The notes beneath the pieces were generated by a model, which was not told where the DNA came from, searched no databases, and was given only the letters and a program-made list of their open reading frames with translations. A DNA stretch of 64,000 nt from a virus (taxonomy: Duplodnaviria > Caudoviricetes). Each line of letters begins with the position of its first letter. Within the stretch, counting starts at the first letter, position 1. Location of the stretch: positions 1-64,000 of the IMG/VR virus record IMGVR_UViG_3300033076_001139. One strand, given 5' to 3'. The position numbers and the translations under genes are program-made. Shown here one piece after another: positions 1 through 64,000 of the stretch.

Positions 1-1284
1 CACAACCCGCTTGCGCTGGGCTGCTACCTTGCACTCCAGAACGCGCAGACGGTTGCGATCTCTGCTGTTGGTGTTGACGAGGCCAACGATGCCGCCCCGT
101 ACGGCACGCTAGACGGCTGGATGCGCGCTCTCGACTACCTTGAGCAGAAGGAGGTCTACACCGTCGCAGCGTTGACGGACGACACCTACGTTCAGGGCCT
201 AGTTGCGGCGCACGTGCAGGCGATGAGCCAGCCGGAGAATCGTGGGGAGCGTATCGCCTTCATCGCGCCACCGTACACTGACCGCGATCCTTCGACCTCG
301 ATTATGTCGGGGCAGAACGGCGCGTCTACGGCAAACGCCAACGAGTTCCTTCTCGACGACAGTCCGCTCGATGAGTTGGTGGCAGCCGGCATCACCGGAC
401 CGGCGATCAGCTACGACGAGCAGCTCTACCTCCAGGTTCTTGTGACGAACGGCGGTGCAACGGAACTTCGTCGCTACAGCGTGTCGAACGTTAACAACAC
501 GCTCCTCACCCTGCGCACGACGTTCACTGCGGCGCAGAACGTGGACGGGTTCTTCAGCACGACCCAGCTCACTGAGGAGCTGGTCGGTGCGGATTACACG
601 CTTCTCGTTCGCGGAGAGCAGCTGCTCATCACGGGTACCACACTCCCTGACCTCGGCGCAATTGCAATTGCGGCTGCGGCAGAGGGCGAGGCCTACGCCA
701 ACCGCCGTGTCTACAGCCTGTTCGGTCGTTCGGTCGATGTATCCATCGACGGCATCACACAGAACGTCCCGATGTTCTACGCAGAAGCCTGTATCGCTGG
801 CATGATCGCGCAGCTCAACCCGCAGCAGCCCTTCACCAACGTGCCCATCACCGGCCTTGGGCGAGTCTACGGCACCGACGACACGTTCTCCGAGAACCAG
901 ATGGACGTTATCGCCGACGGCGGTCGCTACATCCTCGTGAACTTTGGCGGTCGCGTACAGGCTCGTCACTCACGCTCAACGGCAACGACCTCGATTGAGG
1001 CACGCGAGCTTTCGATTACGAAGGCCATCGACTGGCTCACCAAGGTTCTCCGTGCCACGAACCGCGTGTACATTGGCAAGTACGTCATCACTCCGGGCTT
1101 CATTGACCAGCTTACACTGGCAAATGAGGGCGTTCTCCGCAATGCGAAGGCACTTGGTGTTGTGACGGGCGCAGCTCTTACTCAGATCGCGCAGAGTGAG
1201 ACCGAGCCGGACGTTGTCCTCCTTGAGGTTACCGTGCAGCCAGCCTACCCCTGCAACAAGATCAAGATCACCATCGTCACCTGA
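1..1284 (+). CDS. Tail sheath protein, C-terminal part (5'-truncated by window)
   Basis: Frame open from base 1; sheath-like C-terminus (ELSITKAIDW...VLLEVTVQPAYPCNKIKITIV); upstream of tube-like gene. Confidence 0.85.
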   Translation, partial: HNPLALGCYLALQNAQTVAISAVGVDEANDAAPYGTLDGWMRALDYLEQKEVYTVAALTDDTYVQGLVAAHVQAMSQPENRGERIAFIAPPYTDRDPSTSIMSGQNGASTANANEFLLDDSPLDELVAAGITGPAISYDEQLYLQVLVTNGGATELRRYSVSNVNNTLLTLRTTFTAAQNVDGFFSTTQLTEELVGADYTLLVRGEQLLITGTTLPDLGAIAIAAAAEGEAYANRRVYSLFGRSVDVSIDGITQNVPMFYAEACIAGMIAQLNPQQPFTNVPITGLGRVYGTDDTFSENQMDVIADGGRYILVNFGGRVQARHSRSTATTSIEARELSITKAIDWLTKVLRATNRVYIGKYVITPGFIDQLTLANEGVLRNAKALGVVTGAALTQIAQSETEPDVVLLEVTVQPAYPCNKIKITIVT

Positions 1285-1295
1285 GGAGTTTTCAC

Positions 1296-1718
1296 ATGTA
1301 CAACCCCCGTTCCCTCGCAGTTCGTTCAGCCGAGCACTTTGCTACGCTAGTTGAGTCAGTAATCACGCGCCTGCACCGCAAGCACGACGCGCGCTTCCAG
1401 CTCATCGACGAGGCACTCTCAGTGCTAGAGGCTCGCTCCTCTGCCGTGTTCCCAACCATCCGAGCCGCCGATGTACGTTACGTGCAGATCGGCGGAGGCC
1501 CTAACTGGTCAACAACGCTGACGGGTCTAAACCTCGGCGGCACTGTAGTTGCCACCCTCGGCGGAGAGGCACTTACGCTCGGTACCCACACAGCGACCTC
1601 AGTCCAGGTTGGTGCGGCAAAGGCCGATCTCGGGCTAGTCGCGGATACCACCCTGCTGCTTGAGGTCTCGGTGGATGGCGTAGCTTGCGCGCCGATCCCC
1701 CTAGTCGTCATCGCTTAA
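1296..1718 (+). CDS. Hypothetical virion-associated protein
   Basis: GAGGAG RBS; lies between sheath and tube. Confidence 0.7.
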   Translation: MYNPRSLAVRSAEHFATLVESVITRLHRKHDARFQLIDEALSVLEARSSAVFPTIRAADVRYVQIGGGPNWSTTLTGLNLGGTVVATLGGEALTLGTHTATSVQVGAAKADLGLVADTTLLLEVSVDGVACAPIPLVVIA

Positions 1719-1740
1719 TTATCCCTTAGGAAGGTGAAAC

Positions 1741-2445
1741 ATGGCAACCCTTAGCCAGTGGCAGCCTTACGACCAGCAGGTCCAGGCTGGTATGATCGAC
1801 GGCCGCTTCATGTCGGCAGCCTTTACGCTGCTGGCTGCGGGTCCGCCGCGTCTCGCAAACGTCGGTGGCGCAACCGTCGCTGCTGCACTTGTTGGCAGCG
1901 GCAGCACTTCCGAAGATCAGATCGCGTACCCCATCGGGCTCGTGCAGCAGTGGTCTCTCGGCCAGAACATGAACCTCGCTCGGTTCTTCGAGCTTGGTTC
2001 TTCGCGCAGCTACTTCATCCCAGGTCGTACCGTTGGCCAGCTCAGCCTGTCCCGCGTCATGTACCATGGGCCGTCGTTGCTTCGCGTTCTGTACGCGTAC
2101 TACAGCGACGTCATCCCCGACACTGTCGTGCCCCCGATCTTCTCTAACGTTGGTGCCGCAACCGTGGACAACCAACACGACGTGATGATTCCTCCGGGCT
2201 ACGAGAACATCTACATGAACCTCGCGTCGGACCTGTTCTCGCAGCCGATCGGTCTCATGTTGATCATGAAGGACAGCAACGAGGATACCCTCGGTGCGTA
2301 CTACTTCGAGTCCTGCTACATCCCGAGCCACCAGATTGGTACGGACGCGATGGGCGTGGTCATCCAAGAGTCGGTGTCCATTCAGTACGAGCGGGTTATC
2401 CCGATCAATGTAAGCTCTCTCGCGCTGATCACCGGCGTCCTTTAA
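1741..2445 (+). CDS. Putative tail tube protein
   Basis: Follows sheath; IGLVQQWS...FELGS...YFESCYI...IQESVSIQYER pattern of contractile tail tubes. Confidence 0.75.
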   Translation: MATLSQWQPYDQQVQAGMIDGRFMSAAFTLLAAGPPRLANVGGATVAAALVGSGSTSEDQIAYPIGLVQQWSLGQNMNLARFFELGSSRSYFIPGRTVGQLSLSRVMYHGPSLLRVLYAYYSDVIPDTVVPPIFSNVGAATVDNQHDVMIPPGYENIYMNLASDLFSQPIGLMLIMKDSNEDTLGAYYFESCYIPSHQIGTDAMGVVIQESVSIQYERVIPINVSSLALITGVL

Positions 2446-2460
2446 TACTCGGAGCCTAAG

Positions 2461-4362
2461 ATGGGTCCACTGACTTCCTTTCTGCTGTCTCAGCTGTCGG
2501 AGGAGTCAGTGGACCCTCTTCAGTCTAAGCTTGCGGAGAAAACTCTGACGCCAGCAGAGGTAAATCGTCTGGCGGAAGATCTAGTTGCCGAGTGGCAAAC
2601 AGATCCCGAGCTGAAGGCCCGGTCGCTTGCTCTTATCGGCAAGAAGCCGAAAGACGCGATCTCCCATCGAGATCTGGAAATGATGGTGCGCCTGCTCCAC
2701 GCAACGCACTCCAAGGATGCCGGAGTGCTTCCGGAGTTCATGGAAAAGGCAAAACGTGAAGGGTTTGTTGATCCACGCACAGATGACTTCTCTAAAAATC
2801 AGGCATTTGGGCGTGCTGTGGGGATGGGCCTACTGCCTACGTTTGCTGGGGCAGTTTTCACTCCCGTAAACCCGAAGATTGGCGTACCTCTAATTGCTGG
2901 CGGTCTGGGTCTTGGAGCGTTGACCTACAGCCGTAAGCTAAAGAAGTTTAGAGAACTTCAGGAAAAGGGACTAAACCCCGTAACTGGAAAGAAGCACGAT
3001 CCCGCTCGAATTGAGCGTACGCGCCAGCTGGTACAGCGGATTCGCAAGAATAAAAACGACCGCGAGGCGGTTAAGGAAATCGACGCCCAGATATTTGAAG
3101 ATCTGGGCATCAAGCAGGCCGAGGTCGAGTACCACGGCAAGACGTTTCCAGGGTACAACCACCCGGTTCCGTCAGATAAGAAAGAAAAGAAAATGATGGT
3201 CCTTGCAAAGAAGGGCGATCAGGTCAAACTCGTTCACTTTGGGCAGAAGGGCTACCAGCACAACTACAGCCCCGAAGCGAAGCAGAACTACCTGACGCGC
3301 TCCGCGGGTATTCGGAACAAGAGCGGCGAGCTTACGAAGGACGATCCGTTCAGCCCCAACTACTGGGCGCGTAAGGTTCTTTGGCCCAAGGGTAAGACTG
3401 GCGAGGGCAGTAACGGCCCCGTCAAGACGGAGGTTCGCGTGAGTTCAGAGAAGAAAGCCAGCCTTGCAGACTTCCTTGAGAAGCGTGCCGCGCACTTTCA
3501 GGGTTCTGCACATGAGGGGCGGTCAACTGAGGATCTGACAGACGAGCTGTCCCGTGTGCGGCGACAGCTCGCAAACACAAATAGCATGTCCGAGGGCCTG
3601 GCTCCGTGGCAGCACGGATTAGTCGTGGCCGCACCCGCAGCGGTCCTGATGCACCGGCTTACTGGAGGTAACGGTGCCGCGACCCTACTTGCCTCTGGTT
3701 TAGGGGGTGCCGCGGGATTTGGCGCAGGCAAATACGGGTTGGAACGCCGCGAGGCAGCAATAGCACGACTGTTGGTGGAACGCGGGACAGAAAAGACGGT
3801 AAATGAGAAGCGCGCAGCTGAACTATCTGACGCAGCACGAGAGAAAATCCCTGCTAGCGAGTTTGCTGTCTCCAAGCGTCTTGCCAAGAAATCAGGCGAC
3901 GAAGTACGCGCAGGCGAGGAGGGCAAGTACCCCATCCCCGACCGTGCACACGCCCGCAACGCTCTTGCCCGCGTTGCGCAGCACGGTACGCCGGCTGAGG
4001 TTGCAGCCGTGAAGGCAAAGGTCAAGAAGGCCTTCCCCGATATCGCTGTGGACGGTGAGAAGAAGGCGTCACTCTTTGACGCGATTGCTGCTCGTAAGGA
4101 AAATGAGAGGTGGGCGGCTTCGGCTAAGCTTGCCGCAGACGACAATTTCGGTCACGGAGCTGAGCTGGCGGGACTGGGAATTCTTGCTGTGCCCGCCGCT
4201 GCTTCGGTAATCGGCAAGAAGTTCAAGATGCCCGCCCTTCATCGTTTTGGGGAGCGTGACGCCGTCAAGCACACAACCGAGCTTGTAGGTCTCGGAACGC
4301 TAGCGGCGCCTTCTGTCTCGCACTTTATGAAGAAGAAGCCTGCGACCCCGGGGCAGCAGTAA
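2461..4362 (+). CDS. Multidomain basic protein, putative internal head polyprotein (VHFGQKGY..NYWARKVLW domain; YPIPDRAHARNALARV DUF6582-like domain)
   Basis: 633-aa ORF; recognisable small phage domains separated by K-x-A motifs. Confidence 0.6.
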   Translation: MGPLTSFLLSQLSEESVDPLQSKLAEKTLTPAEVNRLAEDLVAEWQTDPELKARSLALIGKKPKDAISHRDLEMMVRLLHATHSKDAGVLPEFMEKAKREGFVDPRTDDFSKNQAFGRAVGMGLLPTFAGAVFTPVNPKIGVPLIAGGLGLGALTYSRKLKKFRELQEKGLNPVTGKKHDPARIERTRQLVQRIRKNKNDREAVKEIDAQIFEDLGIKQAEVEYHGKTFPGYNHPVPSDKKEKKMMVLAKKGDQVKLVHFGQKGYQHNYSPEAKQNYLTRSAGIRNKSGELTKDDPFSPNYWARKVLWPKGKTGEGSNGPVKTEVRVSSEKKASLADFLEKRAAHFQGSAHEGRSTEDLTDELSRVRRQLANTNSMSEGLAPWQHGLVVAAPAAVLMHRLTGGNGAATLLASGLGGAAGFGAGKYGLERREAAIARLLVERGTEKTVNEKRAAELSDAAREKIPASEFAVSKRLAKKSGDEVRAGEEGKYPIPDRAHARNALARVAQHGTPAEVAAVKAKVKKAFPDIAVDGEKKASLFDAIAARKENERWAASAKLAADDNFGHGAELAGLGILAVPAAASVIGKKFKMPALHRFGERDAVKHTTELVGLGTLAAPSVSHFMKKKPATPGQQ

Positions 4363-4574
4363 TGCTCTCAACAGCTCTCCTTGCTGCTTTTACTTCCGAG
4401 CTGGAGAAAATTGCCGGCCGACCAAAGAGCATGGTTTCGCATACTCTGAAAATGTTGCAGCAGCATGAGAGCGGTAAGAATATCGGCGCAACAGCGCGTG
4501 CGCGCCTAAAGGCACGTGGACTTATTCCGCGTGCCGATGGCACTAAGCGAACTGGTAAATTGGGGAAGTCATGA
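4362..4574 (+). CDS. Small basic protein with AFxxELEKIA leader
   Basis: TAATG coupling with upstream gene; leader motif. Confidence 0.7.
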   Translation: MLSTALLAAFTSELEKIAGRPKSMVSHTLKMLQQHESGKNIGATARARLKARGLIPRADGTKRTGKLGKS

Positions 4575-5020
4575 CCTCTGCGCTCTTTACTGCGTTCTTC
4601 TCTGAGCTGGAAAAGCTTGCAGAAGAGGGGACCGCCACAAAGACTGACCCCGGTCTTTGGGAGCGTATGAAAGCTAAAGCAAAGGCCAAGATGGGCGGCA
4701 AGCATTCTGCCCGTGCCATGCAGCTTGCGACCAAGCTGTACAAGGATGAGGGTGGCGGCTACTCGGGCAAGAAGCCGTCTGCCTCCTCAAACAAGATGGT
4801 CAAGTGGACAAAGCAAGATTGGCAGACTCGCCCTGGTACGCCTGAGCGAGCAGAGCGCCCCTCGGGCCACACGGCTCGCTACCTCCCCAAAAAGAAGTGG
4901 GAGTCCCTCGACAAAGAAGAGCAAGTAGCCACGGATCGTAAGAAGCTACGCTCCTCTTCTCAGTTCGTGGATAATACTCCCGAAGCAAAGGTGCGGGGCG
5001 ATGCTAAGTACCATGACTGA
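4571..5020 (+). CDS. Basic protein with AFFSELEKLA leader and DUF5872-like domain
   Basis: SARAMQLATKLYKDEGGGY...KWTKQDWQT...RYLPKKKW motif; ATGA overlap. Confidence 0.7.
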   Translation: MTSALFTAFFSELEKLAEEGTATKTDPGLWERMKAKAKAKMGGKHSARAMQLATKLYKDEGGGYSGKKPSASSNKMVKWTKQDWQTRPGTPERAERPSGHTARYLPKKKWESLDKEEQVATDRKKLRSSSQFVDNTPEAKVRGDAKYHD

Positions 5021-5396
5021 CATCTACACCGCATTCTTCTCAGAACTAGAGAAGCTGGCAGAGATCATGCCTGCGCCATCTGAGCACATCAAGCGCACGG
5101 CAGGATCTCCCGTTCCCCGTGGACCGCGCATGAAGGCCGGCGGCCGCGTCGGAACCTCAACGGCTCATCCATTCTCGGGCAACAAAGCAAAGGTAGCGAG
5201 TATCGCACCGTTAGTCGCAGGTGCCGCACTAGGTGCTGGCACCGTCGGGGCGTACCGTACGTTTAAAGAGCCGGCGATGGACTACCTTAGCCACGAGCCA
5301 GAGGCCCGCCTAGCCCGCCCTATTACCCCTTCTCGGACTCGGTATATGGCTCTTCAGAACCCGCTCGGTCCTCTAATGCCAAGACGAGACGGGTAG
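5013..5396 (+). CDS. Protein with AFFSELEKLA leader
   Basis: MTDIYTAFFSELEKLA; start placed at ATG 5013. Confidence 0.65.
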   Translation: MTDIYTAFFSELEKLAEIMPAPSEHIKRTAGSPVPRGPRMKAGGRVGTSTAHPFSGNKAKVASIAPLVAGAALGAGTVGAYRTFKEPAMDYLSHEPEARLARPITPSRTRYMALQNPLGPLMPRRDG

Positions 5397-5616
5397 TTCT
5401 ACTGCCAGTGTCGGCCTGTAAGAACTTGCGGCGCAGAGGATCTAAGGGACGTCCCGGATCTTCTGGGTCGTACACGCCCTCATCCTGTATGGCAAGGTCA
5501 AGCAGCGCGTGTAGCACGTCCTGGCCCGTGACCTTGACCCCTTTTCTATTTGAGAGCTTGCGCGCAGTCCGCTCTAGGTAGGCGGAGTGTTTTGGTAGTA
5601 GCTTTGCTAGTGCCAT
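5323..5616 (-). CDS. Hypothetical protein, possibly small DNA-binding
   Basis: Last gene of minus-strand operon; overlaps upstream stop. Confidence 0.55.
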   Translation of the reverse strand: MALAKLLPKHSAYLERTARKLSNRKGVKVTGQDVLHALLDLAIQDEGVYDPEDPGRPLDPLRRKFLQADTGSRTTRLVLALEDRAGSEEPYTESEKG

Positions 5617-6014
5617 TCGGGCTTAGGCTTTTTGGCGCGGGCAGGAAGTTCCGGTAGTTCGTCAGCGCCGTCAACTTCACTGACGAGTCCGTGTAGTTCC
5701 TCGGCAGTGCACTCATCCGATATGTCGGTGATCATGCCATGGAGCATCCCAAGAGTTGCTTCGGGACCTAAACCAAAAAATGGGTTGGCAATCTCTAGCA
5801 TGGTGCGGGCAAGCCCGAAGAGGACCTGGCGTGTCTTCTCCATGAAGACCCAGACTTCCTCTTCGGGCGTTACCCGCGACAACACGACCGTATGTGACTC
5901 CTCATCTTCTTTTTGCGGATCGACGAGCATGACAAACGCATACGCGTTCACGTCATACTTCTTAACTAGGATGTCGAATTCCTTTCGGAAGCTGTGGTAG
6001 TCACGTTCGATCAT
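5607..6014 (-). CDS. Hypothetical protein
   Basis: Abuts stop of VWA gene. Confidence 0.65.
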   Translation of the reverse strand: MIERDYHSFRKEFDILVKKYDVNAYAFVMLVDPQKEDEESHTVVLSRVTPEEEVWVFMEKTRQVLFGLARTMLEIANPFFGLGPEATLGMLHGMITDISDECTAEELHGLVSEVDGADELPELPARAKKPKPEWH

Positions 6015-7856
6015 TTACCTGCAAGACCTCAGAATATGGGATTCGACCAGAACCTTACAGGTTTCCGGCAACGCATCCAACATATCCGAAAGTCCGGCGA
6101 CAAGCCCGTAGTTGCCTGCCCCAAAGGTATCGTCGTACAGCTTGGCGCTGCTCTTCGACCCAATAGCAAGCACGGACAATACGATTTTGTCCTGGCGCAT
6201 TTCCTCAAGCAGGTTTGCCAAATCTTTGTTGGGATTTCCTGTGGAGTCGTGCGCACGACACGTCGTGGGAAGGCCGTCAGTCATCAATACGACAGCGCGA
6301 GAGGTCTTTGCGCTCGACGCCCAGTGCTGTGCAACCTCAATTGCCTGCACCATACTCGTGCCGCACATCGAAACGCCCTTCGCATCGCGCGGGCTTCCGA
6401 CCTTGGGGAACATAAAAAGCTCATCCGAGAAGCCCCAAAGCTCCAGGCGCACGCGCTGATCCGCGCAGGCAAAGTTCACGTCCGCAAGGGCCTGTTCGAC
6501 CATCTGCACGCCGGTGCCGTGCATGGAGCCAGAGAGATCCACGAGCAGGAGAAGGTCGAGACCGCCTTCCATCTTCTTCTTTTCGAAGATGTTGGCCTCG
6601 TCCAGCTCGTTGTTCATCTTCGCTTCGATAAGGGCCTCGATATCAATATCGTCGCCTTCCTCCGCAAGACGGCGACGCACCTTCATGCGAACCTTGTCGA
6701 GATGTGCCTTGGCGCGCATCGCTGCTTCGGTAGGCTTCGGCAGTTCGCGTGTTGGCTGCACCTTGCGGCTGTGGATCCCAGCACGCTTGATGGCAGCCTG
6801 CATCGCAGTTTCCTGCTTCTGCTCCTCGGACTTCTTTGGAAGGCTCATCGCCATCCGTGCGTGCTCAATCTTGTCTTCCATCTGCTGCGCGCCCGCCTCG
6901 ATGAGTGAGGCGAAGGAGGACTTTCCATCGCCGGCGTCATCGTCGTTGCGTGCAGTCATGATGCGGGTGACCTGATTGCGCTGCGCAGCCGTCAGCTCTT
7001 GCTTCTTGTCTCCGTGAGAGACATCACCTGAGCCAAGACCATTTTCGTCGTCCGGGTCAATTGCACCCGACATGTTCCCGCAGGCACCGAGCAGCTGGTC
7101 GATTTTCTGCTGGGCCTGCTGCTGCGGATTTGGGGGCGGCTGGTTGGGATCCGGAGGCGGAACATCCTCCAGCAGCTCATCGATAATGTCGTCAATGAGT
7201 CGACGCGTAATGGCCAGGGCCGATGCCGCATCAACTCCCTCGACTAAGTTCAGAGCACGCTGCATGTGCGGCTTACATCGCTTGAACCGATCCGGCGCGT
7301 TCGGAGTATCCACGCTCGCCGCACAGCGGCCAAGGTACTCCAGCAGCTCCTTCTCCGCCGCCTCTTCCCGCTCGTACGCGGAGATGTCGTGCCACCGCTG
7401 CTTCAGCAGGCGTCCGCCTTCTGGGTAGAGCTGTGCCCACAGACCACAGCAGCGGTAGTCCTCAAGCACATTCCAGAGATACTGGAAGGTCATCTCAAGG
7501 CGAGACTTTTGCGGACCACAGTTGGGATCCGTGATGGCCCAGCCTGCGCGGTGCATCATCCGCTCCACGGTCTTCGTACGGCAGTCCTCCATGAGGGGGA
7601 GGTTCGTACTGAAGAGCACATGGCTCAACTCGTGCTCCACAACGAGGTAACCCTCGGGGTGGTGCAGCGGCGCACGGATAAATGTCCGACAGTCCGTTGC
7701 GCCGCTGGGGGCCTTGATCAGCTTCAGCGGTACTTCAACGATGTCAGAGAAGACTTCCACAAGAGCCTGCGAGCGCTTGGTGACGTAGTCCTCATCACCC
7801 GTCATCGCCCCAAGAGGCAGAGGAGGCCTGCCTCCCTGAGATAATGGATTGATCAT
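6015..7856 (-). CDS. CobT-like VWA protein with N-terminal HExxH domain
   Basis: EHELSH...NVLEDYR; MIDAS DLSGS...T...TDG; adjacent AAA gene. Confidence 0.85.
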   Translation of the reverse strand: MINPLSQGGRPPLPLGAMTGDEDYVTKRSQALVEVFSDIVEVPLKLIKAPSGATDCRTFIRAPLHHPEGYLVVEHELSHVLFSTNLPLMEDCRTKTVERMMHRAGWAITDPNCGPQKSRLEMTFQYLWNVLEDYRCCGLWAQLYPEGGRLLKQRWHDISAYEREEAAEKELLEYLGRCAASVDTPNAPDRFKRCKPHMQRALNLVEGVDAASALAITRRLIDDIIDELLEDVPPPDPNQPPPNPQQQAQQKIDQLLGACGNMSGAIDPDDENGLGSGDVSHGDKKQELTAAQRNQVTRIMTARNDDDAGDGKSSFASLIEAGAQQMEDKIEHARMAMSLPKKSEEQKQETAMQAAIKRAGIHSRKVQPTRELPKPTEAAMRAKAHLDKVRMKVRRRLAEEGDDIDIEALIEAKMNNELDEANIFEKKKMEGGLDLLLLVDLSGSMHGTGVQMVEQALADVNFACADQRVRLELWGFSDELFMFPKVGSPRDAKGVSMCGTSMVQAIEVAQHWASSAKTSRAVVLMTDGLPTTCRAHDSTGNPNKDLANLLEEMRQDKIVLSVLAIGSKSSAKLYDDTFGAGNYGLVAGLSDMLDALPETCKVLVESHILRSCR

Positions 7857-8713
7857 CCGTAGAGCTTAACGACGTTGAGGTTGACGCCAAAGCCGCTCTG
7901 GACACGGGCACGGAACGAGTTGATGTGCTCGCCCTCGTACTTGCCCTCAAGGAGCTTGAGGGCACGGTCGCGATCAAGCGACAGCATGTTCTTCACGAAC
8001 TGCACAAGGTCGCGAGTAGAGAGGGCGTAGCCCATACGCTCAGAGCGCGTCTCCTTTGCGATGTTCATGATTTTGTCAATCTCCTGCTTCTCCTTAGCAG
8101 AGGGAGGAGTTGGGAACTGCGAAATGAGCAGCGCACGCTCGTCATCTGCGCCCATGTAGTTCACTTCGATGAACTCGAAACGAGAACGGAAGTCCTCATT
8201 CAGAGAGTACGTGCCTGCGTAGTTGGGGTTCATCGTGCCGACGACCCACAGCAGCGCACCTTCGCGCAGGTTGAAAACGCGTCCGACCTTCGGCAGGGAG
8301 ACAGCCTTGCGGTAGTCGCACAGCGGGTTGAGGATCTTCTGCGTCATCGGCGGAAGGGTGTTGATTTCTTCCAGCACGAGGATGCACGACCCGACCTCGT
8401 TCGCCACGTCAATGGCCGCCGTGACGGAGCCCATCTGGAAGAACACGTCACCTCCCTGCGCGGAGTACGTGCCCAGCAGGTCTCGGACGCTCGTCTCCTC
8501 ACAGCACTCCTGGCGGAGCAGCGGGATTGCGTTGACGGCAGCAAGCTGTTCAAAGGACATCGTCTTGCCTGCTCCCTTCGGACCCTTGAGGATCAGGTTG
8601 GGGCCAAACATCAGGTCGTTCAACGTCTTCAGCAAGCCAGTGTCCACAAAGTCCTTCTGTGCCTTCGGCGTCAATTCTTCAGTGGGAATACGTCGAAAGT
8701 CGACCTTGGACAT
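7853..8713 (-). CDS. MoxR/CbbQ/CobS-like AAA+ ATPase
   Basis: Walker A GPKGAGKT, Walker B LVLEEIN, TMNP, FRSRF, STRDL; GGAGG 7 nt before ATG 8713. Confidence 0.9.
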   Translation of the reverse strand: MSKVDFRRIPTEELTPKAQKDFVDTGLLKTLNDLMFGPNLILKGPKGAGKTMSFEQLAAVNAIPLLRQECCEETSVRDLLGTYSAQGGDVFFQMGSVTAAIDVANEVGSCILVLEEINTLPPMTQKILNPLCDYRKAVSLPKVGRVFNLREGALLWVVGTMNPNYAGTYSLNEDFRSRFEFIEVNYMGADDERALLISQFPTPPSAKEKQEIDKIMNIAKETRSERMGYALSTRDLVQFVKNMLSLDRDRALKLLEGKYEGEHINSFRARVQSGFGVNLNVVKLYG

Positions 8714-8804
8714 GCACATGCCTCCTATGGTTAGTGCAAATGCTTGTGACAAACTTGCAGTCTTTCTTCACCTACGCTATGCGTAGTGCACGGAGGCCGA
8801 CGAC

Positions 8805-9005
8805 ATGCTGAGCAAGTTAGAAAAGGCGGAGCAGTACGTCTTCGTCACCGTACTTACTGAAGACGGACATGAGGAGAAGTGGCTGCTCACGGATAGTGAC
8901 CGTGAGCGGGTTCGTACCCGTGCGCTGAACTTCATGCTGCGCGGCGGCACTCTTGTTCGAAAGGTCTCTTTCCTTGAGTCCCTCTTGCGGCTGGTAGGTA
9001 AGTGA
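8805..9005 (+). CDS. Hypothetical protein
   Basis: GGAGG RBS. Confidence 0.6.
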   Translation: MLSKLEKAEQYVFVTVLTEDGHEEKWLLTDSDRERVRTRALNFMLRGGTLVRKVSFLESLLRLVGK

Positions 9006-9289
9006 TGACTGACGACTCCGAGAAGGAAGTCATTGACGTCGCGGGCGAGGGCCCTGAAGAAGTTGTGAATGTTATTGGCGGCGCAGCCCTTACGGCCCTG
9101 TCGTACGCGGGTGTTGCCATCCTGGTTCGTAGTCCCGCAGGCAACATTACGCTTTTGCACCCGCGCATCTTTGCAGCTATTCCTGATGAGGTCCTTGCAG
9201 GAGAACTGCTGACTTGTTGGGAAGAGGCCGACGTTGAAGCTTTTTTCGCTGCCAAGTTTTCCGCAGCGGGGGCGGTCGGTGAGGAATAA
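9002..9289 (+). CDS. Hypothetical protein
   Basis: Overlapping start/stop with upstream ORF. Confidence 0.6.
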   Translation: MMTDDSEKEVIDVAGEGPEEVVNVIGGAALTALSYAGVAILVRSPAGNITLLHPRIFAAIPDEVLAGELLTCWEEADVEAFFAAKFSAAGAVGEE

Positions 9290-9647
9290 CGTCATTCCCC
9301 TAGCGTCCCGTCAGCCGTCTCTGCGGCGCAGCGAGGACTGGGGACCGGCGGAAGGGAAGCAGCCTATCTACTCTCCCGGCTTTGTAGACCTCGGGGAGTT
9401 TTGCTCTCTGGCCTGTGCAGCTACGTTGCAGTGGGTCGCGCGCCACGGCTCTACAGATGAGTTCCCAAGAAGTGTTAGAGAAGGCCTTGAGCGATGGATG
9501 CACGATAGTATTCGTGGCATCTCCCACGTTTACATCTCTACGACAGGGTACGTCAGCATCGAGGCAAAAGATGACTGGGCAACCTTTCGTTACGAAGTGA
9601 CCTTGAACCCCGAGTGGCTACGCAGCGGGTTTGGGGCGTTGAAATAA
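9234..9647 (+). CDS. Hypothetical protein (start probably GTG near 9279)
   Basis: Operon context. Confidence 0.5.
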   Translation: MKLFSLPSFPQRGRSVRNNVIPLASRQPSLRRSEDWGPAEGKQPIYSPGFVDLGEFCSLACAATLQWVARHGSTDEFPRSVREGLERWMHDSIRGISHVYISTTGYVSIEAKDDWATFRYEVTLNPEWLRSGFGALK

Positions 9648-9717
9648 AAGTCTTGTCGAACCTGCTACAAGGCACTGTCCTCCCTGCTCATAGGTAGGAC
9701 TTCACGCACAAGGACAC

Positions 9718-10539
9718 ATGAACAACTTCGACGCGCAGATCATTGAAGTCCCTACGAAGGAAATTGTCATCGGCCGGACCTTCAAGAATATCCGCCGTTA
9801 CTTCGATGAAGAGAGCGTCCGCAACTTGGCGGAGAACATCCAGCAGAACGGCCTGATGAACCCAGTGGTCGTCATGCAGTCTGAGGATGACGATGGTTCC
9901 GTGTTTACGGAGCTGGTTGCTGGTGAGCGTCGCCTGCGCGCGATCACTTACATCCAAAACAATCTCGACTCCGAGTTCATGGAGAACGGGATTCCCTGCA
10001 TTCAGTACGTCGGCACCATCGTCGATGCGAAGTACGCCAACGCGAGCGAGAATATCGACCGCGAGGACGTTGACGATGTCGATGTCTCTTCTTGGCTCGC
10101 TGACCGTGCGCAGGAAGGTATCCCCCAGACGGAGCTTGCTGAGCGCCTTCACCGCTCCCCGCAGTGGGTCAACTTCCGCGTCACGTTCCACGAGCGTGCC
10201 TGTGATGAGCTTAAGGAAGCCGTGCGCGAGAAGATCCTCTCGTTCACCGCTGCCTACGAGCTTGCGAAGAATCTGACCCAGGACGAGCAGCGCAAGCGCA
10301 TCGCGAAGGCGCGCAAGTTCAACGAGAAGATCACGCTTGAGGAGGCACAGCGCGCTGACAAGCCCGAAGCCTCCCCTAAGCCCTCGAAGAAGGCCATCGA
10401 CAAGATGCTCGCCTTCGCTGAGCGCAACGGCACGGACTACGGCAGCGGCTTCTGCAACGCCCTGCGCTGGGTGCTTGGCACAATGACTGAGGAAGAGGTG
10501 AAGCACTTCCTTGAACTTGCTGCGCAGGGGCGTCTGTGA
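9718..10539 (+). CDS. ParB/Srx-like domain plus HTH protein
   Basis: LAENIQQNGLMNPVVV, LVAGERRLRA, ENIDRED, QTELAERLHRSPQWV. Confidence 0.9.
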   Translation: MNNFDAQIIEVPTKEIVIGRTFKNIRRYFDEESVRNLAENIQQNGLMNPVVVMQSEDDDGSVFTELVAGERRLRAITYIQNNLDSEFMENGIPCIQYVGTIVDAKYANASENIDREDVDDVDVSSWLADRAQEGIPQTELAERLHRSPQWVNFRVTFHERACDELKEAVREKILSFTAAYELAKNLTQDEQRKRIAKARKFNEKITLEEAQRADKPEASPKPSKKAIDKMLAFAERNGTDYGSGFCNALRWVLGTMTEEEVKHFLELAAQGRL

Positions 10540-10727
10540 TGCCCGAGGTAATGATTAGGGAGTTTGAGACTCTCTACGACATGATGAAGTCAGGCCCCAC
10601 GGCTCTCGGCTTTACAGCCGACGGTCGTGCGGTGATCTCCTACGTAGTTGTCGCCGATGGACAGGAGCCGGAGTTCATTCCTATTGGTGAACTCACGATG
10701 CCGCTCGGCAGACCGGTAGACGAGTAG
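10536..10727 (+). CDS. Hypothetical protein
   Basis: Coupled to ParB stop. Confidence 0.6.
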   Translation: MMPEVMIREFETLYDMMKSGPTALGFTADGRAVISYVVVADGQEPEFIPIGELTMPLGRPVDE

Positions 10728-10734
10728 AAGAACG

Positions 10735-10765
10735 GAACAGGCCCTTCGGGGCCTGTTCTTTTAGC
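10735..10765 (+). terminator. Intrinsic terminator
   Basis: GAACAGGCCC-TTCG-GGGCCTGTTC then TTTTAGC. Confidence 0.85.
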
Positions 10766-10959
10766 TAAAAGAAAGGCACCAGTATGAAACCTGGGGTGCC
10801 GCCAGTGGTCTATCGGGAGTGAAGACCCGCGCGCTTGTGCACGCCCCGTTCCCTTCCTAGGAACGAGTCACGAAGTTCATACTCTTCGTAATGAACGCAG
10901 GGAGAGAATGACTCACTGCCTTTCCTCTAACCCAGTGAGCTACTCAATCTCCCTGCGTT
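10762..10959 (-). ncRNA. Candidate structured ncRNA (~195 nt) with kissing loop
   Basis: Own promoter (CATAAG 10965-10970) and terminator tail; consecutive hairpins; complementary AGUAUGAA / UUCAUACU segments; no ORF of 60 aa or more. Confidence 0.65.
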
Positions 10960-10988
10960 AAAAACTTATGACCCACAAAATGAAGAAT

Positions 10989-11309
10989 TTATTTCATCAT
11001 CAACTTGGCAATGATCGTCGTCAGGACGGATACCGCGATGCTGATACCTCCCCCAAGTATCGCCAATTTCGTCTTGGCCTCGGCCTCCGTCGTCGCAATC
11101 TTCAGGGAGAGGCGTGAAACTTCCGTCTGTAGCGTCTCAAACGCCTGCTTCGACACCGTGGCCTGCGCCGCCTTAAGCTCTGCCTGATGGAATTCTGCGC
11201 GCAAGCGGCTCTGCTCCTGTTGGAGTGACTCTACTCGCGATGATAAGTTCCCTAGGTCAGACCGAATTAGAAACAGCAGTTCCCGCTCGGATAGATTGCT
11301 CGGATCCAT
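10989..11309 (-). CDS. Coiled-coil protein with C-terminal TM helix (XhlA/holin-like)
   Basis: Heptad-rich body, hydrophobic C-terminus. Confidence 0.6.
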   Translation of the reverse strand: MDPSNLSERELLFLIRSDLGNLSSRVESLQQEQSRLRAEFHQAELKAAQATVSKQAFETLQTEVSRLSLKIATTEAEAKTKLAILGGGISIAVSVLTTIIAKLMMK

Positions 11310-11411
11310 CTCGTTTAAGCCTCTCCGCTAGTTGTACCACCGGCCCTCCCGCAAGAGAAGGGTCGTTCAGTTTCATCCCCACATGCAGTATGATGGGGCG
11401 AGGAAAAGACC

Positions 11412-11837
11412 ATGGCGCAGCGTGTTTACCTCGAATCCATCAAACCCGGCCTAACGGCAACCGACCGTCGGCTGTTCTACGCTACGTCGTCTGCGGCCTC
11501 TGAGGTCGACGCAGGCACGTTCAGCGGCGATAGCCCTACCGCTGCGCCATCATTGTCGTCCGACGGATTTGTGACGCAGGGCGTCGAGGCTCTGCATTTC
11601 CTGTTCGACTTTGCCCCAGACACCTCATCGGGGAGCGAGTCCTCGGAAATCCAAATCTGGTGGTGGTCCTCGATTACCGGCAAGTGGCACGCGGGCGAGT
11701 CCCCCGTCTCGATCCTTACGGAAAGCACCGTGCTAACCGTAGAGTCGCTGGGTCTTGAGCGCGTGTACATCCAGGTCAAGAACCCCGTGGGCAATTTCGT
11801 ACTTACCGCTTGGGCGGCTCGGATCATTCCCACATGA
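11412..11837 (+). CDS. Hypothetical virion protein
   Basis: First gene of fibre cluster; GAGG RBS. Confidence 0.65.
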   Translation: MAQRVYLESIKPGLTATDRRLFYATSSAASEVDAGTFSGDSPTAAPSLSSDGFVTQGVEALHFLFDFAPDTSSGSESSEIQIWWWSSITGKWHAGESPVSILTESTVLTVESLGLERVYIQVKNPVGNFVLTAWAARIIPT

Positions 11838-12229
11838 GAATCTACTCCACTCGTCGTCGAGGTTCTGTAGTCGGCCTTGGCGCGCCTGTTGCGAACCTAG
11901 CGGCTCTTCGCAAGCTCTCGACGGCCGGCATCCTCGACAAGACGCTCGTCTACGTCGAGGATGAGGGAGCGATTTACGCGTATGACCGGCAGTCCTCCGC
12001 CGCTGAGAGCCTTCCTGATGTCGTCGCTCCCACAGCGGGAGCGGGCCGGTGGAATATCGTAGGTGGAGGAGGGGCTGCCCCTGTTACCGGCCTACATGTC
12101 CACAATAAGTACGCGGACGTCAGTGCCGTCGTAGGCCCGCGCCAACAAATCCTAATTTACGACGAGTACGAGATCGAGGCCGGCGTTACCGTCGAACTCC
12201 TCGATAATAGTGAACTCGTAATTCTCTGA
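11834..12229 (+). CDS. Tail fibre-associated protein
   Basis: LAALR..LVYVEDEGAIYAYD..VVAPTAGAGRW motif; ATGA overlap. Confidence 0.6.
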   Translation: MRIYSTRRRGSVVGLGAPVANLAALRKLSTAGILDKTLVYVEDEGAIYAYDRQSSAAESLPDVVAPTAGAGRWNIVGGGGAAPVTGLHVHNKYADVSAVVGPRQQILIYDEYEIEAGVTVELLDNSELVIL

Positions 12230-12236
12230 GGTTCCA

Positions 12237-13646
12237 ATGAGCAAGCTGATCCTTACTGAGCAAGGCTCAACGCCCACCACCCCGTCTTCTGGCAAGATGG
12301 CGATCTACGCCAAGTCGGACGGAAAGCCTTACGCCCTCAACGACTCCGGCGTGGAGTATGACCTTGCCACGTCTGCTGGCGGTGGCGAGGACCTCGCTAC
12401 TACGCTTGCCCTCGGCAATCTGACAGACGGCAGCGATATCGTACTGAGTGCGGGGGATGAGCTAGCCGGGGAGAGCGGTGTCGGCGTCGCAGGGGATATT
12501 ATTCTCCGGGCAGGCACAGATAGCTCTGCCGCCGTCGACGGAGGAAATATCGTCTTAATCCCAGGACAAGGAACAAACGCCGGCCATTTCATTCTTGAGT
12601 CTGCTGATGAAACCCACTTTGTAGACGTGGAAGTCACGGGCGCCGAGACACTCAGCGTAGGCACGACCTACCGACTGGAGTACGACGGCACAACGGGTAA
12701 GTTGACAGTTCCGGGAATCATCGACCCAATCGCTGTCATCTTTGAGCACGCCACTGCCCCTACAACTGGTTCCTCTGAGGGCGCGGTATTCGTGTCAGAC
12801 GGTACTGGAGGTCTGGCACTAGGGCATCTTTACTTCGTGCCACCAAGCTCCGGGTCGCCCGTTGACATCAGCAACCCCACAGTTGCAGCCGATACCCTAC
12901 AGGCCGCATACAATGCCGGCCACACAATTACGCTGGTAGACGCCGTCACTCCGGTTGAGATCACTGCCGGGGCACTTCCCTCCGCTACTACTTCGTTACT
13001 TGCATTCAAAAAGTCATCCGGCGATGGACTTGCATCCCTCAAGCACACGGCACCTACACGAGTACGCCTTGAGGGCGCAACCGGCGGTGCTGGCATCGAC
13101 GGAACTGGGATTGAAATTCAGGGAGGAGCCGGAGGTGCTGGCGTAGCGCAGGACGGCGGAGATGTGCGTTTCCGGCCGGGAGCAAAGACTGGCACGGGGA
13201 AAGATGGCCAGTTTGTGTTTTCTGACGCAGCAGGTTCGCAAGAGGTAGCTCTACTTTTTGATTCAGCGGCCCACTATCCTGGAACCTCCGTACTTCGCTC
13301 CCCAACCAGCGGCGGAGGGTCTCTTGGTGCGATGCTTGGTCCGGTAGTGCAGGTCATGCAGCCCCACGTCTTTAGTTCCGCGGGGGAACACTGGACAATC
13401 CCAAACCACGCTGGTTGCGTGTTGATTACCAGCACGTACGCCAACTGCGTACTCTACCTCCCCGCGTTCCCTGTGCTTGGCCAGTCTGTTGTGGTCAAGG
13501 ACATCACCGCTTCTGGGCGTGCCAGTTTCACAGTTACTCCATCCGGCGGCGCCACCATCGATGGCGCAGCGAGTAAGCCGGTAGGTCCAGCACCCTACCT
13601 GTCCTACACGTTCCTGTGGGACGGCATTAGCTGGTTCATCATCTAA
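12237..13646 (+). CDS. Putative tail fibre protein
   Basis: G/T/S-rich; PTTPSSGKMAIYAKSDGK N-terminus; LPA..VKD..TIDGA..WFII C-terminus. Confidence 0.7.
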   Translation: MSKLILTEQGSTPTTPSSGKMAIYAKSDGKPYALNDSGVEYDLATSAGGGEDLATTLALGNLTDGSDIVLSAGDELAGESGVGVAGDIILRAGTDSSAAVDGGNIVLIPGQGTNAGHFILESADETHFVDVEVTGAETLSVGTTYRLEYDGTTGKLTVPGIIDPIAVIFEHATAPTTGSSEGAVFVSDGTGGLALGHLYFVPPSSGSPVDISNPTVAADTLQAAYNAGHTITLVDAVTPVEITAGALPSATTSLLAFKKSSGDGLASLKHTAPTRVRLEGATGGAGIDGTGIEIQGGAGGAGVAQDGGDVRFRPGAKTGTGKDGQFVFSDAAGSQEVALLFDSAAHYPGTSVLRSPTSGGGSLGAMLGPVVQVMQPHVFSSAGEHWTIPNHAGCVLITSTYANCVLYLPAFPVLGQSVVVKDITASGRASFTVTPSGGATIDGAASKPVGPAPYLSYTFLWDGISWFII

Positions 13647-13656
13647 GGAGTTTACG

Positions 13657-15135
13657 ATGTCCTACAGCATTCCTGATGGTTCCCAGCTTCTGGCACCCAG
13701 CGTAAAAATGACCTCTCCGGGGGGAGGGTCAGCCTCGCTGCTTCCGGACGCCCTTTCTGCGCTAAACCTAGATTTTTACCTCCCTAATGGCTATGGAACA
13801 TCGGGGCACGCGCTAGTAACCGACGGCGTTGGAAATATGTCGTGGGTTGACCTCATCGATGCTTTTGCTGACGATGCAGAAGTAGCCACGAATGTTTCCT
13901 CAAACGGAAATGTCAAACTAGGTGTTTCTGCTGGCACGCAGCAGGTCATCAAAGGCGACGGTACTTATCACGTTAGCAATAATGGCAACAAGTACTTGAC
14001 CTTTGACCCCGGAACGCAGAAGTTCGACTTCGGGTCTTCTACCTACTCGCTGAACTCGTGGAATGTCTACGCCACATCTGCCAAGTGGTTTCTGGGAGCA
14101 TCCGCAGGTGCAAATGCGGTAGATGTGCGGAACTCAGGCGACACCAACAGCTACCTAAACCTGAACGTCACAGCTGGCGTTGAGGCGTTCACCGTCGGAT
14201 CCTCGTCTACTCCCGTTAACCACACCAAGTACACACTGTCGGACCAGACAATCCTAGGTGCTGCCGCAGCTGCCCACGCTTGGAGCGTAAAGAACGGGAG
14301 TACCTACTACCTAGATCTCGATGTGACTTCTGGCAACACGGGATTTGTTCTAGGCCAGGCCTCGTCTCCTCTAGGTAAGGTCCAGAGCTATACACTACAG
14401 GATCAGACGATCCTAGGAGCGGCGGCCGCGGCCCATGCCTGGAGCGTGAAAAACGCGACAGACTACTATCTAGACCTTGACGCAACCCTAGGCGGCGAGT
14501 CGCTGCAAGTCGGCACAGCCACACTTCCCGTGAAGACTACGGTCTATGGAAACCTGGCCGCATTGACCGCTGCCAACTCAAAGCCCCCTCGTCTCGGGAT
14601 CGGGTCAGGTACCGAGGTTTTGCGCGTTGGAGGTAACCTACAGGCCCTCCCCACGGTTCCTCCGGATTTCGTCATTACAAACGGCGCCGAGACTGTCATG
14701 ATCTCGGAGGCTGTAAATGCCAACTTTCTCAATGAAGCCGGCACACAGGTACGCGTACGCTTTGCGGCAAAAGACGTGGGTACTGGGAATAACTGCCAAT
14801 TCAAATTTAGACTAAAGTACGACACAACCCTTCTTATGGAAAGCGCCGTTTACACCTCGTTTGCAAACGGGTTTACCATGGGGGAGTTCGTTGTGCAGAT
14901 TGTGACAAATGGCGCAAACCCAACGCGCAATGTCATAGCTTCTTGGTCGGGCACGCGGCAGTCCAATTCCTTCCAACAAAGCGCGTTTGTAACCCTAAAT
15001 CCCATCACTGCGATAGACTTTACGGTTTTGAAAAACCTGCAACTCTCTGTGGTTGGTGTTGCGAACAACAACGACACACAACAGTTGATCCAGTGCTCAA
15101 TGGATGTGATCCTGCCAGAGACAGTGAGCGCGTAA
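13657..15135 (+). CDS. Putative tail fibre protein with internal 53-aa repeat
   Basis: LPNGYGTSGHALVTDGVGNMSW; QTILGAAAAAHAWSVKN twice. Confidence 0.7.
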   Translation: MSYSIPDGSQLLAPSVKMTSPGGGSASLLPDALSALNLDFYLPNGYGTSGHALVTDGVGNMSWVDLIDAFADDAEVATNVSSNGNVKLGVSAGTQQVIKGDGTYHVSNNGNKYLTFDPGTQKFDFGSSTYSLNSWNVYATSAKWFLGASAGANAVDVRNSGDTNSYLNLNVTAGVEAFTVGSSSTPVNHTKYTLSDQTILGAAAAAHAWSVKNGSTYYLDLDVTSGNTGFVLGQASSPLGKVQSYTLQDQTILGAAAAAHAWSVKNATDYYLDLDATLGGESLQVGTATLPVKTTVYGNLAALTAANSKPPRLGIGSGTEVLRVGGNLQALPTVPPDFVITNGAETVMISEAVNANFLNEAGTQVRVRFAAKDVGTGNNCQFKFRLKYDTTLLMESAVYTSFANGFTMGEFVVQIVTNGANPTRNVIASWSGTRQSNSFQQSAFVTLNPITAIDFTVLKNLQLSVVGVANNNDTQQLIQCSMDVILPETVSA

Positions 15136-15144
15136 TCACAGACC

Positions 15145-15177
15145 TAAAAAACGGCTCCCTATTCGGGGAGCCGTTTT
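15145..15177. terminator. Bidirectional terminator
   Basis: AAAACGGCTCCC...GGGAGCCGTTTT between convergent genes. Confidence 0.8.
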
Positions 15178-15178
15178 A

Positions 15179-15673
15179 CTAGTTGACCATTTGATCCGCA
15201 GTGGGGGTCTCCACCTCGCCGAGCTTTCCCTCTTCTATTTTTGGGATGAAGAGCATCTGGGGTGCCCCATCGCCGCCAGGGATACGAAGGGTCAGAAGGA
15301 CGCCCTCCCGCGCGCCATCCATATCCTTGACCTTCTTGGCGTCGTCTATTGCCTTTTTGACCTCATTCTCGCCCGTCATGATTGCGACCGTTGCTTCACA
15401 AATGATGGCGTAGAACTCCGCCTTCTCTCCGTCGGAGAGGGCGGTCATTGCCGCCCCCCACATCGGCGGAGGCAGCAAATCCAGGTCGGGAACCACGGAG
15501 ACTCCGCCATCGGGCTTGAAGACAAACCCGACAGGCGGGTGGACGTTAGCCGTTTCCCAGAACTCTTTGGCGTACTCTGCCAACTTGAGCATGTACTCCT
15601 GGGCCGCAGCCTCGCGAAGGACTGAGGACTTCGGAGCCTCGTCCCACCACCGCCATACCTTTTCAACGGGCAT
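15179..15673 (-). CDS. Hypothetical protein
   Basis: AGGAG RBS. Confidence 0.65.
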   Translation of the reverse strand: MPVEKVWRWWDEAPKSSVLREAAAQEYMLKLAEYAKEFWETANVHPPVGFVFKPDGGVSVVPDLDLLPPPMWGAAMTALSDGEKAEFYAIICEATVAIMTGENEVKKAIDDAKKVKDMDGAREGVLLTLRIPGGDGAPQMLFIPKIEEGKLGEVETPTADQMVN

Positions 15674-15884
15674 TGCGCTTCTCCTTTTCCGTCACGATGA
15701 CGGCTCGAACTGTGTTGGTCTTGTGGTTACAGCGCACCACAAGGCGGGAATTTTCGGGAACAGGAACTCCGACACTCTGCCAATGCTTCATCAAAACTGC
15801 GCGCAACTCTTCGTGTTCTAGAAGTAGTTCCATGCAGTTTCTTATGACTAAAAGGAAAGCCGCCTTGCGGCGGCTTGCTGTCAC
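15663..15884 (-). CDS. Hypothetical protein
   Basis: GTGA overlap with infA. Confidence 0.55.
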   Translation of the reverse strand: MTASRRKAAFLLVIRNCMELLLEHEELRAVLMKHWQSVGVPVPENSRLVVRCNHKTNTVRAVIVTEKEKRNAR

Positions 15885-16099
15885 TTGTGTCGGAACATGA
15901 TCCTACCCTTGGCAAGATCGTAGGGAGTAATTCCCACTGTCACCGAGTCACCCAAGACGACTCTGATCTTGTGCTGTCTCATTTTTCCGCTGAGGTACGC
16001 TTGGATTTTACGTCCGTTTTCTAGAGATACCTCAAAAACTCCGCCAGGATAAACGTCCGAGACAGTCCCTAGCATTTCAATCAGGTCGTCAGTCGCCAT
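15881..16099 (-). CDS. infA: Translation initiation factor IF-1
   Basis: 72 aa; IEMLGTV...AYLSGKMRQHKIRVVLGDSVTVGITPYDLAKGRIMFR. Confidence 0.95.
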   Translation of the reverse strand: MATDDLIEMLGTVSDVYPGGVFEVSLENGRKIQAYLSGKMRQHKIRVVLGDSVTVGITPYDLAKGRIMFRHK

Positions 16100-16782
16100 T
16101 AGGCATGTGCTCCGATGAGTACCTTACGGCCGTCCGTAAGAAAGTGGTTGCTAACCCGGCATACGCCAAGAGCATCAACGAACGGAAGGTAGTCATTGGC
16201 CAGCTCCTTTGGCACAAGACAAACCCAGTCTTCGTCTCCGCCGTGATCCGAGAACGCACGAAGTTCACCTGGTGCATCAACCCACGCCCAGATGCGGATC
16301 GACGCATCGGGCAGGGGTACATCAGGCCCAGACCAACGCCAGCGTGTCACGCGCTTTGCCTTATACGCATCGTGTGCTGGGTAGGGGATGCGATTTGGAA
16401 TCCATGCGGAAACCCCATCCGTGTAGTGGTGCATCGACGCTTCGCTGGTCGTACCATCTTCCCACTCGCAAACAACGACACTAGAGGGCAGGTACCCGTC
16501 AGGTGCCCCGTCATTCCAGATCGTACGTTCCTTTGAGGTCGAGTAGGCGCGCAGAGCCGTAGTGACCCGCTGAATAGCATCCTGCGTCCTGCGTAGGGGC
16601 GTGCTGAGAAGAGCGTGTACTTCTCGTGCCAGCGCATCGGCTGCGGCGATCTTCCTGCAAAGTTTGAGGTAGTCTGAGAGAGTTTCTTTCTCAAAGTCCG
16701 TCAAAGTGCTTTCCTTACGCTCTGCTAGCCTTTCCAGCTGATCCACTCGGCGCCCCCAGATTCGATAGTTGTGCGCGATCAA
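16099..16782 (-). CDS. Hypothetical protein
   Basis: TAATG coupling to infA. Confidence 0.55.
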   Translation of the reverse strand: MIAHNYRIWGRRVDQLERLAERKESTLTDFEKETLSDYLKLCRKIAAADALAREVHALLSTPLRRTQDAIQRVTTALRAYSTSKERTIWNDGAPDGYLPSSVVVCEWEDGTTSEASMHHYTDGVSAWIPNRIPYPAHDAYKAKRVTRWRWSGPDVPLPDASIRIWAWVDAPGELRAFSDHGGDEDWVCLVPKELANDYLPFVDALGVCRVSNHFLTDGRKVLIGAHA

Positions 16783-17028
16783 TATTCAGTCCAGAATTCG
16801 GCAACAACTTCAACTTCGTCAATTCTGCATCTTTCTTTCGCAGAAGGTACTGGAGCCGCTCGACCTCGTTGCAGAGGTTTTCGATCATGTACGCGTGGTC
16901 CTCATGGATCAGGTCGTAGGCCGTCGAGGTACGAACGAACTCGGAAAGGCGTCGGCGGTAGTGCGTGGTGTTCATGTCTGGTCCTAAAAAGATGGGGCGG
17001 CCCGAAGACCGCCCCACCCTCTTATGGA

Positions 17029-19440
17029 CTACTCGGCAAGAGCGCGAGCAGCTTCCACACCCTTCTCAGTAGAGAAGTACACGACCTCGGGGAACGCCCC
17101 GATGACGATGCCATCTCGCACAAAGAAGGTCCCTTCCATTTGCTTCTTCTCAACGTCGATACCAGGGAAGCGAGTCTTCAGGGCTTCCGCATCGAGCACC
17201 TCCACGTCCCACCCATCAGGGATGAGGCCGGTCGCGCCGATGTAGAACGCGAGAGGACGGATTTCCTCCCACGCACCTTCCAACTCTTCCTCGCACTGCT
17301 TGAGTGCGTTTGCCAGGTCCTCCTGGCTGCTCGCGACGTGCAGACCGTTGAGGCCTTCCTTGAGAAGGAACTTCTCAAAGAGAGGCATCATCAGCTCGTC
17401 GATGGGATTGAGCTTCGTACGCGCAGAGAGCGCCTTCACACTGATCGTCGCACCGGCCAGCTCGTTCAGCTTGGGCTTCTTGAGGAAGCCCTCCTTGTCC
17501 ACTTCGGCCTCGGATCCCTCGGCGGGCTTCACAGAGAAGCGACGCGCGAAGTACTCGTTGGCCGAGTAGAGAGCCGAGGGGCTGACCATTCGCTCGTCAC
17601 CAACCGTGACCTTGTACGACGTACGAGAGTCCACCTCACCCGCGCTGATGGCAGCGTTGAGGTCAGTGTACGGGTTCGTCGTGCTCGGGTTGTAGTTGAG
17701 CGACGCGCTGAGGTCGTAGGACTTCAGCTCCTCAAGCTGCTGAGCCGTCCACTCTTCTACCGTCGCAACACCGCCAAGGGCAGCCTTGAGGATGTTGCGC
17801 TCGGTCATGAGCTGCACCAGCCGGTCGAACGCCTCCTTCTTCGGGATGTCGAAGGACTTCCCAAAATCGCAGGCAGGAAGCTCGGAGAGCTGGATCTCGT
17901 AGGTGTTCCGGTAATCGAAATCCCCAGAGACCAGGTTTCCCTTCTCCAGTGCGGCGAACAGCTTGCGGTTGCTGATGTTGAGCGGCAGCACCTTTGCGTT
18001 GATCTCGCCATCGCTGACGAGCGTGTAGGACTGGATGCTACGAACATCCAGCTTCTTCCCTGCCACGACCGTCACCTTCTCGCCGTCCTTGTAGAGTTCG
18101 GCAGGACGGTTGACGCCCATGTTGATCGTCGCGTTGGCGTTGCTCAGCTCGAACCCGCTGATGCTCACATTCGTGAAGTCATCGGTGGGCTTGAGCTTTG
18201 TGGTGCTCGCAACGAACTTACCCTCAACCCAAGAGCCGTTGAGGCGCTTCACGCCGCGACGAGAGTAGCCGTCGAGGAACTTCGCCATGTCCACGGTGAA
18301 GTCTTTGCGGTACTTCTCAAGCGTCTGGCACAGCTCCAGCACGCTCATCTTTTCCGTGGCGAGACCGGGCTTGTCGGCACGAACGTAGGTGGCGAGGTCG
18401 CCAGCAACGCGCGTGTCGAGATCCGCCGCGAGCGCGGAGAGGGCCACCGGCGTAAGAGCCTTGTAGTGCATCTTGAGCAGCTCGCTGTCGCGAGTCCCAC
18501 AAAGCGCGAACTTGGCGTCGTTGATCTTGCCCTCAGCCAGCTTTGCACGGGCAAACGCGAATACACCCACGAGCGCGTCGCCGTCTGCCTCGGCCCGGCT
18601 GTCCTTCTCCCAACGCTCCTGCGTCACCTTGCGGTAGCGGAAAAGCTTCGTGTTGTCCTCGGGGCCGACGCCCTTCACCTGAAAGTCCGTCGTGCTGCCA
18701 TTGACCTTCTTCTGGCTGATGTTGAGGCAGGCCAGAAAATCAGCATCGTCCTTGCTGATGTGGATGGCGGGAAGAACACGACCAGCCAGCAGCGCGGAGG
18801 TGCTGTGCAGGGCCTCGTACACCTGCTTGACGTTCTGCGCGATGATGCACTTGCCCGACAACGAAGAGGCAATGCGGTCCAGGATCTTGAAGTCCGTCCA
18901 GTTCCCGTAGGAGATGGTGTTGACGAAGACGTTGTTCATCTTCGTGACCTTGTTGATCCACTTGTCAACCGCCTTGGCTTCCGCGCCGGGCGAGCTGTCG
19001 TTGAAGTAGCCATCCGTGTGGATGCTGATGGCCGTCGTCTCAGGGCCCTGAACGTGGTTCAGTGCTTCCTCAAGGGCACCCGAAACGGACGTGAGGCACG
19101 TCGCCTGGATGTTGCGGATCTGGGCCACGTAGCCCTGCTTTGGGTCAAGGACATCGCTGACCGCCGTGCGCGCGAAGTGCACGGTGTAGTCGCCCTTCGA
19201 CGAGTAGGAGATGAGGGTGAGGAGCAGGCCCGAAGAGGTGAACTCCTCGACCGTCATCACCTTCTCCACCATCGTCTTCGTATCATTCATCACGCCGTAC
19301 ATGGAGCCGGAGCGATCCACGATGACAATGTGATGGGAGACAGTCGGCTCCAACTTGGGCTTCGGAACTTCCACTTCGTCGAGGAAGTACCAGTCACGAG
19401 GGGCGCCGTCGAAACCGTAGAGTGCGAATTTTGCTTGCAT
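17029..19440 (-). CDS. Large protein with N-terminal VWA domain
   Basis: DRSGSM...T...HTDG MIDAS; strong codon bias. Confidence 0.85.
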   Translation of the reverse strand: MQAKFALYGFDGAPRDWYFLDEVEVPKPKLEPTVSHHIVIVDRSGSMYGVMNDTKTMVEKVMTVEEFTSSGLLLTLISYSSKGDYTVHFARTAVSDVLDPKQGYVAQIRNIQATCLTSVSGALEEALNHVQGPETTAISIHTDGYFNDSSPGAEAKAVDKWINKVTKMNNVFVNTISYGNWTDFKILDRIASSLSGKCIIAQNVKQVYEALHSTSALLAGRVLPAIHISKDDADFLACLNISQKKVNGSTTDFQVKGVGPEDNTKLFRYRKVTQERWEKDSRAEADGDALVGVFAFARAKLAEGKINDAKFALCGTRDSELLKMHYKALTPVALSALAADLDTRVAGDLATYVRADKPGLATEKMSVLELCQTLEKYRKDFTVDMAKFLDGYSRRGVKRLNGSWVEGKFVASTTKLKPTDDFTNVSISGFELSNANATINMGVNRPAELYKDGEKVTVVAGKKLDVRSIQSYTLVSDGEINAKVLPLNISNRKLFAALEKGNLVSGDFDYRNTYEIQLSELPACDFGKSFDIPKKEAFDRLVQLMTERNILKAALGGVATVEEWTAQQLEELKSYDLSASLNYNPSTTNPYTDLNAAISAGEVDSRTSYKVTVGDERMVSPSALYSANEYFARRFSVKPAEGSEAEVDKEGFLKKPKLNELAGATISVKALSARTKLNPIDELMMPLFEKFLLKEGLNGLHVASSQEDLANALKQCEEELEGAWEEIRPLAFYIGATGLIPDGWDVEVLDAEALKTRFPGIDVEKKQMEGTFFVRDGIVIGAFPEVVYFSTEKGVEAARALAE

Positions 19441-19452
19441 GTTTGATACCTT

Positions 19453-20061
19453 CTAGAGGTTAGAGATGCGGATAAAAGTGCTTTCAATTGGATGGACGAT
19501 CTTCGGTGCCGAAGAAAGCCCGTCCTCTGTTAACACGTGCCAGCGGTTTCCCCACTCCGGATCCTTTGACCGCTCCCAGTTCACCTGCGTCGCAACGACG
19601 GTGAACTGGTTGTCGATGGGAATTCCGCGTGCAAGGAGTTCCTGTTCCCGTTTACGGAACCCCGCGTCAACGGTGCTACGGCCCCAGCCCATCTGCACCT
19701 TCGCTTCAATTGAGGCGACCACAACCTGATTCTTCCAGACGGAAATATCAGGACGCTTACCCTTCAAAGTCTTCTCAGCATGCACATCCAGGTGCTTGAT
19801 GCCGTTCTGCTTCAAGTATGACCGCAGGAAGAACGCGATGGTTTCGACCATCACGTGATCCAGCGATCCGCGCAGATGCTTCTGAACTCGAACCTTGATG
19901 TACGAGTCCAACCGTTCGTAGGCAGCAAGACGACCCAGAATAAGGTTCGTCGCGTCCTGCGCCTTCAGGTCAATCGTCCCTGCTACCGAGAAATCCACCT
20001 CCGCCAGCAGGAACGCCTGGCGCAGATTCTCCACTGCTTGTGCGAACTTGTCCGTGTGCAC
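19453..20061 (-). CDS. PD-(D/E)xK nuclease-like protein
   Basis: KRPDISVW...SIEAK. Confidence 0.55.
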   Translation of the reverse strand: MHTDKFAQAVENLRQAFLLAEVDFSVAGTIDLKAQDATNLILGRLAAYERLDSYIKVRVQKHLRGSLDHVMVETIAFFLRSYLKQNGIKHLDVHAEKTLKGKRPDISVWKNQVVVASIEAKVQMGWGRSTVDAGFRKREQELLARGIPIDNQFTVVATQVNWERSKDPEWGNRWHVLTEDGLSSAPKIVHPIESTFIRISNL

Positions 20062-20326
20062 GGTGCTCCTTTGTGTTTAGGGCCTCCGTCACCATCCGAA
20101 AGGTACGAGGTGACAGCAGCCGTTCCAAGACTGACAAGACACCTGCAAGTTCTTCGTCTTTCTCTGACTGCATCTCACGATGCTTCCAGCACATTTCTTC
20201 GTGGGCTTTCACCCGATTACGGCAGCCGCGTACCGAGCTACCGTAAACTACTTTCTGAACACAAAACTTCTTAGGTTTAGTGTGCCGCACGCAGTTTACC
20301 CTCACGAACTTATGCCGTGATTATGG

Positions 20327-20746
20327 TTATTTCCGCGCAAGCAGTACGAGGCCGGCACCTACCAGGACTGCGCCGACGACAGACTCCGTCGATGGTTTCT
20401 GGTCTTTCAATAGGTAGAGAAACATCATCGTCCACACTGGGTACGAGATCTCCACAAGACCAGCATCAACGCCGCCAAGGAGTTGGATCGACCAGATGAT
20501 GAAGAACTCTGCCACCAACACGGAGAGGATCATGCTGCCCGTACTCGTGGGGTAGTTCGCAATATCCTTTAGCAACTCAGGTCCGTACCAGAAGGCAACT
20601 GGGGCAAGCACAAGCGCGCCTAGCCAATAGATGAGTGCTAGCGTGGCAAGCGGCGGAAGCCTTTCTACTACCTCTTGCGTCGTAGCGTAGACGTAGCCCC
20701 AAGAAATTGCTGCACAGAGTGCAATCAGCATTCCCACTTTGCGCAC
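20327..20746 (-). CDS. EamA/DMT family membrane protein
   Basis: About five TM helices; AISWG, ISYPVWT, GAVLVGAGLVL. Confidence 0.75.
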   Translation of the reverse strand: MRKVGMLIALCAAISWGYVYATTQEVVERLPPLATLALIYWLGALVLAPVAFWYGPELLKDIANYPTSTGSMILSVLVAEFFIIWSIQLLGGVDAGLVEISYPVWTMMFLYLLKDQKPSTESVVGAVLVGAGLVLLARK

Positions 20747-20795
20747 GAGTGGCTCCTAAAGAAAAGAGGCCGACGCGTGAACGTCGGCCTCAAAG

Positions 20796-20885
20796 TGGCG
20801 GAAGCGGTGAGATTCGAACTCACGGTGACTGTTAAACCACGGCGGTTTTCAAGACCGCTGCCTTAAACCACTCGGCCACGCTTCC
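20796..20885 (-). tRNA. tRNA-Ser(UGA)
   Basis: Cloverleaf, long variable arm, G73, CCA. Confidence 0.95.
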
Positions 20886-21304
20886 TAGACAGGCCAGATG
20901 TACGGGAGATCCCCGTTGATGTCCGGCCAGAACTTCTTGTAATACTCTGGATCTTTCCGCACAAGGTTAGATCGGTGAGAAATATGCAGCTCGATGTTGC
21001 TGAGCCAAGGAGGCTCGGACAGCGTCGAGGACGGGAACTTGCAGAGCAGGTCCCCGATCTTCTCGTAGCATGTGTCTTTGTATCCACGTTCTTTCCACTC
21101 GACGCAGATGCTTAGGCCGTACTCAGCCAGCATTTGCTCGTGTCCTCGCCACATGCGAACGGCTGGATGATTTTGCCAGCCGTAGTTCTCGCGAGAAAGT
21201 GCGTTGAGGATCTGGAGTGTCTCAACGCGCTGCTTACCCAAGCGCCGAGCGTCAAGCACTCGCGCGGTCTGATGAAACTCCCTGTACGGAAGAAACGTCT
21301 GCAC
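20885..21304 (-). CDS. Pyrimidine-dimer DNA glycosylase-like (MSMEG_6728-type) protein
   Basis: QTFLPY...LDARRLGKQRVE...NHPAVRMWRG...HRSNLVRKDP..YIWP. Confidence 0.85.
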   Translation of the reverse strand: MQTFLPYREFHQTARVLDARRLGKQRVETLQILNALSRENYGWQNHPAVRMWRGHEQMLAEYGLSICVEWKERGYKDTCYEKIGDLLCKFPSSTLSEPPWLSNIELHISHRSNLVRKDPEYYKKFWPDINGDLPYIWPV

Positions 21305-21719
21305 TCGCCCTCTTGGTAGCCTTACGTCGCTCCCACTCATTTGCGTGTGCCTTTGCAACACGACACTTGTCTGAGCAGTAGATTGAATTAGCGCGCCTTG
21401 GCTCCGAGCACTTATGCCACGCACAGCCCATAATTTCGGGCGGGACAATAATTACGGCAGGCGGGGGCGGAAGCTGCTCTGCCTTGCGCGTCCTCTCCTC
21501 AAAGAGTGCCTGCTCGATGCGCCGCTCTTGTTCAATACGCGCAATCTCCGCTTGCTTGGCATTTTCCATGAAGTGCCTGGCCTGATCTCCGTAGATGACC
21601 AGTCCGCACATCATGCAGTGAACCTTGCAGTCAACGCGAGTAGAGGACCACTGAGAGTTGATGAACTCGCTACCCGAGCACGCTGTGCTGGAGCACTTTG
21701 GACAACGTAGTCCCCGCAT
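21252..21719 (-). CDS. Cys-rich zinc-binding protein
   Basis: CPKC, CMMC, YCSDKCR. Confidence 0.55.
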   Translation of the reverse strand: MRGLRCPKCSSTACSGSEFINSQWSSTRVDCKVHCMMCGLVIYGDQARHFMENAKQAEIARIEQERRIEQALFEERTRKAEQLPPPPAVIIVPPEIMGCAWHKCSEPRRANSIYCSDKCRVAKAHANEWERRKATKRASADVSSVQGVSSDRASA

Positions 21720-21932
21720 TGATTCTCCAATATACAGGAGGCTAATAGAAATGCCGCCTATTGGCAACATTTCTAGTTGGCCTACTCGAACTGCTCCGGG
21801 ATTTCGTCATCTTCCTTATCGAAGGTGAGAATAATCTCGTGGCAGGTCTCGCACTCCACGGCGACGTTCACATCATCGCCGTATCGGACGCAGTTGACCT
21901 CGTGCCCCACGTGGCGGCAGAGATCCTTGTAG

Positions 21933-22427
21933 CTACTCGCCGCCATTCTTCGTGGCCTCCTCATCCGGACACCCAGGGCACCTTCCATTCTCGATATTCT
22001 CAGGAAGTACCGAGAGCTGGCAGCTGGGGCAGAGTTCGTAGCCGTTCAGCTCGTCCTCGTTGTAATCCTCTTCAAAAACGTCTTCGTTCTCGTACGGAAT
22101 GAACTCGATGGTCACGCGCACGACGCGGCCCTCGGAGTTCTTCGTCACGAACACAGGGTACACACCGTCGCCATAGCCAGTGCTGACGCACATGCCGAGG
22201 CCTGGGTGCCCCATGTCGTAGTTGAACTGCTTGACCGTGGGATAGTCCCTGCCCAGATTGTTGCAGAAATCCATCCAGTCTTTTCCAATAGACTTGGGCT
22301 TCCTATCGTCTACATCATCTTTGTGAAGGATGTAGCAGGGGTCGCCGATCCAACAGAGACCGGCGTCAACTCCGATCACGCCGGCTTCATACGTCGTCAA
22401 CACGTCTTTCTTTGCTTCGCTCATCAT
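21933..22427 (-). CDS. Hypothetical protein
   Basis: GVDAG..IGDPCY..STGYGDGVYPV motif. Confidence 0.7.
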   Translation of the reverse strand: MMSEAKKDVLTTYEAGVIGVDAGLCWIGDPCYILHKDDVDDRKPKSIGKDWMDFCNNLGRDYPTVKQFNYDMGHPGLGMCVSTGYGDGVYPVFVTKNSEGRVVRVTIEFIPYENEDVFEEDYNEDELNGYELCPSCQLSVLPENIENGRCPGCPDEEATKNGGE

Positions 22428-22903
22428 GTGAGGCTCCTAGGATCTTGAGGTCCGTCAACGTACGCGACTTCAACTCCGTGCTGCGAGAGGTAGGCGGGGC
22501 CGTCCCCGCCCCCGACAAATCCCCCGCGCACACAGATCAACTTCGTAATCCCCGCGTGGTGCAGCAACTTGGCACACATCACGCAGGGCTCCCCGCTCAC
22601 AATCATCCATGCGCCCGCTGTCCGAATTCCGTCAGCCGCTGCGTTAGTGATTGCGTTCATCTCTGCGTGGTGGCAACCAACCTCGGTATGCGTGCCGCTC
22701 TTGATGCAGAGCGTGTCGCGCAAACACTCCTCTCCACCGCAGAGAGAACCACCCCCACGAGGGGCACCGTTGTACCCAGTCGCGAGGATGGTATTTCTCT
22801 CTGGGTTGACGATGACCGCGCCGAATTTACGACGCGGGCATCCTGAGAGCTTGGAGATGACGAGGCAGACTTCAACGTGAGCTTGAAGATGCTTCTGCTT
22901 CAC
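22424..22903 (-). CDS. dCMP deaminase
   Basis: TGYNG, HAEMNA, PCVMC. Confidence 0.92.
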   Translation of the reverse strand: MKQKHLQAHVEVCLVISKLSGCPRRKFGAVIVNPERNTILATGYNGAPRGGGSLCGGEECLRDTLCIKSGTHTEVGCHHAEMNAITNAAADGIRTAGAWMIVSGEPCVMCAKLLHHAGITKLICVRGGFVGGGDGPAYLSQHGVEVAYVDGPQDPRSLT

Positions 22904-23067
22904 GGTTCTTCTTCACGGTGGTGCTCGCCGCGTGTGCCGTCGTCACAGGCGGGGCAGTCGTGCGTTCCGGTCACGCCCGTGGGGTCGTGCCCGTACCGGA
23001 TACCTCGTGCTCCGTTCGTCGGAGCACAGCAAAAGCCCTTGCACTTGTGGCAGGATTCGGGGGTCAT
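22900..23067 (-). CDS. Small Cys-rich protein (CxxCKG family) ending RGEHHREEEP
   Basis: Translated by hand: MTPESCHKCKGFCC...HDCPACDDGTRGEHHREEEP; overlaps both neighbours. Confidence 0.7.
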   Translation of the reverse strand: MTPESCHKCKGFCCAPTNGARGIRYGHDPTGVTGTHDCPACDDGTRGEHHREEEP

Positions 23068-23969
23068 CGCGGCACCTCAATCCCCAGCTTCTTGAGAAAC
23101 TCCCGCTTCTCACGTTCGGACCACGTCGGACCTTCGGCGGTAAGTAATACCGCATTACGTAGGTGCTCGCTGCCGAGAATGGTACGAACGACCAAGAGTT
23201 CCTGCGCAGAGAACGTTTCTGCGTTGAGGACGAAATCCTCAAACGCCTCCCACGTAATCGGTACCCAGTCCTTCACGATGCGGGCAATGGCCTCCGCATA
23301 CTGACGACACTCCCACTGCGCGTGAGGATCCAGGCGCAGGGAGAGCATGTGCAGCAGGTTGTGGAGGTTCATCGTCGTACACCACTGCGTGTACGTCGAA
23401 AGCGGAAGGTTCATCCGCGCCGTCTCGCGAGAGACTCCAGCCTCAAGGAATTGATGGTACGACGCAAAGGCCTCGTGCGCCTCGTCGTACATCTGTTGCT
23501 GGAGGCACTTGGCTTCGTCCTCAGGCAGAGGGCCGGAGCGTCCCTGCTTGTTGTCCGTGGCTTGGTAGCAGATCTGCGCGCAGTCAGGCACGTAGAACTC
23601 TTCAGGGAGTTCCGAGTACCTGCCGCTCAACTCGTTCAAGCTCTGCGTGCGGTGTCGTACCAGCTGACGCGCCACGAAGACTGGCATCTTCATGTCGAGC
23701 GTAATCACAGCCTGTTCGAACGGGCTCGTGTGCTTGTGTCTCAGGAGATAACGCAACAGGCCCCGAGTTTCGGACACCTTGCGCGTTCCCTTTTGGTAGG
23801 AAAGTCGCGCGACCTGCTCGACGCGCTCATCTCCGCCCATCACATCAACAAGCGTCACATGGCCGTGATCAAGTACGGGAATGACGGTGCCATTCCCGTA
23901 TTTCTCGATGAGTTCTTCACGATTCACTTTCTCTCTCCGCGCGTCCGACGAGTAGATCAAGGTCTTCAA
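23064..23969 (-). CDS. thyX: Flavin-dependent thymidylate synthase
   Basis: HTSPFEQ, RHRTQSLNELSGRY, RETAR, HAQWE. Confidence 0.95.
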   Translation of the reverse strand: MKTLIYSSDARREKVNREELIEKYGNGTVIPVLDHGHVTLVDVMGGDERVEQVARLSYQKGTRKVSETRGLLRYLLRHKHTSPFEQAVITLDMKMPVFVARQLVRHRTQSLNELSGRYSELPEEFYVPDCAQICYQATDNKQGRSGPLPEDEAKCLQQQMYDEAHEAFASYHQFLEAGVSRETARMNLPLSTYTQWCTTMNLHNLLHMLSLRLDPHAQWECRQYAEAIARIVKDWVPITWEAFEDFVLNAETFSAQELLVVRTILGSEHLRNAVLLTAEGPTWSEREKREFLKKLGIEVPR

Positions 23970-24243
23970 ACGGACACCACAGGTCGGTGTCCGTGGGAGT
24001 GGTGCCCGCCAACAAGACGATCAATCGGCAACCCTCTGGAGGCTCTGGGTCTTCTGGATCGTAGATGACCTGTTCTCCAGTCATCTCGCCGTCCTCATCG
24101 TACTGAAACCATTGGTACTCCGCTTTGACAAAGCGGGGCTCAATAGTGGAGTAGAACGACGAGGTATGAAGATAGAATATCTCCTGCTCGTGCCTTGGCT
24201 TCTCGTCTGCAAAGCGGCGAAGCACAAGCGAGAAGGTTTTCAC
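23917..24243 (-). CDS. Hypothetical protein
   Basis: Operon context. Confidence 0.55.
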   Translation of the reverse strand: MKTFSLVLRRFADEKPRHEQEIFYLHTSSFYSTIEPRFVKAEYQWFQYDEDGEMTGEQVIYDPEDPEPPEGCRLIVLLAGTTPTDTDLWCPFEDLDLLVGRAERESES

Positions 24244-24608
24244 TTCTTCTCGCTGCTGTGGTTCTCGTTCGCGCCGAGGACGCCCTGCGCAATACGACGA
24301 GCAACGCGCTTGCCCAGGCAGTCGCGAGCTACGCGGATGGCCTCAAGGGCCTCGGCGTTCTCCTGGCAGGCAAAGGGACCGGACTGAAATCCTTCCATAC
24401 GATCCTCGATGATGGCGAGGAGGTCGTCATCGAATACGCCAGGGGTCGAACCCTCTACGCCCCGCGGGCCGTGCTGGAACTGGATGCGACAAACATCCTT
24501 GGGGCCGCCCCACTGGATGCCGTAGGTATGGCTGGCGTTGCCGGCCTTGGGGTCGCGCTCATCGACAGCAGCGACGTTGGTAGGGGCGTTGTTGGGAAGT
24601 GCACGCAT
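24240..24608 (-). CDS. tad1: Tad1-like anti-Thoeris sponge protein
   Basis: IQFQHGPR...GVFDDDLLAIIEDRMEGFQSGPFACQENAEAL...KRVARRIAQGVLGAN matches my recall of Tad1. Confidence 0.8.
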   Translation of the reverse strand: MRALPNNAPTNVAAVDERDPKAGNASHTYGIQWGGPKDVCRIQFQHGPRGVEGSTPGVFDDDLLAIIEDRMEGFQSGPFACQENAEALEAIRVARDCLGKRVARRIAQGVLGANENHSSEKK

Positions 24609-24611
24609 GAT

Positions 24612-24809
24612 TTACTCCTTAGAGATGGTGTAGGTGTGGGTAACTTCGGCTACGACCGGGCCGACGACTGCAAACCACTCGGAAAGCGCATGAATGAGCC
24701 GCAATGTTGAGGGATCGCGGCGAAGAACACGCTGGGCCTTCCGCCACTGCGCCATCGAGTATCTGTCGTCATCGCCTTTCCAAATCTTCTTGGCGATCCG
24801 CTTGTTCAC
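24612..24809 (-). CDS. Hypothetical protein
   Basis: Operon context. Confidence 0.55.
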   Translation of the reverse strand: MNKRIAKKIWKGDDDRYSMAQWRKAQRVLRRDPSTLRLIHALSEWFAVVGPVVAEVTHTYTISKE

Positions 24810-25045
24810 TTATCTGCCTGCTTCGCAAGCAATCGCTCAACGCGCGCGATCTCGAAGTTGATGTACTCGCGCGCCTTCTTCAGATCCTCAAGCCACTTGC
24901 CCTTGTGGCGGGCACGCGCGGTGTACTTCACGACGTTGCCCTCGTTGAAGTTGAGGTCCCAGTCCTCGACAACGGTGATGACCTCGATGGTCCCAAAGTT
25001 GTAGTGAGAGGGGTGAACAACCGCCTCGTTCTTCTTCTCAGACAT
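24806..25045 (-). CDS. DUF3310-like protein
   Basis: VVHPSHY...GNVVKY..RARHKG..EDLKKA. Confidence 0.85.
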   Translation of the reverse strand: MSEKKNEAVVHPSHYNFGTIEVITVVEDWDLNFNEGNVVKYTARARHKGKWLEDLKKAREYINFEIARVERLLAKQADK

Positions 25046-25487
25046 CTTCCTGTCCCTCCTCGGGCTCGATGATTTCTTCCGCCAAACGCTTCCAGTGCTC
25101 CACCACGCGAGGTGCTGCCTCCGGCGTCTCTGCGAGAAGACGCCTTGCCTCGGCACGGGCCCAGGCACGCCAGTGGTAGGACTCCTCCAGCTGCCGCGCC
25201 CGCTCCGACGGGAGCGGGTACTGCGGGTAGAGCATCTTCTCCGCCTCTACAATCGCAAACGGGCACTTCAGGTTCTGCACACGGGCAAGAAACTGAAGTG
25301 ACGCCCAGCCAGCCTGAAAACCCGTCAAGCCCTGCGAAGATGCGGCGTACTCAAATGCAGCCATCGTAATTTCCAACGCTGCGTTTGCAGAGGCCTCGTA
25401 GCCCTCCGCGCCGGCTCCAGCAGTGTCGGACTTCTCTTCCTGCGCCTTGATGAACTCGACCAGCTCTTCGATTGTCTTAGGACTCAT
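25038..25487 (-). CDS. Hypothetical protein
   Basis: GLTGFQAGW, MLYPQY motifs. Confidence 0.65.
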   Translation of the reverse strand: MSPKTIEELVEFIKAQEEKSDTAGAGAEGYEASANAALEITMAAFEYAASSQGLTGFQAGWASLQFLARVQNLKCPFAIVEAEKMLYPQYPLPSERARQLEESYHWRAWARAEARRLLAETPEAAPRVVEHWKRLAEEIIEPEEGQEDV

Positions 25488-25640
25488 CTTTTACCTCGGT
25501 GTGCGTGTCTGTGTTCTCAACTTCCTTCTTGCCCTCACGCCGAGCGCGCTTGGGCTTAACGTCGTCAGGAGTGCAGACTGCACACCAGCTTCCGTGTGTC
25601 TTATGGCCGCCCTGTGTTGGGGGGCGCGTACCATATGCCT

Positions 25641-25829
25641 TCACTTGGCTGACTCGCAGTAGCACTTGCCGCCGTTGGCAATACTGTGAAGTCCCTTGCA
25701 AGTATTCGTGCAGTCAAACGTGTCACGCGGATATTCAGCACGGACCAGCATTCCGCCGATGCCGACCGCAACAGCCGCAAGAGAGATTATAAAAATAGCA
25801 ATTGGAGCGATTGGGGCACTATTTTCCAA
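25641..25829 (-). CDS. Small membrane-anchored Cys protein (DTFDCT family)
   Basis: TM plus DTFDCTNTC...CYCE; paralog at 27090. Confidence 0.6.
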   Translation of the reverse strand: MENSAPIAPIAIFIISLAAVAVGIGGMLVRAEYPRDTFDCTNTCKGLHSIANGGKCYCESAK

Positions 25830-26170
25830 GGTATTCTCCTGTGCGGATCATGTAGATGGCATCGTCAATTGCTCCCCTACCGGGAATTAACGATTCCAAC
25901 ATATTTATGACCGCCTGCTCTATTTTCTTCCGCTCTTCCTGCTCCTTGCGGAGTTCCTGCTGCGTGTAATTAAGTGCGGACCACGCCCACTCTTTTGCCC
26001 CATCAGGGCCGCGAGTTGGGTCCGCTTCAATCTCAGAAAAGGTTTCGTAGAACTCAACTTGGTCTACATCCCAGCTCATGCGGCGCTCCTGGAGGGCACT
26101 GAGTTGCTTTCGCAGTTTCTTAATTTCGTCATCTCTGTCAAAGATGTCGTGCCAAGTTGGATCATCAATG

Positions 26171-26455
26171 TCATCGGTCGGACGCACACTGCACCTTCCA
26201 CTCCGCGTCACGGACGCGGGCTACGAGTTTCTCTACGGCCTGTCCCGGAGTGCAGCCAATGGGCCAGATGTCGTCATCCGCCCCGTTCTCCAGCGCGTTG
26301 AGCACATCCTCCAGCTGCTTGCGAAGCTGGTCGATGCAGTCACAGGCGTCGGCAAGGTCTACGCGGATATGTCCCGAGTAGAACGTCTTGTTCTCGAAGT
26401 CTGTGGGCTTCAGGTGGCGTTGTCGAATAGTCAGGGTGTCTACCATGTCGCCCAT
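26171..26455 (-). CDS. Hypothetical protein
   Basis: Operon context. Confidence 0.55.
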   Translation of the reverse strand: MGDMVDTLTIRQRHLKPTDFENKTFYSGHIRVDLADACDCIDQLRKQLEDVLNALENGADDDIWPIGCTPGQAVEKLVARVRDAEWKVQCASDR

Positions 26456-26509
26456 CTAAAATAAAGGCTGGCGAAGTGCCAGCCTTTACGTCTCAAAATC
26501 CTCAGAGAG

Positions 26510-26932
26510 TCAGGAGCCAACCCCGCAGCGTTGGCATTCCGTGTTCCCGTGCAGGCAAGTGGCCTCCCCGCGATTGCGCTCGTAGGTTGGAGAAGGCTGC
26601 GCGAGCCACCACTTCGCATCCTCCGGCTGTACAAACTCTTCGCCCATATCATCTGTGACCATCGCGACGGGGCTCCTGAAACGACTGCCGACAGGAGGAC
26701 GACGCCAGAGGGCTCCTGGCACTCCTTCTAGGCGACACTCCTCGTCGGGCACGTCAAGGGTTTCGATGCTGCTGATGTTGGTGTCCCAGTCAGCTTCCCA
26801 CCCGTCTCGGTCGATACTCTCCGCCGTCTCGCGGGCAATATCTTCGATAGTTTCGTCGTCCATGTCCTCTGGTACGTAGACGACGGCATCTACGACCTTT
26901 TCCCACGTCACCGTTACGCGCTTCATCTTCAT
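26510..26932 (-). CDS. Hypothetical protein
   Basis: GAGGAG RBS supplied by upstream gene end. Confidence 0.6.
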   Translation of the reverse strand: MKMKRVTVTWEKVVDAVVYVPEDMDDETIEDIARETAESIDRDGWEADWDTNISSIETLDVPDEECRLEGVPGALWRRPPVGSRFRSPVAMVTDDMGEEFVQPEDAKWWLAQPSPTYERNRGEATCLHGNTECQRCGVGS

Positions 26933-27093
26933 GACTGCTCCTCGTGGCGATGCTCGCCGCATCGCAGGTTTCGCCGCAACCACTCGATGGCGCGGGCTTC
27001 GTCACCACTGCACTCCGCGATGGCACGAAAGCACTCCAGCAGGCTCGCTCCCGTGAGGCGACGCAGGCGTCGCACGACCTGTATGTCGTTCAC
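26929..27093 (-). CDS. Stand-alone EF-Ts N-terminal (UBA-like) domain protein
   Basis: VVRRLRRLTGASLLECFRAIAECSGDEARAIEWLR resembles EF-Ts VKELRERTGAGMMDCKKAL...GDIELA. Confidence 0.7.
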   Translation of the reverse strand: MNDIQVVRRLRRLTGASLLECFRAIAECSGDEARAIEWLRRNLRCGEHRHEEQS

Positions 27094-27269
27094 GGCCCCT
27101 CCTCGCAGTAACAAAGGTTGTTGAACTGGATGCTGTGCGCCCCCGCGCACTTCTTCGTGCAGTCGAAGGTGTCATGTTGGTACGAGCGTTCGCCCAACCA
27201 CACGCCGAACGCCACCAGCAGGAAGCCTACGACGCCGACGACAACGAGTCCAGAGTCGCTGTCGCTCAC
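27090..27269 (-). CDS. Small membrane-anchored Cys protein (DTFDCT family)
   Basis: Translated by hand: TM plus HDTFDCTKKCAGAHSIQFNNLCYCEEGP. Confidence 0.6.
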   Translation of the reverse strand: MSDSDSGLVVVGVVGFLLVAFGVWLGERSYQHDTFDCTKKCAGAHSIQFNNLCYCEEGP

Positions 27270-27961
27270 GGCTCCTCCTCGCGGCGGTGCTCGCCGCGCT
27301 GAAGCGCGAGTTCTACCCCGCGCCGTACCTGCCCTTCCGATGCACCCACTTCATTGCGGTTAAACATCACGAATGTGAAGTCGATAGGCATTTTGCGTTC
27401 TGCCTTCGTCGCAAGAACCTCTGTGGGAAACAGGAGTTCGACCTTTCCATCTGCCACAACCCACTCCGCCGTGGGCGTACTGGCTGCCTCAGTCTCCTCT
27501 CCTGCCTCTCCTCCAAGAACCTGGGCACGGAGGCGCAGAAACGGAAATGCCTCCGCAATCCTGCGCCAGTCGTCAGTGACCTCCTCGACACGCGGCCACT
27601 TGCCGATGTTCTTATCGATTGCCCAGATCTGCCCATCCCAATCACACCAGCCGTACGGCCCGCCGACCCACGAGGACGTGAGCCGGGCGTTGTGCAAGTA
27701 GTCAAGGCGGAGCACCCCAAGTTCCTCGCAACGATTTTGCAGCGCGGTCCAGTGCTTGCCCCATTCTCCGGGAAATGCGGAGTTTTCGGGACGCACGGGC
27801 AATCCTGCAATCGCGTTGAAGGCGGCGTCCTTCTCATGCGAGTTGCTGCTGCAAGGCCAGCAGTTCGTGCGGATGAGGATCTCGGCCGCTTGATCTCGCG
27901 TCACACGCTCGCCCTTCACGAGAAGGGCGGGCCACTTCACATTGATGTACGGCGTACTCAC
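27266..27961 (-). CDS. Hypothetical protein ending RGEHRREEEP
   Basis: NIGKWP, IAEAFPFL motifs. Confidence 0.7.
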   Translation of the reverse strand: MSTPYINVKWPALLVKGERVTRDQAAEILIRTNCWPCSSNSHEKDAAFNAIAGLPVRPENSAFPGEWGKHWTALQNRCEELGVLRLDYLHNARLTSSWVGGPYGWCDWDGQIWAIDKNIGKWPRVEEVTDDWRRIAEAFPFLRLRAQVLGGEAGEETEAASTPTAEWVVADGKVELLFPTEVLATKAERKMPIDFTFVMFNRNEVGASEGQVRRGVELALQRGEHRREEEP

Positions 27962-28389
27962 GATTTTGCCTCCAGAGCAACGACAAGGGCTTCGGCTTCA
28001 TCGGCACCAACAGCAATGATGTCGCTGTGCTCTCCGGTAAAAACTGCCCAATCTGGGCGCATCTTGCTTCCTCGCGGACGCACAAAGATTCCAAGATCGC
28101 CCCACGCCTCCCGCACCAGCGCGAGCAGACACCCCAGCGTGGCGGGGTCGGTGAGGTCGGGTGTAACGTCGTCAGACCTCCAATAGCCGTCGCAGGTCGC
28201 GTAGCCCGACGCGACGAGCGGCCCTGTGCCTACGCCAGCAAGGGCTTCCATACTCTCGACGCCCTTCACGAAGCGTATCGAGTGCGGGACTCCGTTATTA
28301 TCGGGACGCCACCCCAGCATCCCAGGAAGCCACCGCCAGCCCTTGCAGGCGACGGCGCGGCGTGCGAGCGCGATCTGTTCTTCGCTCAC
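27958..28389 (-). CDS. Hypothetical protein (KGWxWxPGM / PDL family)
   Basis: Paralog of 28933-29400. Confidence 0.65.
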   Translation of the reverse strand: MSEEQIALARRAVACKGWRWLPGMLGWRPDNNGVPHSIRFVKGVESMEALAGVGTGPLVASGYATCDGYWRSDDVTPDLTDPATLGCLLALVREAWGDLGIFVRPRGSKMRPDWAVFTGEHSDIIAVGADEAEALVVALEAKS

Positions 28390-28694
28390 GGACAGTTCTT
28401 CTCCTCGCGGCGGTGCTCGCCGCGCTCGATGATGTCGCAAAGACGGCGAAGCGACGACGCCACATGGAGCGACCAGTGCTTCTCATACAGACGCTCTTCC
28501 TCCCGCAGTAGTGCCACCACGGCGGCGCGCTCACCACGCAGCACATCGTTCTCCGCGTTCAGCCGCTCCACCTCGGCGCGAAGCCACGCATCCTCCTGTG
28601 CACATTCCTGCATCCGACACTGCTCGTCGTACATGGCCTGCATATGCTTCTCGTAGGCCTCCTTCTCTGCTTCCTCTTGTTCCCACCTGCTCAT
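28386..28694 (-). CDS. Protein with ERAAVVAxLR...ERGEHRREE module
   Basis: Shared C-terminal module. Confidence 0.65.
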   Translation of the reverse strand: MSRWEQEEAEKEAYEKHMQAMYDEQCRMQECAQEDAWLRAEVERLNAENDVLRGERAAVVALLREEERLYEKHWSLHVASSLRRLCDIIERGEHRREEKNCP

Positions 28695-28936
28695 CGCTCC
28701 TCCTCGCGGCGGTGCTCGCCGCGCTCGATGGCGTCCGCGAAGTCGTAGCACCCGCAGGTATTGCCGCGCAGCCACGCCACCACGGCGGCGCGCTCAACCA
28801 GCACTTCGTCGCGTCCGGCGTTGAAAGCCTGCGCTACAACTTGCAGGTGCTTCTCGCAGTCTTTGTAGTCATTGTGGCGTGTCGGTACGGCCCCGCATGT
28901 CTCGCACAGGGGCCATAGCCCTTCGTTTTCGGTCAT
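28691..28936 (-). CDS. Protein with ERAAVVAWLR...ERGEHRREE module
   Basis: Shared C-terminal module. Confidence 0.65.
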   Translation of the reverse strand: MTENEGLWPLCETCGAVPTRHNDYKDCEKHLQVVAQAFNAGRDEVLVERAAVVAWLRGNTCGCYDFADAIERGEHRREEER

Positions 28937-29400
28937 GGGCAGTTCTCCAGCGCAAAGATGAGTGCCTCCTCTTCCGTGAGAAATCCCCAGCAACGAACGC
29001 TGCCAGGGCTGACTCCCATTTCCTTCGCGGCCTTCTCGGAGAAGTAGAGAGACTCCATCTCCCACGCCATCTTCCCGTCACTCTGTCGCGTCGTCGTACT
29101 GAGGCGCGCATGGGCGTACGGAGAGCCCCATACCTGCCGAACGCGCGCAAGGATGTGTCCCTTCGTGCCGTCGTCATCGAGGTCGGGGAACGTCTCCCCG
29201 TGCACGATGAGTTCTGCGCGAGAGAGATCAAGCCAGTTGATCGCCTCAAGTATCGTCACCTTGTCCCCAAGCCACTCGTCCTGAAGAACCCTGACAATCA
29301 CAAAAGGGCGTCCGATATGAGTAATCCTCATACCAGGACGCCATTCCCAACCCTTAGCCTTCACCGCCCGGACGGGCAGTTCGTCTGTCAACTGGATCAT
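28933..29400 (-). CDS. Hypothetical protein (KGWxWxPGM / PDL family)
   Basis: Paralog of 27958-28389. Confidence 0.65.
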   Translation of the reverse strand: MIQLTDELPVRAVKAKGWEWRPGMRITHIGRPFVIVRVLQDEWLGDKVTILEAINWLDLSRAELIVHGETFPDLDDDGTKGHILARVRQVWGSPYAHARLSTTTRQSDGKMAWEMESLYFSEKAAKEMGVSPGSVRCWGFLTEEEALIFALENCP

Positions 29401-29846
29401 GTTCCTTGCACCCCTTGTGGATTGACTTGATACGGTCATGAACCCGCGTCAGTTCACTGACGGGGATAGGGAGCAACACGTCGTAAATGCCTCCGCAGTT
29501 GTTGCAGCGGAGGCGCATCGTGCTCGGCGGGGAAGAGCCGTCGGTAACAATGACCAGCCAGGGCGTCGTGTCCTTCATGCCGGGATCAGCCACGGGTCGG
29601 ACATGGGATTGCGCCCCTCTTGATATCGAACCCAGCCCTCCGTGCCGGAGCTGACGCCACTCGCGGTGCGGTACCAGTTGATCATCCCATCCTCTCGGAT
29701 GCGGACCTCCAGCTCGTACGGCCTACGCCACGTAAGTACCAGCCAGCCTTCGTTCTTGTTCACCGATGCAGTCGGATACTCACCAAACTTCAAAACTGCT
29801 ACCTGCGAAATCGAAAGCGCAGTTCCTAGGATCTCAGGCGTCAGTC

Positions 29847-30125
29847 TCATACGTCCACGTCCGTAGGGCGGGTGATGGTAAGCGTACCCCCGTCGAGCAA
29901 GAAACCAGGCTTCACGTCGAGCGCCGTAGCAATCTTGAACAGCGTGTCGATCTGCGTGCCGTGCGCCTTCGTCTCCGCCGCGTAGATGCCGGCGTAGGTA
30001 AGTCCCGTCTTGCTAGCGACTTCCTCACGCGTCAGGCCGCGAAGCTCGCGAACCTTCTCCAGACGCTTGCCGACTGTTTCGAGGAAGAGATGAACTGCGG
30101 CGTCGCGGCTGTCTACATTTTCCAT
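29847..30125 (-). CDS. XRE-family HTH regulator
   Basis: VRELRGLTREEVASKTGLTYAGIYAAE...TLFKIATALDV. Confidence 0.85.
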   Translation of the reverse strand: MENVDSRDAAVHLFLETVGKRLEKVRELRGLTREEVASKTGLTYAGIYAAETKAHGTQIDTLFKIATALDVKPGFLLDGGTLTITRPTDVDV

Positions 30126-30288
30126 TGATGCCTCCGTTGATGGCACTACTAAAGTAAAGCCCTCCAAGTACAGCGTCAAGTCTTAAAGCCACCGAGCACA
30201 GCCGAAAACAGCAAGTAGAAGAAAATAATAGAGGCCGCCTTGAATGTCGTGTCTAGGACAAACAAGGCGGCCCAGCTGATTACCTTCT

Positions 30289-30600
30289 TCACGGACTGAA
30301 GTCGGCGATCCTCTTGTACTTCTCTTCCGTCGTATGCCCGTCCCACTTCATGTCTCCTTGCTTGAGGTGAGAGAACATGGGGAGGTCGCTGTCGTGGATG
30401 TGCCAGGAGCACTGCCCCGTGGGCAGCGTGATGTACACGATCCACCGCCAGTCATTCTCCCAAGTCATGTCCTCTTCCTCATGCCTACCAAGGCAGGAAG
30501 GAAACAGCTTGCTCAAAAGCGCGACGAGCTTGTTGCGCTCTGCGTACGCAGCGTTCTTCGCGTTCTCAAGGTCTGCGAGGCTGCCTGCGTCGTTGGTCAC
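30289..30600 (-). CDS. WDGH-domain protein
   Basis: LPTGQCSWH...WDGHTT. Confidence 0.75.
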   Translation of the reverse strand: MTNDAGSLADLENAKNAAYAERNKLVALLSKLFPSCLGRHEEEDMTWENDWRWIVYITLPTGQCSWHIHDSDLPMFSHLKQGDMKWDGHTTEEKYKRIADFSP

Positions 30601-30941
30601 GACTTCCAGTCCTCGTAGAGCTTGCGGAGCATTTCAAATACCTTCTCATCCGGTACCAGACCGCCGTCTACTTGCTGGCTGCGGTACCACTCATCCGCTC
30701 CTAGGCCCGTACCGTCGCAGTCGCAGTCCAGCCCCGACAGGTATTCGCACTTGGGTAAGTCCGTACCCTTCTTGTGCCACGACATGTCGTACGCCTTGGC
30801 TGGGGATCGGCCGACCCACACCGCAAAAGATACTGCGTAGGGATCGTCGCCTACGCAGTATCGCCAGTCTTCATCATCCTCCCACTTGCGGTGCCGGAGG
30901 CCTTCCTGCGTGAAATCAATCTTTGGGGTCATGCTGCTCAT
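30597..30941 (-). CDS. Hypothetical protein
   Basis: Operon context. Confidence 0.55.
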   Translation of the reverse strand: MSSMTPKIDFTQEGLRHRKWEDDEDWRYCVGDDPYAVSFAVWVGRSPAKAYDMSWHKKGTDLPKCEYLSGLDCDCDGTGLGADEWYRSQQVDGGLVPDEKVFEMLRKLYEDWKS

Positions 30942-31144
30942 CGGTCGTTACCTCGACGCCTTCTACGGTGATTGCGGCAATTTCGGTGAGATCCGCCCAG
31001 TACAGGCGCTCGCGCACCTCGGGGTGGTGCTCCCAGTCGACGCTATGAAGGGTATTCAGGTGCGTGGTCTTGACCTCGATACGCACAAGATCAGTCGCCA
31101 CGACCGCTCCTGACTTCAGGTAAAACTTCGTACGCATCTTCTTT

Positions 31145-31486
31145 TCAGACATGGTTTTTACCTGTTGGTACGTCGATGAGAATGAACATCACCCAGTTGT
31201 GCACTCGGTTATCCCACTGCTCCGGGGTATCTCCCCAAGAGATCTGAGACATGCCCTCTGCCTGTTTGCAGACAATGACGCCTTTCTCCGTGATGCGGTC
31301 AACCCAGACCTTTCGGTTGTTCACTGCGTCAAACCAGACCTGCCCTGCGCGCGGAGGGGTCTTTCGTGTCTTCAGGTGCAGCCAATACCTGCGCGCAAAG
31401 AGCAGAACCGGGCCGAGGAGGATCGGCGTAAAGACAATGACGCAGAGTATTACTGCGAACCATCCAAGGATGTTCCACGGGTTCAT
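31145..31486 (-). CDS. Membrane-anchored hypothetical protein
   Basis: N-terminal TM; GGAG RBS. Confidence 0.6.
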   Translation of the reverse strand: MNPWNILGWFAVILCVIVFTPILLGPVLLFARRYWLHLKTRKTPPRAGQVWFDAVNNRKVWVDRITEKGVIVCKQAEGMSQISWGDTPEQWDNRVHNWVMFILIDVPTGKNHV

Positions 31487-31494
31487 GACTTCTC

Positions 31495-31998
31495 CTACCT
31501 CAGCCTCTCAACTTCCCAGCGTCGTCCGTCCTTCGTGATTGCGCCAGCGAGCCGCTTGTGTCCGGCCCCTGGTTGCTCCGAGTGACAGATTACGCAGAGA
31601 GCGATGAGGTTATAGTTCCAGTTGTTTTTCGGATTATTGTCGCGGTGGTGGACGTGCAGCAGCCGCTGATGTCTCTTTGCTGACAAGTTCACCCAACACT
31701 TCTCGCAACGCCAGTTCCTCTCTTTCTTGTACCTTCGGGCGACCGACGACCAGTCCTTCGTGTAGGGACTCTCTGGTTTAGGCGGAGAGTACGTCCACGT
31801 AGGCGAAGGGTAGTAGGTCTCCTCTTCCTCCTCGTAGAAGGTCCGCTTCTGCGGAGGTTCTTCTTTCTTGGAGTCTGAGGAGAAAAGAAACTCACCTAGT
31901 GCTTCAAGAAACTCACCCAGCGCCTTGAAGAATGCGAAGATCAGGCTGACCGCGAAGTAGACGAACACCATGATGAGGATCAGAGCGAGGATCTCCAT
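31495..31998 (-). CDS. HNH nuclease with N-terminal TM segment
   Basis: CEKC...LHVHHRDNNPKNNWNYNLIALCVICH. Confidence 0.8.
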   Translation of the reverse strand: MEILALILIMVFVYFAVSLIFAFFKALGEFLEALGEFLFSSDSKKEEPPQKRTFYEEEEETYYPSPTWTYSPPKPESPYTKDWSSVARRYKKERNWRCEKCWVNLSAKRHQRLLHVHHRDNNPKNNWNYNLIALCVICHSEQPGAGHKRLAGAITKDGRRWEVERLR

Positions 31999-32004
31999 CG
32001 TGGT

Positions 32005-32304
32005 TTACCGTCCCGTCTCAGATGACTTCTTGGCCCAGCCGACGTGCTCGCCGCGCTCGATAGCGTCAGAAACGTCGAACAATGCCGCCTCTGCTGCCCA
32101 CGTTGCGTCCTTGGCCTCACAGCGCATGTACGCCACCACGTCAGCCCGCTCGTCCTCGATGGAGCGTGGCGGGACATACTTGTCGCCGTCAAGGCACGCC
32201 TCGCAGACGTGTTCGTAGAGTTCTGCGCCGTAGTGGGCGACGCGGTATCCCAAGTCGTCGCGGCAGCACTTCCCCTTACAGGTAGGGCAGGGTTCGGGGG
32301 TCAT
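32005..32304 (-). CDS. CPTCKG-family protein with ERADVVAYMR...AIERGEH module
   Basis: Paralogous motifs. Confidence 0.65.
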   Translation of the reverse strand: MTPEPCPTCKGKCCRDDLGYRVAHYGAELYEHVCEACLDGDKYVPPRSIEDERADVVAYMRCEAKDATWAAEAALFDVSDAIERGEHVGWAKKSSETGR

Positions 32305-32729
32305 GACTTCTCCACTTCGGGCGAAGGGGGTGGGGCAAGGGGCATCCACACCCAGCGCGGAGGTGGTAGTACGGGCTTCCCGTCGCGTTCGGCCTGTGCG
32401 GCAAGGGAGAGGCTTATCGAGTGAAGCGTAGTCTCCAACCCTTCCCCCGAGTGGGGGCGTGCCTCGGCCCCGCCGCGCTTCCACGGGTAGTAGATGGCGA
32501 CCCACACGAACTCGGGGAAGTCGTCGGGAATGATGGGGGCGCGTCCGTCCCACCCGCCCTCGATCCACTTCGACGGTTCGGGGTACTCGACAACCTCCCC
32601 GTCACCGATGTTCTCCACCGCCCGCTCGGCCTCGGCGCGGGTGTCGTACACCGTCGCCTCCGAGATTCGGACGGGCCAACCGAGGTCGGCGTCGTACATG
32701 CCGTCGTCGTACCGGATGACGTACCTCAC
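32301..32729 (-). CDS. Hypothetical protein
   Basis: Overlapping start/stop. Confidence 0.55.
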   Translation of the reverse strand: MRYVIRYDDGMYDADLGWPVRISEATVYDTRAEAERAVENIGDGEVVEYPEPSKWIEGGWDGRAPIIPDDFPEFVWVAIYYPWKRGGAEARPHSGEGLETTLHSISLSLAAQAERDGKPVLPPPRWVWMPLAPPPSPEVEKS

Positions 32730-33055
32730 AGGTGCCCCCGTGCGGGCACGAAGGCCAACCCGCCGAACGAACTAACTTCCCCCGAGTCGGTGTAGTGGAC
32801 GATGCGGTAGAGGTAGCCTCCCGGCACGGGGACGCGCTGCGTCTCGGCAAACCCCGGCATCATGCCCTGTTCGCAGTCCACCGTCATCCACTTGAACGGA
32901 GGCGGTGCCTTGCCCACGGCGCAATCGGGGCAGATGTGTGCGTACTCTCGATCCGAGTACGAATCATCCTCCGCGTACTCGACGTGTGGTACTCGCTCGT
33001 CGGAGTAGCAGTTCAAGCAGCAGTTGCCCTTGCACGTCGGGCATGGTTCACTCAT
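32726..33055 (-). CDS. CPTCKG-family protein
   Basis: MSEPCPTCKGNCC...HICPDC. Confidence 0.6.
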   Translation of the reverse strand: MSEPCPTCKGNCCLNCYSDERVPHVEYAEDDSYSDREYAHICPDCAVGKAPPPFKWMTVDCEQGMMPGFAETQRVPVPGGYLYRIVHYTDSGEVSSFGGLAFVPARGHL

Positions 33056-33878
33056 TAAAGCCTCCACAGTTGCGGATGATTGGCCACAGCCAGGCCAGGC
33101 ACGCCAGCACGAACACCACGTTCATGCTGACCATCGCAATACGGTGCGCCCTTTTCATCTCTGCGCCCCGCTGTTCAAGTTCCCTCATCCGCCTTGCACG
33201 GCCGGCTTCCCACGCAGCTCGGCGGGCGGGTTCCCCAGCATCCCATGCTTCGTGCGTGTAGTTAGGTATCCACTGGCGTATGTAGTCGCCCTCCGGGTCT
33301 ACACAGCGGTGCAGGCCCGGAGGGTCACTCTCGTTGGAACTCATGCGGGACTCCAGTAGCCGAAGTCCATCTCAAACCCCCGAGGCCTTTTAGTAGACTT
33401 CCGGTAGCAGCACATGGTGATGCGTGCGGCTGTGCGGTCGGGCATCTTCAGGGCAATCCGCATCGCTTGCTTCTTCGTAAGGGCGTGCGCATGAGAGGAG
33501 AATCTCTTACCGGCACTCACTGCTTCATGGAGAGGCATCCATTTGCGAAGGCCGGGAACCCACCAGTACCTTGGCTGTCCCGAGTGTGTCTCGTAGTTCA
33601 TCGTGACGTACCAGCGTACGTTTCGTGTCCTTCGGCTCACGTCCCCTCCTTCTCGCGTTGCCGCATCTCCCAAGAGGAGATCATTTCTCCCTCTGCGGTA
33701 ATGGTGAGGTCAGGGACCTCGTCCTGGTCGCAGTCTTCACGCCAAGGAGGGTCGTAGGACTCCACTCTGTCCTCCTGCCACTCGTCGTGCAGGAGCATGA
33801 AGTCGTCTGCGATGTCCATGTTCGGTGCTTCAACAACCACGACGTAGCGGACTACGCGCGTCTGGGCATACTTGAACT

Positions 33879-34175
33879 TCACAAAACATCCCGCTCAGGG
33901 AACTGCGGCAGGCATTCGCCGACGACAAAGCACGTGCCGTTGTTGTCCTGCTTGAAGATGAAGTACGGCCGGTCGCTGAACACGTTGTAGGCAACATGTG
34001 GCTGCATGCGCAGCTCAAAGTCTGCGTGCCTGTGCGCCGCGTACGCCGCACAGGCACGGGTGTACAGCTCGTACCGGTCAAGCTGGCCTTCAGAGAGCCA
34101 CTTGCTCAGGGGCACCGTACAGTCCTCAAAGAAGTCCAAAGCATTGAGCGCAACGCAGGTCATGCGCCGCGTCAC
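33879..34175 (-). CDS. Hypothetical protein
   Basis: YFIFKQDNNGTCFVV. Confidence 0.6.
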   Translation of the reverse strand: MTRRMTCVALNALDFFEDCTVPLSKWLSEGQLDRYELYTRACAAYAAHRHADFELRMQPHVAYNVFSDRPYFIFKQDNNGTCFVVGECLPQFPERDVL

Positions 34176-34477
34176 GCGTTCACCACAACTTCTTCCGTCT
34201 CGACGTCGGGCTCGAATTCCGACGGGTCGATGTAGCAGACTTCCAGATCCTGCTCTCCGTCGAAGTCGACTTCCGTCAGGATGTAGCCAAGGCGGTTCAC
34301 GAAGTGAAAGTCGTTCGTGACATAGACGCCGCCGTCATCACCCTCAATCACCGTCCACAGGTTCTTCTCGGTACGCCGAGCATGGCTCAGCTCGGCGTAG
34401 TCGAACGTGAACAACTCGCCCTCAGTGATGGTGATGGGCTTGTACTTCTCTTCCCACTCTTCGAACGTCATAGGCAC
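34172..34477 (-). CDS. Hypothetical protein
   Basis: LWTVIE..HFVNRLGYILTE. Confidence 0.65.
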   Translation of the reverse strand: MPMTFEEWEEKYKPITITEGELFTFDYAELSHARRTEKNLWTVIEGDDGGVYVTNDFHFVNRLGYILTEVDFDGEQDLEVCYIDPSEFEPDVETEEVVVNA

Positions 34478-34507
34478 TCCTAGATAGCGGTGAATTCCGC
34501 TATCTAC

Positions 34508-34741
34508 TTATGCCGATTTAGCCCCGTTTTCTTTGAGCATCTCGTGGATGTCCTCTGCGAGTATCTCTACCGTCGTAACGGCATGGCCGTTCTCGCATAC
34601 ACGACGACGCGCCACGTAGTCCTGCGTGTACCAACCCACTGCCTCTTCTGCTTCGCGCATGAGGCTCCCGCTCCCGTTGGGCGCGTCAGGGGTTCGAGAG
34701 TTCACGACCTTGGTGTCCTTACCGCACTGCTGGCAGATCAT
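34508..34741 (-). CDS. NrdR N-terminal-like zinc ribbon protein
   Basis: CQQCG..TKVVNSR...RRRVC..GHAVTTVE. Confidence 0.75.
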   Translation of the reverse strand: MICQQCGKDTKVVNSRTPDAPNGSGSLMREAEEAVGWYTQDYVARRRVCENGHAVTTVEILAEDIHEMLKENGAKSA

Positions 34742-34755
34742 CGTTCCTCTTCTAG

Positions 34756-34831
34756 TGGTCGGGGTACGAGGAATTGAACCTCTTTGGGCGAGATATAAGC
34801 TCGCTCCGGACGACCAGTCCGGCCTACCCCG
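34756..34831 (-). tRNA. tRNA-Ile(UAU), atypical
   Basis: CGGGGTA/TACCCCG acceptor, GCGAG-CTTATAT-CTCGC, GGTTCAATTCC, ACCA; G at position 8. Confidence 0.8.
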
Positions 34832-35330
34832 CTAGTACTACTAACTCTTCTATAACGTTGCCTGTAATCCTGCGCTCTATTTCCTCTCGCGAATTGCTAT
34901 CTGCAAGTTTACGTAGGATATCGGCGCGGCATGGACGAGAACACGAGGTAAAGTTTCCGCCTTTGGAGAGATGCGTCGCATTCTTTCGTTTTTGGAATTG
35001 TCTACCGCAACCGGGGCAGCAGAGCACTACCTCTTTTCTCGTTACTTTCCGTTCCTTCAAGGACTTAGCTCTGTTTTCCTCGCCTGAAACAATCTGAAGG
35101 TTTTCCAGGCGGTCATCCGTTCGGTCGCCGTTGATGTGGTCCACCTCTTCGTGCGATTCAAGTACTCTTCCGAGGCTGACGCTCATTAAGAAGCGCGCAA
35201 ACGATATTGAGGAGTGCCCCGATGTGTGGTTCCGCAGGGCGATGATGTACCTTCCACCTGCGGTATCGAGGTAGGGCCCGTAGGCTTTATAATCCACAAA
35301 AGGGCTTACGATTTGTCCTGTGTATCGCAT
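34824..35330 (-). mobile_element. Free-standing HNH homing endonuclease gene
   Basis: EEVDHINGDRTDDRLENL; C-terminal CxxC pairs; own TTGACG-N17-TATATT promoter. Confidence 0.8.
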
Positions 35331-35365
35331 GGACGTAATATACAACGCAGCGCTCTAACCGTCAA

Positions 35366-35390
35366 GCTCTGACCCCTGAGCTATGGGCCC
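35366..35390 (-). pseudogene. 5' tRNA fragment (acceptor strand plus D-arm)
   Basis: GGGCCCATAGCTCAGGGGTCAGAGC with no matching 3' half nearby. Confidence 0.65.
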
Positions 35391-35469
35391 ATTCGTGCTT
35401 CGTAACATGAAGGGGGTAAAAGTGCTAAAGAAAGGGGTAACAGTCTGAGACCATTACCCCCTTCCGTGG

Positions 35470-36147
35470 TTACTCCCCGACTTCCTTGGAGAACTCGGCT
35501 GCTCCGAAGACGACGGCGACACCGTCGTTGCCGAGGTTGTTGAGCAGGAACTCGACCGCGTCGTACGTGGTCATGCCCGAGAGCATCTGCTCCTGGATTT
35601 CCTGCACGCGGCCCTTCAGGACTTCGAGGAAGGTGTCGTCCTCTCCGTTCATGATCTCGCCATACTTCTCACGAAGGCGCGCGAGCGTGTCGGTGTAGCG
35701 CATGTCTACCGGGGTCATCTTGCGGTTAACCGCATCACGGGCGTTGAGGAACTCGCGCATCCCCTCCAACTCGCGGTTGGCGAAGTCTCCCAGCTCCGCG
35801 AGGGATCCCGGATCGGGGAACGTGAAGTTGCCCCACTCGTCGATCTCGATCTCCGTCCACTTGCCGTCGAGACAAACGAACTTGGCGCGCTCCTCGACGA
35901 ACTTCGAGGCAACCGCGGGGACCTCGTATCGACCGAAGCAGTCCGCGTTCTTGATCGCGTTTCCGAGGAAGGCGACGACCGTGTTGCTGTTCAGGTACTC
36001 GCTGTCCACGAGCAGGTTGCCCTCGACGCTGACCGCATCGCAGCCCTCTTCGGCGGTCTCTACGCCGACCACCTCCATGGAGCTGAAGAGTGGAATGAGG
36101 TCCTTGATGCGGCCCTCGATGCTGATCTTGACTTTGATCATCTGCAT
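35470..36147 (-). CDS. Hypothetical protein
   Basis: Codon bias, RBS, downstream terminator. Confidence 0.7.
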   Translation of the reverse strand: MQMIKVKISIEGRIKDLIPLFSSMEVVGVETAEEGCDAVSVEGNLLVDSEYLNSNTVVAFLGNAIKNADCFGRYEVPAVASKFVEERAKFVCLDGKWTEIEIDEWGNFTFPDPGSLAELGDFANRELEGMREFLNARDAVNRKMTPVDMRYTDTLARLREKYGEIMNGEDDTFLEVLKGRVQEIQEQMLSGMTTYDAVEFLLNNLGNDGVAVVFGAAEFSKEVGE

Positions 36148-36571
36148 GTGTCCTACCAGATGGCGCGTTCGCGCCAGTGACGTTCGTTGAACCTCAACTG
36201 CGCGTTCTCTACGCGCAGTTCTTCCATCAATGCGAGCATCTCCCTTCTCGCGTCTTCATCCGTCACGTGCTTCCGCACCAAAGACTTCATCTTGTCAATC
36301 GCAGGGCAAGTATGCCCTACCGGCTTCCAACAATCAGGCTCTTTCCACGGCATACTCACTCCTTAAGTGCTTGCCAACTACTTATGACGCCTACTTGACG
36401 GGCATTTGATTGCGGAAAGACCGGAAATACGTGCTTCCAACGGAAGCATCTTTTTCCGGCTCGTGCACCAAATCGTGACGCGCAGACTATCTACTAGTTT
36501 CTACGTCCCGTAGCAAAACAGGCACTAAAAAAGCCGACACGAGTGCCGGCTTTCGGGAAATTACTTCGCTG

Positions 36572-37036
36572 TCAGCACGAGTCCGGGCCAAAGAAGAAGT
36601 GTCGGAACTCTTCCGTGTGCCCGTAGACGTCCAAGTAGTCGCCTACCTGCGAGAGAACCTCGCTTGTCCCTTCCGAAACGACGAGATGCGCGAGGATCTC
36701 GTCCGTAGACATGGGACGGTGGGCATATCCGAGGCTTCCGTCATCAAGAAGCGTCATCGCCACACGCCAGCCTGGTCGAGTGAGCGACGAAACCACACCA
36801 AGAAGCGTCTGAAAGTCGAGAACGACTCGCCCTGCCTCGTCGTACCAGCCGGAAGCCAGCCCGCGAGACATGCGGCGCAGTACGCCCTCGATTGCCTCGC
36901 GCTCTTTTCCTTCTTTGTAGTTGTCCGTTAGAGCAACGCCCTCGTCATCTTCGGCAGAAAGCAGGTCAATCAGCTCGCGAAGCCCTTCTTTTGTGTTCGG
37001 CTCCGACAAAAGTTCCCAACCCTTCTCGAGGTACAC
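36572..37036 (-). CDS. Hypothetical protein
   Basis: GAGG RBS. Confidence 0.6.
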   Translation of the reverse strand: MYLEKGWELLSEPNTKEGLRELIDLLSAEDDEGVALTDNYKEGKEREAIEGVLRRMSRGLASGWYDEAGRVVLDFQTLLGVVSSLTRPGWRVAMTLLDDGSLGYAHRPMSTDEILAHLVVSEGTSEVLSQVGDYLDVYGHTEEFRHFFFGPDSC

Positions 37037-37221
37037 GACTACCTCAGTAGGAATGAGTGCGAAAAAACTCCTCCGAGCGGAGAAGAACCTCCTTCAGCCG
37101 GCTGTACGCCTGCGTGCGAAGAAGATCGCGCGTCCTGTCCGTGAACTTCTCTTTGTTTTCCTCGAAGTCTACGAGTTCGTTCATTGCCTCGACGGTTTCT
37201 TTGTGCAGTTCTCGGAGGATT

Positions 37222-37752
37222 TCAAGCTGAGTTTTCACGTGCTAGCCCCATGACGAAGATGTTTGCCTCGATCCACTCATCGGAATCCCTCCCACACATG
37301 GTGATGCGCAGAGGTCCGACCCTTCCCGCGCAGGTAAGTTCCATCGTGCGGGCGGAAGATACGAGTTCAGAAAGAACCCGACTGATCACCGTCCAATAAT
37401 ACGTAGAAAGATAGATGTCTACGTCGTCAGTTGCGTTCGCCATCATGCGTTCGAGGTGATCTCGTACGCTTTCCGGGTAGTCGGCGGGAGCCTCCAGGCT
37501 CAAGTACGTCTCAATCGTCTTCGGGTTCCGCATCCCTTGCTCAGAAACCCAGGCAACTCCGCCCCAGTCTACGAACTCTGGATTGCTGAACGCAACGGTG
37601 AGGGCCATCACGCTGTCTGTTGCTTCGAACACGAACAGGTCCGAGCCGGGATCAGACTCAATCTTCGCAAAGTAGGACCACTCGGGGCGGCCCTTCGTGC
37701 CCATGGCACGTAAAACGGTGTGAATGGCTGTCGCTACGCTGGTAGGTATCAT
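37222..37752 (-). CDS. Hypothetical protein
   Basis: Promoter plus GGAGG RBS. Confidence 0.6.
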   Translation of the reverse strand: MIPTSVATAIHTVLRAMGTKGRPEWSYFAKIESDPGSDLFVFEATDSVMALTVAFSNPEFVDWGGVAWVSEQGMRNPKTIETYLSLEAPADYPESVRDHLERMMANATDDVDIYLSTYYWTVISRVLSELVSSARTMELTCAGRVGPLRITMCGRDSDEWIEANIFVMGLARENSA

Positions 37753-38152
37753 TGAGCCTCCACGCGCTTATGCCCACTTCCTTGAAGTTTTGAGCTAAGA
37801 GAAAGGCCCCGAAGGGCCGGGCTCTCTACGCTTCGCCCACTGGGCGAAGTGCGCGCAGCCTTGACGGCGAGAGCTTGATGAGTGCTCCCGCCTCCTCATT
37901 CATGATCATCTGATCGACCGAGAGTTGGTGCTCTCGGAGCAACTGGTTGTACCTCGCCACGAGGTCAGGCTGCCGCCCATCCTCCCTCATACGCTCCTCG
38001 ACGTCGTAAATGTCCAGGATGATGCTATCGACGTGACGAACGTAGTTCCCACTAGCCATCGTGAAGCAGCCTCCTTGCTGCATTTACTTATGGCAGGAGT
38101 TGCGGGAAAGTTTAGGCTAAAGAAAAACCCCACTGGTTGCCCAGTGGGGTGT

Positions 38153-38263
38153 GGCTTTTAGTAACCCCTCAGAGCCACGAACTGCGCCGAGCTATACGAC
38201 TCGGGGAACCCTTGATCACCCGTGCACAGGTGTGTTCCGTCTACGACTCCCACGTCTGGGAGG
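38153..38263 (-). ncRNA. Candidate structured RNA at 3' end of tRNA operon
   Basis: Four hairpins between tRNA-Pro CCA and terminator. Confidence 0.35.
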
Positions 38264-38344
38264 TGGTCGGGGATGCCAGATTCGAACTGGCGAAAAACCT
38301 CTTGCGCCCAAGGCAAGCGCTCTACCCGGCTGAGCTAATCCCCG
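38264..38344 (-). tRNA. tRNA-Pro(UGG), enlarged variable loop
   Basis: CGGGGAT acceptor, CT-TGG-GC loop, CCA. Confidence 0.9.
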
Positions 38345-38353
38345 AAAAATGAG

Positions 38354-38439
38354 TGGTCCCCCCAGCTGGATTTGAACCAGCGATGGCTTGCGCTTCGGGT
38401 TAAAAGCCCGCTCCCTTCGGCCTCTCGGGACATGGGGGG
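38354..38439 (-). tRNA. tRNA with UUU (Lys) anticodon on a Tyr-like long-variable-arm body
   Basis: CCCCCCA/TGGGGGG, D-arm TCCCGAGAGGCCGAAGGGA, loop CTTTTAA, ~13-nt variable region, ACCA. Confidence 0.8.
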
Positions 38440-38451
38440 ATGAATTGTGAG

Positions 38452-38526
38452 TGGTTGGGGCGGAAGGATTCGAACCTTCGAATGCGGGAGTCAAAGTCCC
38501 GTGTCTTACCGCTTGACGACGCCCCA
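38452..38526 (-). tRNA. tRNA-Gln(UUG)
   Basis: Cloverleaf, CCA. Confidence 0.95.
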
Positions 38527-38541
38527 ACAAGACTTCTCAAG

Positions 38542-38627
38542 TGGTGCTTCGGGCGGGACTCGAACCCGCAAGCTCGTTAGAGCGGAGAATTTTAAGTTCC
38601 CAGTGGATACCATTTCACCACCGAAGC
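38542..38627 (-). tRNA. tRNA-Leu(UAA)
   Basis: Cloverleaf, long arm, CCA. Confidence 0.93.
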
Positions 38628-38631
38628 AATG

Positions 38632-38715
38632 TGGTGCGCGGAGAGGGAATTGAACCCTCACGCCTTTCGGCACGGGCTCCTAAGGCCCGCGTGTCTACGA
38701 TTCCACCATCCGCGC
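38632..38715 (-). tRNA. tRNA-Leu(UAG)
   Basis: Cloverleaf, long arm, CCA. Confidence 0.93.
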
Positions 38716-38719
38716 AAAA

Positions 38720-38795
38720 TGGAGCTAGTGGCCGGACTTGAACCCGCAACCTGCTGCTTACAAAGCAGCTGCTCTACCAGTTGAGCTACACTAGC
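38720..38795 (-). tRNA. tRNA-Thr(UGU)
   Basis: Cloverleaf, CCA. Confidence 0.95.
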
Positions 38796-38798
38796 ATG

Positions 38799-38875
38799 TG
38801 GCCTCTCAGGCAGGAGTCGAACCTGCGACCAGCAGCTTAGAAGGCTGCTGCTCTATCCTGCTGAGCTACTGAGAG
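38799..38875 (-). tRNA. tRNA-Arg(UCU)
   Basis: Cloverleaf, CCA. Confidence 0.95.
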
Positions 38876-38876
38876 A

Positions 38877-38951
38877 TGGTAGTCGAGGTGGGGCTCGAAC
38901 CCACAACCCCCGCCTTGTAAGGGCGATGCTCTGCCATTGAGCTACTCGACT
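38877..38951 (-). tRNA. tRNA-Val(UAC)
   Basis: Cloverleaf, CCA. Confidence 0.95.
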
Positions 38952-38987
38952 GCGTTAAGGATTTATACCGTTTTTGACGAACTTTTA

Positions 38988-39064
38988 TGGCTCCCGCTCC
39001 CTGACTCGAACAGGGGACCCACGGATTAACAGTCCGTTGCTCTAACCAACTGAGCTAAGCGGGA
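38988..39064 (-). tRNA. tRNA-Asn(GUU)
   Basis: Cloverleaf, CCA. Confidence 0.95.
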
Positions 39065-39065
39065 A

Positions 39066-39141
39066 TGGAGCAGAAGACGAGACTCGAACTCGCGACCAAC
39101 AGCTTGGAAGGCTGTGACTCTACCGACTGAGTTACTTCTGC
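39066..39141 (-). tRNA. tRNA-Gly(UCC)
   Basis: Cloverleaf, U73, CCA. Confidence 0.95.
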
Positions 39142-39146
39142 AAAAG

Positions 39147-39222
39147 TGGTGGAGGCGAGGGGGTTCGAACCCCTGACCCCCGGCTTGCAAAGCCGGTGCT
39201 CTCCCAACTGAGCTACGCCCCC
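39147..39222 (-). tRNA. tRNA-Ala(UGC)
   Basis: Cloverleaf, G3-U70, CCA. Confidence 0.95.
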
Positions 39223-39332
39223 AGCTCTCTCTGCATAACCAGGGCTAAAAGAAAGCGTCAAATCCTTTTCAGGAAAAGACGCGCTCTTTTTACGCCCGAC
39301 GCCCCTTTTCACGACGGGGCAGGGCCAAGTCT

Positions 39333-39782
39333 TCAGCGGATGTTGAAGAACTCCAACAGTCCGAGCGTGTGAGACTCTCCGATGGTCTCGTACGCAAATC
39401 CATCCGGGCTATCGCCCCACGACATGTCGCCGCAGAAGAAGAGCAGCTGCGTGTCGTCGTCTGGGTCAATGCGGCAGTAGAGATCTCGCGCGTTGCTCCC
39501 GTTCCACACCGCGTAGAGATCGGTGACGAGGTTCTCGGCGCGGCCCTGGATTGCTCCCGGCCTCTCGTCCTCGAAGTCTTCAAGCTCGTAGTCAATATCC
39601 ATCAGAGAGCGGTCAACAATCTTCTGCGCCTCAGGCGAGATGCCTCGCCCTTCGCGATGATCAATCGCAGCCTGGTTCAAGAGGTTGAGTGCATTCACGA
39701 CGCACTCAACCGCAGCTGCACGCTTCTCTTCCGGCAAATCACGCGGGCCCTTCAAAAGGTACCCGATGAGGTCAGCTCCCAT
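39333..39782 (-). CDS. Hypothetical protein
   Basis: MGADL...GDMSWGDSP motif. Confidence 0.7.
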   Translation of the reverse strand: MGADLIGYLLKGPRDLPEEKRAAAVECVVNALNLLNQAAIDHREGRGISPEAQKIVDRSLMDIDYELEDFEDERPGAIQGRAENLVTDLYAVWNGSNARDLYCRIDPDDDTQLLFFCGDMSWGDSPDGFAYETIGESHTLGLLEFFNIR

Positions 39783-40057
39783 TTACTCAGTCTCCTTTAC
39801 GCTCTTTGCTACTGCCATGAAGTAGTCGAGCGGTACGATTTGTCGCGAGCCATCGTCCTGCATGAAATACACAAGTGGCTTGCTGTCTCCTGAGATGATG
39901 CTAACGACGTCACCAGCATGGCCCCGCAGACGCCAGTGACTTCCAATCGCAGGGCCCTCAACCTCTTCAGCGGGGGACTCCTTCAGAGAAAACAACACCT
40001 TCGCAATCGCAGCAGTGGCCAGGCCGACAATGAAAGAAACTACACAGCAGATGATCA

Positions 40058-40357
40058 TCATGGCTCTTCCTCGGTGATGCACAGTTTAAGGGCTTCAGCA
40101 AGTGTGTACTGTTCGGTGTGGCTAGTTCGGTCGTACGGCCTCCGGTCGCCTGTAGGTACGTCATGCGTGACGAAGATGTGGTTGTCGGTGCCGTACTGGT
40201 CGATGTAAACCTCCGCGCACCAAAGGCTGGTAGCATCCGGTTCAATCAGCCCGCTCGCCTTCGCCCGCCGAAGTGTTTCATGAAGCAGTCTCCGTTCAAC
40301 AATCCGTTGGAACCACAGGAACGGATCTACGTCTGCCTTACCTACTTCTACATTCAT
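40058..40357 (-). CDS. Hypothetical protein
   Basis: AGGAGGAG RBS. Confidence 0.55.
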   Translation of the reverse strand: MNVEVGKADVDPFLWFQRIVERRLLHETLRRAKASGLIEPDATSLWCAEVYIDQYGTDNHIFVTHDVPTGDRRPYDRTSHTEQYTLAEALKLCITEEEP

Positions 40358-40596
40358 GGCTCCTCCTTGCGGCGGTGCTCGCCGCCGTTATTTCCCTTCC
40401 ATCCCCACCTGCGTGCCTCCTCGCAGCGGCACTCGCCTGTGGCGTACATGATCCCCGCGCAGTGGGGGGCGTGCCCGGCGAGCGTTAGCGCGTACATCGC
40501 ATCGACTTTCGCTTCCTGTTCCTTTCGCGCCCTGCGTCGATGGATGATGTCGCGCACGACCTCTCTGTGCGTCCTCCGCCTCCAACGGCTCATCAC
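40354..40596 (-). CDS. Hypothetical protein ending GGEHRRKEEP
   Basis: Shared gene-end module. Confidence 0.55.
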   Translation of the reverse strand: MMSRWRRRTHREVVRDIIHRRRARKEQEAKVDAMYALTLAGHAPHCAGIMYATGECRCEEARRWGWKGNNGGEHRRKEEP

Positions 40597-40731
40597 TCCT
40601 CCTCGTGGCGAGCATCACCGCGTTTATGTACGCGCACGGGATTAATTCCCGGCGCAAAGGCTTATGACACATAAAAGAAAAGTCGCCTGGTCCTCCCAGC
40701 TCAGACGACTTTTCTTTGGCCCCGGGCACCA

Positions 40732-41178
40732 TCACTCTTCAGTGACGATGCCTTCCCCCCGGAGCCACTCCGCGTCCACCGCGGAGACGCCGGCGAGCCC
40801 GAGGGCCGCCTTCACCTTCCGCAGCTTCGCATAGTTTCCACCGCCCACTAGGAAGCGACGGTGGAAGGAGATCCCGTGGTGCGCGAAGATCCGCGCCCAC
40901 ACGGTACGCCGCCCGATGAACTTCCGCGCGGCGTAAAGTCCCAACCCGGGGAGGATGGGCATCCATCCCGGGAGCCATCCCCGTGCTGCGAGGTAGAGCC
41001 CTGTGCAGCACGTGACATCACTCCACTCCTCACGGATCCCCGTGAGGTTCCCTGCCCGTACTTCGGCGAGCAGCTCTTGCCACTCGCCTTTGACGTAGTC
41101 CCAAGTCATGTCCGATGCCATGACGTGGGACCTCATCCACCCGTAGGTGAGTGTCCCACACCATGTAGAAACGAGCAT
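40732..41178 (-). CDS. Hypothetical protein (MazG-like E..E...EE..D pattern)
   Basis: VKGEWQEL...IREEWSDV; promoter plus AGGAGG. Confidence 0.55.
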   Translation of the reverse strand: MLVSTWCGTLTYGWMRSHVMASDMTWDYVKGEWQELLAEVRAGNLTGIREEWSDVTCCTGLYLAARGWLPGWMPILPGLGLYAARKFIGRRTVWARIFAHHGISFHRRFLVGGGNYAKLRKVKAALGLAGVSAVDAEWLRGEGIVTEE

Positions 41179-41198
41179 TATTCCTCCTTGCTCATATA

Positions 41199-41228
41199 CT
41201 TATGACAGGATCACCCTGGAGTTCGGGG
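41199..41228 (-). promoter_or_regulatory. Conserved phage promoter (one of about 21 copies)
   Basis: CCCGAA...CCTGT-CATAAG-TATAT-GAGC. Confidence 0.7.
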
Positions 41229-41298
41229 CTAAAAGAAAATCCCCGAGCAGTGCTCAAGGGGATCTACCGCCTGCTCCCTTGTGAGGAGCGGGAGGATT

Positions 41299-41871
41299 TC
41301 ACAGCCGGCGGACCGGTCCCGGCGTCACCGCCGGCGGGGGCGAGAGCCGCGTGTCTGCGGCCCAAGCCGGGCTTACGCCCAGCCCGGAGCAGGCCTTGTG
41401 GGCCTGCTCCTTTTCATGATCCCCGTACTCGCCGGGGACCAGCCCCGGCCCGTGGGTGAGCGCAGTTACACGCCCACCCTCCTTCCGAATTTCCCAGAGG
41501 AGGATCTCGGCCCCCCTCCTGAAGATCTGGAGGTGAGCGTCACCGGCAACGGTGACGCTCCAGCGGACGGTTCCCATCGTAGAGCGATGGGTCGTGGCGG
41601 GGGCGAGCCCGCGGAACTTGTACCCGTCATTATACGGGTACCGCTCAAGGTAGGCGATGCGTGCTGCATCGCCTTCTGCGTCTGCGAGGTCGCGGAGCTG
41701 TTGCTCCGCGTCGGCGGCTTGAAGACGCACCTCCCAGGCGGCGACAGCCGCCTCCACTCCGAGATTTAGAATCTCCGAGTCTGTCGGACCCAGCGGGTCC
41801 GTAGCCCAGCCGTGTCCGAAGGCACGGGCGAGGGGGCGGAGGACGGAGAGCTGGGCGGAATTGATGTTCAT
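41299..41871 (-). CDS. Hypothetical protein
   Basis: Own promoter and terminator. Confidence 0.65.
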   Translation of the reverse strand: MNINSAQLSVLRPLARAFGHGWATDPLGPTDSEILNLGVEAAVAAWEVRLQAADAEQQLRDLADAEGDAARIAYLERYPYNDGYKFRGLAPATTHRSTMGTVRWSVTVAGDAHLQIFRRGAEILLWEIRKEGGRVTALTHGPGLVPGEYGDHEKEQAHKACSGLGVSPAWAADTRLSPPPAVTPGPVRRL

Positions 41872-42019
41872 GTGAACTCCAGGAAAAGAGAATTGCGCGG
41901 AGAGGTATTTCTCTTTGCTCTACTCCCTTATGACCGGAATCCAGACAGCCTTCAGGCGCGCAAAGGGCTAAAAGAAATGCAACCCGCGAGGGACAGTATT
42001 TCTTTCCTCCCTTTCGGGA

Positions 42020-42226
42020 TCAGCTGATGACCTTGCCGGTCCTCAGGCTGACGAGGGAGAAGTCGCCCTCGTCGAGGTTCTTCTTCTTCACGAGAGCAGC
42101 GACGCCCTTGTTGTCCTCTTTGAAGAGGTCTGCGATGTAGGTCGCAGCGGACACAGCCGTCGCGATACCAATCGTGGAAGGGTTGATCTCTGCGTTCTCA
42201 AGAAGAAACTTGGGAAGAATAGCCAT
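42020..42226 (-). CDS. Hypothetical protein
   Basis: Own promoter and terminator. Confidence 0.65.
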   Translation of the reverse strand: MAILPKFLLENAEINPSTIGIATAVSAATYIADLFKEDNKGVAALVKKKNLDEGDFSLVSLRTGKVIS

Positions 42227-42279
42227 TGTGGGTTCCTTTGTCGTTGTGGCGAAGGGAGTAATTTCCCCTGCTCTAAATA

Positions 42280-42309
42280 CTTATGACAGGGTCCGGCCCG
42301 TTCTTTAGG
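42280..42309 (-). promoter_or_regulatory. Conserved phage promoter
   Basis: CCTAAA-N18-CATAAG. Confidence 0.75.
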
Positions 42310-42760
42310 CGCACAAGGTCATCTTCAGTGCGACACTTCCCAACCGGCGCGGAGGGCTATCACAGACACCTACTACACACCCCTACACTCTCACACCATC
42401 CTCTCACCATCCCCATCCCTATCCTCGCTTCCACGAGTCCCCGACGGGCACAGCTCGTAATTACCTCCCCACGGTAATTAATTAGCCAGCACGGAAATAC
42501 CCACGAATGGAAATTCATTCTGTGCCCTCCATTTGCATGCAGTCCCTACATAGATGTGTAAATAAATAGATCGATGTTTTGTGTACTGTCCTACCCACTG
42601 AGGGTTCCCCGAATTTCCATCCATGTACACACAGCGAGGATTACCTTTCCGCGCCCTGTACCATTCCCTGCCTCGATTAATATTCCGCAGCTAATAGAAA
42701 ATACCCCAGAGGGATATTTCCTACGCCTCCTCCCGCACCGGGGAGGAGACTCGCGCCGCA

Positions 42761-43138
42761 TTACGCAGCCTTCGCCTTGGCGGCCTTCTTGGCCTTGGCC
42801 TTGGCGGCGCCCTCCTCAACCGCCGCGAGCACGGCCGGAGCCGCGGACTCGTCGACGGTGGCGGAACCGGTGAAGGTCACGGTGCCGGCCTTGGGGTTGC
42901 GGGTCGCGGCGATCTGCACGAACTCGTTGGTGACCGTGCGGGTCTCCGAGTCGCTGTCCCAGTGGATCAAACCACGGGCGATCAGCCCACCACCGCCGGC
43001 CTTGGCGAGCGTCATCCAGGGGTTCGTCTCCTCCAGGATGAAGACATCGACCGCGGCGATGAGCATCGCCACGCCGCCGGCGGTGAGGTTGGGATTGTTG
43101 TGAATGGGATCGGGGAGAAGGGCCATGTGGGCCTCCAT
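42761..43138 (-). CDS. Hypothetical protein with Lys/Ala-rich tail
   Basis: Extreme GC3 bias; own promoter. Confidence 0.7.
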   Translation of the reverse strand: MEAHMALLPDPIHNNPNLTAGGVAMLIAAVDVFILEETNPWMTLAKAGGGGLIARGLIHWDSDSETRTVTNEFVQIAATRNPKAGTVTFTGSATVDESAAPAVLAAVEEGAAKAKAKKAAKAKAA

Positions 43139-43222
43139 GAGCGAGGGTCTCGTATTGGTTGTGCCAACCATCCCCGAACCTACGGGGATGGCGAGGAAAG
43201 GCTACGATTTCCTGCTCATATT

Positions 43223-43252
43223 ATTATGACCGGTAATCCCGAATATTTTAGG
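43223..43252 (-). promoter_or_regulatory. Conserved phage promoter
   Basis: CCTAAA-N18-CATAAT. Confidence 0.75.
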
Positions 43253-43350
43253 CGCAAGGGATACCCGAGCCCGAGGATCCCGAGCCTTGTATACGTGTAT
43301 AGAGTTACGGTCTTGGAACGGCCGGGAGGGGTACCCCGGTGTTAGACAGA

Positions 43351-43421
43351 GGCACATATTCTGGGATACCCCGAATTAGGAAAACAGCGGCACATATTCT
43401 GGGGGTACCCGAATCAGGAAA
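43351..43421. repeat. Imperfect ~33-bp direct repeat with GGTACC-like cores
   Basis: GGCACATATTCTGGG..TACCC.GAAT.AGGAAA at 43351 and 43389. Confidence 0.8.
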
Positions 43422-43739
43422 TACCCCTCCCATTAATTGTGGGTACCCGAACCCCGCACAAACCCTATTAAAAAATTGGGTTATAGAAAATGGAATAGGG
43501 GTACGGACAGCCCTTTGGATGCGCCGAAAAATTGGTTTATTCGGGGCTAAGAAAATGGCCTCCCCGTGGGCGGGAGGCCGGACATCACGGACCCTGCTCG
43601 GGTGCCGTTCTGTCGTGTACCAGCTCGGACCACTCCCGAAGCCCGAGCTGGAAAAGGACCTCGCTCAACGGGTGCGCGACCACGTTGTGCAAGGTCCATT
43701 GGAACCGGGGCGGTAGCCGCCCCAGTAGGCGGGGTAGGT

Positions 43740-44144
43740 TCATTCGGGCAGGGTGAACTGGTCACCCTTGCCGTCGAAGTACCCCCACTTGCCGGCGAGG
43801 GCGGGACCGTCCTTCTCGGTCCAGCCCCCTGTCAGCACGACGTTGCTGTGGACGGGGGAGACCCCGATATCCACAGCAACAGTCACGTGGGCAGTGTCGT
43901 TGCGGGTTTCTGCACCCTCAACAACGACCGCCTGGATACCGTCCCGATCGACGTACCCGACGACGCGGAGCGTCACGGGCTTGCCAATCGGGAGCTGGCA
44001 CACCTCCTCTGCCGTGGGCTTGAACGCCCACGTCATGTGGTGGCAGGTCTGCTTTTCGCGCAGAGGGCTGAGCGTGGCGAACCACGCTTTCAGCTCCTCG
44101 CGAGCGGTGGGGTCTAGGATGACCCCAGCGTAGATGGGTCTCAT
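43740..44144 (-). CDS. 2H phosphoesterase family protein
   Basis: Two HxT motifs (HHMTW, AHVTV) and PVHSN. Confidence 0.75.
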   Translation of the reverse strand: MRPIYAGVILDPTAREELKAWFATLSPLREKQTCHHMTWAFKPTAEEVCQLPIGKPVTLRVVGYVDRDGIQAVVVEGAETRNDTAHVTVAVDIGVSPVHSNVVLTGGWTEKDGPALAGKWGYFDGKGDQFTLPE

Positions 44145-44407
44145 GACCCCACCTCGCGGACAAGGGCAAAGAGGACGTCGCGGCGGGCGTCCCCCTCGAC
44201 CTCTACCCCGTTGACCTGGATTTCCAGGACACACTCGTACTCGTCTGTGACGAGCAGATCAATGTGCTTGTCACCTACAAGCACCGAGGCAGACCTGCTG
44301 CCCCCGACGTCGAAGACCAGTCCGCAGACGGTCTCCTCCGCCTCGCGGAGCTTCTGGCGCTCCGCTGCCGTCTTCTGCTGCCGAAGCAACTGTTCCAAAA
44401 CCGTCAT
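44141..44407 (-). CDS. Hypothetical protein
   Basis: Promoter plus AGGAGG. Confidence 0.65.
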   Translation of the reverse strand: MTVLEQLLRQQKTAAERQKLREAEETVCGLVFDVGGSRSASVLVGDKHIDLLVTDEYECVLEIQVNGVEVEGDARRDVLFALVREVGS

Positions 44408-44612
44408 GAAGCCTCCTATGTGGGGAGGAAAGTCCCCTGCTTCATGTTCTTATGACCGGGTCTGGGCCTGTTTTGGCGTGGGTAAATAAGAAGGTGTTTT
44501 ATAGCTTTTTATTGGGGTGGAAAATTCGGGCCGCGTGAGTACAAGGTAAAAGAAACGACCCACCTGTGCGGTAGGGTCGTTACCTCCCCGACCCTTTCAG
44601 GCCGGGGAGGAT

Positions 44613-45077
44613 TTACGCAGCGCGCTCTTCCGCGCGCCTAGCCAGCATGGCGAGCGTTTCCTCGAACGTACCGAAACGCGCGTAGCGGTACTCAAGCTGC
44701 GTGGCGCGCAGCTTGAGTTCGTACTCGTAGGGCTCCTTGGCGTTGTTCGCCCGGAAGTGGAGGACGATCTCGTCCCCCTCCTTGAGGTTCTGGAGAACAC
44801 GCAGGGGGATGTGCTGGGGCAGCCGCCCCATCAGTTCCTTCTCCCCCAGCTCCGACCAGTCGTGGCAGTGCCAGTTCTGGCACTCCGGGCCGATGGCCCA
44901 GAATTCGACCATGAGGTCGTTGTCCTGGAACTCGATCCCGGGGAAGTTTCGGTATCGACGAGTGTACAACTCGTCGTCGAACCCGTTCTCGTTGGGGTTC
45001 TTCAGCTCCTCAAACTTGAAGAGACGGTTGGGGACGAGGAAGAAATTGCCGGTGAGAGTACGCACGATGCGACCCAA
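44613..45077 (-). CDS. Hypothetical protein
   Basis: Promoter at 45128; terminator downstream. Confidence 0.6.
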   Translation of the reverse strand: MGRIVRTLTGNFFLVPNRLFKFEELKNPNENGFDDELYTRRYRNFPGIEFQDNDLMVEFWAIGPECQNWHCHDWSELGEKELMGRLPQHIPLRVLQNLKEGDEIVLHFRANNAKEPYEYELKLRATQLEYRYARFGTFEETLAMLARRAEERAA

Positions 45078-45373
45078 GCAGAACGGGGAATAGGGAAAGG
45101 TTGAGTTAGCCCTTTCTGCTTCATATACTTATGACCGGATTTTGGCCTATTTTGAATCCATGCAACGGGCGCGCAGGTGTGGGATACTCCTGAGATGGAA
45201 GACTTCCGTATTTCGCTGCACCCAGGCCTTCGCCGGCTGGGATTTATCGTAGGCTTTGCCCTGATCGCCGCTGGTCTGATCCTGGGCTGGATACGTTCCG
45301 GCCAGCCCGTTCAGTTACCGCCTACTGGGTACAAAAAATAAACCGCCCCTCACAAAGAGGGGCGGTAGCAAGG

Positions 45374-46147
45374 CTACGAGTCGGTTGACTTCTTTTTAAG
45401 ATGTCTGTACGCGGCGTACCCTAGCCCCAGACCTCCAACAGCCCCGGCACCCAAGAGGGCCGGAGACACACCGGAGCCCCCTCCCTCAGCGGAACCCCTA
45501 GTAGCTTTGCCCCGGCTTACTGCTGGGATGCGCGTAGGTGTCGAGGTAGGTGTTGCGGTAGGTGTCGGCGTGTGCACGAGTACTGGGCGTTCTTTATGGC
45601 GAGTAGGCCACGGAGACGTGACGTACAGGTTGTTTAGCCGCTTAGTTTCGTTCTGTATCTGTGCTTTCCCTGTTTCCATACCTCTTTTAAAGGACAGCTT
45701 ACCCTCCATGGCCTTCTTAACGGCGCGCCCAAGCCGAGAGTTCCTAATTTCGTCGACTGATTGAGCCACTTCTGTTAAAGTCTCTGGGTGAGTCGCGAAG
45801 GGTTCGACGCGGGTTAGGCTCTTTGTTGGTGTTTTTCCAAGACCTAGTGACTGGAGGTGCCGGCTGCGCGCCGCGCGCTGGGTTGTGTCGAGGCGATATC
45901 CACGAAGGGGGACTGTGCCAAATTGTCCACTGAAAAGACGTATACCTAGCGGCCCACCAAGGATCTTCGCGTGTTCTCTGATAGCCTCTGGTGTTAAGTT
46001 TTTAGGCAGCTTGTGCATTTCCTGTATAAGAGGGATACTGCCCAGAAATGCTCTATTAGAGGAAATAGCGCGGTAGCGCTCGTGCCATGGATACGTGGCC
46101 AGCTTCTCTAGTTCTGTAAAAAACGCGTGCATGGCCTGCTTGTTCAT
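45374..46147 (-). CDS. Basic protein with AFFTELEKLA leader and Gly-rich hydrophobic C-terminus
   Basis: Same leader as the genes at 4362-5396. Confidence 0.7.
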   Translation of the reverse strand: MNKQAMHAFFTELEKLATYPWHERYRAISSNRAFLGSIPLIQEMHKLPKNLTPEAIREHAKILGGPLGIRLFSGQFGTVPLRGYRLDTTQRAARSRHLQSLGLGKTPTKSLTRVEPFATHPETLTEVAQSVDEIRNSRLGRAVKKAMEGKLSFKRGMETGKAQIQNETKRLNNLYVTSPWPTRHKERPVLVHTPTPTATPTSTPTRIPAVSRGKATRGSAEGGGSGVSPALLGAGAVGGLGLGYAAYRHLKKKSTDS

Positions 46148-46175
46148 TGTGGACCTCTCTATTGACTCCGCTACC

Positions 46176-46427
46176 TTACTCTACCCGCACTGCACGTACC
46201 AACAAGATCTTGGCTTCCCGGGACAGCCGTTTAACACGGCACTCTTCTTTTAGCGCGACGCTCTTGGACGCACACGGAGAAAGGTAAACGAGCGTAAGCG
46301 GGGCACGGCCACGTGTGTACTTCGCGCCCTTACCTGCCTCGTGCTGGGAAAGGCGGCGGGGGAGGCTGTTCGTGATGCCCGTGTAAAGCGTGCCGTCGGC
46401 GCAGTAGAGGATGTAGAGGAAGTACAA
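46176..46427 (-). CDS. GIY-YIG nuclease (UPF0213-like)
   Basis: YILYCADGTLYTGIT...RRLSQH..GKGAKYTRGR. Confidence 0.9.
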   Translation of the reverse strand: MYFLYILYCADGTLYTGITNSLPRRLSQHEAGKGAKYTRGRAPLTLVYLSPCASKSVALKEECRVKRLSREAKILLVRAVRVE

Positions 46428-46474
46428 AAGAAAAATCCGCAGCGGATGCTGCGGATAACTTCTTGAGGGGCGGT

Positions 46475-46720
46475 CTAGCGCATGCCTAGCAAACGACCTA
46501 TCAGTTTTCCGGGACCAAAACGACCTACTTGGGCCTTTGCCTTTAGCTGGCTAATAGCAGAGTTCATGGGCGGCATTGACTTAGCCGTTGCCATGGTTTT
46601 TGCGGCCTGTAGCTGCTCCGCCCCGGCCGCTTCCTTGTCGAGAAGCGCCAGCTCGTAGATGTCGTAGACATCGTCTACAGATGCAATCTTAGCAAACTCT
46701 TGAACGTACGATGTGCTCAT
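46475..46720 (-). CDS. Leader-cargo protein (EFAKIASVDDVYDIYELALLDKEA)
   Basis: Leader shared with 46895-47260. Confidence 0.7.
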   Translation of the reverse strand: MSTSYVQEFAKIASVDDVYDIYELALLDKEAAGAEQLQAAKTMATAKSMPPMNSAISQLKAKAQVGRFGPGKLIGRLLGMR

Positions 46721-46807
46721 TTTTTACCTCTATTTTGGAAAGTATGGAGTCTTAGGACTACCCACCAATTCCGCGTCTTGCGAGGGGAATAGAAATTGCG
46801 CGGTTTG

Positions 46808-46855
46808 CTGTCTCTGTCAGCGCAGGAGAGGATGTAGAGGAAGTACAAAAGAAAA
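46808..46855 (-). pseudogene. Truncated duplicate of the GIY-YIG 5' end
   Basis: LYFLYILSCAD; 46822-46855 nearly identical to 46401-46434. Confidence 0.65.
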
Positions 46856-46894
46856 CCCGTAGCGTTCGCTACGGGTTTTCTTAACAAGCTAGCG

Positions 46895-47260
46895 CTACCG
46901 GAAGCGTAGCTTTCCCTGTCGTGAAAGCTGAGCAGAACCATCAAGGGCGGGATTCCACGGCATGCCCTCTGGGCGAGATCCGCGCGCCATGCCTAGAGTA
47001 TCCTGAATACGATTTTTGAACTGTGCCGTTTGCGCGGGAGATGACCCGTGTATCCGCTGCATGTCGGCAAGCGAGTGCATCATTGAGTCCTTGACCGCAC
47101 GGAAATTTGGCTGCTTTCCCGCGCGACCAGCTGCGTACGCCAGCAAAGCCTGGCGACCCGTAGCTGAGGCCTCCTTGTCGAGAAGCGCCAGCTCGTAGAT
47201 GTCGTAGACATCGTCTACAGATGCGGTCTTTGCAAACTCGTGAATTGCGGAAATGCTCAT
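46895..47260 (-). CDS. Leader-cargo protein (EFAKTASVDDVYDIYELALLDKEA)
   Basis: 53-bp identity with 46632-46684. Confidence 0.7.
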   Translation of the reverse strand: MSISAIHEFAKTASVDDVYDIYELALLDKEASATGRQALLAYAAGRAGKQPNFRAVKDSMMHSLADMQRIHGSSPAQTAQFKNRIQDTLGMARGSRPEGMPWNPALDGSAQLSRQGKLRFR

Positions 47261-47759
47261 TTGAAAGTCTCCTGAGTAGGCGAAACAATCTTAGTACTAA
47301 AAAACGGACCCTGCAAGCGGGTCCGTAACGTCATTCTTCCTCTCCCGTCCTTGTAGGACGAACGAGAGAAACATCAAGCCCGACAAGCGGAAGCATACGC
47401 CGCAACCGACGCGCATTGCTTCGAGCCTCCCGACTCGAACGCCACGTCGTCTGTCGCATGTTTGCCTGCCTCCATTCGTCTAGGTCCCGCGCGTAGGACT
47501 CCCATTCCCGCGCGGCTTCTTCCAACAGTCTGTAGTCCATTTACGCCTCCCCCATGCCGTACGCCTCGACGTAGGCGTACATCCAGGCCACTAAGATCAG
47601 CGGCCAATTTTCCATCCCAGCAGTTTCCAGCTCAGCCATAATGCACTCCTTAGCGTGCATTTTCTTATGACACCTAAACGAAAAACACCCCAGTCTCCCT
47701 TCCGGGGTGAGTTTCGTTTGCCAACCCCTTTGCGCGAGTTGGCGGGTCTGGCGTGTGGG

Positions 47760-48323
47760 CTACTTGACCGCGGCCCACTTACTCCAATACCCGACCGCGC
47801 CCATGTAGGCGTCGCGGTCAAGAGGTACCCCAGAACCACCCTCAGCCAGCGGAAGCGCGTTCCGCAGGATGGTCATCGGGTTCATTGGCGCCTCCTCCGG
47901 CGTGGGCGCCGAATTGATGGAGATGACCACCCATTCCACCCCCTCCGGGATCTGCATCCCCTCCTTCTCCACTAGGTGGGCCCTTGTGTACAGGACCACA
48001 TCGAGGAAGGAGGCCTTGCCGGCCGTGACATCCTTGGCGTCAAACCAGCGTACGAGAACCGGAAGCTCCTCCGGTCTGCGGGCTTCGTAGCCCGTCCGGA
48101 GTAGGTGCTCGTTTTCCGGCGTGACCTCCGCAACGCCGTCGAGGGCGTCGGTGAAGTTTTCGAGGAACAGGTGCTTGCAAAACGGCGCGTAGCCGTTTGC
48201 CTCGCTGACCGGGGTCAGGGCGTTGAGGGCAGACTCAAACTGCTCGGGAGAGCAGTCGAGGATCTTGGTTCCGCCGAAACCGGGGTTGAAGTGCCGCTTG
48301 GCGAAATCACAGACGAAAATCAT
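47760..48323 (-). CDS. DUF3228-like protein
   Basis: GYAPFCKHLF, YEARRPEELPVLVRWF, PMTILRNAL..GGSGVPLDR. Confidence 0.8.
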   Translation of the reverse strand: MIFVCDFAKRHFNPGFGGTKILDCSPEQFESALNALTPVSEANGYAPFCKHLFLENFTDALDGVAEVTPENEHLLRTGYEARRPEELPVLVRWFDAKDVTAGKASFLDVVLYTRAHLVEKEGMQIPEGVEWVVISINSAPTPEEAPMNPMTILRNALPLAEGGSGVPLDRDAYMGAVGYWSKWAAVK

Positions 48324-48466
48324 GGCATTTCTCCTTTTGTGCCATGTTGATGAACACGCGACCGATGGCATCGCGCGAAAGCGGTAAGAGCCCAGCTTCA
48401 ACAACTTATGGCAGAAATTAGGGCTAAATTAGAAACCCCAGAATTGCTCCTGGGGTTTCCTTCAGA

Positions 48467-49198
48467 TCAGTACCAAGCGTGCATCGAGAACCCGTGCTTG
48501 GCCCAGAAACGGAGCCAAGTTACCGCGTTCTCGCAGTCCCACGTCGAGTCCAGTAGGTCGCGCATTTCCGGGTCTTCGTACGGCCCGTCATTTACGCATC
48601 CCCCAATCTTGTCCATGTAGTAGTCGATTGCGGTTTTGTTAGCCTCTCGCCAATCTAGGACTTTCTGCTCTAGAGCATCGGCGTAGGACTTCATCTCGTC
48701 GGGGTCCATGTCCTGGTACGCCTGATCTGCAAGTTCTTGGCCGATAATCTTCTCGGCGTATCCAATGACCTTGCCTCGGAAGCTCTCGGGACCGGTCAGC
48801 ATGCCGGTGATTCGCCCAAGCCCTTCCCTGTTCTTGGCAAGGTCCGGCACGTACTTGCCGCGATTGGCCGTCAGCCAAGATTCGAGGGTTGGGTAGGCTT
48901 CAAAGAACGCAGGTCGCTCAGCCTTGCTGTACTGCTCGGTGACAAAGTCTGTGGCCTCTTGGTCAATCCCCACGCGAGGACAGTCAAGAATCGCGCAAGG
49001 ACTAATCTCCAGTGCGTTTTCTTCGTCTTCCAGGCGATCCAGCGTTTCCTTCAATTCCATCAGCACAAGCTTGTCCGCGCCGAGCGCGTCCTGCTCGTAG
49101 TACTTGTCCCGCGCCTCAAGCCGCTTCTTGCGGATCTCGGCGTGTTCTTCTTCCTTACCCTCGATGATCTTTGACTTGAGAACCCAGTCGAGTCCCAT
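48467..49198 (-). CDS. Hypothetical protein
   Basis: MGLDW start; RBS; terminator. Confidence 0.7.
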   Translation of the reverse strand: MGLDWVLKSKIIEGKEEEHAEIRKKRLEARDKYYEQDALGADKLVLMELKETLDRLEDEENALEISPCAILDCPRVGIDQEATDFVTEQYSKAERPAFFEAYPTLESWLTANRGKYVPDLAKNREGLGRITGMLTGPESFRGKVIGYAEKIIGQELADQAYQDMDPDEMKSYADALEQKVLDWREANKTAIDYYMDKIGGCVNDGPYEDPEMRDLLDSTWDCENAVTWLRFWAKHGFSMHAWY

Positions 49199-49365
49199 GT
49201 TCAGTTCCTGTGGGCAGCGCCCTGTTCAGTCCCGGTACAAATCCCAGTGCTTTCCAATCCTGCGGCGGCAGTAAGTTGTCCGGCCAAGACATGTGCGCCC
49301 CGTGGTGACCCACGGGGCGGCGACATGGGGCGGACTGTCCGTTGGGCAGCGTGTGCCCGCAACGC

Positions 49366-49899
49366 TCAGCCACAGAAAATCACAACCCAGGGATCAACGT
49401 GACACAGTCCCGCGCGGAACAGCATCCCGTGAATCCAACCCTCGAAGTGCCGCTGCTGTAACCCTTGCGGGATAGGTTCACGCAGTTCGATCACGTCTTT
49501 CCGCGCCTCGGGGTGAAGGGCAAGCATCTTGATGACGCCGTCCTTCGAGGTCGGATGTTGTGTTGGGTCGTGGTCTGTCCAGTGTGCGTAATCAAGGACG
49601 CGCATTGCGAGCAGGTGGATATACCTGTGTCGCTTGGGCCGGACGGCGCTTTCCTTGCGGGCGGGAGTCGTACCGTCCGTACCTTTCCCAATCTTCTTTC
49701 TCTCTGACGTAGAGATGTCTCGGATTTCCACCAGCAGCCCCTCTGTTACGATTCCCTCAAACCGTACCGTTTCCCCTCGTTCCTTCCCGCGAAACAAGTG
49801 TTTCGTTTGGTTGGTACGTTTCACAAGTTTCAGGGTGTGGTAGATCTCGTTGATCGCCCGCCCCTGCTGGCGGAGCAGGTTGTAGGCCTGCTCCGCCAT
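49366..49899 (-). CDS. Hypothetical protein
   Basis: Probable start MAEQAY. Confidence 0.5.
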   Translation of the reverse strand: MAEQAYNLLRQQGRAINEIYHTLKLVKRTNQTKHLFRGKERGETVRFEGIVTEGLLVEIRDISTSERKKIGKGTDGTTPARKESAVRPKRHRYIHLLAMRVLDYAHWTDHDPTQHPTSKDGVIKMLALHPEARKDVIELREPIPQGLQQRHFEGWIHGMLFRAGLCHVDPWVVIFCG

Positions 49900-49903
49900 C
49901 GTC

Positions 49904-50275
49904 TCACTTCTGCGTGAGTCCATCAGGCCGGTCTCCCGCCTCAATCTTGTAGCCGTGAGCCATCCACGCTTCCCTCTTGATGTTGCGGAACCAGTCTGCG
50001 ACGGTCGGGATAATTCCGCCGCAGTCTTCCTTGATGTGCTGCTCGCAGATGTAGCGAACATGCACCTTTTTGCCGTCCGAGTTGGTAATGTCCATCCCGA
50101 ACACCCGCTCGGCCTCGTAGATGCCCTGCGAGTGATGACGAAGGGCGCGATGGCGGTAATCCGCGAACGTCTCCTTCGTCGCATCCAGCCAAGCGTGGAC
50201 GGGGATGTAGTCCTCCTCCTTACCGCCCCAAATCTTCACACTCGTCTTTGCGTGGTCGCCCGGATGCATGTCCAT
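49904..50275 (-). CDS. DUF6915-like protein
   Basis: HA..S...GG...DY...H.WLD..K....RHRALRHH...EQHIKED. Confidence 0.8.
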   Translation of the reverse strand: MDMHPGDHAKTSVKIWGGKEEDYIPVHAWLDATKETFADYRHRALRHHSQGIYEAERVFGMDITNSDGKKVHVRYICEQHIKEDCGGIIPTVADWFRNIKREAWMAHGYKIEAGDRPDGLTQK

Positions 50276-50385
50276 GCTTCTCCTCGTTTTGCTTTTCAAG
50301 GGCGTCAGCAATTCGTTCCAGCGCACGGACTAGGCGCGGGAGTTGGCCGTCAAAGAACTGACGACCCAAGTTTGTGAAGGGCCAG

Positions 50386-50886
50386 TCAACCGGCATCGGC
50401 CAGTTCTTCCGGTGTGAGGTTGTGGTGGAAGTCCTCGGTCGTCATCACGTATTCCGAGTGATCCACCTTGATCCCTTCGGCGGTGAAACGCACCGTACCA
50501 AACCCACCCTCGTTGTTCTCCCAGCCGGAGTGCCAGATGGAGACCGCAAAGTGGGCGGCATCCACGAACCACTCCCACATCTCGATCTCGCTCTCGGCCT
50601 CAGTCTCGTCCCACTGATCTGCGGCCGGATTGAATATCTGGCTGAAACCGATGGTCTTGACCTTCTGAGACAGGGCCTTCTCGGCGGCCTTGCCCTTCTT
50701 CTCGCGGCTACCCTTCTTGTTCAACTTGAATGCGTCAAACTCGAACTGACCATTATCACCGCCGCCGTCGTACTTGACGGTCACGTATGCAAGGTTCCCT
50801 GCCGCAAGAATGTCTTTGAGAGGAGAGAGGAACTTCTTGGCCCGCCGATCCTGACGGGCCTTGTACTCTGCGTAGTCGAACGCCAT
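50386..50886 (-). CDS. DUF6878-like protein
   Basis: YDGGGDNG...GWENNEGGFG. Confidence 0.75.
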   Translation of the reverse strand: MAFDYAEYKARQDRRAKKFLSPLKDILAAGNLAYVTVKYDGGGDNGQFEFDAFKLNKKGSREKKGKAAEKALSQKVKTIGFSQIFNPAADQWDETEAESEIEMWEWFVDAAHFAVSIWHSGWENNEGGFGTVRFTAEGIKVDHSEYVMTTEDFHHNLTPEELADAG

Positions 50887-51393
50887 TTACTCTTCCCCCA
50901 GTTCGATTTCGTGGCTGTAGCAATCCACGTCAACAATTCGTTCACTGTGCTCCATTTCCATGCGCAGCCGGTCTACATGGACAACGACGTGGCCGTACGA
51001 GCCTTCGTTGATCTCCCAGCCTGGATGCCGCTGCTCCAGCCAGTGGTAGGCCAGCCAGTCAAGGCCGCGCAGGAGCGGAACCATCTGGTCCTCGGAACTT
51101 TCGATCCACTCGTGCTTGTCGTGATCAAACCGTGAGGACGTCACAGTGATCTCAATCTTGGTGTCGGAGAGAAATGCAGTGCGCTCCGCGTGAATGGCAC
51201 GCTGCTCCTCGTCTGCCAATCCCTCAAAGTAGTAGTAACAGTCGGACTGCGGGTCCTCGCCCGGCTTGTAGATGGCGATCTCCTCTACCTGCCCCGAATC
51301 CCCAGACCCTTCGTAGCGAATAACGGCGGCATCGTAGCCGCCGGACTTCAATGCGTTGATGACGTTCCGTAGAACTTTCTTCTCGTGACTCAT
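50887..51393 (-). CDS. DUF6878-like protein (tandem paralog)
   Basis: YEGSGDSG...GWEINEGSYG. Confidence 0.75.
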   Translation of the reverse strand: MSHEKKVLRNVINALKSGGYDAAVIRYEGSGDSGQVEEIAIYKPGEDPQSDCYYYFEGLADEEQRAIHAERTAFLSDTKIEITVTSSRFDHDKHEWIESSEDQMVPLLRGLDWLAYHWLEQRHPGWEINEGSYGHVVVHVDRLRMEMEHSERIVDVDCYSHEIELGEE

Positions 51394-51521
51394 GTACCTC
51401 CGCAGGAGTTGTCCCTGCGAAAACTTATGACCTAAAAATAAAATGCTAAAAAGAACGGCCCGATGCGTTGTCGCATCGGGCCGCCCCGCTGTTCCCCGGT
51501 CTCCCAACCAGGGTCAGCGAG

Positions 51522-51836
51522 TTACTCGGCGTTGTAGGCCACGCCGTTGGTGTACGGCTTCTTGGTGGCCTTCACGGACGCTTTGCGGAACTCGGCGTCC
51601 GCCGTCGCCGCTTCCGCCGCGTACTTGGCCTTTTCGGCCTCGAAGCGCGCCTTCTGCGCCTCTGCCTCGGCGACGCGCGCCTGCTGGGCCAGAATGAGGA
51701 GCTGGATGCCGTTGTTGGCCAAGCCGACCAACGCCGCGGTGTTGCTCTTCTGGATCTCGGCCTGGATCTCAGCCAGGCGGATGAGCGTATCGCCGCTGAT
51801 CTCGGTCTTTGCGGTGATGCTGATGTTGTTGAGCAT
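51522..51836 (-). CDS. Ala-rich helical protein
   Basis: Own promoter, AAGGAG RBS, terminator. Confidence 0.7.
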   Translation of the reverse strand: MLNNISITAKTEISGDTLIRLAEIQAEIQKSNTAALVGLANNGIQLLILAQQARVAEAEAQKARFEAEKAKYAAEAATADAEFRKASVKATKKPYTNGVAYNAE

Positions 51837-51895
51837 GGTAGTCTCTCCTTGGAAAAGAGTTTATTGCGACAGGGCTACCATTCCTGCGCTATATA

Positions 51896-51925
51896 CTTAT
51901 GGCAGGATTTGCCTATATTTTTAGG
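51896..51925 (-). promoter_or_regulatory. Conserved phage promoter
   Basis: CCTAAA-N18-CATAAG. Confidence 0.75.
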
Positions 51926-52051
51926 CTAAAAGAAATCCCAGACGGCGCGCTTATACGCGCAGCACCCCGTCGGGTGCCGGTCTCATCGTTTGCAGACGGC
52001 CACGTGCGTAGGGCGCATTCTGCGAACCGATGCTGGGATTCCTGAATTGTT

Positions 52052-52324
52052 TTAGTACTCCGCGTAGCCGCGCCAGTCGCGGCGGACGGTACGCAGGTGA
52101 CCCTGCACCTCTGCCTCGCGGTAGAGGGCCTGCTGGGCGGCCCGGCGGTCACGCTTGACCCCCTGAAGGGTTCCGTACGCCATGTAGATAACCGTGGCGC
52201 CCGTCATGCCGAGGAGCCACGGCACGCCGCCGAGGCCTGACCAGTCGATCGGCGGGGCGTGCTCCGCCGCATCTTGGTAGTTATTAACGATGGCCACGGC
52301 GAGGTTGGTAACGAAGTCGAACAT
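52052..52324 (-). CDS. Small membrane protein
   Basis: Promoter at 52393; one TM. Confidence 0.6.
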   Translation of the reverse strand: MFDFVTNLAVAIVNNYQDAAEHAPPIDWSGLGGVPWLLGMTGATVIYMAYGTLQGVKRDRRAAQQALYREAEVQGHLRTVRRDWRGYAEY

Positions 52325-52570
52325 TGGTTTCTCTCCATGAGCGGGAGACAGGTTCAGCCGAACAAAGGAAGCCAATTCTTCCTGTTCATTATATTATGAC
52401 CGATTCTTGCCCTTATTTTAGGGCCATGGTAGGCTCCTAAAACCGGAGGCAAAATGTACCGAGTCATCTCCCGCACCGCGTTCGCGCTGACGTTTACCGC
52501 CGTATTTGCGGCCCTCATGGTCAAGCGATCCTACGAGGATTGGAAAGCCGTGCGGTGATATACTCGGCGC

Positions 52571-52867
52571 ATGAAAGTCGCCGACCACCCGCATGACCGC
52601 CTACAGGAACGCACCCTCATCGCGCCCAAGGAACTGGATGCGCTGATTGACCGTGTGCGCGAAATGAAGCTCGACCCCAAGAAGACCTACCACTACGAGT
52701 GGCCGGATCGTGGGTATGCGGTCATTGCCCCTGCGCGAAAGGGCTATGACAAGCACGTGGTCAAGACCGTACTTGCGCCTCGTATGAAGCCGCCTGGGGA
52801 GAAAGTGGCCGGAATGTACCGGGCGTTCTTTGACGAGCTATTTTGCATCCTTGACAGGGCGTGCTAG
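52571..52867 (+). CDS. Hypothetical protein
   Basis: HPHDRLQERT...VVKTVL; C-terminal EKVA..AFFDEL. Confidence 0.55.
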   Translation: MKVADHPHDRLQERTLIAPKELDALIDRVREMKLDPKKTYHYEWPDRGYAVIAPARKGYDKHVVKTVLAPRMKPPGEKVAGMYRAFFDELFCILDRAC

Positions 52868-52899
52868 CCTCTCCACGCCCGAGAGGGCAAGGAGAATAA

Positions 52900-53184
52900 A
52901 TGTCAGAGAATACGAAGAAGGCGCTGATCGCGCTCATCGCGTTCGTCGGCGGCCTGCTCAGTGGTCTCGTCGGCGCTCCCTACGCTGGCCTTGTCGAGGC
53001 CGGCACGAAGGCTGCCACCGAGGTAGTCGAGGCCGTCCCCACGAAGGAGGAGGCTCCTGCTGCCCCCGCCGAGTCTGCTGCTCCGGCAGAGGCCCCGGTA
53101 GCCGAGGAGGCTGCGAAGCCCGCAGAGGCTGCCCCGGTAGCTGCTCCGGTAGCGGCCCCCGCGCCCGTACCTGCGGCCAAGTAA
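52900..53184 (+). CDS. Membrane protein with Ala/Pro-rich tail (holin candidate)
   Basis: N-terminal TM; AAGGAG RBS; near endolysin. Confidence 0.6.
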   Translation: MSENTKKALIALIAFVGGLLSGLVGAPYAGLVEAGTKAATEVVEAVPTKEEAPAAPAESAAPAEAPVAEEAAKPAEAAPVAAPVAAPAPVPAAK

Positions 53185-53239
53185 AACAAAGAAGGGCCGG
53201 GAGAATCTCTCCCGGCCCTTCGCTTTTCTGCCTACGTCA

Positions 53240-53437
53240 CTACGCCTTGTCGCTCACAAAGACGTTCAGCTCACGGGCTGCCTTGATGACGTCCGAGACG
53301 TCAAACGCAGGCCACTCGCCCGTCTCTTTGTTGTCCTTGAGGGACGCCTGAAACTTGCCCTGAGCATTGGTGACGACGATCTGGTACGCGAGGTGCAGCA
53401 GGTCCTCGCGGATCTGATATCCGCTCTTCTCGGCCAT
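53240..53437 (-). CDS. Hypothetical small protein
   Basis: SGYQIREDLL...DVIKAARELNVFVS; AGGAG RBS. Confidence 0.65.
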   Translation of the reverse strand: MAEKSGYQIREDLLHLAYQIVVTNAQGKFQASLKDNKETGEWPAFDVSDVIKAARELNVFVSDKA

Positions 53438-53603
53438 AGTAATACTCCTGTCTGTGTGTCGCCACAGGATCTCCCGTGACGTGCAGGATGTAATAAGCCC
53501 GCCGATACGGCGCAACTCCGACTAATCCGAAATACGTCGCTCTGGGCAGAGACAGGGTTATGCTACAGTCCGTACAGCCCCGTCTCATCGTGGAGCAACG
53601 ATC

Positions 53604-54308
53604 GTGACCCCAACGTCCGCCCAAAAGCACGTCATCGACTGCGTTCTATCTATCTTTGAGACGGGGCGTATTCCTACCCCCGCTAGTTACGGCACGTGCA
53701 CAATCCTGAAGGATGGGGCCGGTATTTCGTACGGCAAGCACCAGTGCACCGACCGCGCAGGCAGCCTTGACCTCGTCGTGAAGCGGTACATCGCCAAGGG
53801 CGGCACACACTCGCAGTCGCTTAAGGACTTCCTGCCTTACCTAGCGGCAAACAAGTCCTGTGCGGAGGTGCCGGGCGGTAAGTACTCGACTGAGACGCAG
53901 ACCCTGATCAATCTTCTAAAGGCGGCTGGCCTTGACCCCGTCATGCAGGCCGCTCAGGATGAGATCTTTGATGAGGTCTATTTTACACCGGCCCTCAACC
54001 ATGCAGCCTCTGCTGGCGTCGGCAAGGCACTTAGTCTTCTCGTCATTTACGACACCTGCATCCATTCAGGGCCCGGTGGGGTGGCCCTGATTCGGAACCT
54101 ATTCCCTGAGAAGAGCCCGGCAGGCGGCGGTAACGAGGAGGCCTGGGTTCGGGCCTACCTAAACGCGCGACGGACATGGCTTGCTAAAAATAGCAATCCA
54201 CTCGTGCAAAAAACCGTGTACCGTATCGACGCCCTGCTTGCGCTGGTTAACGCAGGCAACTGGGAATTACGGACACCCGTGCGCGTGTGCGGGGTCGTGA
54301 TTCCCTGA
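53604..54308 (+). CDS. Endolysin, chitosanase (GH46)-like lysozyme fold
   Basis: SIFETG...DGAGISYG..Q.T...GSL; YDTCIHSG. Confidence 0.75.
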   Translation: MTPTSAQKHVIDCVLSIFETGRIPTPASYGTCTILKDGAGISYGKHQCTDRAGSLDLVVKRYIAKGGTHSQSLKDFLPYLAANKSCAEVPGGKYSTETQTLINLLKAAGLDPVMQAAQDEIFDEVYFTPALNHAASAGVGKALSLLVIYDTCIHSGPGGVALIRNLFPEKSPAGGGNEEAWVRAYLNARRTWLAKNSNPLVQKTVYRIDALLALVNAGNWELRTPVRVCGVVIP

Positions 54309-54700
54309 TGGAGCGTCCGATGGTCTGGATTTCTGTGGCCGCACTTGCTGGCCTACTCGCGGGTGGCGGGGCTGTGTTCGGCATTATGCATCGCCAAGAG
54401 CCCCCTCTTACGGAGCCCGACACCACAGCCGAGGGTCAGGCATTTGCCGTGGCCTCTCTGACAAATCTAGATATCGTGCAAGGAGTCTGCGACCCCTCGT
54501 ACATTAAGGAACGCGGGGATGGCCTCTGCCGCGAGATGTACTGCATGGCACAGGCCAACTCCACGACGGGTGCGGCTGGCGAAAAGATGTGCGACGCGGT
54601 AAGCAACGTGAACAATTCGCTCGTCATTATTGAGGCCTGCCTCAAGCTCGACGGGCAAGCTCGGCTGGACTGCCTGACGGTATTCCGCGAGCGCAAGTAA
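54308..54700 (+). CDS. Membrane-anchored Cys-rich protein (spanin candidate)
   Basis: TM plus six Cys; coupled to endolysin. Confidence 0.5.
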   Translation: MERPMVWISVAALAGLLAGGGAVFGIMHRQEPPLTEPDTTAEGQAFAVASLTNLDIVQGVCDPSYIKERGDGLCREMYCMAQANSTTGAAGEKMCDAVSNVNNSLVIIEACLKLDGQARLDCLTVFRERK

Positions 54701-54797
54701 GCTGCCGCCCCTGCTGTTGGACCTCCATACAACATCATTCTCGGCAGCAGGGGCGGTTTACTTGCTAAAAAGAGGGCCACAGGCGCCCTCAACCCCT

Positions 54798-55262
54798 CTA
54801 CAGACTCGCAAGCACCGCCATTTGCTTGGCGGCATACTTGCGAGCCCTAGGCCCCTTTCCGTTGTACTTGCGGAACATCTCCCGCTCGGAAGCAGAAGAG
54901 TCCCGCAGTCGCCGGAGGATAGCGGCGGAATATCTGAGGTTGGACTCGGGATCCCACATCTCCCATCCGTCGGGGGACGACCCAAGAGTCTCCGACCAGA
55001 CCCTCGGATGGATCTGGGCCAGGCCGATCTCGCCCGCAGAGCCGCGGGCGGAGGCATTACAGCCTGACTCGCGCCAGACTGTGACGGCCAACCACGCGGG
55101 CTTAATTCCGGCCTCGGCCGCGGCATCCTCGATCATGAACCCCAGCCCTTCTGGGTAGGGGTGAGTGCACCCCTGAACCCAAGGTTCAGGGGTGCACTCA
55201 CCGAGGTCGACAGAGGCGGGTTCGACGGCCGGCTCTGTGCAGGAAAGAAGAAACAGAAGCAT
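54798..55262 (-). CDS. Lytic transglycosylase (SLT) lipoprotein
   Basis: LLSC lipobox-like; RESG...GEIGLAQI...KYNG. Confidence 0.85.
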   Translation of the reverse strand: MLLFLLSCTEPAVEPASVDLGECTPEPWVQGCTHPYPEGLGFMIEDAAAEAGIKPAWLAVTVWRESGCNASARGSAGEIGLAQIHPRVWSETLGSSPDGWEMWDPESNLRYSAAILRRLRDSSASEREMFRKYNGKGPRARKYAAKQMAVLASL

Positions 55263-55316
55263 GTGTCCTCCGGGGCAGAATGGCTTTCTGCTCCAGATAC
55301 TTATGCCTTCCTTTTC

Positions 55317-56393
55317 TTACTTCTTTACGATCACCGTCTTGCCGGCCGTCTGCTCTCCCGAGCCGCGCCAGTAAGGAAGCAGCCACTTGTGGATCAAGTG
55401 CCGCTTCTTCTCACCTTCTCCCTTTGTAGCGAGAACGGGCTGCTCCTCTGGGTTCGAGACCCAGTAGGAGTGGATGTGCCCCGCCACAATGTGACGAGCC
55501 ACGTCCTTTTCTCCTCCCGAACTGCTGGCACGTTGAGAAGCGCGGGCCTTCTCGCTCAGACGCAGGATCGTGTGTGCCAGCACCGAGCGTCCCTTGGAGT
55601 TTTCTCGCTCCCGCTCACGGCGTGCCTTGCGATCATTTCCGCGCAAGTGCGGAACGTAGTCCTCTCGGACCTCCGTGATTTGCCCGCGAGTACGCTGCAA
55701 TAGGTAGAGCAGGTTCGTGACCATGTAGATCAGTTCCTGCTGTCCCAGCTGATCAACAGTGGCGTCCGTGAGCTTGAGCGGCTCACCTGGAAGCAGATGG
55801 AACGTGAACAAAGCATCATCCTGCGGCGGCAGGTTGTTCTTGTTCGCGTAGTCCGCTTTCTTGTCCTCGCCCACGGCAACGACCGTCACTGCCGGTTCCT
55901 GCGTAAGCAGCGACATGTCCACGTCATCCCGCTCGACCTTCTCCCGACGACGAGCGGGGTCCGCGTAGCACCGAACGAGATTCTTCGTGAGATAGAAGCC
56001 CTCGATTCGGTGGTTCCCGGACTGATTGTTGTGGATCTCGAAGCACGGCGGGATGGCTACATACATCCCACTGACCGGGACTTCCGGGAGGAGATCAAAG
56101 TTCTCCATCGGAGGCCGGGTGTTTACCAGTGCCCACGCCAGATCCTCATCGAGGATGTAGATGGGCTGGTTGCTCGCGACCCACGAGAAAAGGGCATGCA
56201 CCGCCAGGACCTGCGTGTGATCCGCGATGTGCCCCATGCCCTGCGCCTCGGCCAGAGTGATCAGCATGACGCCGACCTCTTCCGCCGTAACGGGCCGACC
56301 CCCATAGACTTCCTTCAGGAAATCCATGACGCGGTCGGCTCCGCGCAGGTATTTCTCAGGATGCTGCGTGCTACGCAGCTTGTGACCTGCCAT
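55317..56393 (-). CDS. Hypothetical protein
   Basis: C-terminal RHIVAGH...KWLLPYWRG motif. Confidence 0.7.
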   Translation of the reverse strand: MAGHKLRSTQHPEKYLRGADRVMDFLKEVYGGRPVTAEEVGVMLITLAEAQGMGHIADHTQVLAVHALFSWVASNQPIYILDEDLAWALVNTRPPMENFDLLPEVPVSGMYVAIPPCFEIHNNQSGNHRIEGFYLTKNLVRCYADPARRREKVERDDVDMSLLTQEPAVTVVAVGEDKKADYANKNNLPPQDDALFTFHLLPGEPLKLTDATVDQLGQQELIYMVTNLLYLLQRTRGQITEVREDYVPHLRGNDRKARRERERENSKGRSVLAHTILRLSEKARASQRASSSGGEKDVARHIVAGHIHSYWVSNPEEQPVLATKGEGEKKRHLIHKWLLPYWRGSGEQTAGKTVIVKK

Positions 56394-56576
56394 AGAAACT
56401 CCGTGCCCGCTTCTCTGCGGCGGGCTTGTTTGCGTAGTGGTACCCAAAGGCGAGGAACAGCTCCTCGTCTCCGATCAGGTAATTGCCCTTCACCGAGCGA
56501 AAGGCTTCATGCGTCGGGCCGTAGAGCAGGCCCGACTTGGTACGCCGCGCGAGGATCCACCTGCCGTCAACGCAGA

Positions 56577-57008
56577 TCATTCCTCGCCCTCCGTGAACCA
56601 GAACTGGAGGAATTCGGTGACCCAAGATTCCGTCCGGTAGCGGAGGACTTCAACCTCGTCGCTGTGCGCGGCCACCCACGGGGAGCCGTTGATGAACTCG
56701 GTGAGACCGCCGAAGCCCATGTTGGGTTCTGCGTACTCATGGAGGAGCTTCAGGGTAGGGAACCTTGCCGCGAGAGCGGGGACAAGGACCTGATCCTCTT
56801 CCCACTCGGTCTCGAACTCGTAGACGATGCGGCCGGGCTCGTCGGCGATGACGTCCAGCGACCAGGAGCTGACGGGGGCCTCGACCCCCAGCTTGGCGGC
56901 GAGGGCCGCCACGTCGAAGGCCTTCTCAGCCTGGACGAACTTGATGAACTCTTCGATATCGGACTGCGCACCGAGCGCAGTAATCTGCTGGAAGCAGTAG
57001 TTAGACAC
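56577..57008 (-). CDS. YubB/DUF1281-like ferredoxin-fold protein
   Basis: MSNYC...FETEW...HEYAEPNMGFGG. Confidence 0.65.
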   Translation of the reverse strand: MSNYCFQQITALGAQSDIEEFIKFVQAEKAFDVAALAAKLGVEAPVSSWSLDVIADEPGRIVYEFETEWEEDQVLVPALAARFPTLKLLHEYAEPNMGFGGLTEFINGSPWVAAHSDEVEVLRYRTESWVTEFLQFWFTEGEE

Positions 57009-57052
57009 AGAACCTCCCTATGAAGGCGGAATTGCCTTCATTTATTTATGAC

Positions 57053-57125
57053 CTAAAAACAAAGACCCTGTTCGGCTGCTGAGCCTCGCACTTCCCGTCC
57101 CTCACGGGCCGAGCAGGGTCTTTGT
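57053..57125 (-). terminator. Long branched hairpin terminator
   Basis: ACAAAGACCCTG/CAGGGTCTTTGT stem, TTTTTAG tail. Confidence 0.7.
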
Positions 57126-57132
57126 CGTCGAA

Positions 57133-57347
57133 TGGAGGAGACAAGGGGAATTGCACCCCAACACCTTGTGTGTACAGTCCTACTGAGATACCGTGCGTAC
57201 AGCCGTAGTCGTTACAGGCCTCGTCACACCCATCCCTGGTCCGCGAGAGTTGCCCCTCTCAGCGCCCACCAGTAAGATCATTTTCGAACCGTGGCGTCCC
57301 TTGGAGTTTCTAAGGCTCCGGACGGCAACTTTGCCGTTTCTGTCTCC
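57133..57347 (-). ncRNA. tRNA-like ncRNA (~215 nt) with acceptor stem, T-arm and CCA
   Basis: GGAGACA...GGGG-TGCAATT-CCCC-T-TGTCTCC-T-CCA; starts at predicted +1 of its own promoter. Confidence 0.7.
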
Positions 57348-57352
57348 TCTTT

Positions 57353-57382
57353 CTTATGGCAGGAAGAACGCCGTCTTTTAGA
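57353..57382 (-). promoter_or_regulatory. Conserved phage promoter driving the tRNA-like RNA
   Basis: TCTAAA-N18-CATAAG. Confidence 0.75.
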
Positions 57383-57926
57383 CGTTCTTCAGCGACAACG
57401 GAAATGACCGAGCCATCGTCCGACGCATGTCGGACTTCAGGACTTCAGCCATGACCGTGCGCTCCTTGGTCTTGCGACGAGCACCGATGATGAGCTGCGC
57501 CACGGTGTATCGATCAGTGCCCTGCGCAATACGGGCCAGCGTCGTCTGCTTGCCTGACTTGCTCTTGGAGATGATCCGCACGTACTTCGTGTCGGGTGCC
57601 TGCGCCTCCCAGGCAATGTCGTTGAGACGCCGAACGATGTCCGGATCTTCCCACGACGCCCCACCAACGGGGGTCGCCGCAACAGTCTCTTCCGCCTGGG
57701 GCTCTACCACCACTTCCACGGGCTCAGCCGGCCGCAGATCGAGGACCAGCGCGGAGAGCTTCTCGATGACCGTCTTGGTCACGTAGACGGGGTCGGTCGT
57801 GCCGTCAAAAACCCAGAAACCCTCTCCGTCCTCCAGGCTCGTGTACGCGCCGTGGTCACGGAACTTCTTCTCACCAACGGCCTTGTAGGCCGCGAACAAT
57901 TTCTTCGCTTCATTCGTATCGAGCAC
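57378..57926 (-). CDS. Hypothetical protein
   Basis: Promoter at 57970; GGGAG RBS. Confidence 0.65.
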   Translation of the reverse strand: MLDTNEAKKLFAAYKAVGEKKFRDHGAYTSLEDGEGFWVFDGTTDPVYVTKTVIEKLSALVLDLRPAEPVEVVVEPQAEETVAATPVGGASWEDPDIVRRLNDIAWEAQAPDTKYVRIISKSKSGKQTTLARIAQGTDRYTVAQLIIGARRKTKERTVMAEVLKSDMRRTMARSFPLSLKNV

Positions 57927-57986
57927 GAGTCTCCCTGACGGCAGGAGGTAATTCCCCTGCCGTCAGAGACTTATGCCCGAAATACT

Positions 57987-58247
57987 TCAGGCTTCCTGCC
58001 AGGTGCTGGTGGCGTGGTTGAGCGTGTAGACCTTGCCCTTACGGACGATGGTCACGACGTTATCTAGCCACGAGCTGTCCTCGGAGTGAATAGCGGTGAA
58101 GTTGCCGCCCTCGCTCTCAAGAAGGCCGTAACGGATGGCGTTGTACTTGTTGGCGCGAACGCAGACGAGCTTCTCCTGGCCAGCGACGAACGAGTCGCCG
58201 ACAACAGGGAAGTAGGTCTTGCGTGATAGTGAGCCCTTGCGTGCCAT
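57987..58247 (-). CDS. Hypothetical protein
   Basis: AGGAG RBS before MARKG. Confidence 0.6.
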   Translation of the reverse strand: MARKGSLSRKTYFPVVGDSFVAGQEKLVCVRANKYNAIRYGLLESEGGNFTAIHSEDSSWLDNVVTIVRKGKVYTLNHATSTWQEA

Positions 58248-58333
58248 TTGAAACTCCTGTGAAAAATGCCTTTTCGGCATTTTGCCTATAAACAGGGCTG
58301 GTCATTTTGGCGAGCGCGGATAGATAGATTTTT

Positions 58334-58633
58334 ATGGCGCACCTATCGTATACAGGTAAGGACGGGAAACGAACAACCGCCGGCTTGGCAGGAAATCGTA
58401 GCCTTTCTGCGCACTTAAAAGATCTTGGCGTACTTGGTACCGCCGCAAAACACGGCGTAGAAAAAAGGGAGAATGCCGAATGGATCACAGTTCCGCTGAC
58501 GTACGTCGTGCGTCCGTCCGACGAATTGCGGGTGCGGTCCCCAGCACAGAGCCCCCCGCCAGGCCTCGCGAAGCTCATTCAGTCGGTGCTGAGCCAAGCC
58601 GTCCCAAGGCGGAGATCAAAGTTCTCGAAGTAG
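58334..58633 (+). CDS. Possible beta-grasp (ubiquitin-like) domain protein
   Basis: Strand-strand-helix pattern ending LTYVVRPSDELRV. Confidence 0.4.
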   Translation: MAHLSYTGKDGKRTTAGLAGNRSLSAHLKDLGVLGTAAKHGVEKRENAEWITVPLTYVVRPSDELRVRSPAQSPPPGLAKLIQSVLSQAVPRRRSKFSK

Positions 58634-59505
58634 CCAGGCGAGGTACAGCTCTTCAGGAGTTTATTCGGGAGGGCCAGCGAGAGTCTTTGGCGGCGGATGG
58701 GGTTCGTACACTCCTGCTTGACGTGACTGCTAAGGCTCCGGGCATCCTCAATGAGATGCTCATGCGTGCGATGGAGAAGGAGTGCCCCGACGCGGTCCTC
58801 ATTCGCGGCGGAGAAGTGCTGTCCGTAATTCAACCAACGCGTTCCTTCGTGCCCTTCTTTTTCGATCACTGCACGCCCTACGAGTTCGGCGCGTCGAGCC
58901 CTCTGCGTACCAAGTTGGCACTCATGCGCTCCTGTCTCTGCTATAGCAGCGTGGCAGAGGAGGCCCTCCGCGCAGCCGGAGTGTCGCGTGTGCGCGTAGT
59001 TGCGGGGCCGCGTGTTCCGTACGTCGGGCTGCCCCTTCCTGAGAAGCTGACAGTAGGTGTCCTCAAGACCTCGGCAGATGCGGCACAGACGCTCTCCAGC
59101 ATCGTGTCGATGCGCTCCCAGCACGACCGAGATTACCGGATCGTATCTTCCATCAAGATGAAGGGAGTGGACCTGCTTCCCTCCGACATCGACGTGGCGG
59201 AAGCCTCGACAGTACTTGTCTCCCCCACGGATTTCGGAGACATCGGCCAGCCCCACGAGGGCGCGGCTCTGGCTCTCGCCTTTGGACGTACCCTGATCAC
59301 GACGCAGACCTCGGGGTTTGCGCAGATAAACTTCCCGGCGGGCACGTTCATTCAGGTTGTGAAGTACTCGGCAAATTCCTACGCTTCTGCGGTAGAGGTA
59401 TTCTTGGGCAGCAACACCCAGCGAAAGTTACTGGAATGGGTATCGGAAGACCGTACCTTCCCTGACCCGATCCCGGGTATTATTCGCAAAGGCCTGGAGA
59501 AGTAA
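58480..59505 (+). CDS. Glycosyltransferase (GT-B)-like protein
   Basis: VLVSPT...EGAALALAFGRTLITT; start uncertain. Confidence 0.5.
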   Translation: MDHSSADVRRASVRRIAGAVPSTEPPARPREAHSVGAEPSRPKAEIKVLEVARRGTALQEFIREGQRESLAADGVRTLLLDVTAKAPGILNEMLMRAMEKECPDAVLIRGGEVLSVIQPTRSFVPFFFDHCTPYEFGASSPLRTKLALMRSCLCYSSVAEEALRAAGVSRVRVVAGPRVPYVGLPLPEKLTVGVLKTSADAAQTLSSIVSMRSQHDRDYRIVSSIKMKGVDLLPSDIDVAEASTVLVSPTDFGDIGQPHEGAALALAFGRTLITTQTSGFAQINFPAGTFIQVVKYSANSYASAVEVFLGSNTQRKLLEWVSEDRTFPDPIPGIIRKGLEK

Positions 59506-59932
59506 TGCGCGTAGAAGATGTACCACAGACGGGGCGGGATCGCCGCCGTACGCTCCGACAGGCGCGGATGGGCGTAGTAGTTCTTGAGACCCCCAAGTAC
59601 GCAGACGCGTTCAAGACGTTCTCCAGCCTAGAGTTGCTGTTTGACGCCCTTGACCGCGAAAAGACACGCACGGATAACGTCGGCAAGTTTGCAAACGCAT
59701 TGTCCTCTGCGTGGAACGGGAGGAAGTCGTGGCGGATCTGAAGGTTCTTGTTCCGGCTACCTGCCCTCACTGCTCATCCAAGAAAACAGCCCGCGGCGGC
59801 TACCTGCCCTCAGAGGGCGGTTCTGTATGGAAGTGCAGAAATCCTGAGTGCGAGAAGTCTTTCACGGTAAAGACACTAATTTTCCAGAAGGCACCTTGAC
59901 GCTTGTACTGACGCGTGAGTACATGACAGGTC

Positions 59933-60316
59933 ATGGACTGGGAACCTGACGACATTGAGCCGGAGCCGGAGGAAGCGAAACCCGCTCCCGCAAAGGGGCC
60001 TCCTGGCCTTCGCTCACGCGCTGACGACGTACTTGACGCCGTGGCCGGGCGACCCATCGGCGCGCGTCATCGTCCCTGCCCTCGGTGCCAATCAGATAAA
60101 TTTACCGTGATCTCTCCTCTAGAAGGTGGGGTTGCGTTTCGACGCTGCCAGAAGTGCAAGTTGGAGATTCCCTGGGCGTCTGTCAGCTCGCGACTGATCA
60201 CAGACCAGCACCGGATCCCCTCCTCGGCACCTGGTCCGTTTGCTGGACAGCCCCCACCGCCTCCAGAATTCTCAGACCCCAATACGCCACTCTTCAAGAA
60301 GAAGTCCCGGAGCTAG
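59933..60316 (+). CDS. Zinc-ribbon protein
   Basis: CPRC, CQKC. Confidence 0.6.
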   Translation: MDWEPDDIEPEPEEAKPAPAKGPPGLRSRADDVLDAVAGRPIGARHRPCPRCQSDKFTVISPLEGGVAFRRCQKCKLEIPWASVSSRLITDQHRIPSSAPGPFAGQPPPPPEFSDPNTPLFKKKSRS

Positions 60317-60319
60317 TTC

Positions 60320-61096
60320 ATGTCGAAGACCACGACGCAGTTTTCCGACTCCCCCGCCGCACCCCCTCCGTACCGCAAGATCATTGACCAGGCGAAGGCC
60401 CGTGCCGCAGCGCAGGAGCGTCCGGGCCCAATGCAGGGGGTTCCGCGCTTTGATCAGCTCCCTGACCGCAACTCTCCGATGGAAGTGCAGCCGGTAGCAA
60501 ACACCGACAAGCCCCTTCTCTCGGACAAGACCGTTGAGGGGCTTAAGGCCATCAACGCGCAGGTCCAGCGTACGCAGAAGGCGGCAGAGCCAGAGGACGA
60601 GGTAGCTGAGGTCAAGAAGGCCGAGGAGCTTACTCCTGAGCCATTGGAGCTGAGCGAGGACGAGAAGCTCCGTCAGGCCATTGAGAAGCGCCTCACCCCT
60701 ATCGACATTGGGCAGTACCTTCTCTCTGGCGGAGAGGTCACGCAGAACATCCCCATCATCCCCGGCAAGCTTGAGGTGAAGTTCCGCACGATCACCGAGT
60801 ACGAGGAAGGCTGGGTGGACACCTACCTCGGCAAGCAGAAGGAGCTGACGAACCGTCAGGTACTCCGCGCCCTGAACGAGTGTAGCCTCGCCTGCTACAT
60901 CGAGAGCGTCAACGGCGTGAAGTGGCCCCCTGCTATTGGACGCGACGGACAGGTCATCCCACAGAATATCGACGAGCGGCTTTCGCGCGTCCGTAAGTTC
61001 CACTCCAGCATCTTTGCCCTGATGGTGCAGAACCTCGGCTGGTTTGTTGAGCGTGTCAATAAGTCGCTGACCACGGAAGCTCTGGGAAATGGCTGA
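60320..61096 (+). CDS. Putative tail assembly chaperone (gpG-like)
   Basis: VKFRTIT..EE...ESVNG; ends in slippery G GGA AAT. Confidence 0.6.
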   Translation: MSKTTTQFSDSPAAPPPYRKIIDQAKARAAAQERPGPMQGVPRFDQLPDRNSPMEVQPVANTDKPLLSDKTVEGLKAINAQVQRTQKAAEPEDEVAEVKKAEELTPEPLELSEDEKLRQAIEKRLTPIDIGQYLLSGGEVTQNIPIIPGKLEVKFRTITEYEEGWVDTYLGKQKELTNRQVLRALNECSLACYIESVNGVKWPPAIGRDGQVIPQNIDERLSRVRKFHSSIFALMVQNLGWFVERVNKSLTTEALGNG

Positions 61097-61527
61097 GAAC
61101 CCCAGTCGGTTGGGCACGCGCCAACGTGCTCTACGACAAGATGAGGGAGCCGCCGCGCTACGGCTCCTTGCTGGAGGTTCTCTGCCTCATCATCTGGAAG
61201 CACCGGCAGTCGCTCATGGTTGCTAGCGTACGCGCGCAGGCTCAGGCGTCTATCGGTGGCGATGCTGCCGTAGAGGCGTTCAAGGAGTTCAAGTCACAGG
61301 TGAATCGGATCGAGATCGAGGACCAAGAGAACAAGATGCGTTCCGCGCTCAAGGACTGGTCCAAGGTACCGGAAATCCGCTTCAAGCCTGTGGCTCCGTT
61401 AGGAGCGGCTCCGGCACTTCCCTCTACGATCAAGTCGTCAGAGGTAGACGCGGTAGACGAGCACAAGGATGCAATTCGCCGCGTGCTCAACAGTTCCAAG
61501 CTACGTCCCCTTCCGAGGAATAAATGA
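61084..61527 (+). CDS. -1 frameshift extension (gpT-like)
   Basis: -1 frame is open from the slippery site: GKWLRTPVGWARANVLYDK... Confidence 0.6.
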   Translation, partial: GKWLRTPVGWARANVLYDKMREPPRYGSLLEVLCLIIWKHRQSLMVASVRAQAQASIGGDAAVEAFKEFKSQVNRIEIEDQENKMRSALKDWSKVPEIRFKPVAPLGAAPALPSTIKSSEVDAVDEHKDAIRRVLNSSKLRPLPRNK

Positions 61528-61796
61528 CTCTCATCGCATACGGAGAAATCCGTTTCCTGACGGGCGAGGCCTCTCTGTTTGCGCGGTTTGCGCAGGCTGA
61601 CGGCGCGACCTTTGACATGCCTCTCAGCGAGGAGCAGTTCACGATTCTCCTTGCGGGGGTTGGTGCGGGCACGCAGACGCCCGCACCCCCGCAGCCACAA
61701 AAGCGTGCGTCCATAATGGAAGAGGAAGAGGACGGCGTGGACGATTCCCGCCCATTCTCCGTAGCATTCCAGGACGAGGATGATGACGAGCTATGA
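61524..61796 (+). CDS. Hypothetical acidic protein
   Basis: ATGA overlap. Confidence 0.6.
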   Translation: MTLIAYGEIRFLTGEASLFARFAQADGATFDMPLSEEQFTILLAGVGAGTQTPAPPQPQKRASIMEEEEDGVDDSRPFSVAFQDEDDDEL

Positions 61797-62060
61797 GCGA
61801 CCTACTGCGACTTGAGCACAAGATCGACCTGATCATTGCTGCTCTTCAGCACAAGGGAATCCTACTGCCTACCCGTGATCTCCCACAGATGACGGAAATG
61901 GGCACGCCAGGAGATAACTGCCCCGCGTGCGGGTCGCAGGTTCGCCTGACCTTGGATTTTGCCAAAGAAGGCATCATCCGCACATGTGCGTGCGTGCCGC
62001 CAATCCGGGTTGTTCCCGGAATTTCCTCTCTTCTCAATCCCCCCGCCATAAGGAGCGACA

Positions 62061-62456
62061 ATGCCCTCAGTAGCAAGCCCGAAGCAGACAACGCAGTTTC
62101 ACCCGACGCTACGCCGCAAGGTGGTGGCCTCGGCGGACGTACTTCTCCAGCAGGTCCAGGTAGTCGATAAGGACGGAGCGATCCGCAGCCTTATCGTCTG
62201 GCGTTGCGGCACGGACGGCTTTTATGCCGAGAGCATCGCGGCCCTCTCTGACCCCCAGCGTCTGCGTGTTCTTCCCGCTTGGGTCAAGGAGCAACTTGAG
62301 GGGCTCGGAGCAGACCGCGATCTTGACTGGCGTGGCAATCCTAAGACGGGTGCCAAGCCGGTGACTGCGTCGGTTCAGATGCCGCTCCCCTCTGCCGCGC
62401 CTGTTGCCCCCGTAAAGGGCGGCGATGACGACCTTCCGGACTTCAAGTCCGCCTGA
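62061..62456 (+). CDS. Hypothetical protein
   Basis: AAGGAG RBS; acidic DDDLPDF tail. Confidence 0.65.
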   Translation: MPSVASPKQTTQFHPTLRRKVVASADVLLQQVQVVDKDGAIRSLIVWRCGTDGFYAESIAALSDPQRLRVLPAWVKEQLEGLGADRDLDWRGNPKTGAKPVTASVQMPLPSAAPVAPVKGGDDDLPDFKSA

Positions 62457-62465
62457 GAGGTAGAC

Positions 62466-62624
62466 ATGGCGACCGTAAAGGATGATCGACTTCAGATCCG
62501 TATTGATGCGGATCTGAAGGCCCGTTTCAAGAACTACGCCGACAAGCGCAAGGTTGAGATGAGCCAGATCCTAGAGGACTACATTCGCCGACTTCTCAAC
62601 AAGAAGGACGACGATGCTACCTGA
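62466..62624 (+). CDS. Ribbon-helix-helix DNA-binding protein
   Basis: Translated by hand: RLQIRIDADLKARFKNYADKRKVEMSQILEDYIRR. Confidence 0.75.
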   Translation: MATVKDDRLQIRIDADLKARFKNYADKRKVEMSQILEDYIRRLLNKKDDDAT

Positions 62625-63144
62625 GATCGAAGCCAAGGTTCCCGTTACAGAGGTTGTGCCGTTGGTAGGTACAACTCTGTCAAGTTTACTCGACCAACTC
62701 AAGGGCATCTTCGCGGGCACATATCGGGTTTCTCGGTTTGTGTACTCTCGCGGAGAAGCACTCAGAGTAGAGCGGCTTGTGCCTGTGTCAGTTGCTAATT
62801 CCTCGCGGGATCAGTTTGCCACGCCATTCCAATTTGCGCGGCAGCACTCCCGTATTGAGCTACAGGAACGGGACGACTTCGATTCCTCATTGAGCATGGT
62901 TTTCCGGGCGATCACACGTTGCCGTGACGAGAAGTCCCCTGCGCGGTTTCTGGTTTGTCGCCAGGAGTCGCGCGCGAATCAGTGGGTATTCGACGAGGCC
63001 AAGTTTTCGTTGTCTACGATTTTCGGTCTCACTGTTTACGAAGACCCTGACACTCCCGAGGGCTGCCTCGTTGTGTGTGGGTCTAGTGCTGGCGACCTAA
63101 TCTCTGACACGGAGTTCAGCGTCGTATGCCGCCTGAAGGAATAA
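62614..63144 (+). CDS. Hypothetical protein
   Basis: Operon context. Confidence 0.6.
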   Translation: MLPEIEAKVPVTEVVPLVGTTLSSLLDQLKGIFAGTYRVSRFVYSRGEALRVERLVPVSVANSSRDQFATPFQFARQHSRIELQERDDFDSSLSMVFRAITRCRDEKSPARFLVCRQESRANQWVFDEAKFSLSTIFGLTVYEDPDTPEGCLVVCGSSAGDLISDTEFSVVCRLKE

Positions 63145-63246
63145 ACGAACCGCCGGAGCAAGATCAGCCGGAGGACTACTCCTCTTGGGATACGCCGCCG
63201 TCTGATCCTGAACTTGAAGACCCCCTACAACAGTTGTACGCGCTGA

Positions 63247-63813
63247 TTGAGCGCGATCTCAGGATGGGACATGTTCGCGAGTCAGATTGAGAAATCCTCT
63301 GTTGTCACTTTAGTCTCTGAGGAGACAAGTGAGGACGGCGGGTCACACAAGGTATTGCTGCGCGTCACGGATATGCGGCGCTGGGGCAAGATGGTGGTGT
63401 CTCTCCTAAAGGCGCCAGAGGAGGCAGCGGAGGAGCCGTCATTTGGGGTATCTGTCCGAAAGGAATACTACCTAGACGAAGGCGGCTCTCCGACGTTCTG
63501 CTGGGTTCTGCTGTTCTGGGGAGAGATTGACGATGCCGTAGAGGCGTGCGGGCCTCTGCTTGGCAAGAGCTACGCGCCTCCTCCGCCTCCCGCCGGGGCA
63601 GTTGTTGCTGCACCGGCAGCCAAGAAGCAGGCCATCCCAATGCAGAAGCGACGTGTCACATCGGAGGACGGAACCGAGCGCGTGCTTACTGTCGTCCCTC
63701 TCGGTGGCCATGGGGCCGAACGTAACGTCAAGGGAAAGTCTCCTCGGCGTGCCTTTGTGGACAATACCAACTTCGCAAATGACGGAAGCAACCCGCAGGA
63801 GTCCTCGATATGA
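63247..63813 (+). CDS. Hypothetical protein (start uncertain)
   Basis: Operon context. Confidence 0.55.
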   Translation: MSAISGWDMFASQIEKSSVVTLVSEETSEDGGSHKVLLRVTDMRRWGKMVVSLLKAPEEAAEEPSFGVSVRKEYYLDEGGSPTFCWVLLFWGEIDDAVEACGPLLGKSYAPPPPPAGAVVAAPAAKKQAIPMQKRRVTSEDGTERVLTVVPLGGHGAERNVKGKSPRRAFVDNTNFANDGSNPQESSI

Positions 63814-64000
63814 GCCAGGACAATAAGCAGTTTGAGGAATTCCGGGCTCGACTCTTTGAGGAGATTAAGGAAGAGAGCGAAAAGACCGCATCGGAAATGC
63901 AGAAAAAGGCGCGGTACAAGATCCAGCTTTTCTTCCAATCTGAGAGGTCGGACAAGAAGCCCATCGCCTTTACCCTCTCGGTGTGGGAGTCCGGAAAGCG
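63810..64000 (+). CDS. Hypothetical protein, 3'-truncated
   Basis: ATGA overlap; open to window end. Confidence 0.6.
   Translation, partial: MSQDNKQFEEFRARLFEEIKEESEKTASEMQKKARYKIQLFFQSERSDKKPIAFTLSVWESGK

Follow-up and report, generated by a model that had tools for sequence, protein, structure and literature searches.

A probable stand-alone structured RNA of an uncatalogued family in one sub-clade of uncultured large phages

Among the described RNAs that come closest to the locus analyzed here, phi29 pRNA (which we take to be Rfam RF00044) is a phage non-coding RNA of ~120-174 nt that has its own promoter and two mutually complementary hairpin loops, and that is built on a 4-nt intermolecular pairing, a helix closing its 5' and 3' ends, and a three-way junction. 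The phi29-like podoviruses that carry it have genomes of ~20 kb. In enterobacteria, small RNAs that arise from a 3' UTR by way of an internal promoter, such as DapZ and MicL, are Hfq-dependent, act by seed pairing, and have little tertiary structure. In phage T4, RNAC and RNAD are linked to the tRNA gene cluster. The role of these two small phage RNAs is still unknown (PMC9697503). The so-called ornate RNAs, ROOL, GOLLD, OLE, and raiA, are orphan highly structured RNAs with covarying kissing loops, of which ROOL and GOLLD are often encoded by phages, with many GOLLD RNAs exceeding 800 nt and ROOL residue numbers running beyond 460 (PMC12286853). In both ROOL and GOLLD, kissing pairs initially interpreted as tertiary contacts turned out to bridge separate molecules (PMC12286853).

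The locus described here was found on the minus strand of a 64,000-nucleotide stretch of viral DNA (hereafter the window, meaning the whole stretch that was analyzed), which forms the first 64 kb of a linear IMG/VR virus record of 151,105 bp, estimated to be about 81% complete. The element is very probably a real structured RNA gene, and our main reading, to which we would assign a probability of roughly 0.6, is that it specifies a stand-alone, structured non-coding RNA of ~195 nt, representing an uncatalogued family carried by one sub-clade of uncultured large (at least 150 kb) phages. As such, it is a new family within a known kind, that of the orphan structured phage RNAs exemplified by GOLLD, ROOL, pRNA, and T4 RNAC/RNAD. 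With pRNA it would share a phage origin, a promoter of its own, and two hairpin loops complementary to each other, whereas in layout it would consist of six hairpins one after another, joined by a 5-8-bp kiss and a pseudoknot. Covarying kissing loops also relate it to the ornate RNAs, but these are ~3-4 times larger, and the serial arrangement of its hairpins is much simpler than theirs. Like RNAC and RNAD, it would be a small non-coding phage RNA, and its first hairpin includes a stretch resembling a tRNA D-arm; unlike them, it lies outside the tRNA cluster (38.2-39.2 kb) and appears to have its own promoter and terminator. As in the DapZ and MicL type, the promoter motif reaches into the end of the preceding gene and a Rho-independent terminator lies just downstream of that gene, but in this RNA a conserved three-dimensional fold dominates.

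An Rfam search was among the checks proposed in the preliminary description of the locus, which had also likened the RNA to phi29 pRNA. At the gathering score, the tRNA model matched only the 12 known tRNAs across the whole window and no model matched the element, and at E <= 10 every match in the region 10600-11100 was short, attributable to chance, and to an unrelated family (snoRNA, miRNA). The Rfam models of ROOL, GOLLD, OLE, raiA, and manA gave no match, and the E <= 10 table listed no ribozyme family, the self-cleaving types with pseudoknots considered being HDV-like, pistol, hatchet, and twister, whose models we assume to be part of Rfam 15. Membership of the phi29 pRNA family finds no support, given the lack of an Rfam match and the size of the record (at least 151 kb). 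ARAGORN predicted neither a tRNA nor a tmRNA in 10600-11100, the tRNA likeness being a single 24-nt D-arm-like stretch in the 5' half of hairpin 1, which is identical at 20 of 24 bases to the D-arm region of a phage tRNA (38991-39064).

Proteins of the 151-kb record are for the most part orphans in Pfam and PHROGs, with the neighbors of the element yielding only ParB_N, AAA ATPase, and weak VWA matches (the homologue of the AAA ATPase in relatives is Pfam AAA_5). Blastn against GenBank phages gave no match, and tblastn of the ParB-like protein and a 492-aa ORF against GenBank phages returned only remote Leptospira-phage ParB matches, or none. The upstream neighbor of the element, which occupies a 260-bp spacer on the minus strand, is a 106-aa gene (10989-11309, minus); the element starts 30 nt past its stop codon. 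The protein encoded by this gene has a coiled coil and is anchored in the membrane at its C-terminus. Downstream, it faces a convergent pair on the plus strand, consisting of a 63-aa ORF (10536-10727) that encodes an acidic protein and, ~220 bp from the element, a ParB-like gene (9718-10539; assigned by PHROGs and Pfam ParB_N). Neither the 106-aa nor the 63-aa protein looks RNA-binding. No terminator was found between the 106-aa gene and the element, so that the RNA could also arise as the 3' UTR of that gene.

Structurally, the RNA of the minus strand (198 nt, 10959-10762) has a predicted folding energy of −86.6 kcal/mol (z = −5.27), with none of 200 dinucleotide shuffles folding as well, while the opposite (plus) strand gives −70.6 kcal/mol (z = −3.40). 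The fold comprises six hairpins in series, separated by spacers of 0-2 nt and without a closing helix; the multi-hairpin series that had been reported from the letters alone is therefore upheld, with the correction that five hairpins, not four, follow the first. Otherwise, the coordinates and strings of that report (CATAAG, the AACGCAGGGAGA/UCUCCCUGCGUU stem, hairpin 2, UUCAUACU, and the tail UUUCUUUUAG) are all present as given, and so is the lack of an ORF, since none of at least 20 aa lies inside the element on either strand. Hairpin 1 (10894-10959) is formed by a 12-bp outer stem, AACGCAGGGAGA/UCUCCCUGCGUU, the first strand of which begins at 10959, and by an inner 4+8-bp stem (GCUCACUG/CAGUGAGU) capped by a 14-nt loop, GGUUAGAGGAAAGG. 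Hairpin 2 (10868-10891), in letters UACGAAG-AGUAUGAA-CUUCGUG, has an 8-bp stem and an 8-nt loop (10883-10876) that provides the 5' strand of the proposed kiss. It is followed by hairpin 3 (10845-10867), which varies in length and sequence among homologues, and by hairpin 4 (10829-10844), GCGUGC-ACAA-GCGCGC in the window, which has the consensus GCAYANGC and is the best conserved module by sequence. Hairpin 5 (10807-10827) displays a conserved C-rich loop, UCACUCCCGAU. A linker of 6-7 nt precedes hairpin 6, and its bases CUGG (10802-10805) have as their proposed partner CCAG (10794-10791) in the hairpin-6 loop. Hairpin 6 itself (10775-10800) reads GGCACC-(14-nt loop)-GGUGCC, its loop CCAGGUUUCAUACU holding CCAG together with the kissing strand UUCAUACU (10788-10781), and a U-rich tail, UUUCUUUUAGCUA (10762-10774), leads to the predicted 3' end. 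All of these features lie on the minus strand.

The signals that flank the element look like those of the phage's other transcription units. Upstream lies the promoter-like motif GTCATAAGT (10972-10964, minus), a 9-mer with CATAAG (10970-10965) as its core, and ~17 nt further upstream comes an A-rich element (10988-10990) that shares bases with the 106-aa gene's stop codon. With at most one mismatch allowed, the window contains 22 copies of GTCATAAGT, none of them on the plus strand, and over the 151-kb genome there are 30 copies on the minus strand versus 4 on the plus strand. A matrix built from the 22 sites is A-rich at −18/−17, continues with GTCATAAGTA, and then has conserved T+12, G+13, G+16, and C+17. 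Roughly 20 of the 30 copies on the minus strand have, within the next 17-80 nt, a Shine-Dalgarno sequence with an ORF of 60 aa or more, and a 5' hairpin opening with GCAGG is predicted for many of the corresponding transcripts, as for this RNA. The copy at 10972 is the sole good match in the window that has no ORF behind it; the other ORF-less site, at 13971, is a weak mismatch variant, GTGATAAGT. At the other end, hairpin 6 with UUUCUUUUAGC directly 3' of it fits the hairpin-plus-TTTCTTTTAGC tail that also follows other minus-strand units of the genome. Beyond it, a terminator scan revealed a GC-rich 10-bp hairpin (10735-10758, either strand) that could terminate transcription from both sides, at the end of the convergent ParB/63-aa operon and as a backup to the RNA's own terminator. 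From these signals, we posit that transcription would start a few bases past the promoter motif, which belongs to a phage class that appears to drive ~30 minus-strand units, and would end at the hairpin and U-tract of the RNA itself. With a promoter motif, a terminator of its own, and no ORF, the element looks like a normal phage transcription unit whose product would not be a protein, in agreement with that part of the earlier proposal which saw here an ncRNA with a promoter of its own. Together with covarying conservation (see below), these are the features of a stand-alone phage sRNA gene, the transcript being predicted.

Homologues were sought by anchoring on the ParB and 106-aa proteins, by one metagenome pattern scan, and with two covariance models, R1 and R2, which yielded eight further distinct homologues and thus nine distinct sequences counting the window. 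Seven of these make up a near clade, namely the window, L006 (identical to the copy in L139, a 168-kb contig), L141, L142, L144 (=L145), L134, and L143, whose copy is cut by the contig end; the other two, L038 (E 2e-6) and L035 (=L036, L037; E 7e-4), are divergent. In all nine, the element sits straight after the 106-aa gene and faces the convergent 62-63-aa ORF and ParB, and in all nine GTCATAAGT lies at the same distance upstream of hairpin 1. Three further clusters of the 106-aa protein (P0126, P0127, and P0128) have a gap of the same size (250-270 bp) and are candidate homologues. Relatives whose ParB is 45-53% identical (G001, G003-G005, and L043-L051) contained no copy according to R1 or R2, and their syntenic site leaves no room for the element; given this absence from the more distant phage relatives, the RNA is dispensable for the lineage. 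We did not count L040 (ParB 59% identical) as a member, as it has a different gene order and no model match; nearby in that contig, a unit was seen that runs from promoter to terminator, lacks an ORF, and has a CUCCC loop. A scan of IMG/VR with TCACTCCCGAT..CACTGG gave 18 matches, 17 of them chance, and a hairpin-4/5 pattern gave 19 matches in JGI metagenomes (two true) and 14 in GTDB genomes (none true). Nothing was found by blastn against E. coli genomes.

Variation among these homologues bears directly on the fold. R1 was used to fit the alignment of the seven near-clade sequences (A7) to the nested structure, a procedure that favors those stems; in this alignment, 96.3% of pair cells are standard pairs, a share that falls to 35-47% once partners are displaced by 1-3 columns. 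Two-sided changes occur in 22 of the 56 pairs, against 8.4±2.0 in column shuffles, none of 500 of which reached 22. Stems of hairpins 1, 2, 3, and 5 change freely with compensation. Within the outer stem of hairpin 1, seven of eight pairs have two-sided changes across the seven near-clade sequences; the hairpin-2 stem shows such changes in five of eight pairs with 100% of its cells paired, and the hairpin-5 stem in four pairs. Near-invariance in A7 is seen instead in hairpin 4, the linker, the loops of hairpins 1 and 5, and the 5' part of the hairpin-6 loop. The hairpin-1 loop GGUUAGAGGAAAGG is unchanged in five of the seven sequences, with one base different in L143 and only GGAAAGGC retained in L006. 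A pairing of this loop with the 3' tail (GGAAAGGC/GCCUUUCU) was considered and rejected, having been lost, as judged by eye, in L134, L144, and L006. Hairpin 4 is near-invariant in the near clade and also in L038, and takes the form AGCGC-AUAA-GCGCU in L035. The core of the C-rich hairpin-5 loop is present in every lineage, as CUCCCGA in most near-clade copies and L035, CUCCCAA in L143, and UUCCCUGA in L038. Across the pairs there are 26 G-U cells and 9 A-C cells, an excess in keeping with the minus strand being the RNA.

A second layer of pairing connects the loops. As had been claimed for the window, the loop of hairpin 2, AGUAUGAA, is the exact complement of the last eight bases of the hairpin-6 loop, and shuffled versions of the latter reach an 8-bp match in 0.04% of trials. 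Because the kiss lies outside the covariance model, counts that concern it are unbiased by the fitting. Covariation among related phages, one of the checks originally suggested, extends from the stems to this contact: in L006 it becomes AGUACAGA/UUUGUACU, with U-A replaced by C-G, G-C by A-U, and A-U by G-U, that is, three changes in one loop and two in the other with pairing kept throughout (two of them compensatory). In L143, one A-U has turned into G-C. At positions 7-8 of the hairpin-2 loop, only bases that pair or wobble with U are found in five of six variants, and mismatches amount to one each in L142 (A-G at a central pair) and L143 (A-C). Both divergent lineages spell the contact in new letters. 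The L035 loops AUUUCACG and ACGGAUCGUGGAUA would form UUCACG/CGUGGA within an architecture equal to that of the window (8-nt hairpin-2 loop, AUAA hairpin 4, CUCCCGA hairpin-5 loop, and 14-nt hairpin-6 loop), and L038 has CUCGG/CCGAG, with the kissing hairpin separate from, and ahead of, the terminator. Loop complementarity taken alone is only marginal in L035 (p 0.07) and L038 (p 0.05). When the divergent cases are considered along with the near-clade value and the compensation in L006, chance appears an unlikely source of the match, and we regard the kissing interaction as quite probably real. Geometrically, our rough estimate is that three hairpin bases and the linker can span a stacked rod of hairpin 2, kiss, and hairpin 6 (~21 bp). 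The covariation itself fits an intramolecular and an intermolecular kiss alike, as the precedent of ROOL and GOLLD shows (PMC12286853).

The hairpin-6 loop may be engaged a second time. The linker 5' of hairpin 6 is complementary to the first bases of this loop, in the layout of an H-type pseudoknot, with CUGG/CCAG invariant in the near clade, UCCGU/ACGGA in L035, and ACCG/CGGU in L038. Shuffling gave p values of 0.06, 0.023, and 0.11 for these three, respectively, and a hand-computed Fisher combination of ~0.01. In all three lineages, the order within the hairpin-6 loop is the same, running from the pseudoknot strand through 1-2 spacer bases to the kissing strand.

Functionally, the six serial hairpins would be fastened by two tertiary pairings that both draw on the 14-nt hairpin-6 loop, a 4-5-bp pairing with the linker and a 5-8-bp kiss with the hairpin-2 loop, and this arrangement would leave three conserved elements exposed, namely the loop GGUUAGAGGAAAGG, hairpin 4 (GCAYANGC), and the C-rich hairpin-5 loop. 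Since conserved exposed elements are the obvious points of contact for a partner, we favor, as a tentative guess, an RNA that acts in trans as a stable, compact particle, its conserved loops making it a protein-binding scaffold or a decoy. The same complementary and covarying loops would also serve an RNA that assembles with itself, hairpin-2 and hairpin-6 loops of different molecules pairing hand in hand into dimers, rings, or larger assemblies made of RNA only. For this, there is the precedent of intermolecular kissing in ROOL and GOLLD (PMC12286853), and the hairpins are strung serially on 0-2-nt spacers without a closing helix; an intramolecular kiss is, however, geometrically plausible by our estimate, the RNA is far smaller than the known cage-formers, and the genome does not look like a phi29-like packaging system, judged by its size of at least 151 kb and by tblastn of two proteins. 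We consider such self-assembly unlikely, and equally unlikely its more specific form, in which a head-to-tail intermolecular kiss would create rings or RNA-only particles early in infection, as a miniature counterpart of ROOL and GOLLD or of the pRNA ring. Alternatively, the element could work in cis, as a structured 3' UTR and terminator of the 106-aa gene that guards its mRNA against 3' exonucleases and insulates the ParB operon, a reading suggested by the 30-nt distance to the stop codon with no terminator between, by the constant linkage to the 106-aa gene, and by the convergent junction with its two consecutive terminators. A simple stabilizer, though, would need neither six conserved hairpins nor invariant loops nor two covarying tertiary pairings, and every homologue keeps the full promoter motif equally far from hairpin 1, as in 3'-UTR sRNAs with a promoter of their own, which together make a cis element rather unlikely.

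Sequence conservation of the hairpin-5 loop core in all lineages raises the possibility of a seed-type base-pairing sRNA, whose loops, above all CUCCCGA, would pair with G-rich ribosome-binding sites or other mRNA targets of phage or host; CUCCC is complementary to the GGGAG-type Shine-Dalgarno sequences common in this phage, and the Rho-independent terminator with its U tail is of the sort found in Hfq-type sRNAs. Yet a search of the 151-kb genome for the complement of the whole loop gave no specific target, bar one 10/11 match, and seed-type sRNAs seldom have so elaborate a tertiary fold. E. coli rRNA shows no more than noise-level complementarity, five members compared with 16S, 23S, and 5S rRNA having yielded only chance 9-11-mers of complementarity or identity, and we see this mode of action as distinctly improbable. 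A mimic of the 16S 3' end in the hairpin-5 loop was discarded, CCUCC not being conserved. Two regulatory roles put forward in the preliminary description, a termination switch that places terminator formation under the control of the kiss and a CsrA/RsmA sponge acting through GGA loops, now seem very improbable. The kissing loop does belong to the terminator hairpin in most members, but it is the loop and not the stem that enters the kiss, no alternative anti-terminator helix is conserved, kissing hairpin and terminator are separate in L038, and a second terminator (10758-10735) follows, beyond which there is only antisense ParB and no gene on that strand. As for the sponge, GGA is indeed found in two loops of the window copy, those of hairpins 1 and 3, but it is conserved only in the near-clade hairpin 1, the window is alone in having a hairpin-3 GGA, and no loop of L035 or L038 has it. 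Just as improbable is a DNA-level element, such as parS (the ParB binding site) or a replication origin built from inverted repeats. Its proximity to the ParB-like gene, its wealth of inverted repeats, and a palindrome, CTTTTAGCTAAAAG, at its 3' end would all suit such a role, but the G-U excess and the unequal folding of the two strands point to RNA, loop-loop covariation has no meaning in duplex DNA, the relatives with 45-53% identical ParB lack the element, and the TTAGC tail also occurs after unrelated terminators. The trans-acting RNA with conserved contact loops is the reading we retain for function, at the level of a guess.

For the lineage itself, the analysis offers signals that help to annotate its transcription units, in the form of a promoter consensus for these uncultured phages (an A-rich element, then GTCATAAGTA..TG..GC) and, likewise, a terminator signature (a hairpin plus UUUCUUUUAGC). 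More broadly, phage genomes keep giving well-folded RNAs without a known job, and the one described here is unusually tractable for chemical probing, cryo-EM or crystallography, and pull-downs, thanks to its small size (~195 nt), its delimited unit, its nine variants, and its two covarying contacts. It could thereby serve to test whether covarying kissing loops of phage RNAs are generally intramolecular or intermolecular.

Minus-strand units of the window are, for the most part, preceded by a strong, strand-specific promoter-like consensus, G[TCG]CATAAGTA..TG.aGC, with an A-rich element ~17 nt upstream of it. Minus-strand copies of this motif start at window positions 57977, 57052, 55307, 51903, 51431, 48412, 47671, 45135, 44456, 42287, 41934, 41206, 40668, 38094, 36388, 34514, 25911, 21418, 20316, 15848, and 10972, and the transcripts that they would drive typically have a GCAGG-type hairpin at the 5′ end, ahead of a ribosome site. 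None of the plus-strand genes of the window is preceded by a copy, and the motif therefore probably marks one temporal class of transcription units, or the use of a phage-specific polymerase or sigma factor. Outside the window, at ~127900–128027 (minus strand) of the whole 151-kb genome sequence (G000:C1), a motif copy and 5′ hairpin are followed, in place of a normal gene, by an acidic, D- and E-rich ORF of only about 37 aa.

Within the structured RNA itself, UAGCUCACUGGGUUAGAGGAAAGG (window 10916–10939, minus strand), which makes up the 5′ half of hairpin 1, matches positions 7–31 of one tRNA of this phage (window 38991–39064, minus strand), in the acceptor/D-arm region, at 20 of 24 bases, a score equalled in only one of 200 shuffles. 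Hairpin 1 may be the descendant of a tRNA fragment, or a D-arm mimic.

A different promoter-to-terminator unit, about 190 nt long and ORF-free, was observed at 11403–11976 (minus strand) of the related phage contig L040 (JGI 3300041078), whose ParB is 59% identical. With a patatin-like gene on one side and a 103-aa gene on the other, it starts with CGGCATAATG, ends with a long terminator and UUUCCUUAGC, and carries a GCCUCCCU loop and a possible pseudoknot (CUACGG/CCGUAG). Covariance models of the RNA studied here did not detect this unit, which may be a distant analogue. A short way upstream of the ParB operon lies a gene pair (window 6015–8752, minus strand) that is conserved at the homologous loci of L040 and of a second related contig, L035. 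One gene encodes a MoxR/CobS-like AAA ATPase, whose window copy falls into PHROGs ATPase and porphyrin-biosynthesis families and whose homologues in both contigs carry Pfam AAA_5; the other encodes a protein of roughly 600 aa, the L035 homologue of which bears a VWA domain.

At the other end of the transcription units, a tail, TTTCTTTTAGC(C/T), recurs after terminator hairpins of this phage, for example near window positions 51935, 41977, 41238, 39254, 38125, and 35433. The copy at the 3′ end of the structured RNA (window 10759–10772) is a perfect 14-bp palindrome, CTTTTAGCTAAAAG, which is common to both convergent units and serves each. As a signal, the recurring tail might act in polymerase-specific termination or in RNA processing.

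Follow-up and report, generated by a model that had tools for sequence, protein, structure and literature searches.

A phage tRNA-like RNA with an 8/4 frame and a giant, conserved variable arm

The window, meaning the whole stretch of DNA analysed here (64,000 nt), covers the initial 64 kb of an IMG/VR contig from a myovirus; the contig is 151 kb long and has an estimated completeness of 81%. Its large terminase is at most 28% identical to those of isolated phages, and the phage has no cultured relatives. The intergenic region 57009-57377 (369 nt) is flanked by two minus-strand open reading frames (ORFs): a 182-aa ORF upstream (57378-57926, minus strand), which forms the 5' flank of the gap, and a downstream ORF with a DUF1281_C domain (56577-57008, minus strand), which forms the 3' flank. 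In this gap lies a tRNA-like RNA of 215 nt (57133-57347, minus strand), which runs from a putative mature 5' G to an encoded CCA and is delimited by covariance model matches and by an indel boundary in relatives. The gene block 3' of the RNA (55317-57008, minus strand) encodes the DUF1281_C protein, a 69-aa ORF and a protein of ~360 aa, and is followed by an SLT lytic transglycosylase. Homologues of the ~360-aa protein carry a precomputed AcrVA2-like Pfam match, and a Pfam scan of the window's own copy gave no match; the block may be an anti-defence block. Genes for SmpB, a CCA-adding enzyme and RtcB were looked for in the contig and none was found.

Upstream of the RNA we find a phage-type promoter, TAAA-N16-GCCATAA (57354-57380, minus strand), whose TAA doubles as the stop codon of the 182-aa ORF and which places the start of transcription within a few bases of G57347. 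The more general motif TAAA-N16-GNCATAA is strongly over-represented, with seven matches in the window, all seven on the minus strand, where 0.03 would be expected by chance, and nine in the whole contig, again all on the minus strand and each at the head of a transcription unit. The promoter that the earlier note had placed ahead of the RNA is one of these seven, and it is conserved upstream of the RNA in the related contigs L073, L074, L202 and L211. The copies in the window span 38088-57380 (minus strand), and usually G(A/C)GCAGG and a 5' hairpin are located ~7 nt past the motif. The phage also carries 13 tRNA genes as called by ARAGORN (38264-39222 and 20796-20885, minus strand), each with an encoded CCA and an anticodon for codons that end in A or U. 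Twelve of them form a cluster that apparently lies behind a sigma-70-like TTGACG-N17-TTATGC sequence rather than the phage promoter motif.

On the 3' side, the predicted terminator is borne out by a long hairpin with a U-run (57053-57126, minus strand; -39.3 kcal/mol, z -4.45), which is common to the RNA and the upstream gene and is conserved in relatives with and without the RNA. A coding reading was ruled out by stops in every frame, and no reading frame is open across all variants. It had been expected that ARAGORN and Rfam would give no strong tRNA or tmRNA match, and at normal thresholds neither gave any on the full RNA; at E<=10 the sole Rfam match was of the T arm to Tymo_tRNA-like, at 18 bits compared with a gathering score of 40 bits. 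As far as can be read from the genomes compared, the RNA gene is real, is predicted to be transcribed separately and ends in CCA, and we take its boundaries and its promoter family as established.

In public assemblies we located 11 relatives of the upstream 182-aa protein. Their contigs all have their genes arranged as 86 aa, 182 aa, gap, DUF1281_C, 69 aa, AcrVA2-like, SLT. The gap is ~370 nt long and holds the RNA in the window contig, L073, L074/L075, L202 and L211, and it is ~120-130 nt long in L071/L072, L076-L081 and three further contigs. Promoter and RNA form a discrete cassette of ~245 bp that is present or missing as one unit, and the indel in relatives sets its limits from just past the stop codon to the CCA. 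This is most clearly seen in L072, whose 182-aa protein is 94% identical to that of the window and which is without exactly the stretch from stop codon to CCA; the terminator and the next promoter are kept in all relatives. No gene within +/-3 kb was found to co-vary with the cassette.

The homologue search for which the earlier note had called located the RNA in five related contigs, representing four distinct variants that are ~73% identical to each other, that all come from one narrow phage lineage and that have compensatory pairs among them. The window's RNA is 100% identical to L073:889-1103, while the flanking 182-aa proteins are only 78% identical, which suggests a recent exchange; the cassette would have been exchanged or lost by recombination in the conserved flanks. 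Beyond this lineage, BLAST against phages and E. coli showed no similarity to the RNA, and exact and degenerate motif scans of IMG/VR revealed no further copy. IMG/VR was also searched through the protein of the upstream gene, as single sequence and as alignment, and nothing was found. Among 48 TerL-related contigs (searched by BLAST, with the downstream protein and with the covariance model) there was no RNA homologue, the one 27-nt BLAST match being an ordinary tRNA-Ala. A core-motif scan of genome contigs gave six chance matches, none of which (0/6) fitted the model, and a metagenome scan for the T-arm motif returned ordinary tRNAs and tmRNAs only.

The covariance model (R1), built from the window's sequence and a hand-drawn structure, matches the RNA in the five contigs at 130-279 bits, with the variants other than the window's own at 130-155 bits. 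RNAalifold on a three-variant alignment gave the same architecture and added an eighth acceptor pair and the helix 57-62/168-173 (nucleotides are numbered from the 5' end of the RNA). In the refined structure of 64 pairs, 98.0% of the 251 cells of the four-variant alignment are paired and 15/64 pairs show compensatory (both-side) changes, as compared to 0-3 when the partners are slid by 1-3 columns; this alignment was fitted to the model, so the pair counts lean towards the structure. Since the slid controls and the independent RNAalifold prediction agree, we consider the covariation signal genuine. The single-sequence folding energy of the window's RNA is ordinary (z -1.1), so the evidence for the structure is comparative and thermodynamics alone would be undecisive. 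The secondary structure of the RNA is established by this comparison.

These data bear directly on the reading of the locus as a decaying, functionless tRNA pseudogene disrupted by an insertion. Such a pseudogene would agree with the lack of the RNA in many close relatives and with the failure of standard tools to see a tRNA, but 15 compensatory pairs and long invariant stretches among variants that are ~73% identical overall, a promoter conserved in every variant, an identical copy within a diverged genomic background and an insert that is not repeated elsewhere in the genome all argue against it. This reading is already disfavoured and we regard it as highly improbable.

The fold is a cloverleaf with all four arms and with the extra material at the position of the variable arm. 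From 5' to 3' it consists of one acceptor strand (nt 1-8), an AA linker, a hairpin (11-26), a CC linker, a second hairpin (29-45), a short purine linker, a large arm (50-188), the T arm (189-203), the other acceptor strand (204-211), the discriminator N73 and CCA. The earlier note had about 180 nt standing in place of the D and anticodon arms; this does not hold, as D-like and anticodon-like hairpins exist and the extra ~139 nt occupy the variable-arm position. Its smaller hairpins fared better: ACGGCA/UGCCGU, GAGAG/CUCUC and GUGUG..GGCC/GGCU..CGCAC are kept in 4/4 variants, with compensatory changes in the ACGGCA/UGCCGU hairpin and the GGCC/GGCU stem. The acceptor, the T arm and the variable-arm core are near-invariant, and the D-like and anticodon-like stems retain pairing only.

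The 5' strand of the acceptor (nt 1-8, GGAGACAG; 57340-57347, minus strand) pairs with nt 204-211 in 4/4 variants. The pair A7-U of the other variants is U7-A in L202. In every variant G8 has a partner, U204 or C204, which makes this an 8-bp acceptor. The 3' strand, the discriminator U212 and the encoded CCA are read directly from the sequence (57133-57144, minus strand). N73 is U in the window and L073 and G in L074, L202 and L211, and A3-U70 is present in 4/4 variants. The T arm (nt 189-203; 57145-57159, minus strand) has an invariant 4-bp stem GGGG/CCCC of four G-C pairs and a 7-nt loop, UGCAAUU, which in L202 is the canonical UUCAACU. The equivalents of positions 49/65 are U.U or U.C and unpaired in every variant, so that the acceptor/T branch comprises 12 bp, split 8/4. 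The pairing GGAGACA/UGUCUCC, the GGGG/CCCC T arm, U73 and the encoded CCA were thus all found as the earlier note had read them.

The D-like arm (nt 11-26; 57322-57337, minus strand) has a 6-bp stem with the tetraloop AAGU and 100% of its cells paired; across variants the stem is 5-6 bp, both-side changes occur in 3/6 pairs and the tetraloop is AAGU or GGUG. The D and T loops change together and take two states only, AAGU with UGCAAUU or UGCAACU and GGUG with UUCAACU, as would be expected if the elbow contact is kept.

With its acceptor and T arm enclosing a large domain the RNA resembles a tmRNA in outline, and the same 15-nt T-arm sequence ends genuine tRNAs and tmRNAs in metagenomes. (The T arm GGGGUGCAAUUCCCC, with G where U55 is normal, ends many genuine tmRNAs and several tRNA species, L082-L161.) A miniature tmRNA-like ribosome-rescue RNA could also be read from the presence, in each variant, of a GCN codon followed by a short frame. 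However, A3-U70, which abolishes alanylation (PMC9976931), together with U or G at N73 speaks against alanine identity, since G3.U70 and A73 are missing; the frames are unconserved (ATVRK*, 20 aa, ATA*, AAI*) and lie inside the covarying helices P2 and P2b; and the RNA has the D-like and anticodon-like arms that tmRNA is without. Nor does it match tmRNA models, as ARAGORN and Rfam (gathering score, E<=10) gave nothing beyond 15 nt of the T arm in L202, and SmpB is not encoded in the contig. The comparison with tmRNA in the earlier note therefore does not carry over. Among the proposed roles of decoy, bait and ribosome rescue the last is the least likely, and the tmRNA-like reading is close to refuted, with a very slight chance of being right.

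The variable arm (nt 50-188, ~139 nt; 57160-57298, minus strand; RNAalifold consensus) is built of the helices P2 (50-55/183-188) and P2b (57-62/168-173), a joining strand, hairpin A (76-112) and hairpin B (113-162). Both helices, P2 and P2b, are regular, 6 bp long and 100% paired, with two and three compensatory pairs, respectively, and the junction strand GAAnnnGAUCUUA between helices is invariant in all variants. Hairpin B (57186-57235, minus strand) has a core, AGGGAUGGGUGUGA ... GACGCACGGUAUC, that is invariant in 4/4 variants, with conserved purine-rich internal loops and a distal stem that covaries.

Some proposed pairings in this region were not kept by the comparison. The earlier note had suggested an H-type pseudoknot, of which GGAG/CUCC is a real stem and CCUU/AAGG is rejected, being missing from the other variants. 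Its 8-bp long-range pairing UCUUACUG/CAGUAGGA shows zero covariation and has a C.A mismatch in L202; G168-A170 covary instead with nt 60-62 within the helix 57-62/168-173. A local hairpin GGAC/GUUC (nt 49-62) fails in L202. Because of the AcrVA2-like neighbour we also considered a mimic of the Cas12a repeat, whose stem is UCUAC/GUAGA; the candidate pairing UCUUAC/GUAGGA has no covariation support, would close an 86-nt loop and matches no CRISPR repeat family, and was rejected.

Nucleotides 60-62 have two mutually exclusive partners, 168-170 in P2b or the loop of hairpin B (57286-57291 with 57175-57180 or with 57208-57211). With P2b they are 100% paired with three compensatory pairs, and with the hairpin-B loop 93.8% paired with one. 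Both pairings track sequence changes across the four variants, and the dual pairing may be a conformational switch.

The invariant internal loops and junction strands look like a catalytic core, which raises the question whether the variable-arm core is an intron or ribozyme whose removal or cleavage would free an allo-tRNA of ~90 nt or tRNA halves. When the variable-arm core is removed in silico, ARAGORN calls the remaining frame of L202 a tRNA at default settings and that of L074 at a 90% threshold, and at low threshold it models L202 as a tRNA-Arg with a 136-nt intron. The trimmed frame of the window's own RNA gave no tRNA call by ARAGORN. We rejected the low-threshold intron model, as it contradicts the covarying helices H2, P2 and P2b, and it does not transfer to the window's RNA. 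No group I intron or self-cleaving ribozyme family matched at E<=10 and RtcB is missing from the contig, all of which makes excision or cleavage very unlikely.

The anticodon-like hairpin (nt 29-45; 57303-57319, minus strand) has a stem, GGAG/CUCC, that is kept with two compensatory pairs, and its loop includes CUUAGAA. Across variants the stem is 4-7 bp and the loop 7-9 nt with mismatched closing pairs. A 7-nt loop requires that such a mismatch be allowed to close it; the best fold of L202 has 8 nt. The loops read CUUAGAA, UUAUUGA and, in two variants, CUUCUAC. The flanks (Y32, U33, R37) are kept and the middle three differ (UAG, AUU, UCU twice), and because the flanks are kept while the triplet varies the loop could matter, which would favour a decoder or a bait. 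The phage's own tRNA-Leu(UAG) and tRNA-Arg(UCU) have loops that are close matches to CUUAGAA and CUUCUAC.

The RNA could serve as bait or decoy and engage a host defence enzyme that targets tRNAs, for example an anticodon nuclease or one that attacks the acceptor end, with the anticodon-like loop mimicking the target tRNA and the variable arm helping to trap or inhibit the enzyme. The C/U-U-NNN-R-N flanks with their shifting triplet and the likeness to the two phage tRNA loops agree with this, as does the cassette itself, which adjoins the DUF1281_C and AcrVA2-like genes and, as is often seen with anti-defence genes, is variably present. The irregular stem, the variable loop size and the mismatched closing pairs do not, and conservation peaks in the variable-arm core and the acceptor/T arm instead of the loop. 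On balance we consider a bait unlikely.

The published class to which the frame can be compared is that of the allo-tRNAs and 8/4 tRNA-Ser, which have an 8/4 branch, a long D stem with a tetraloop, a long variable arm and G73 or U73, carry diverse non-serine anticodons, occur in phages and are in some cases inactive in translation (PMC5389517). A class II (long) variable arm is defined as 10 or more nucleotides (PMC7609411). In our RNA we found the 8/4 branch, the tetraloop D arm, the variable arm in the right place and G73/U73. Concerning the synthetase, the serine identity elements are G1-C72, G2-C71, the extra arm and G73 (PMC9976931). All variants have G1-C72, G2-C71 and the extra arm, and G73 is present in 3/4 variants, the window's own having U73. 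For SerRS, U73 is weaker than G73.

This kinship is also visible outside the lineage. When R1 was run over 80 unrelated metagenome loci, the best match was L090:4195-4280 (43.9 bits, E about 5e-10), an 86-nt RNA with the anticodon GGA (loop UUGGAAA) in a phage tRNA cluster, judged an 8/4 tRNA-Ser from its sequence and not from a curated record. It has GGAGACUG/CGGUCUCC, AA, a 6-bp D stem with an AAG loop and CC, and in its 3' part GGGG-UGCAAGU-CCUC, G73 and CCA; GGAGACnGAA, the AAG D loop, the CC linker and the UGCAA T loop are common to both RNAs. Neither ARAGORN nor Rfam reported L090:4195-4280. R1 also weakly matches the phage's own tRNA-Ala and tRNA-Leu(UAG). L090 is an unrelated phage-like metagenome contig packed with tRNA genes, with the 8/4 tRNA-Ser(GGA) at 4195-4280, another non-canonical tRNA-like RNA, with a weak tRNA-Sec match, at 5572-5658 and a tmRNA at 1192-1592.

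Judged by these sequence features, the frame matches the allo-tRNA/8/4 tRNA-Ser class, and we take this kinship of the frame as established. The description of the RNA in the earlier note as an undescribed tRNA mimic is accordingly half right: standard tools do not recognise it, but its frame matches a published class. What is new is the size and conservation of the variable arm. We found in the literature no natural tRNA or tRNA-like RNA with a conserved multi-helix variable-arm domain this large.

Given such a frame, a translationally active Ser-charged allo-tRNA that reads CUA/CUG, AGA or AAU as serine (missense or recoding) has to be weighed. The 8/4 frame, G1-C72, G2-C71, G73/U73 and long variable arm agree with SerRS identity (PMC5389517, PMC9976931). 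In E. coli, allo-tRNAs found in nature that carry Leu and Arg anticodons put serine into proteins (PMC5389517), and the ribosome tolerates small variable-arm aptamers (PMC7590224). Against this, the ~139-nt variable arm exceeds several-fold any for which activity has been shown, the closing pairs are mismatched with an 8-nt loop in the best fold of L202, and the phage would harm its own proteins by placing serine at CUA or AGA. To judge by the cognate tRNA-Leu(UAG) and tRNA-Arg(UCU) genes it carries, the phage probably uses these codons. Decoding of this kind appears quite unlikely.

The explanation that we favour, with about even confidence, is a phage accessory RNA of 8/4 descent, that is a tRNA-processed, possibly serylated scaffold with an effector domain and not a decoder. 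The RNA would be transcribed from the phage-specific, sigma-28-like promoter, with transcription passing into the upstream gene's terminator. Its tRNA-shaped part, with the 8/4 stack, D-loop/T-loop elbow and CCA, would then direct RNase P and 3' trimming, which would yield a stable 215-nt RNA. Because of G1-C72, G2-C71, G73/U73 and the regular 6-bp helix at the base of the variable arm, SerRS may charge the RNA, and aminoacylation is plausible from these elements. The variable arm, in which two stacked helices are predicted to lead to a three-way junction with an invariant hairpin, would be the working part, most likely as a protein-binding platform. The frame would thus secure processing, stability and perhaps charging and the variable arm would act as effector, a division suggested by the near-invariance of acceptor, T arm and variable-arm core while the other arms keep pairing only. 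The anticodon-like hairpin probably does not decode, since it is irregular; its loop, which keeps anticodon-like flanks around a changing triplet, is the chief reason to doubt this explanation.

A role of this accessory RNA in host takeover or counter-defence is suggested by its variable presence beside candidate anti-defence genes. By analogy, the RNA would be a natural counterpart of engineered aptamer-tagged tRNAs. Variable-arm aptamer fusions on tRNA are tolerated, and for engineered aptamer-tagged allo-tRNAs, which show the same division between frame and variable-arm effector, sequestration or recruitment by way of the variable-arm module is reported (PMC7590224). Going one step further, we tentatively propose a natural aptamer-tagged, chargeable tRNA whose variable arm is an effector or switch and which either traps a tRNA-directed host defence enzyme or brings a partner to SerRS or the ribosome; we hold this to be possible but doubtful. 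Since nt 60-62 have two exclusive partners that are both tracked, the variable-arm domain could toggle on binding of a protein or ligand.

The variable arm is the least constrained part of a tRNA, yet here it is a large conserved domain. Should the RNA prove to be charged, or to be handled by the tRNA machinery, an aptamer-tRNA fusion of the engineered type would already exist in nature. With this RNA the allo-tRNA class, itself poorly understood, would reach into phage biology, and the RNA is a candidate RNA-based host-takeover or anti-defence factor; should the reading as a natural aptamer-tagged tRNA be true, the phage would possess a hitherto undescribed kind of RNA-based device for counter-defence or takeover. 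Both this RNA and the ordinary 8/4 tRNAs of phage genomes escape current annotation of tRNAs and ncRNAs.

Compared with known systems, the RNA is like tmRNA in that its two ends form an acceptor beside a T arm with CCA and enclose a large structured domain, and its T-arm sequence is that of some tmRNAs. Unlike tmRNA, it is without G3.U70, A73, a conserved tag frame and tmRNA-type pseudoknots, has D-like and anticodon-like arms and gives no model match. With tRNA-Sec it shares the 8-bp acceptor, the 6-bp D stem with a 4-nt loop, the long extra arm and G73, and for both SerRS is the expected synthetase; however, the branch is 12 bp (8/4) and not 13 bp (8/5), the triplets are UAG, AUU and UCU with no UCA anticodon, and the Rfam tRNA-Sec model (RF01852) did not match the RNA. 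Canonical tRNA (RF00005) has a 7/5 geometry, in contrast to the 8/4 geometry found here, and the full RNA is unmatched by ARAGORN and Rfam. TYMV-type tRNA-like structures and YrlA RNAs are non-decoding copies of the tRNA shape, as the phage RNA probably is too, but the acceptor of our RNA is an ordinary helix of the two RNA ends and not a pseudoknot as in the TYMV type, and there is neither a YrlA match nor a Ro-binding stem.

The closest likeness of frame is to the allo-tRNA/8/4 tRNA-Ser class, which has the same 12-bp 8/4 branch, tetraloop D arm, extra arm and G73/U73, and in which varied non-serine triplets, as here Leu UAG and Arg UCU, and occurrence in phages are also seen. The RNA departs from this class in its ~139-nt multi-helix variable arm, far outside the described range, in its irregular anticodon stem-loop and in its genomic setting, as the gene stands apart from the tRNA cluster and has a phage promoter to itself. 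The engineered aptamer-tagged allo-tRNAs similarly carry an RNA module on the variable arm of a tRNA frame (PMC7590224); they are synthetic, with small hairpin aptamers, a 9/3 frame and known partners, whereas the phage RNA is natural and its predicted module is far larger.
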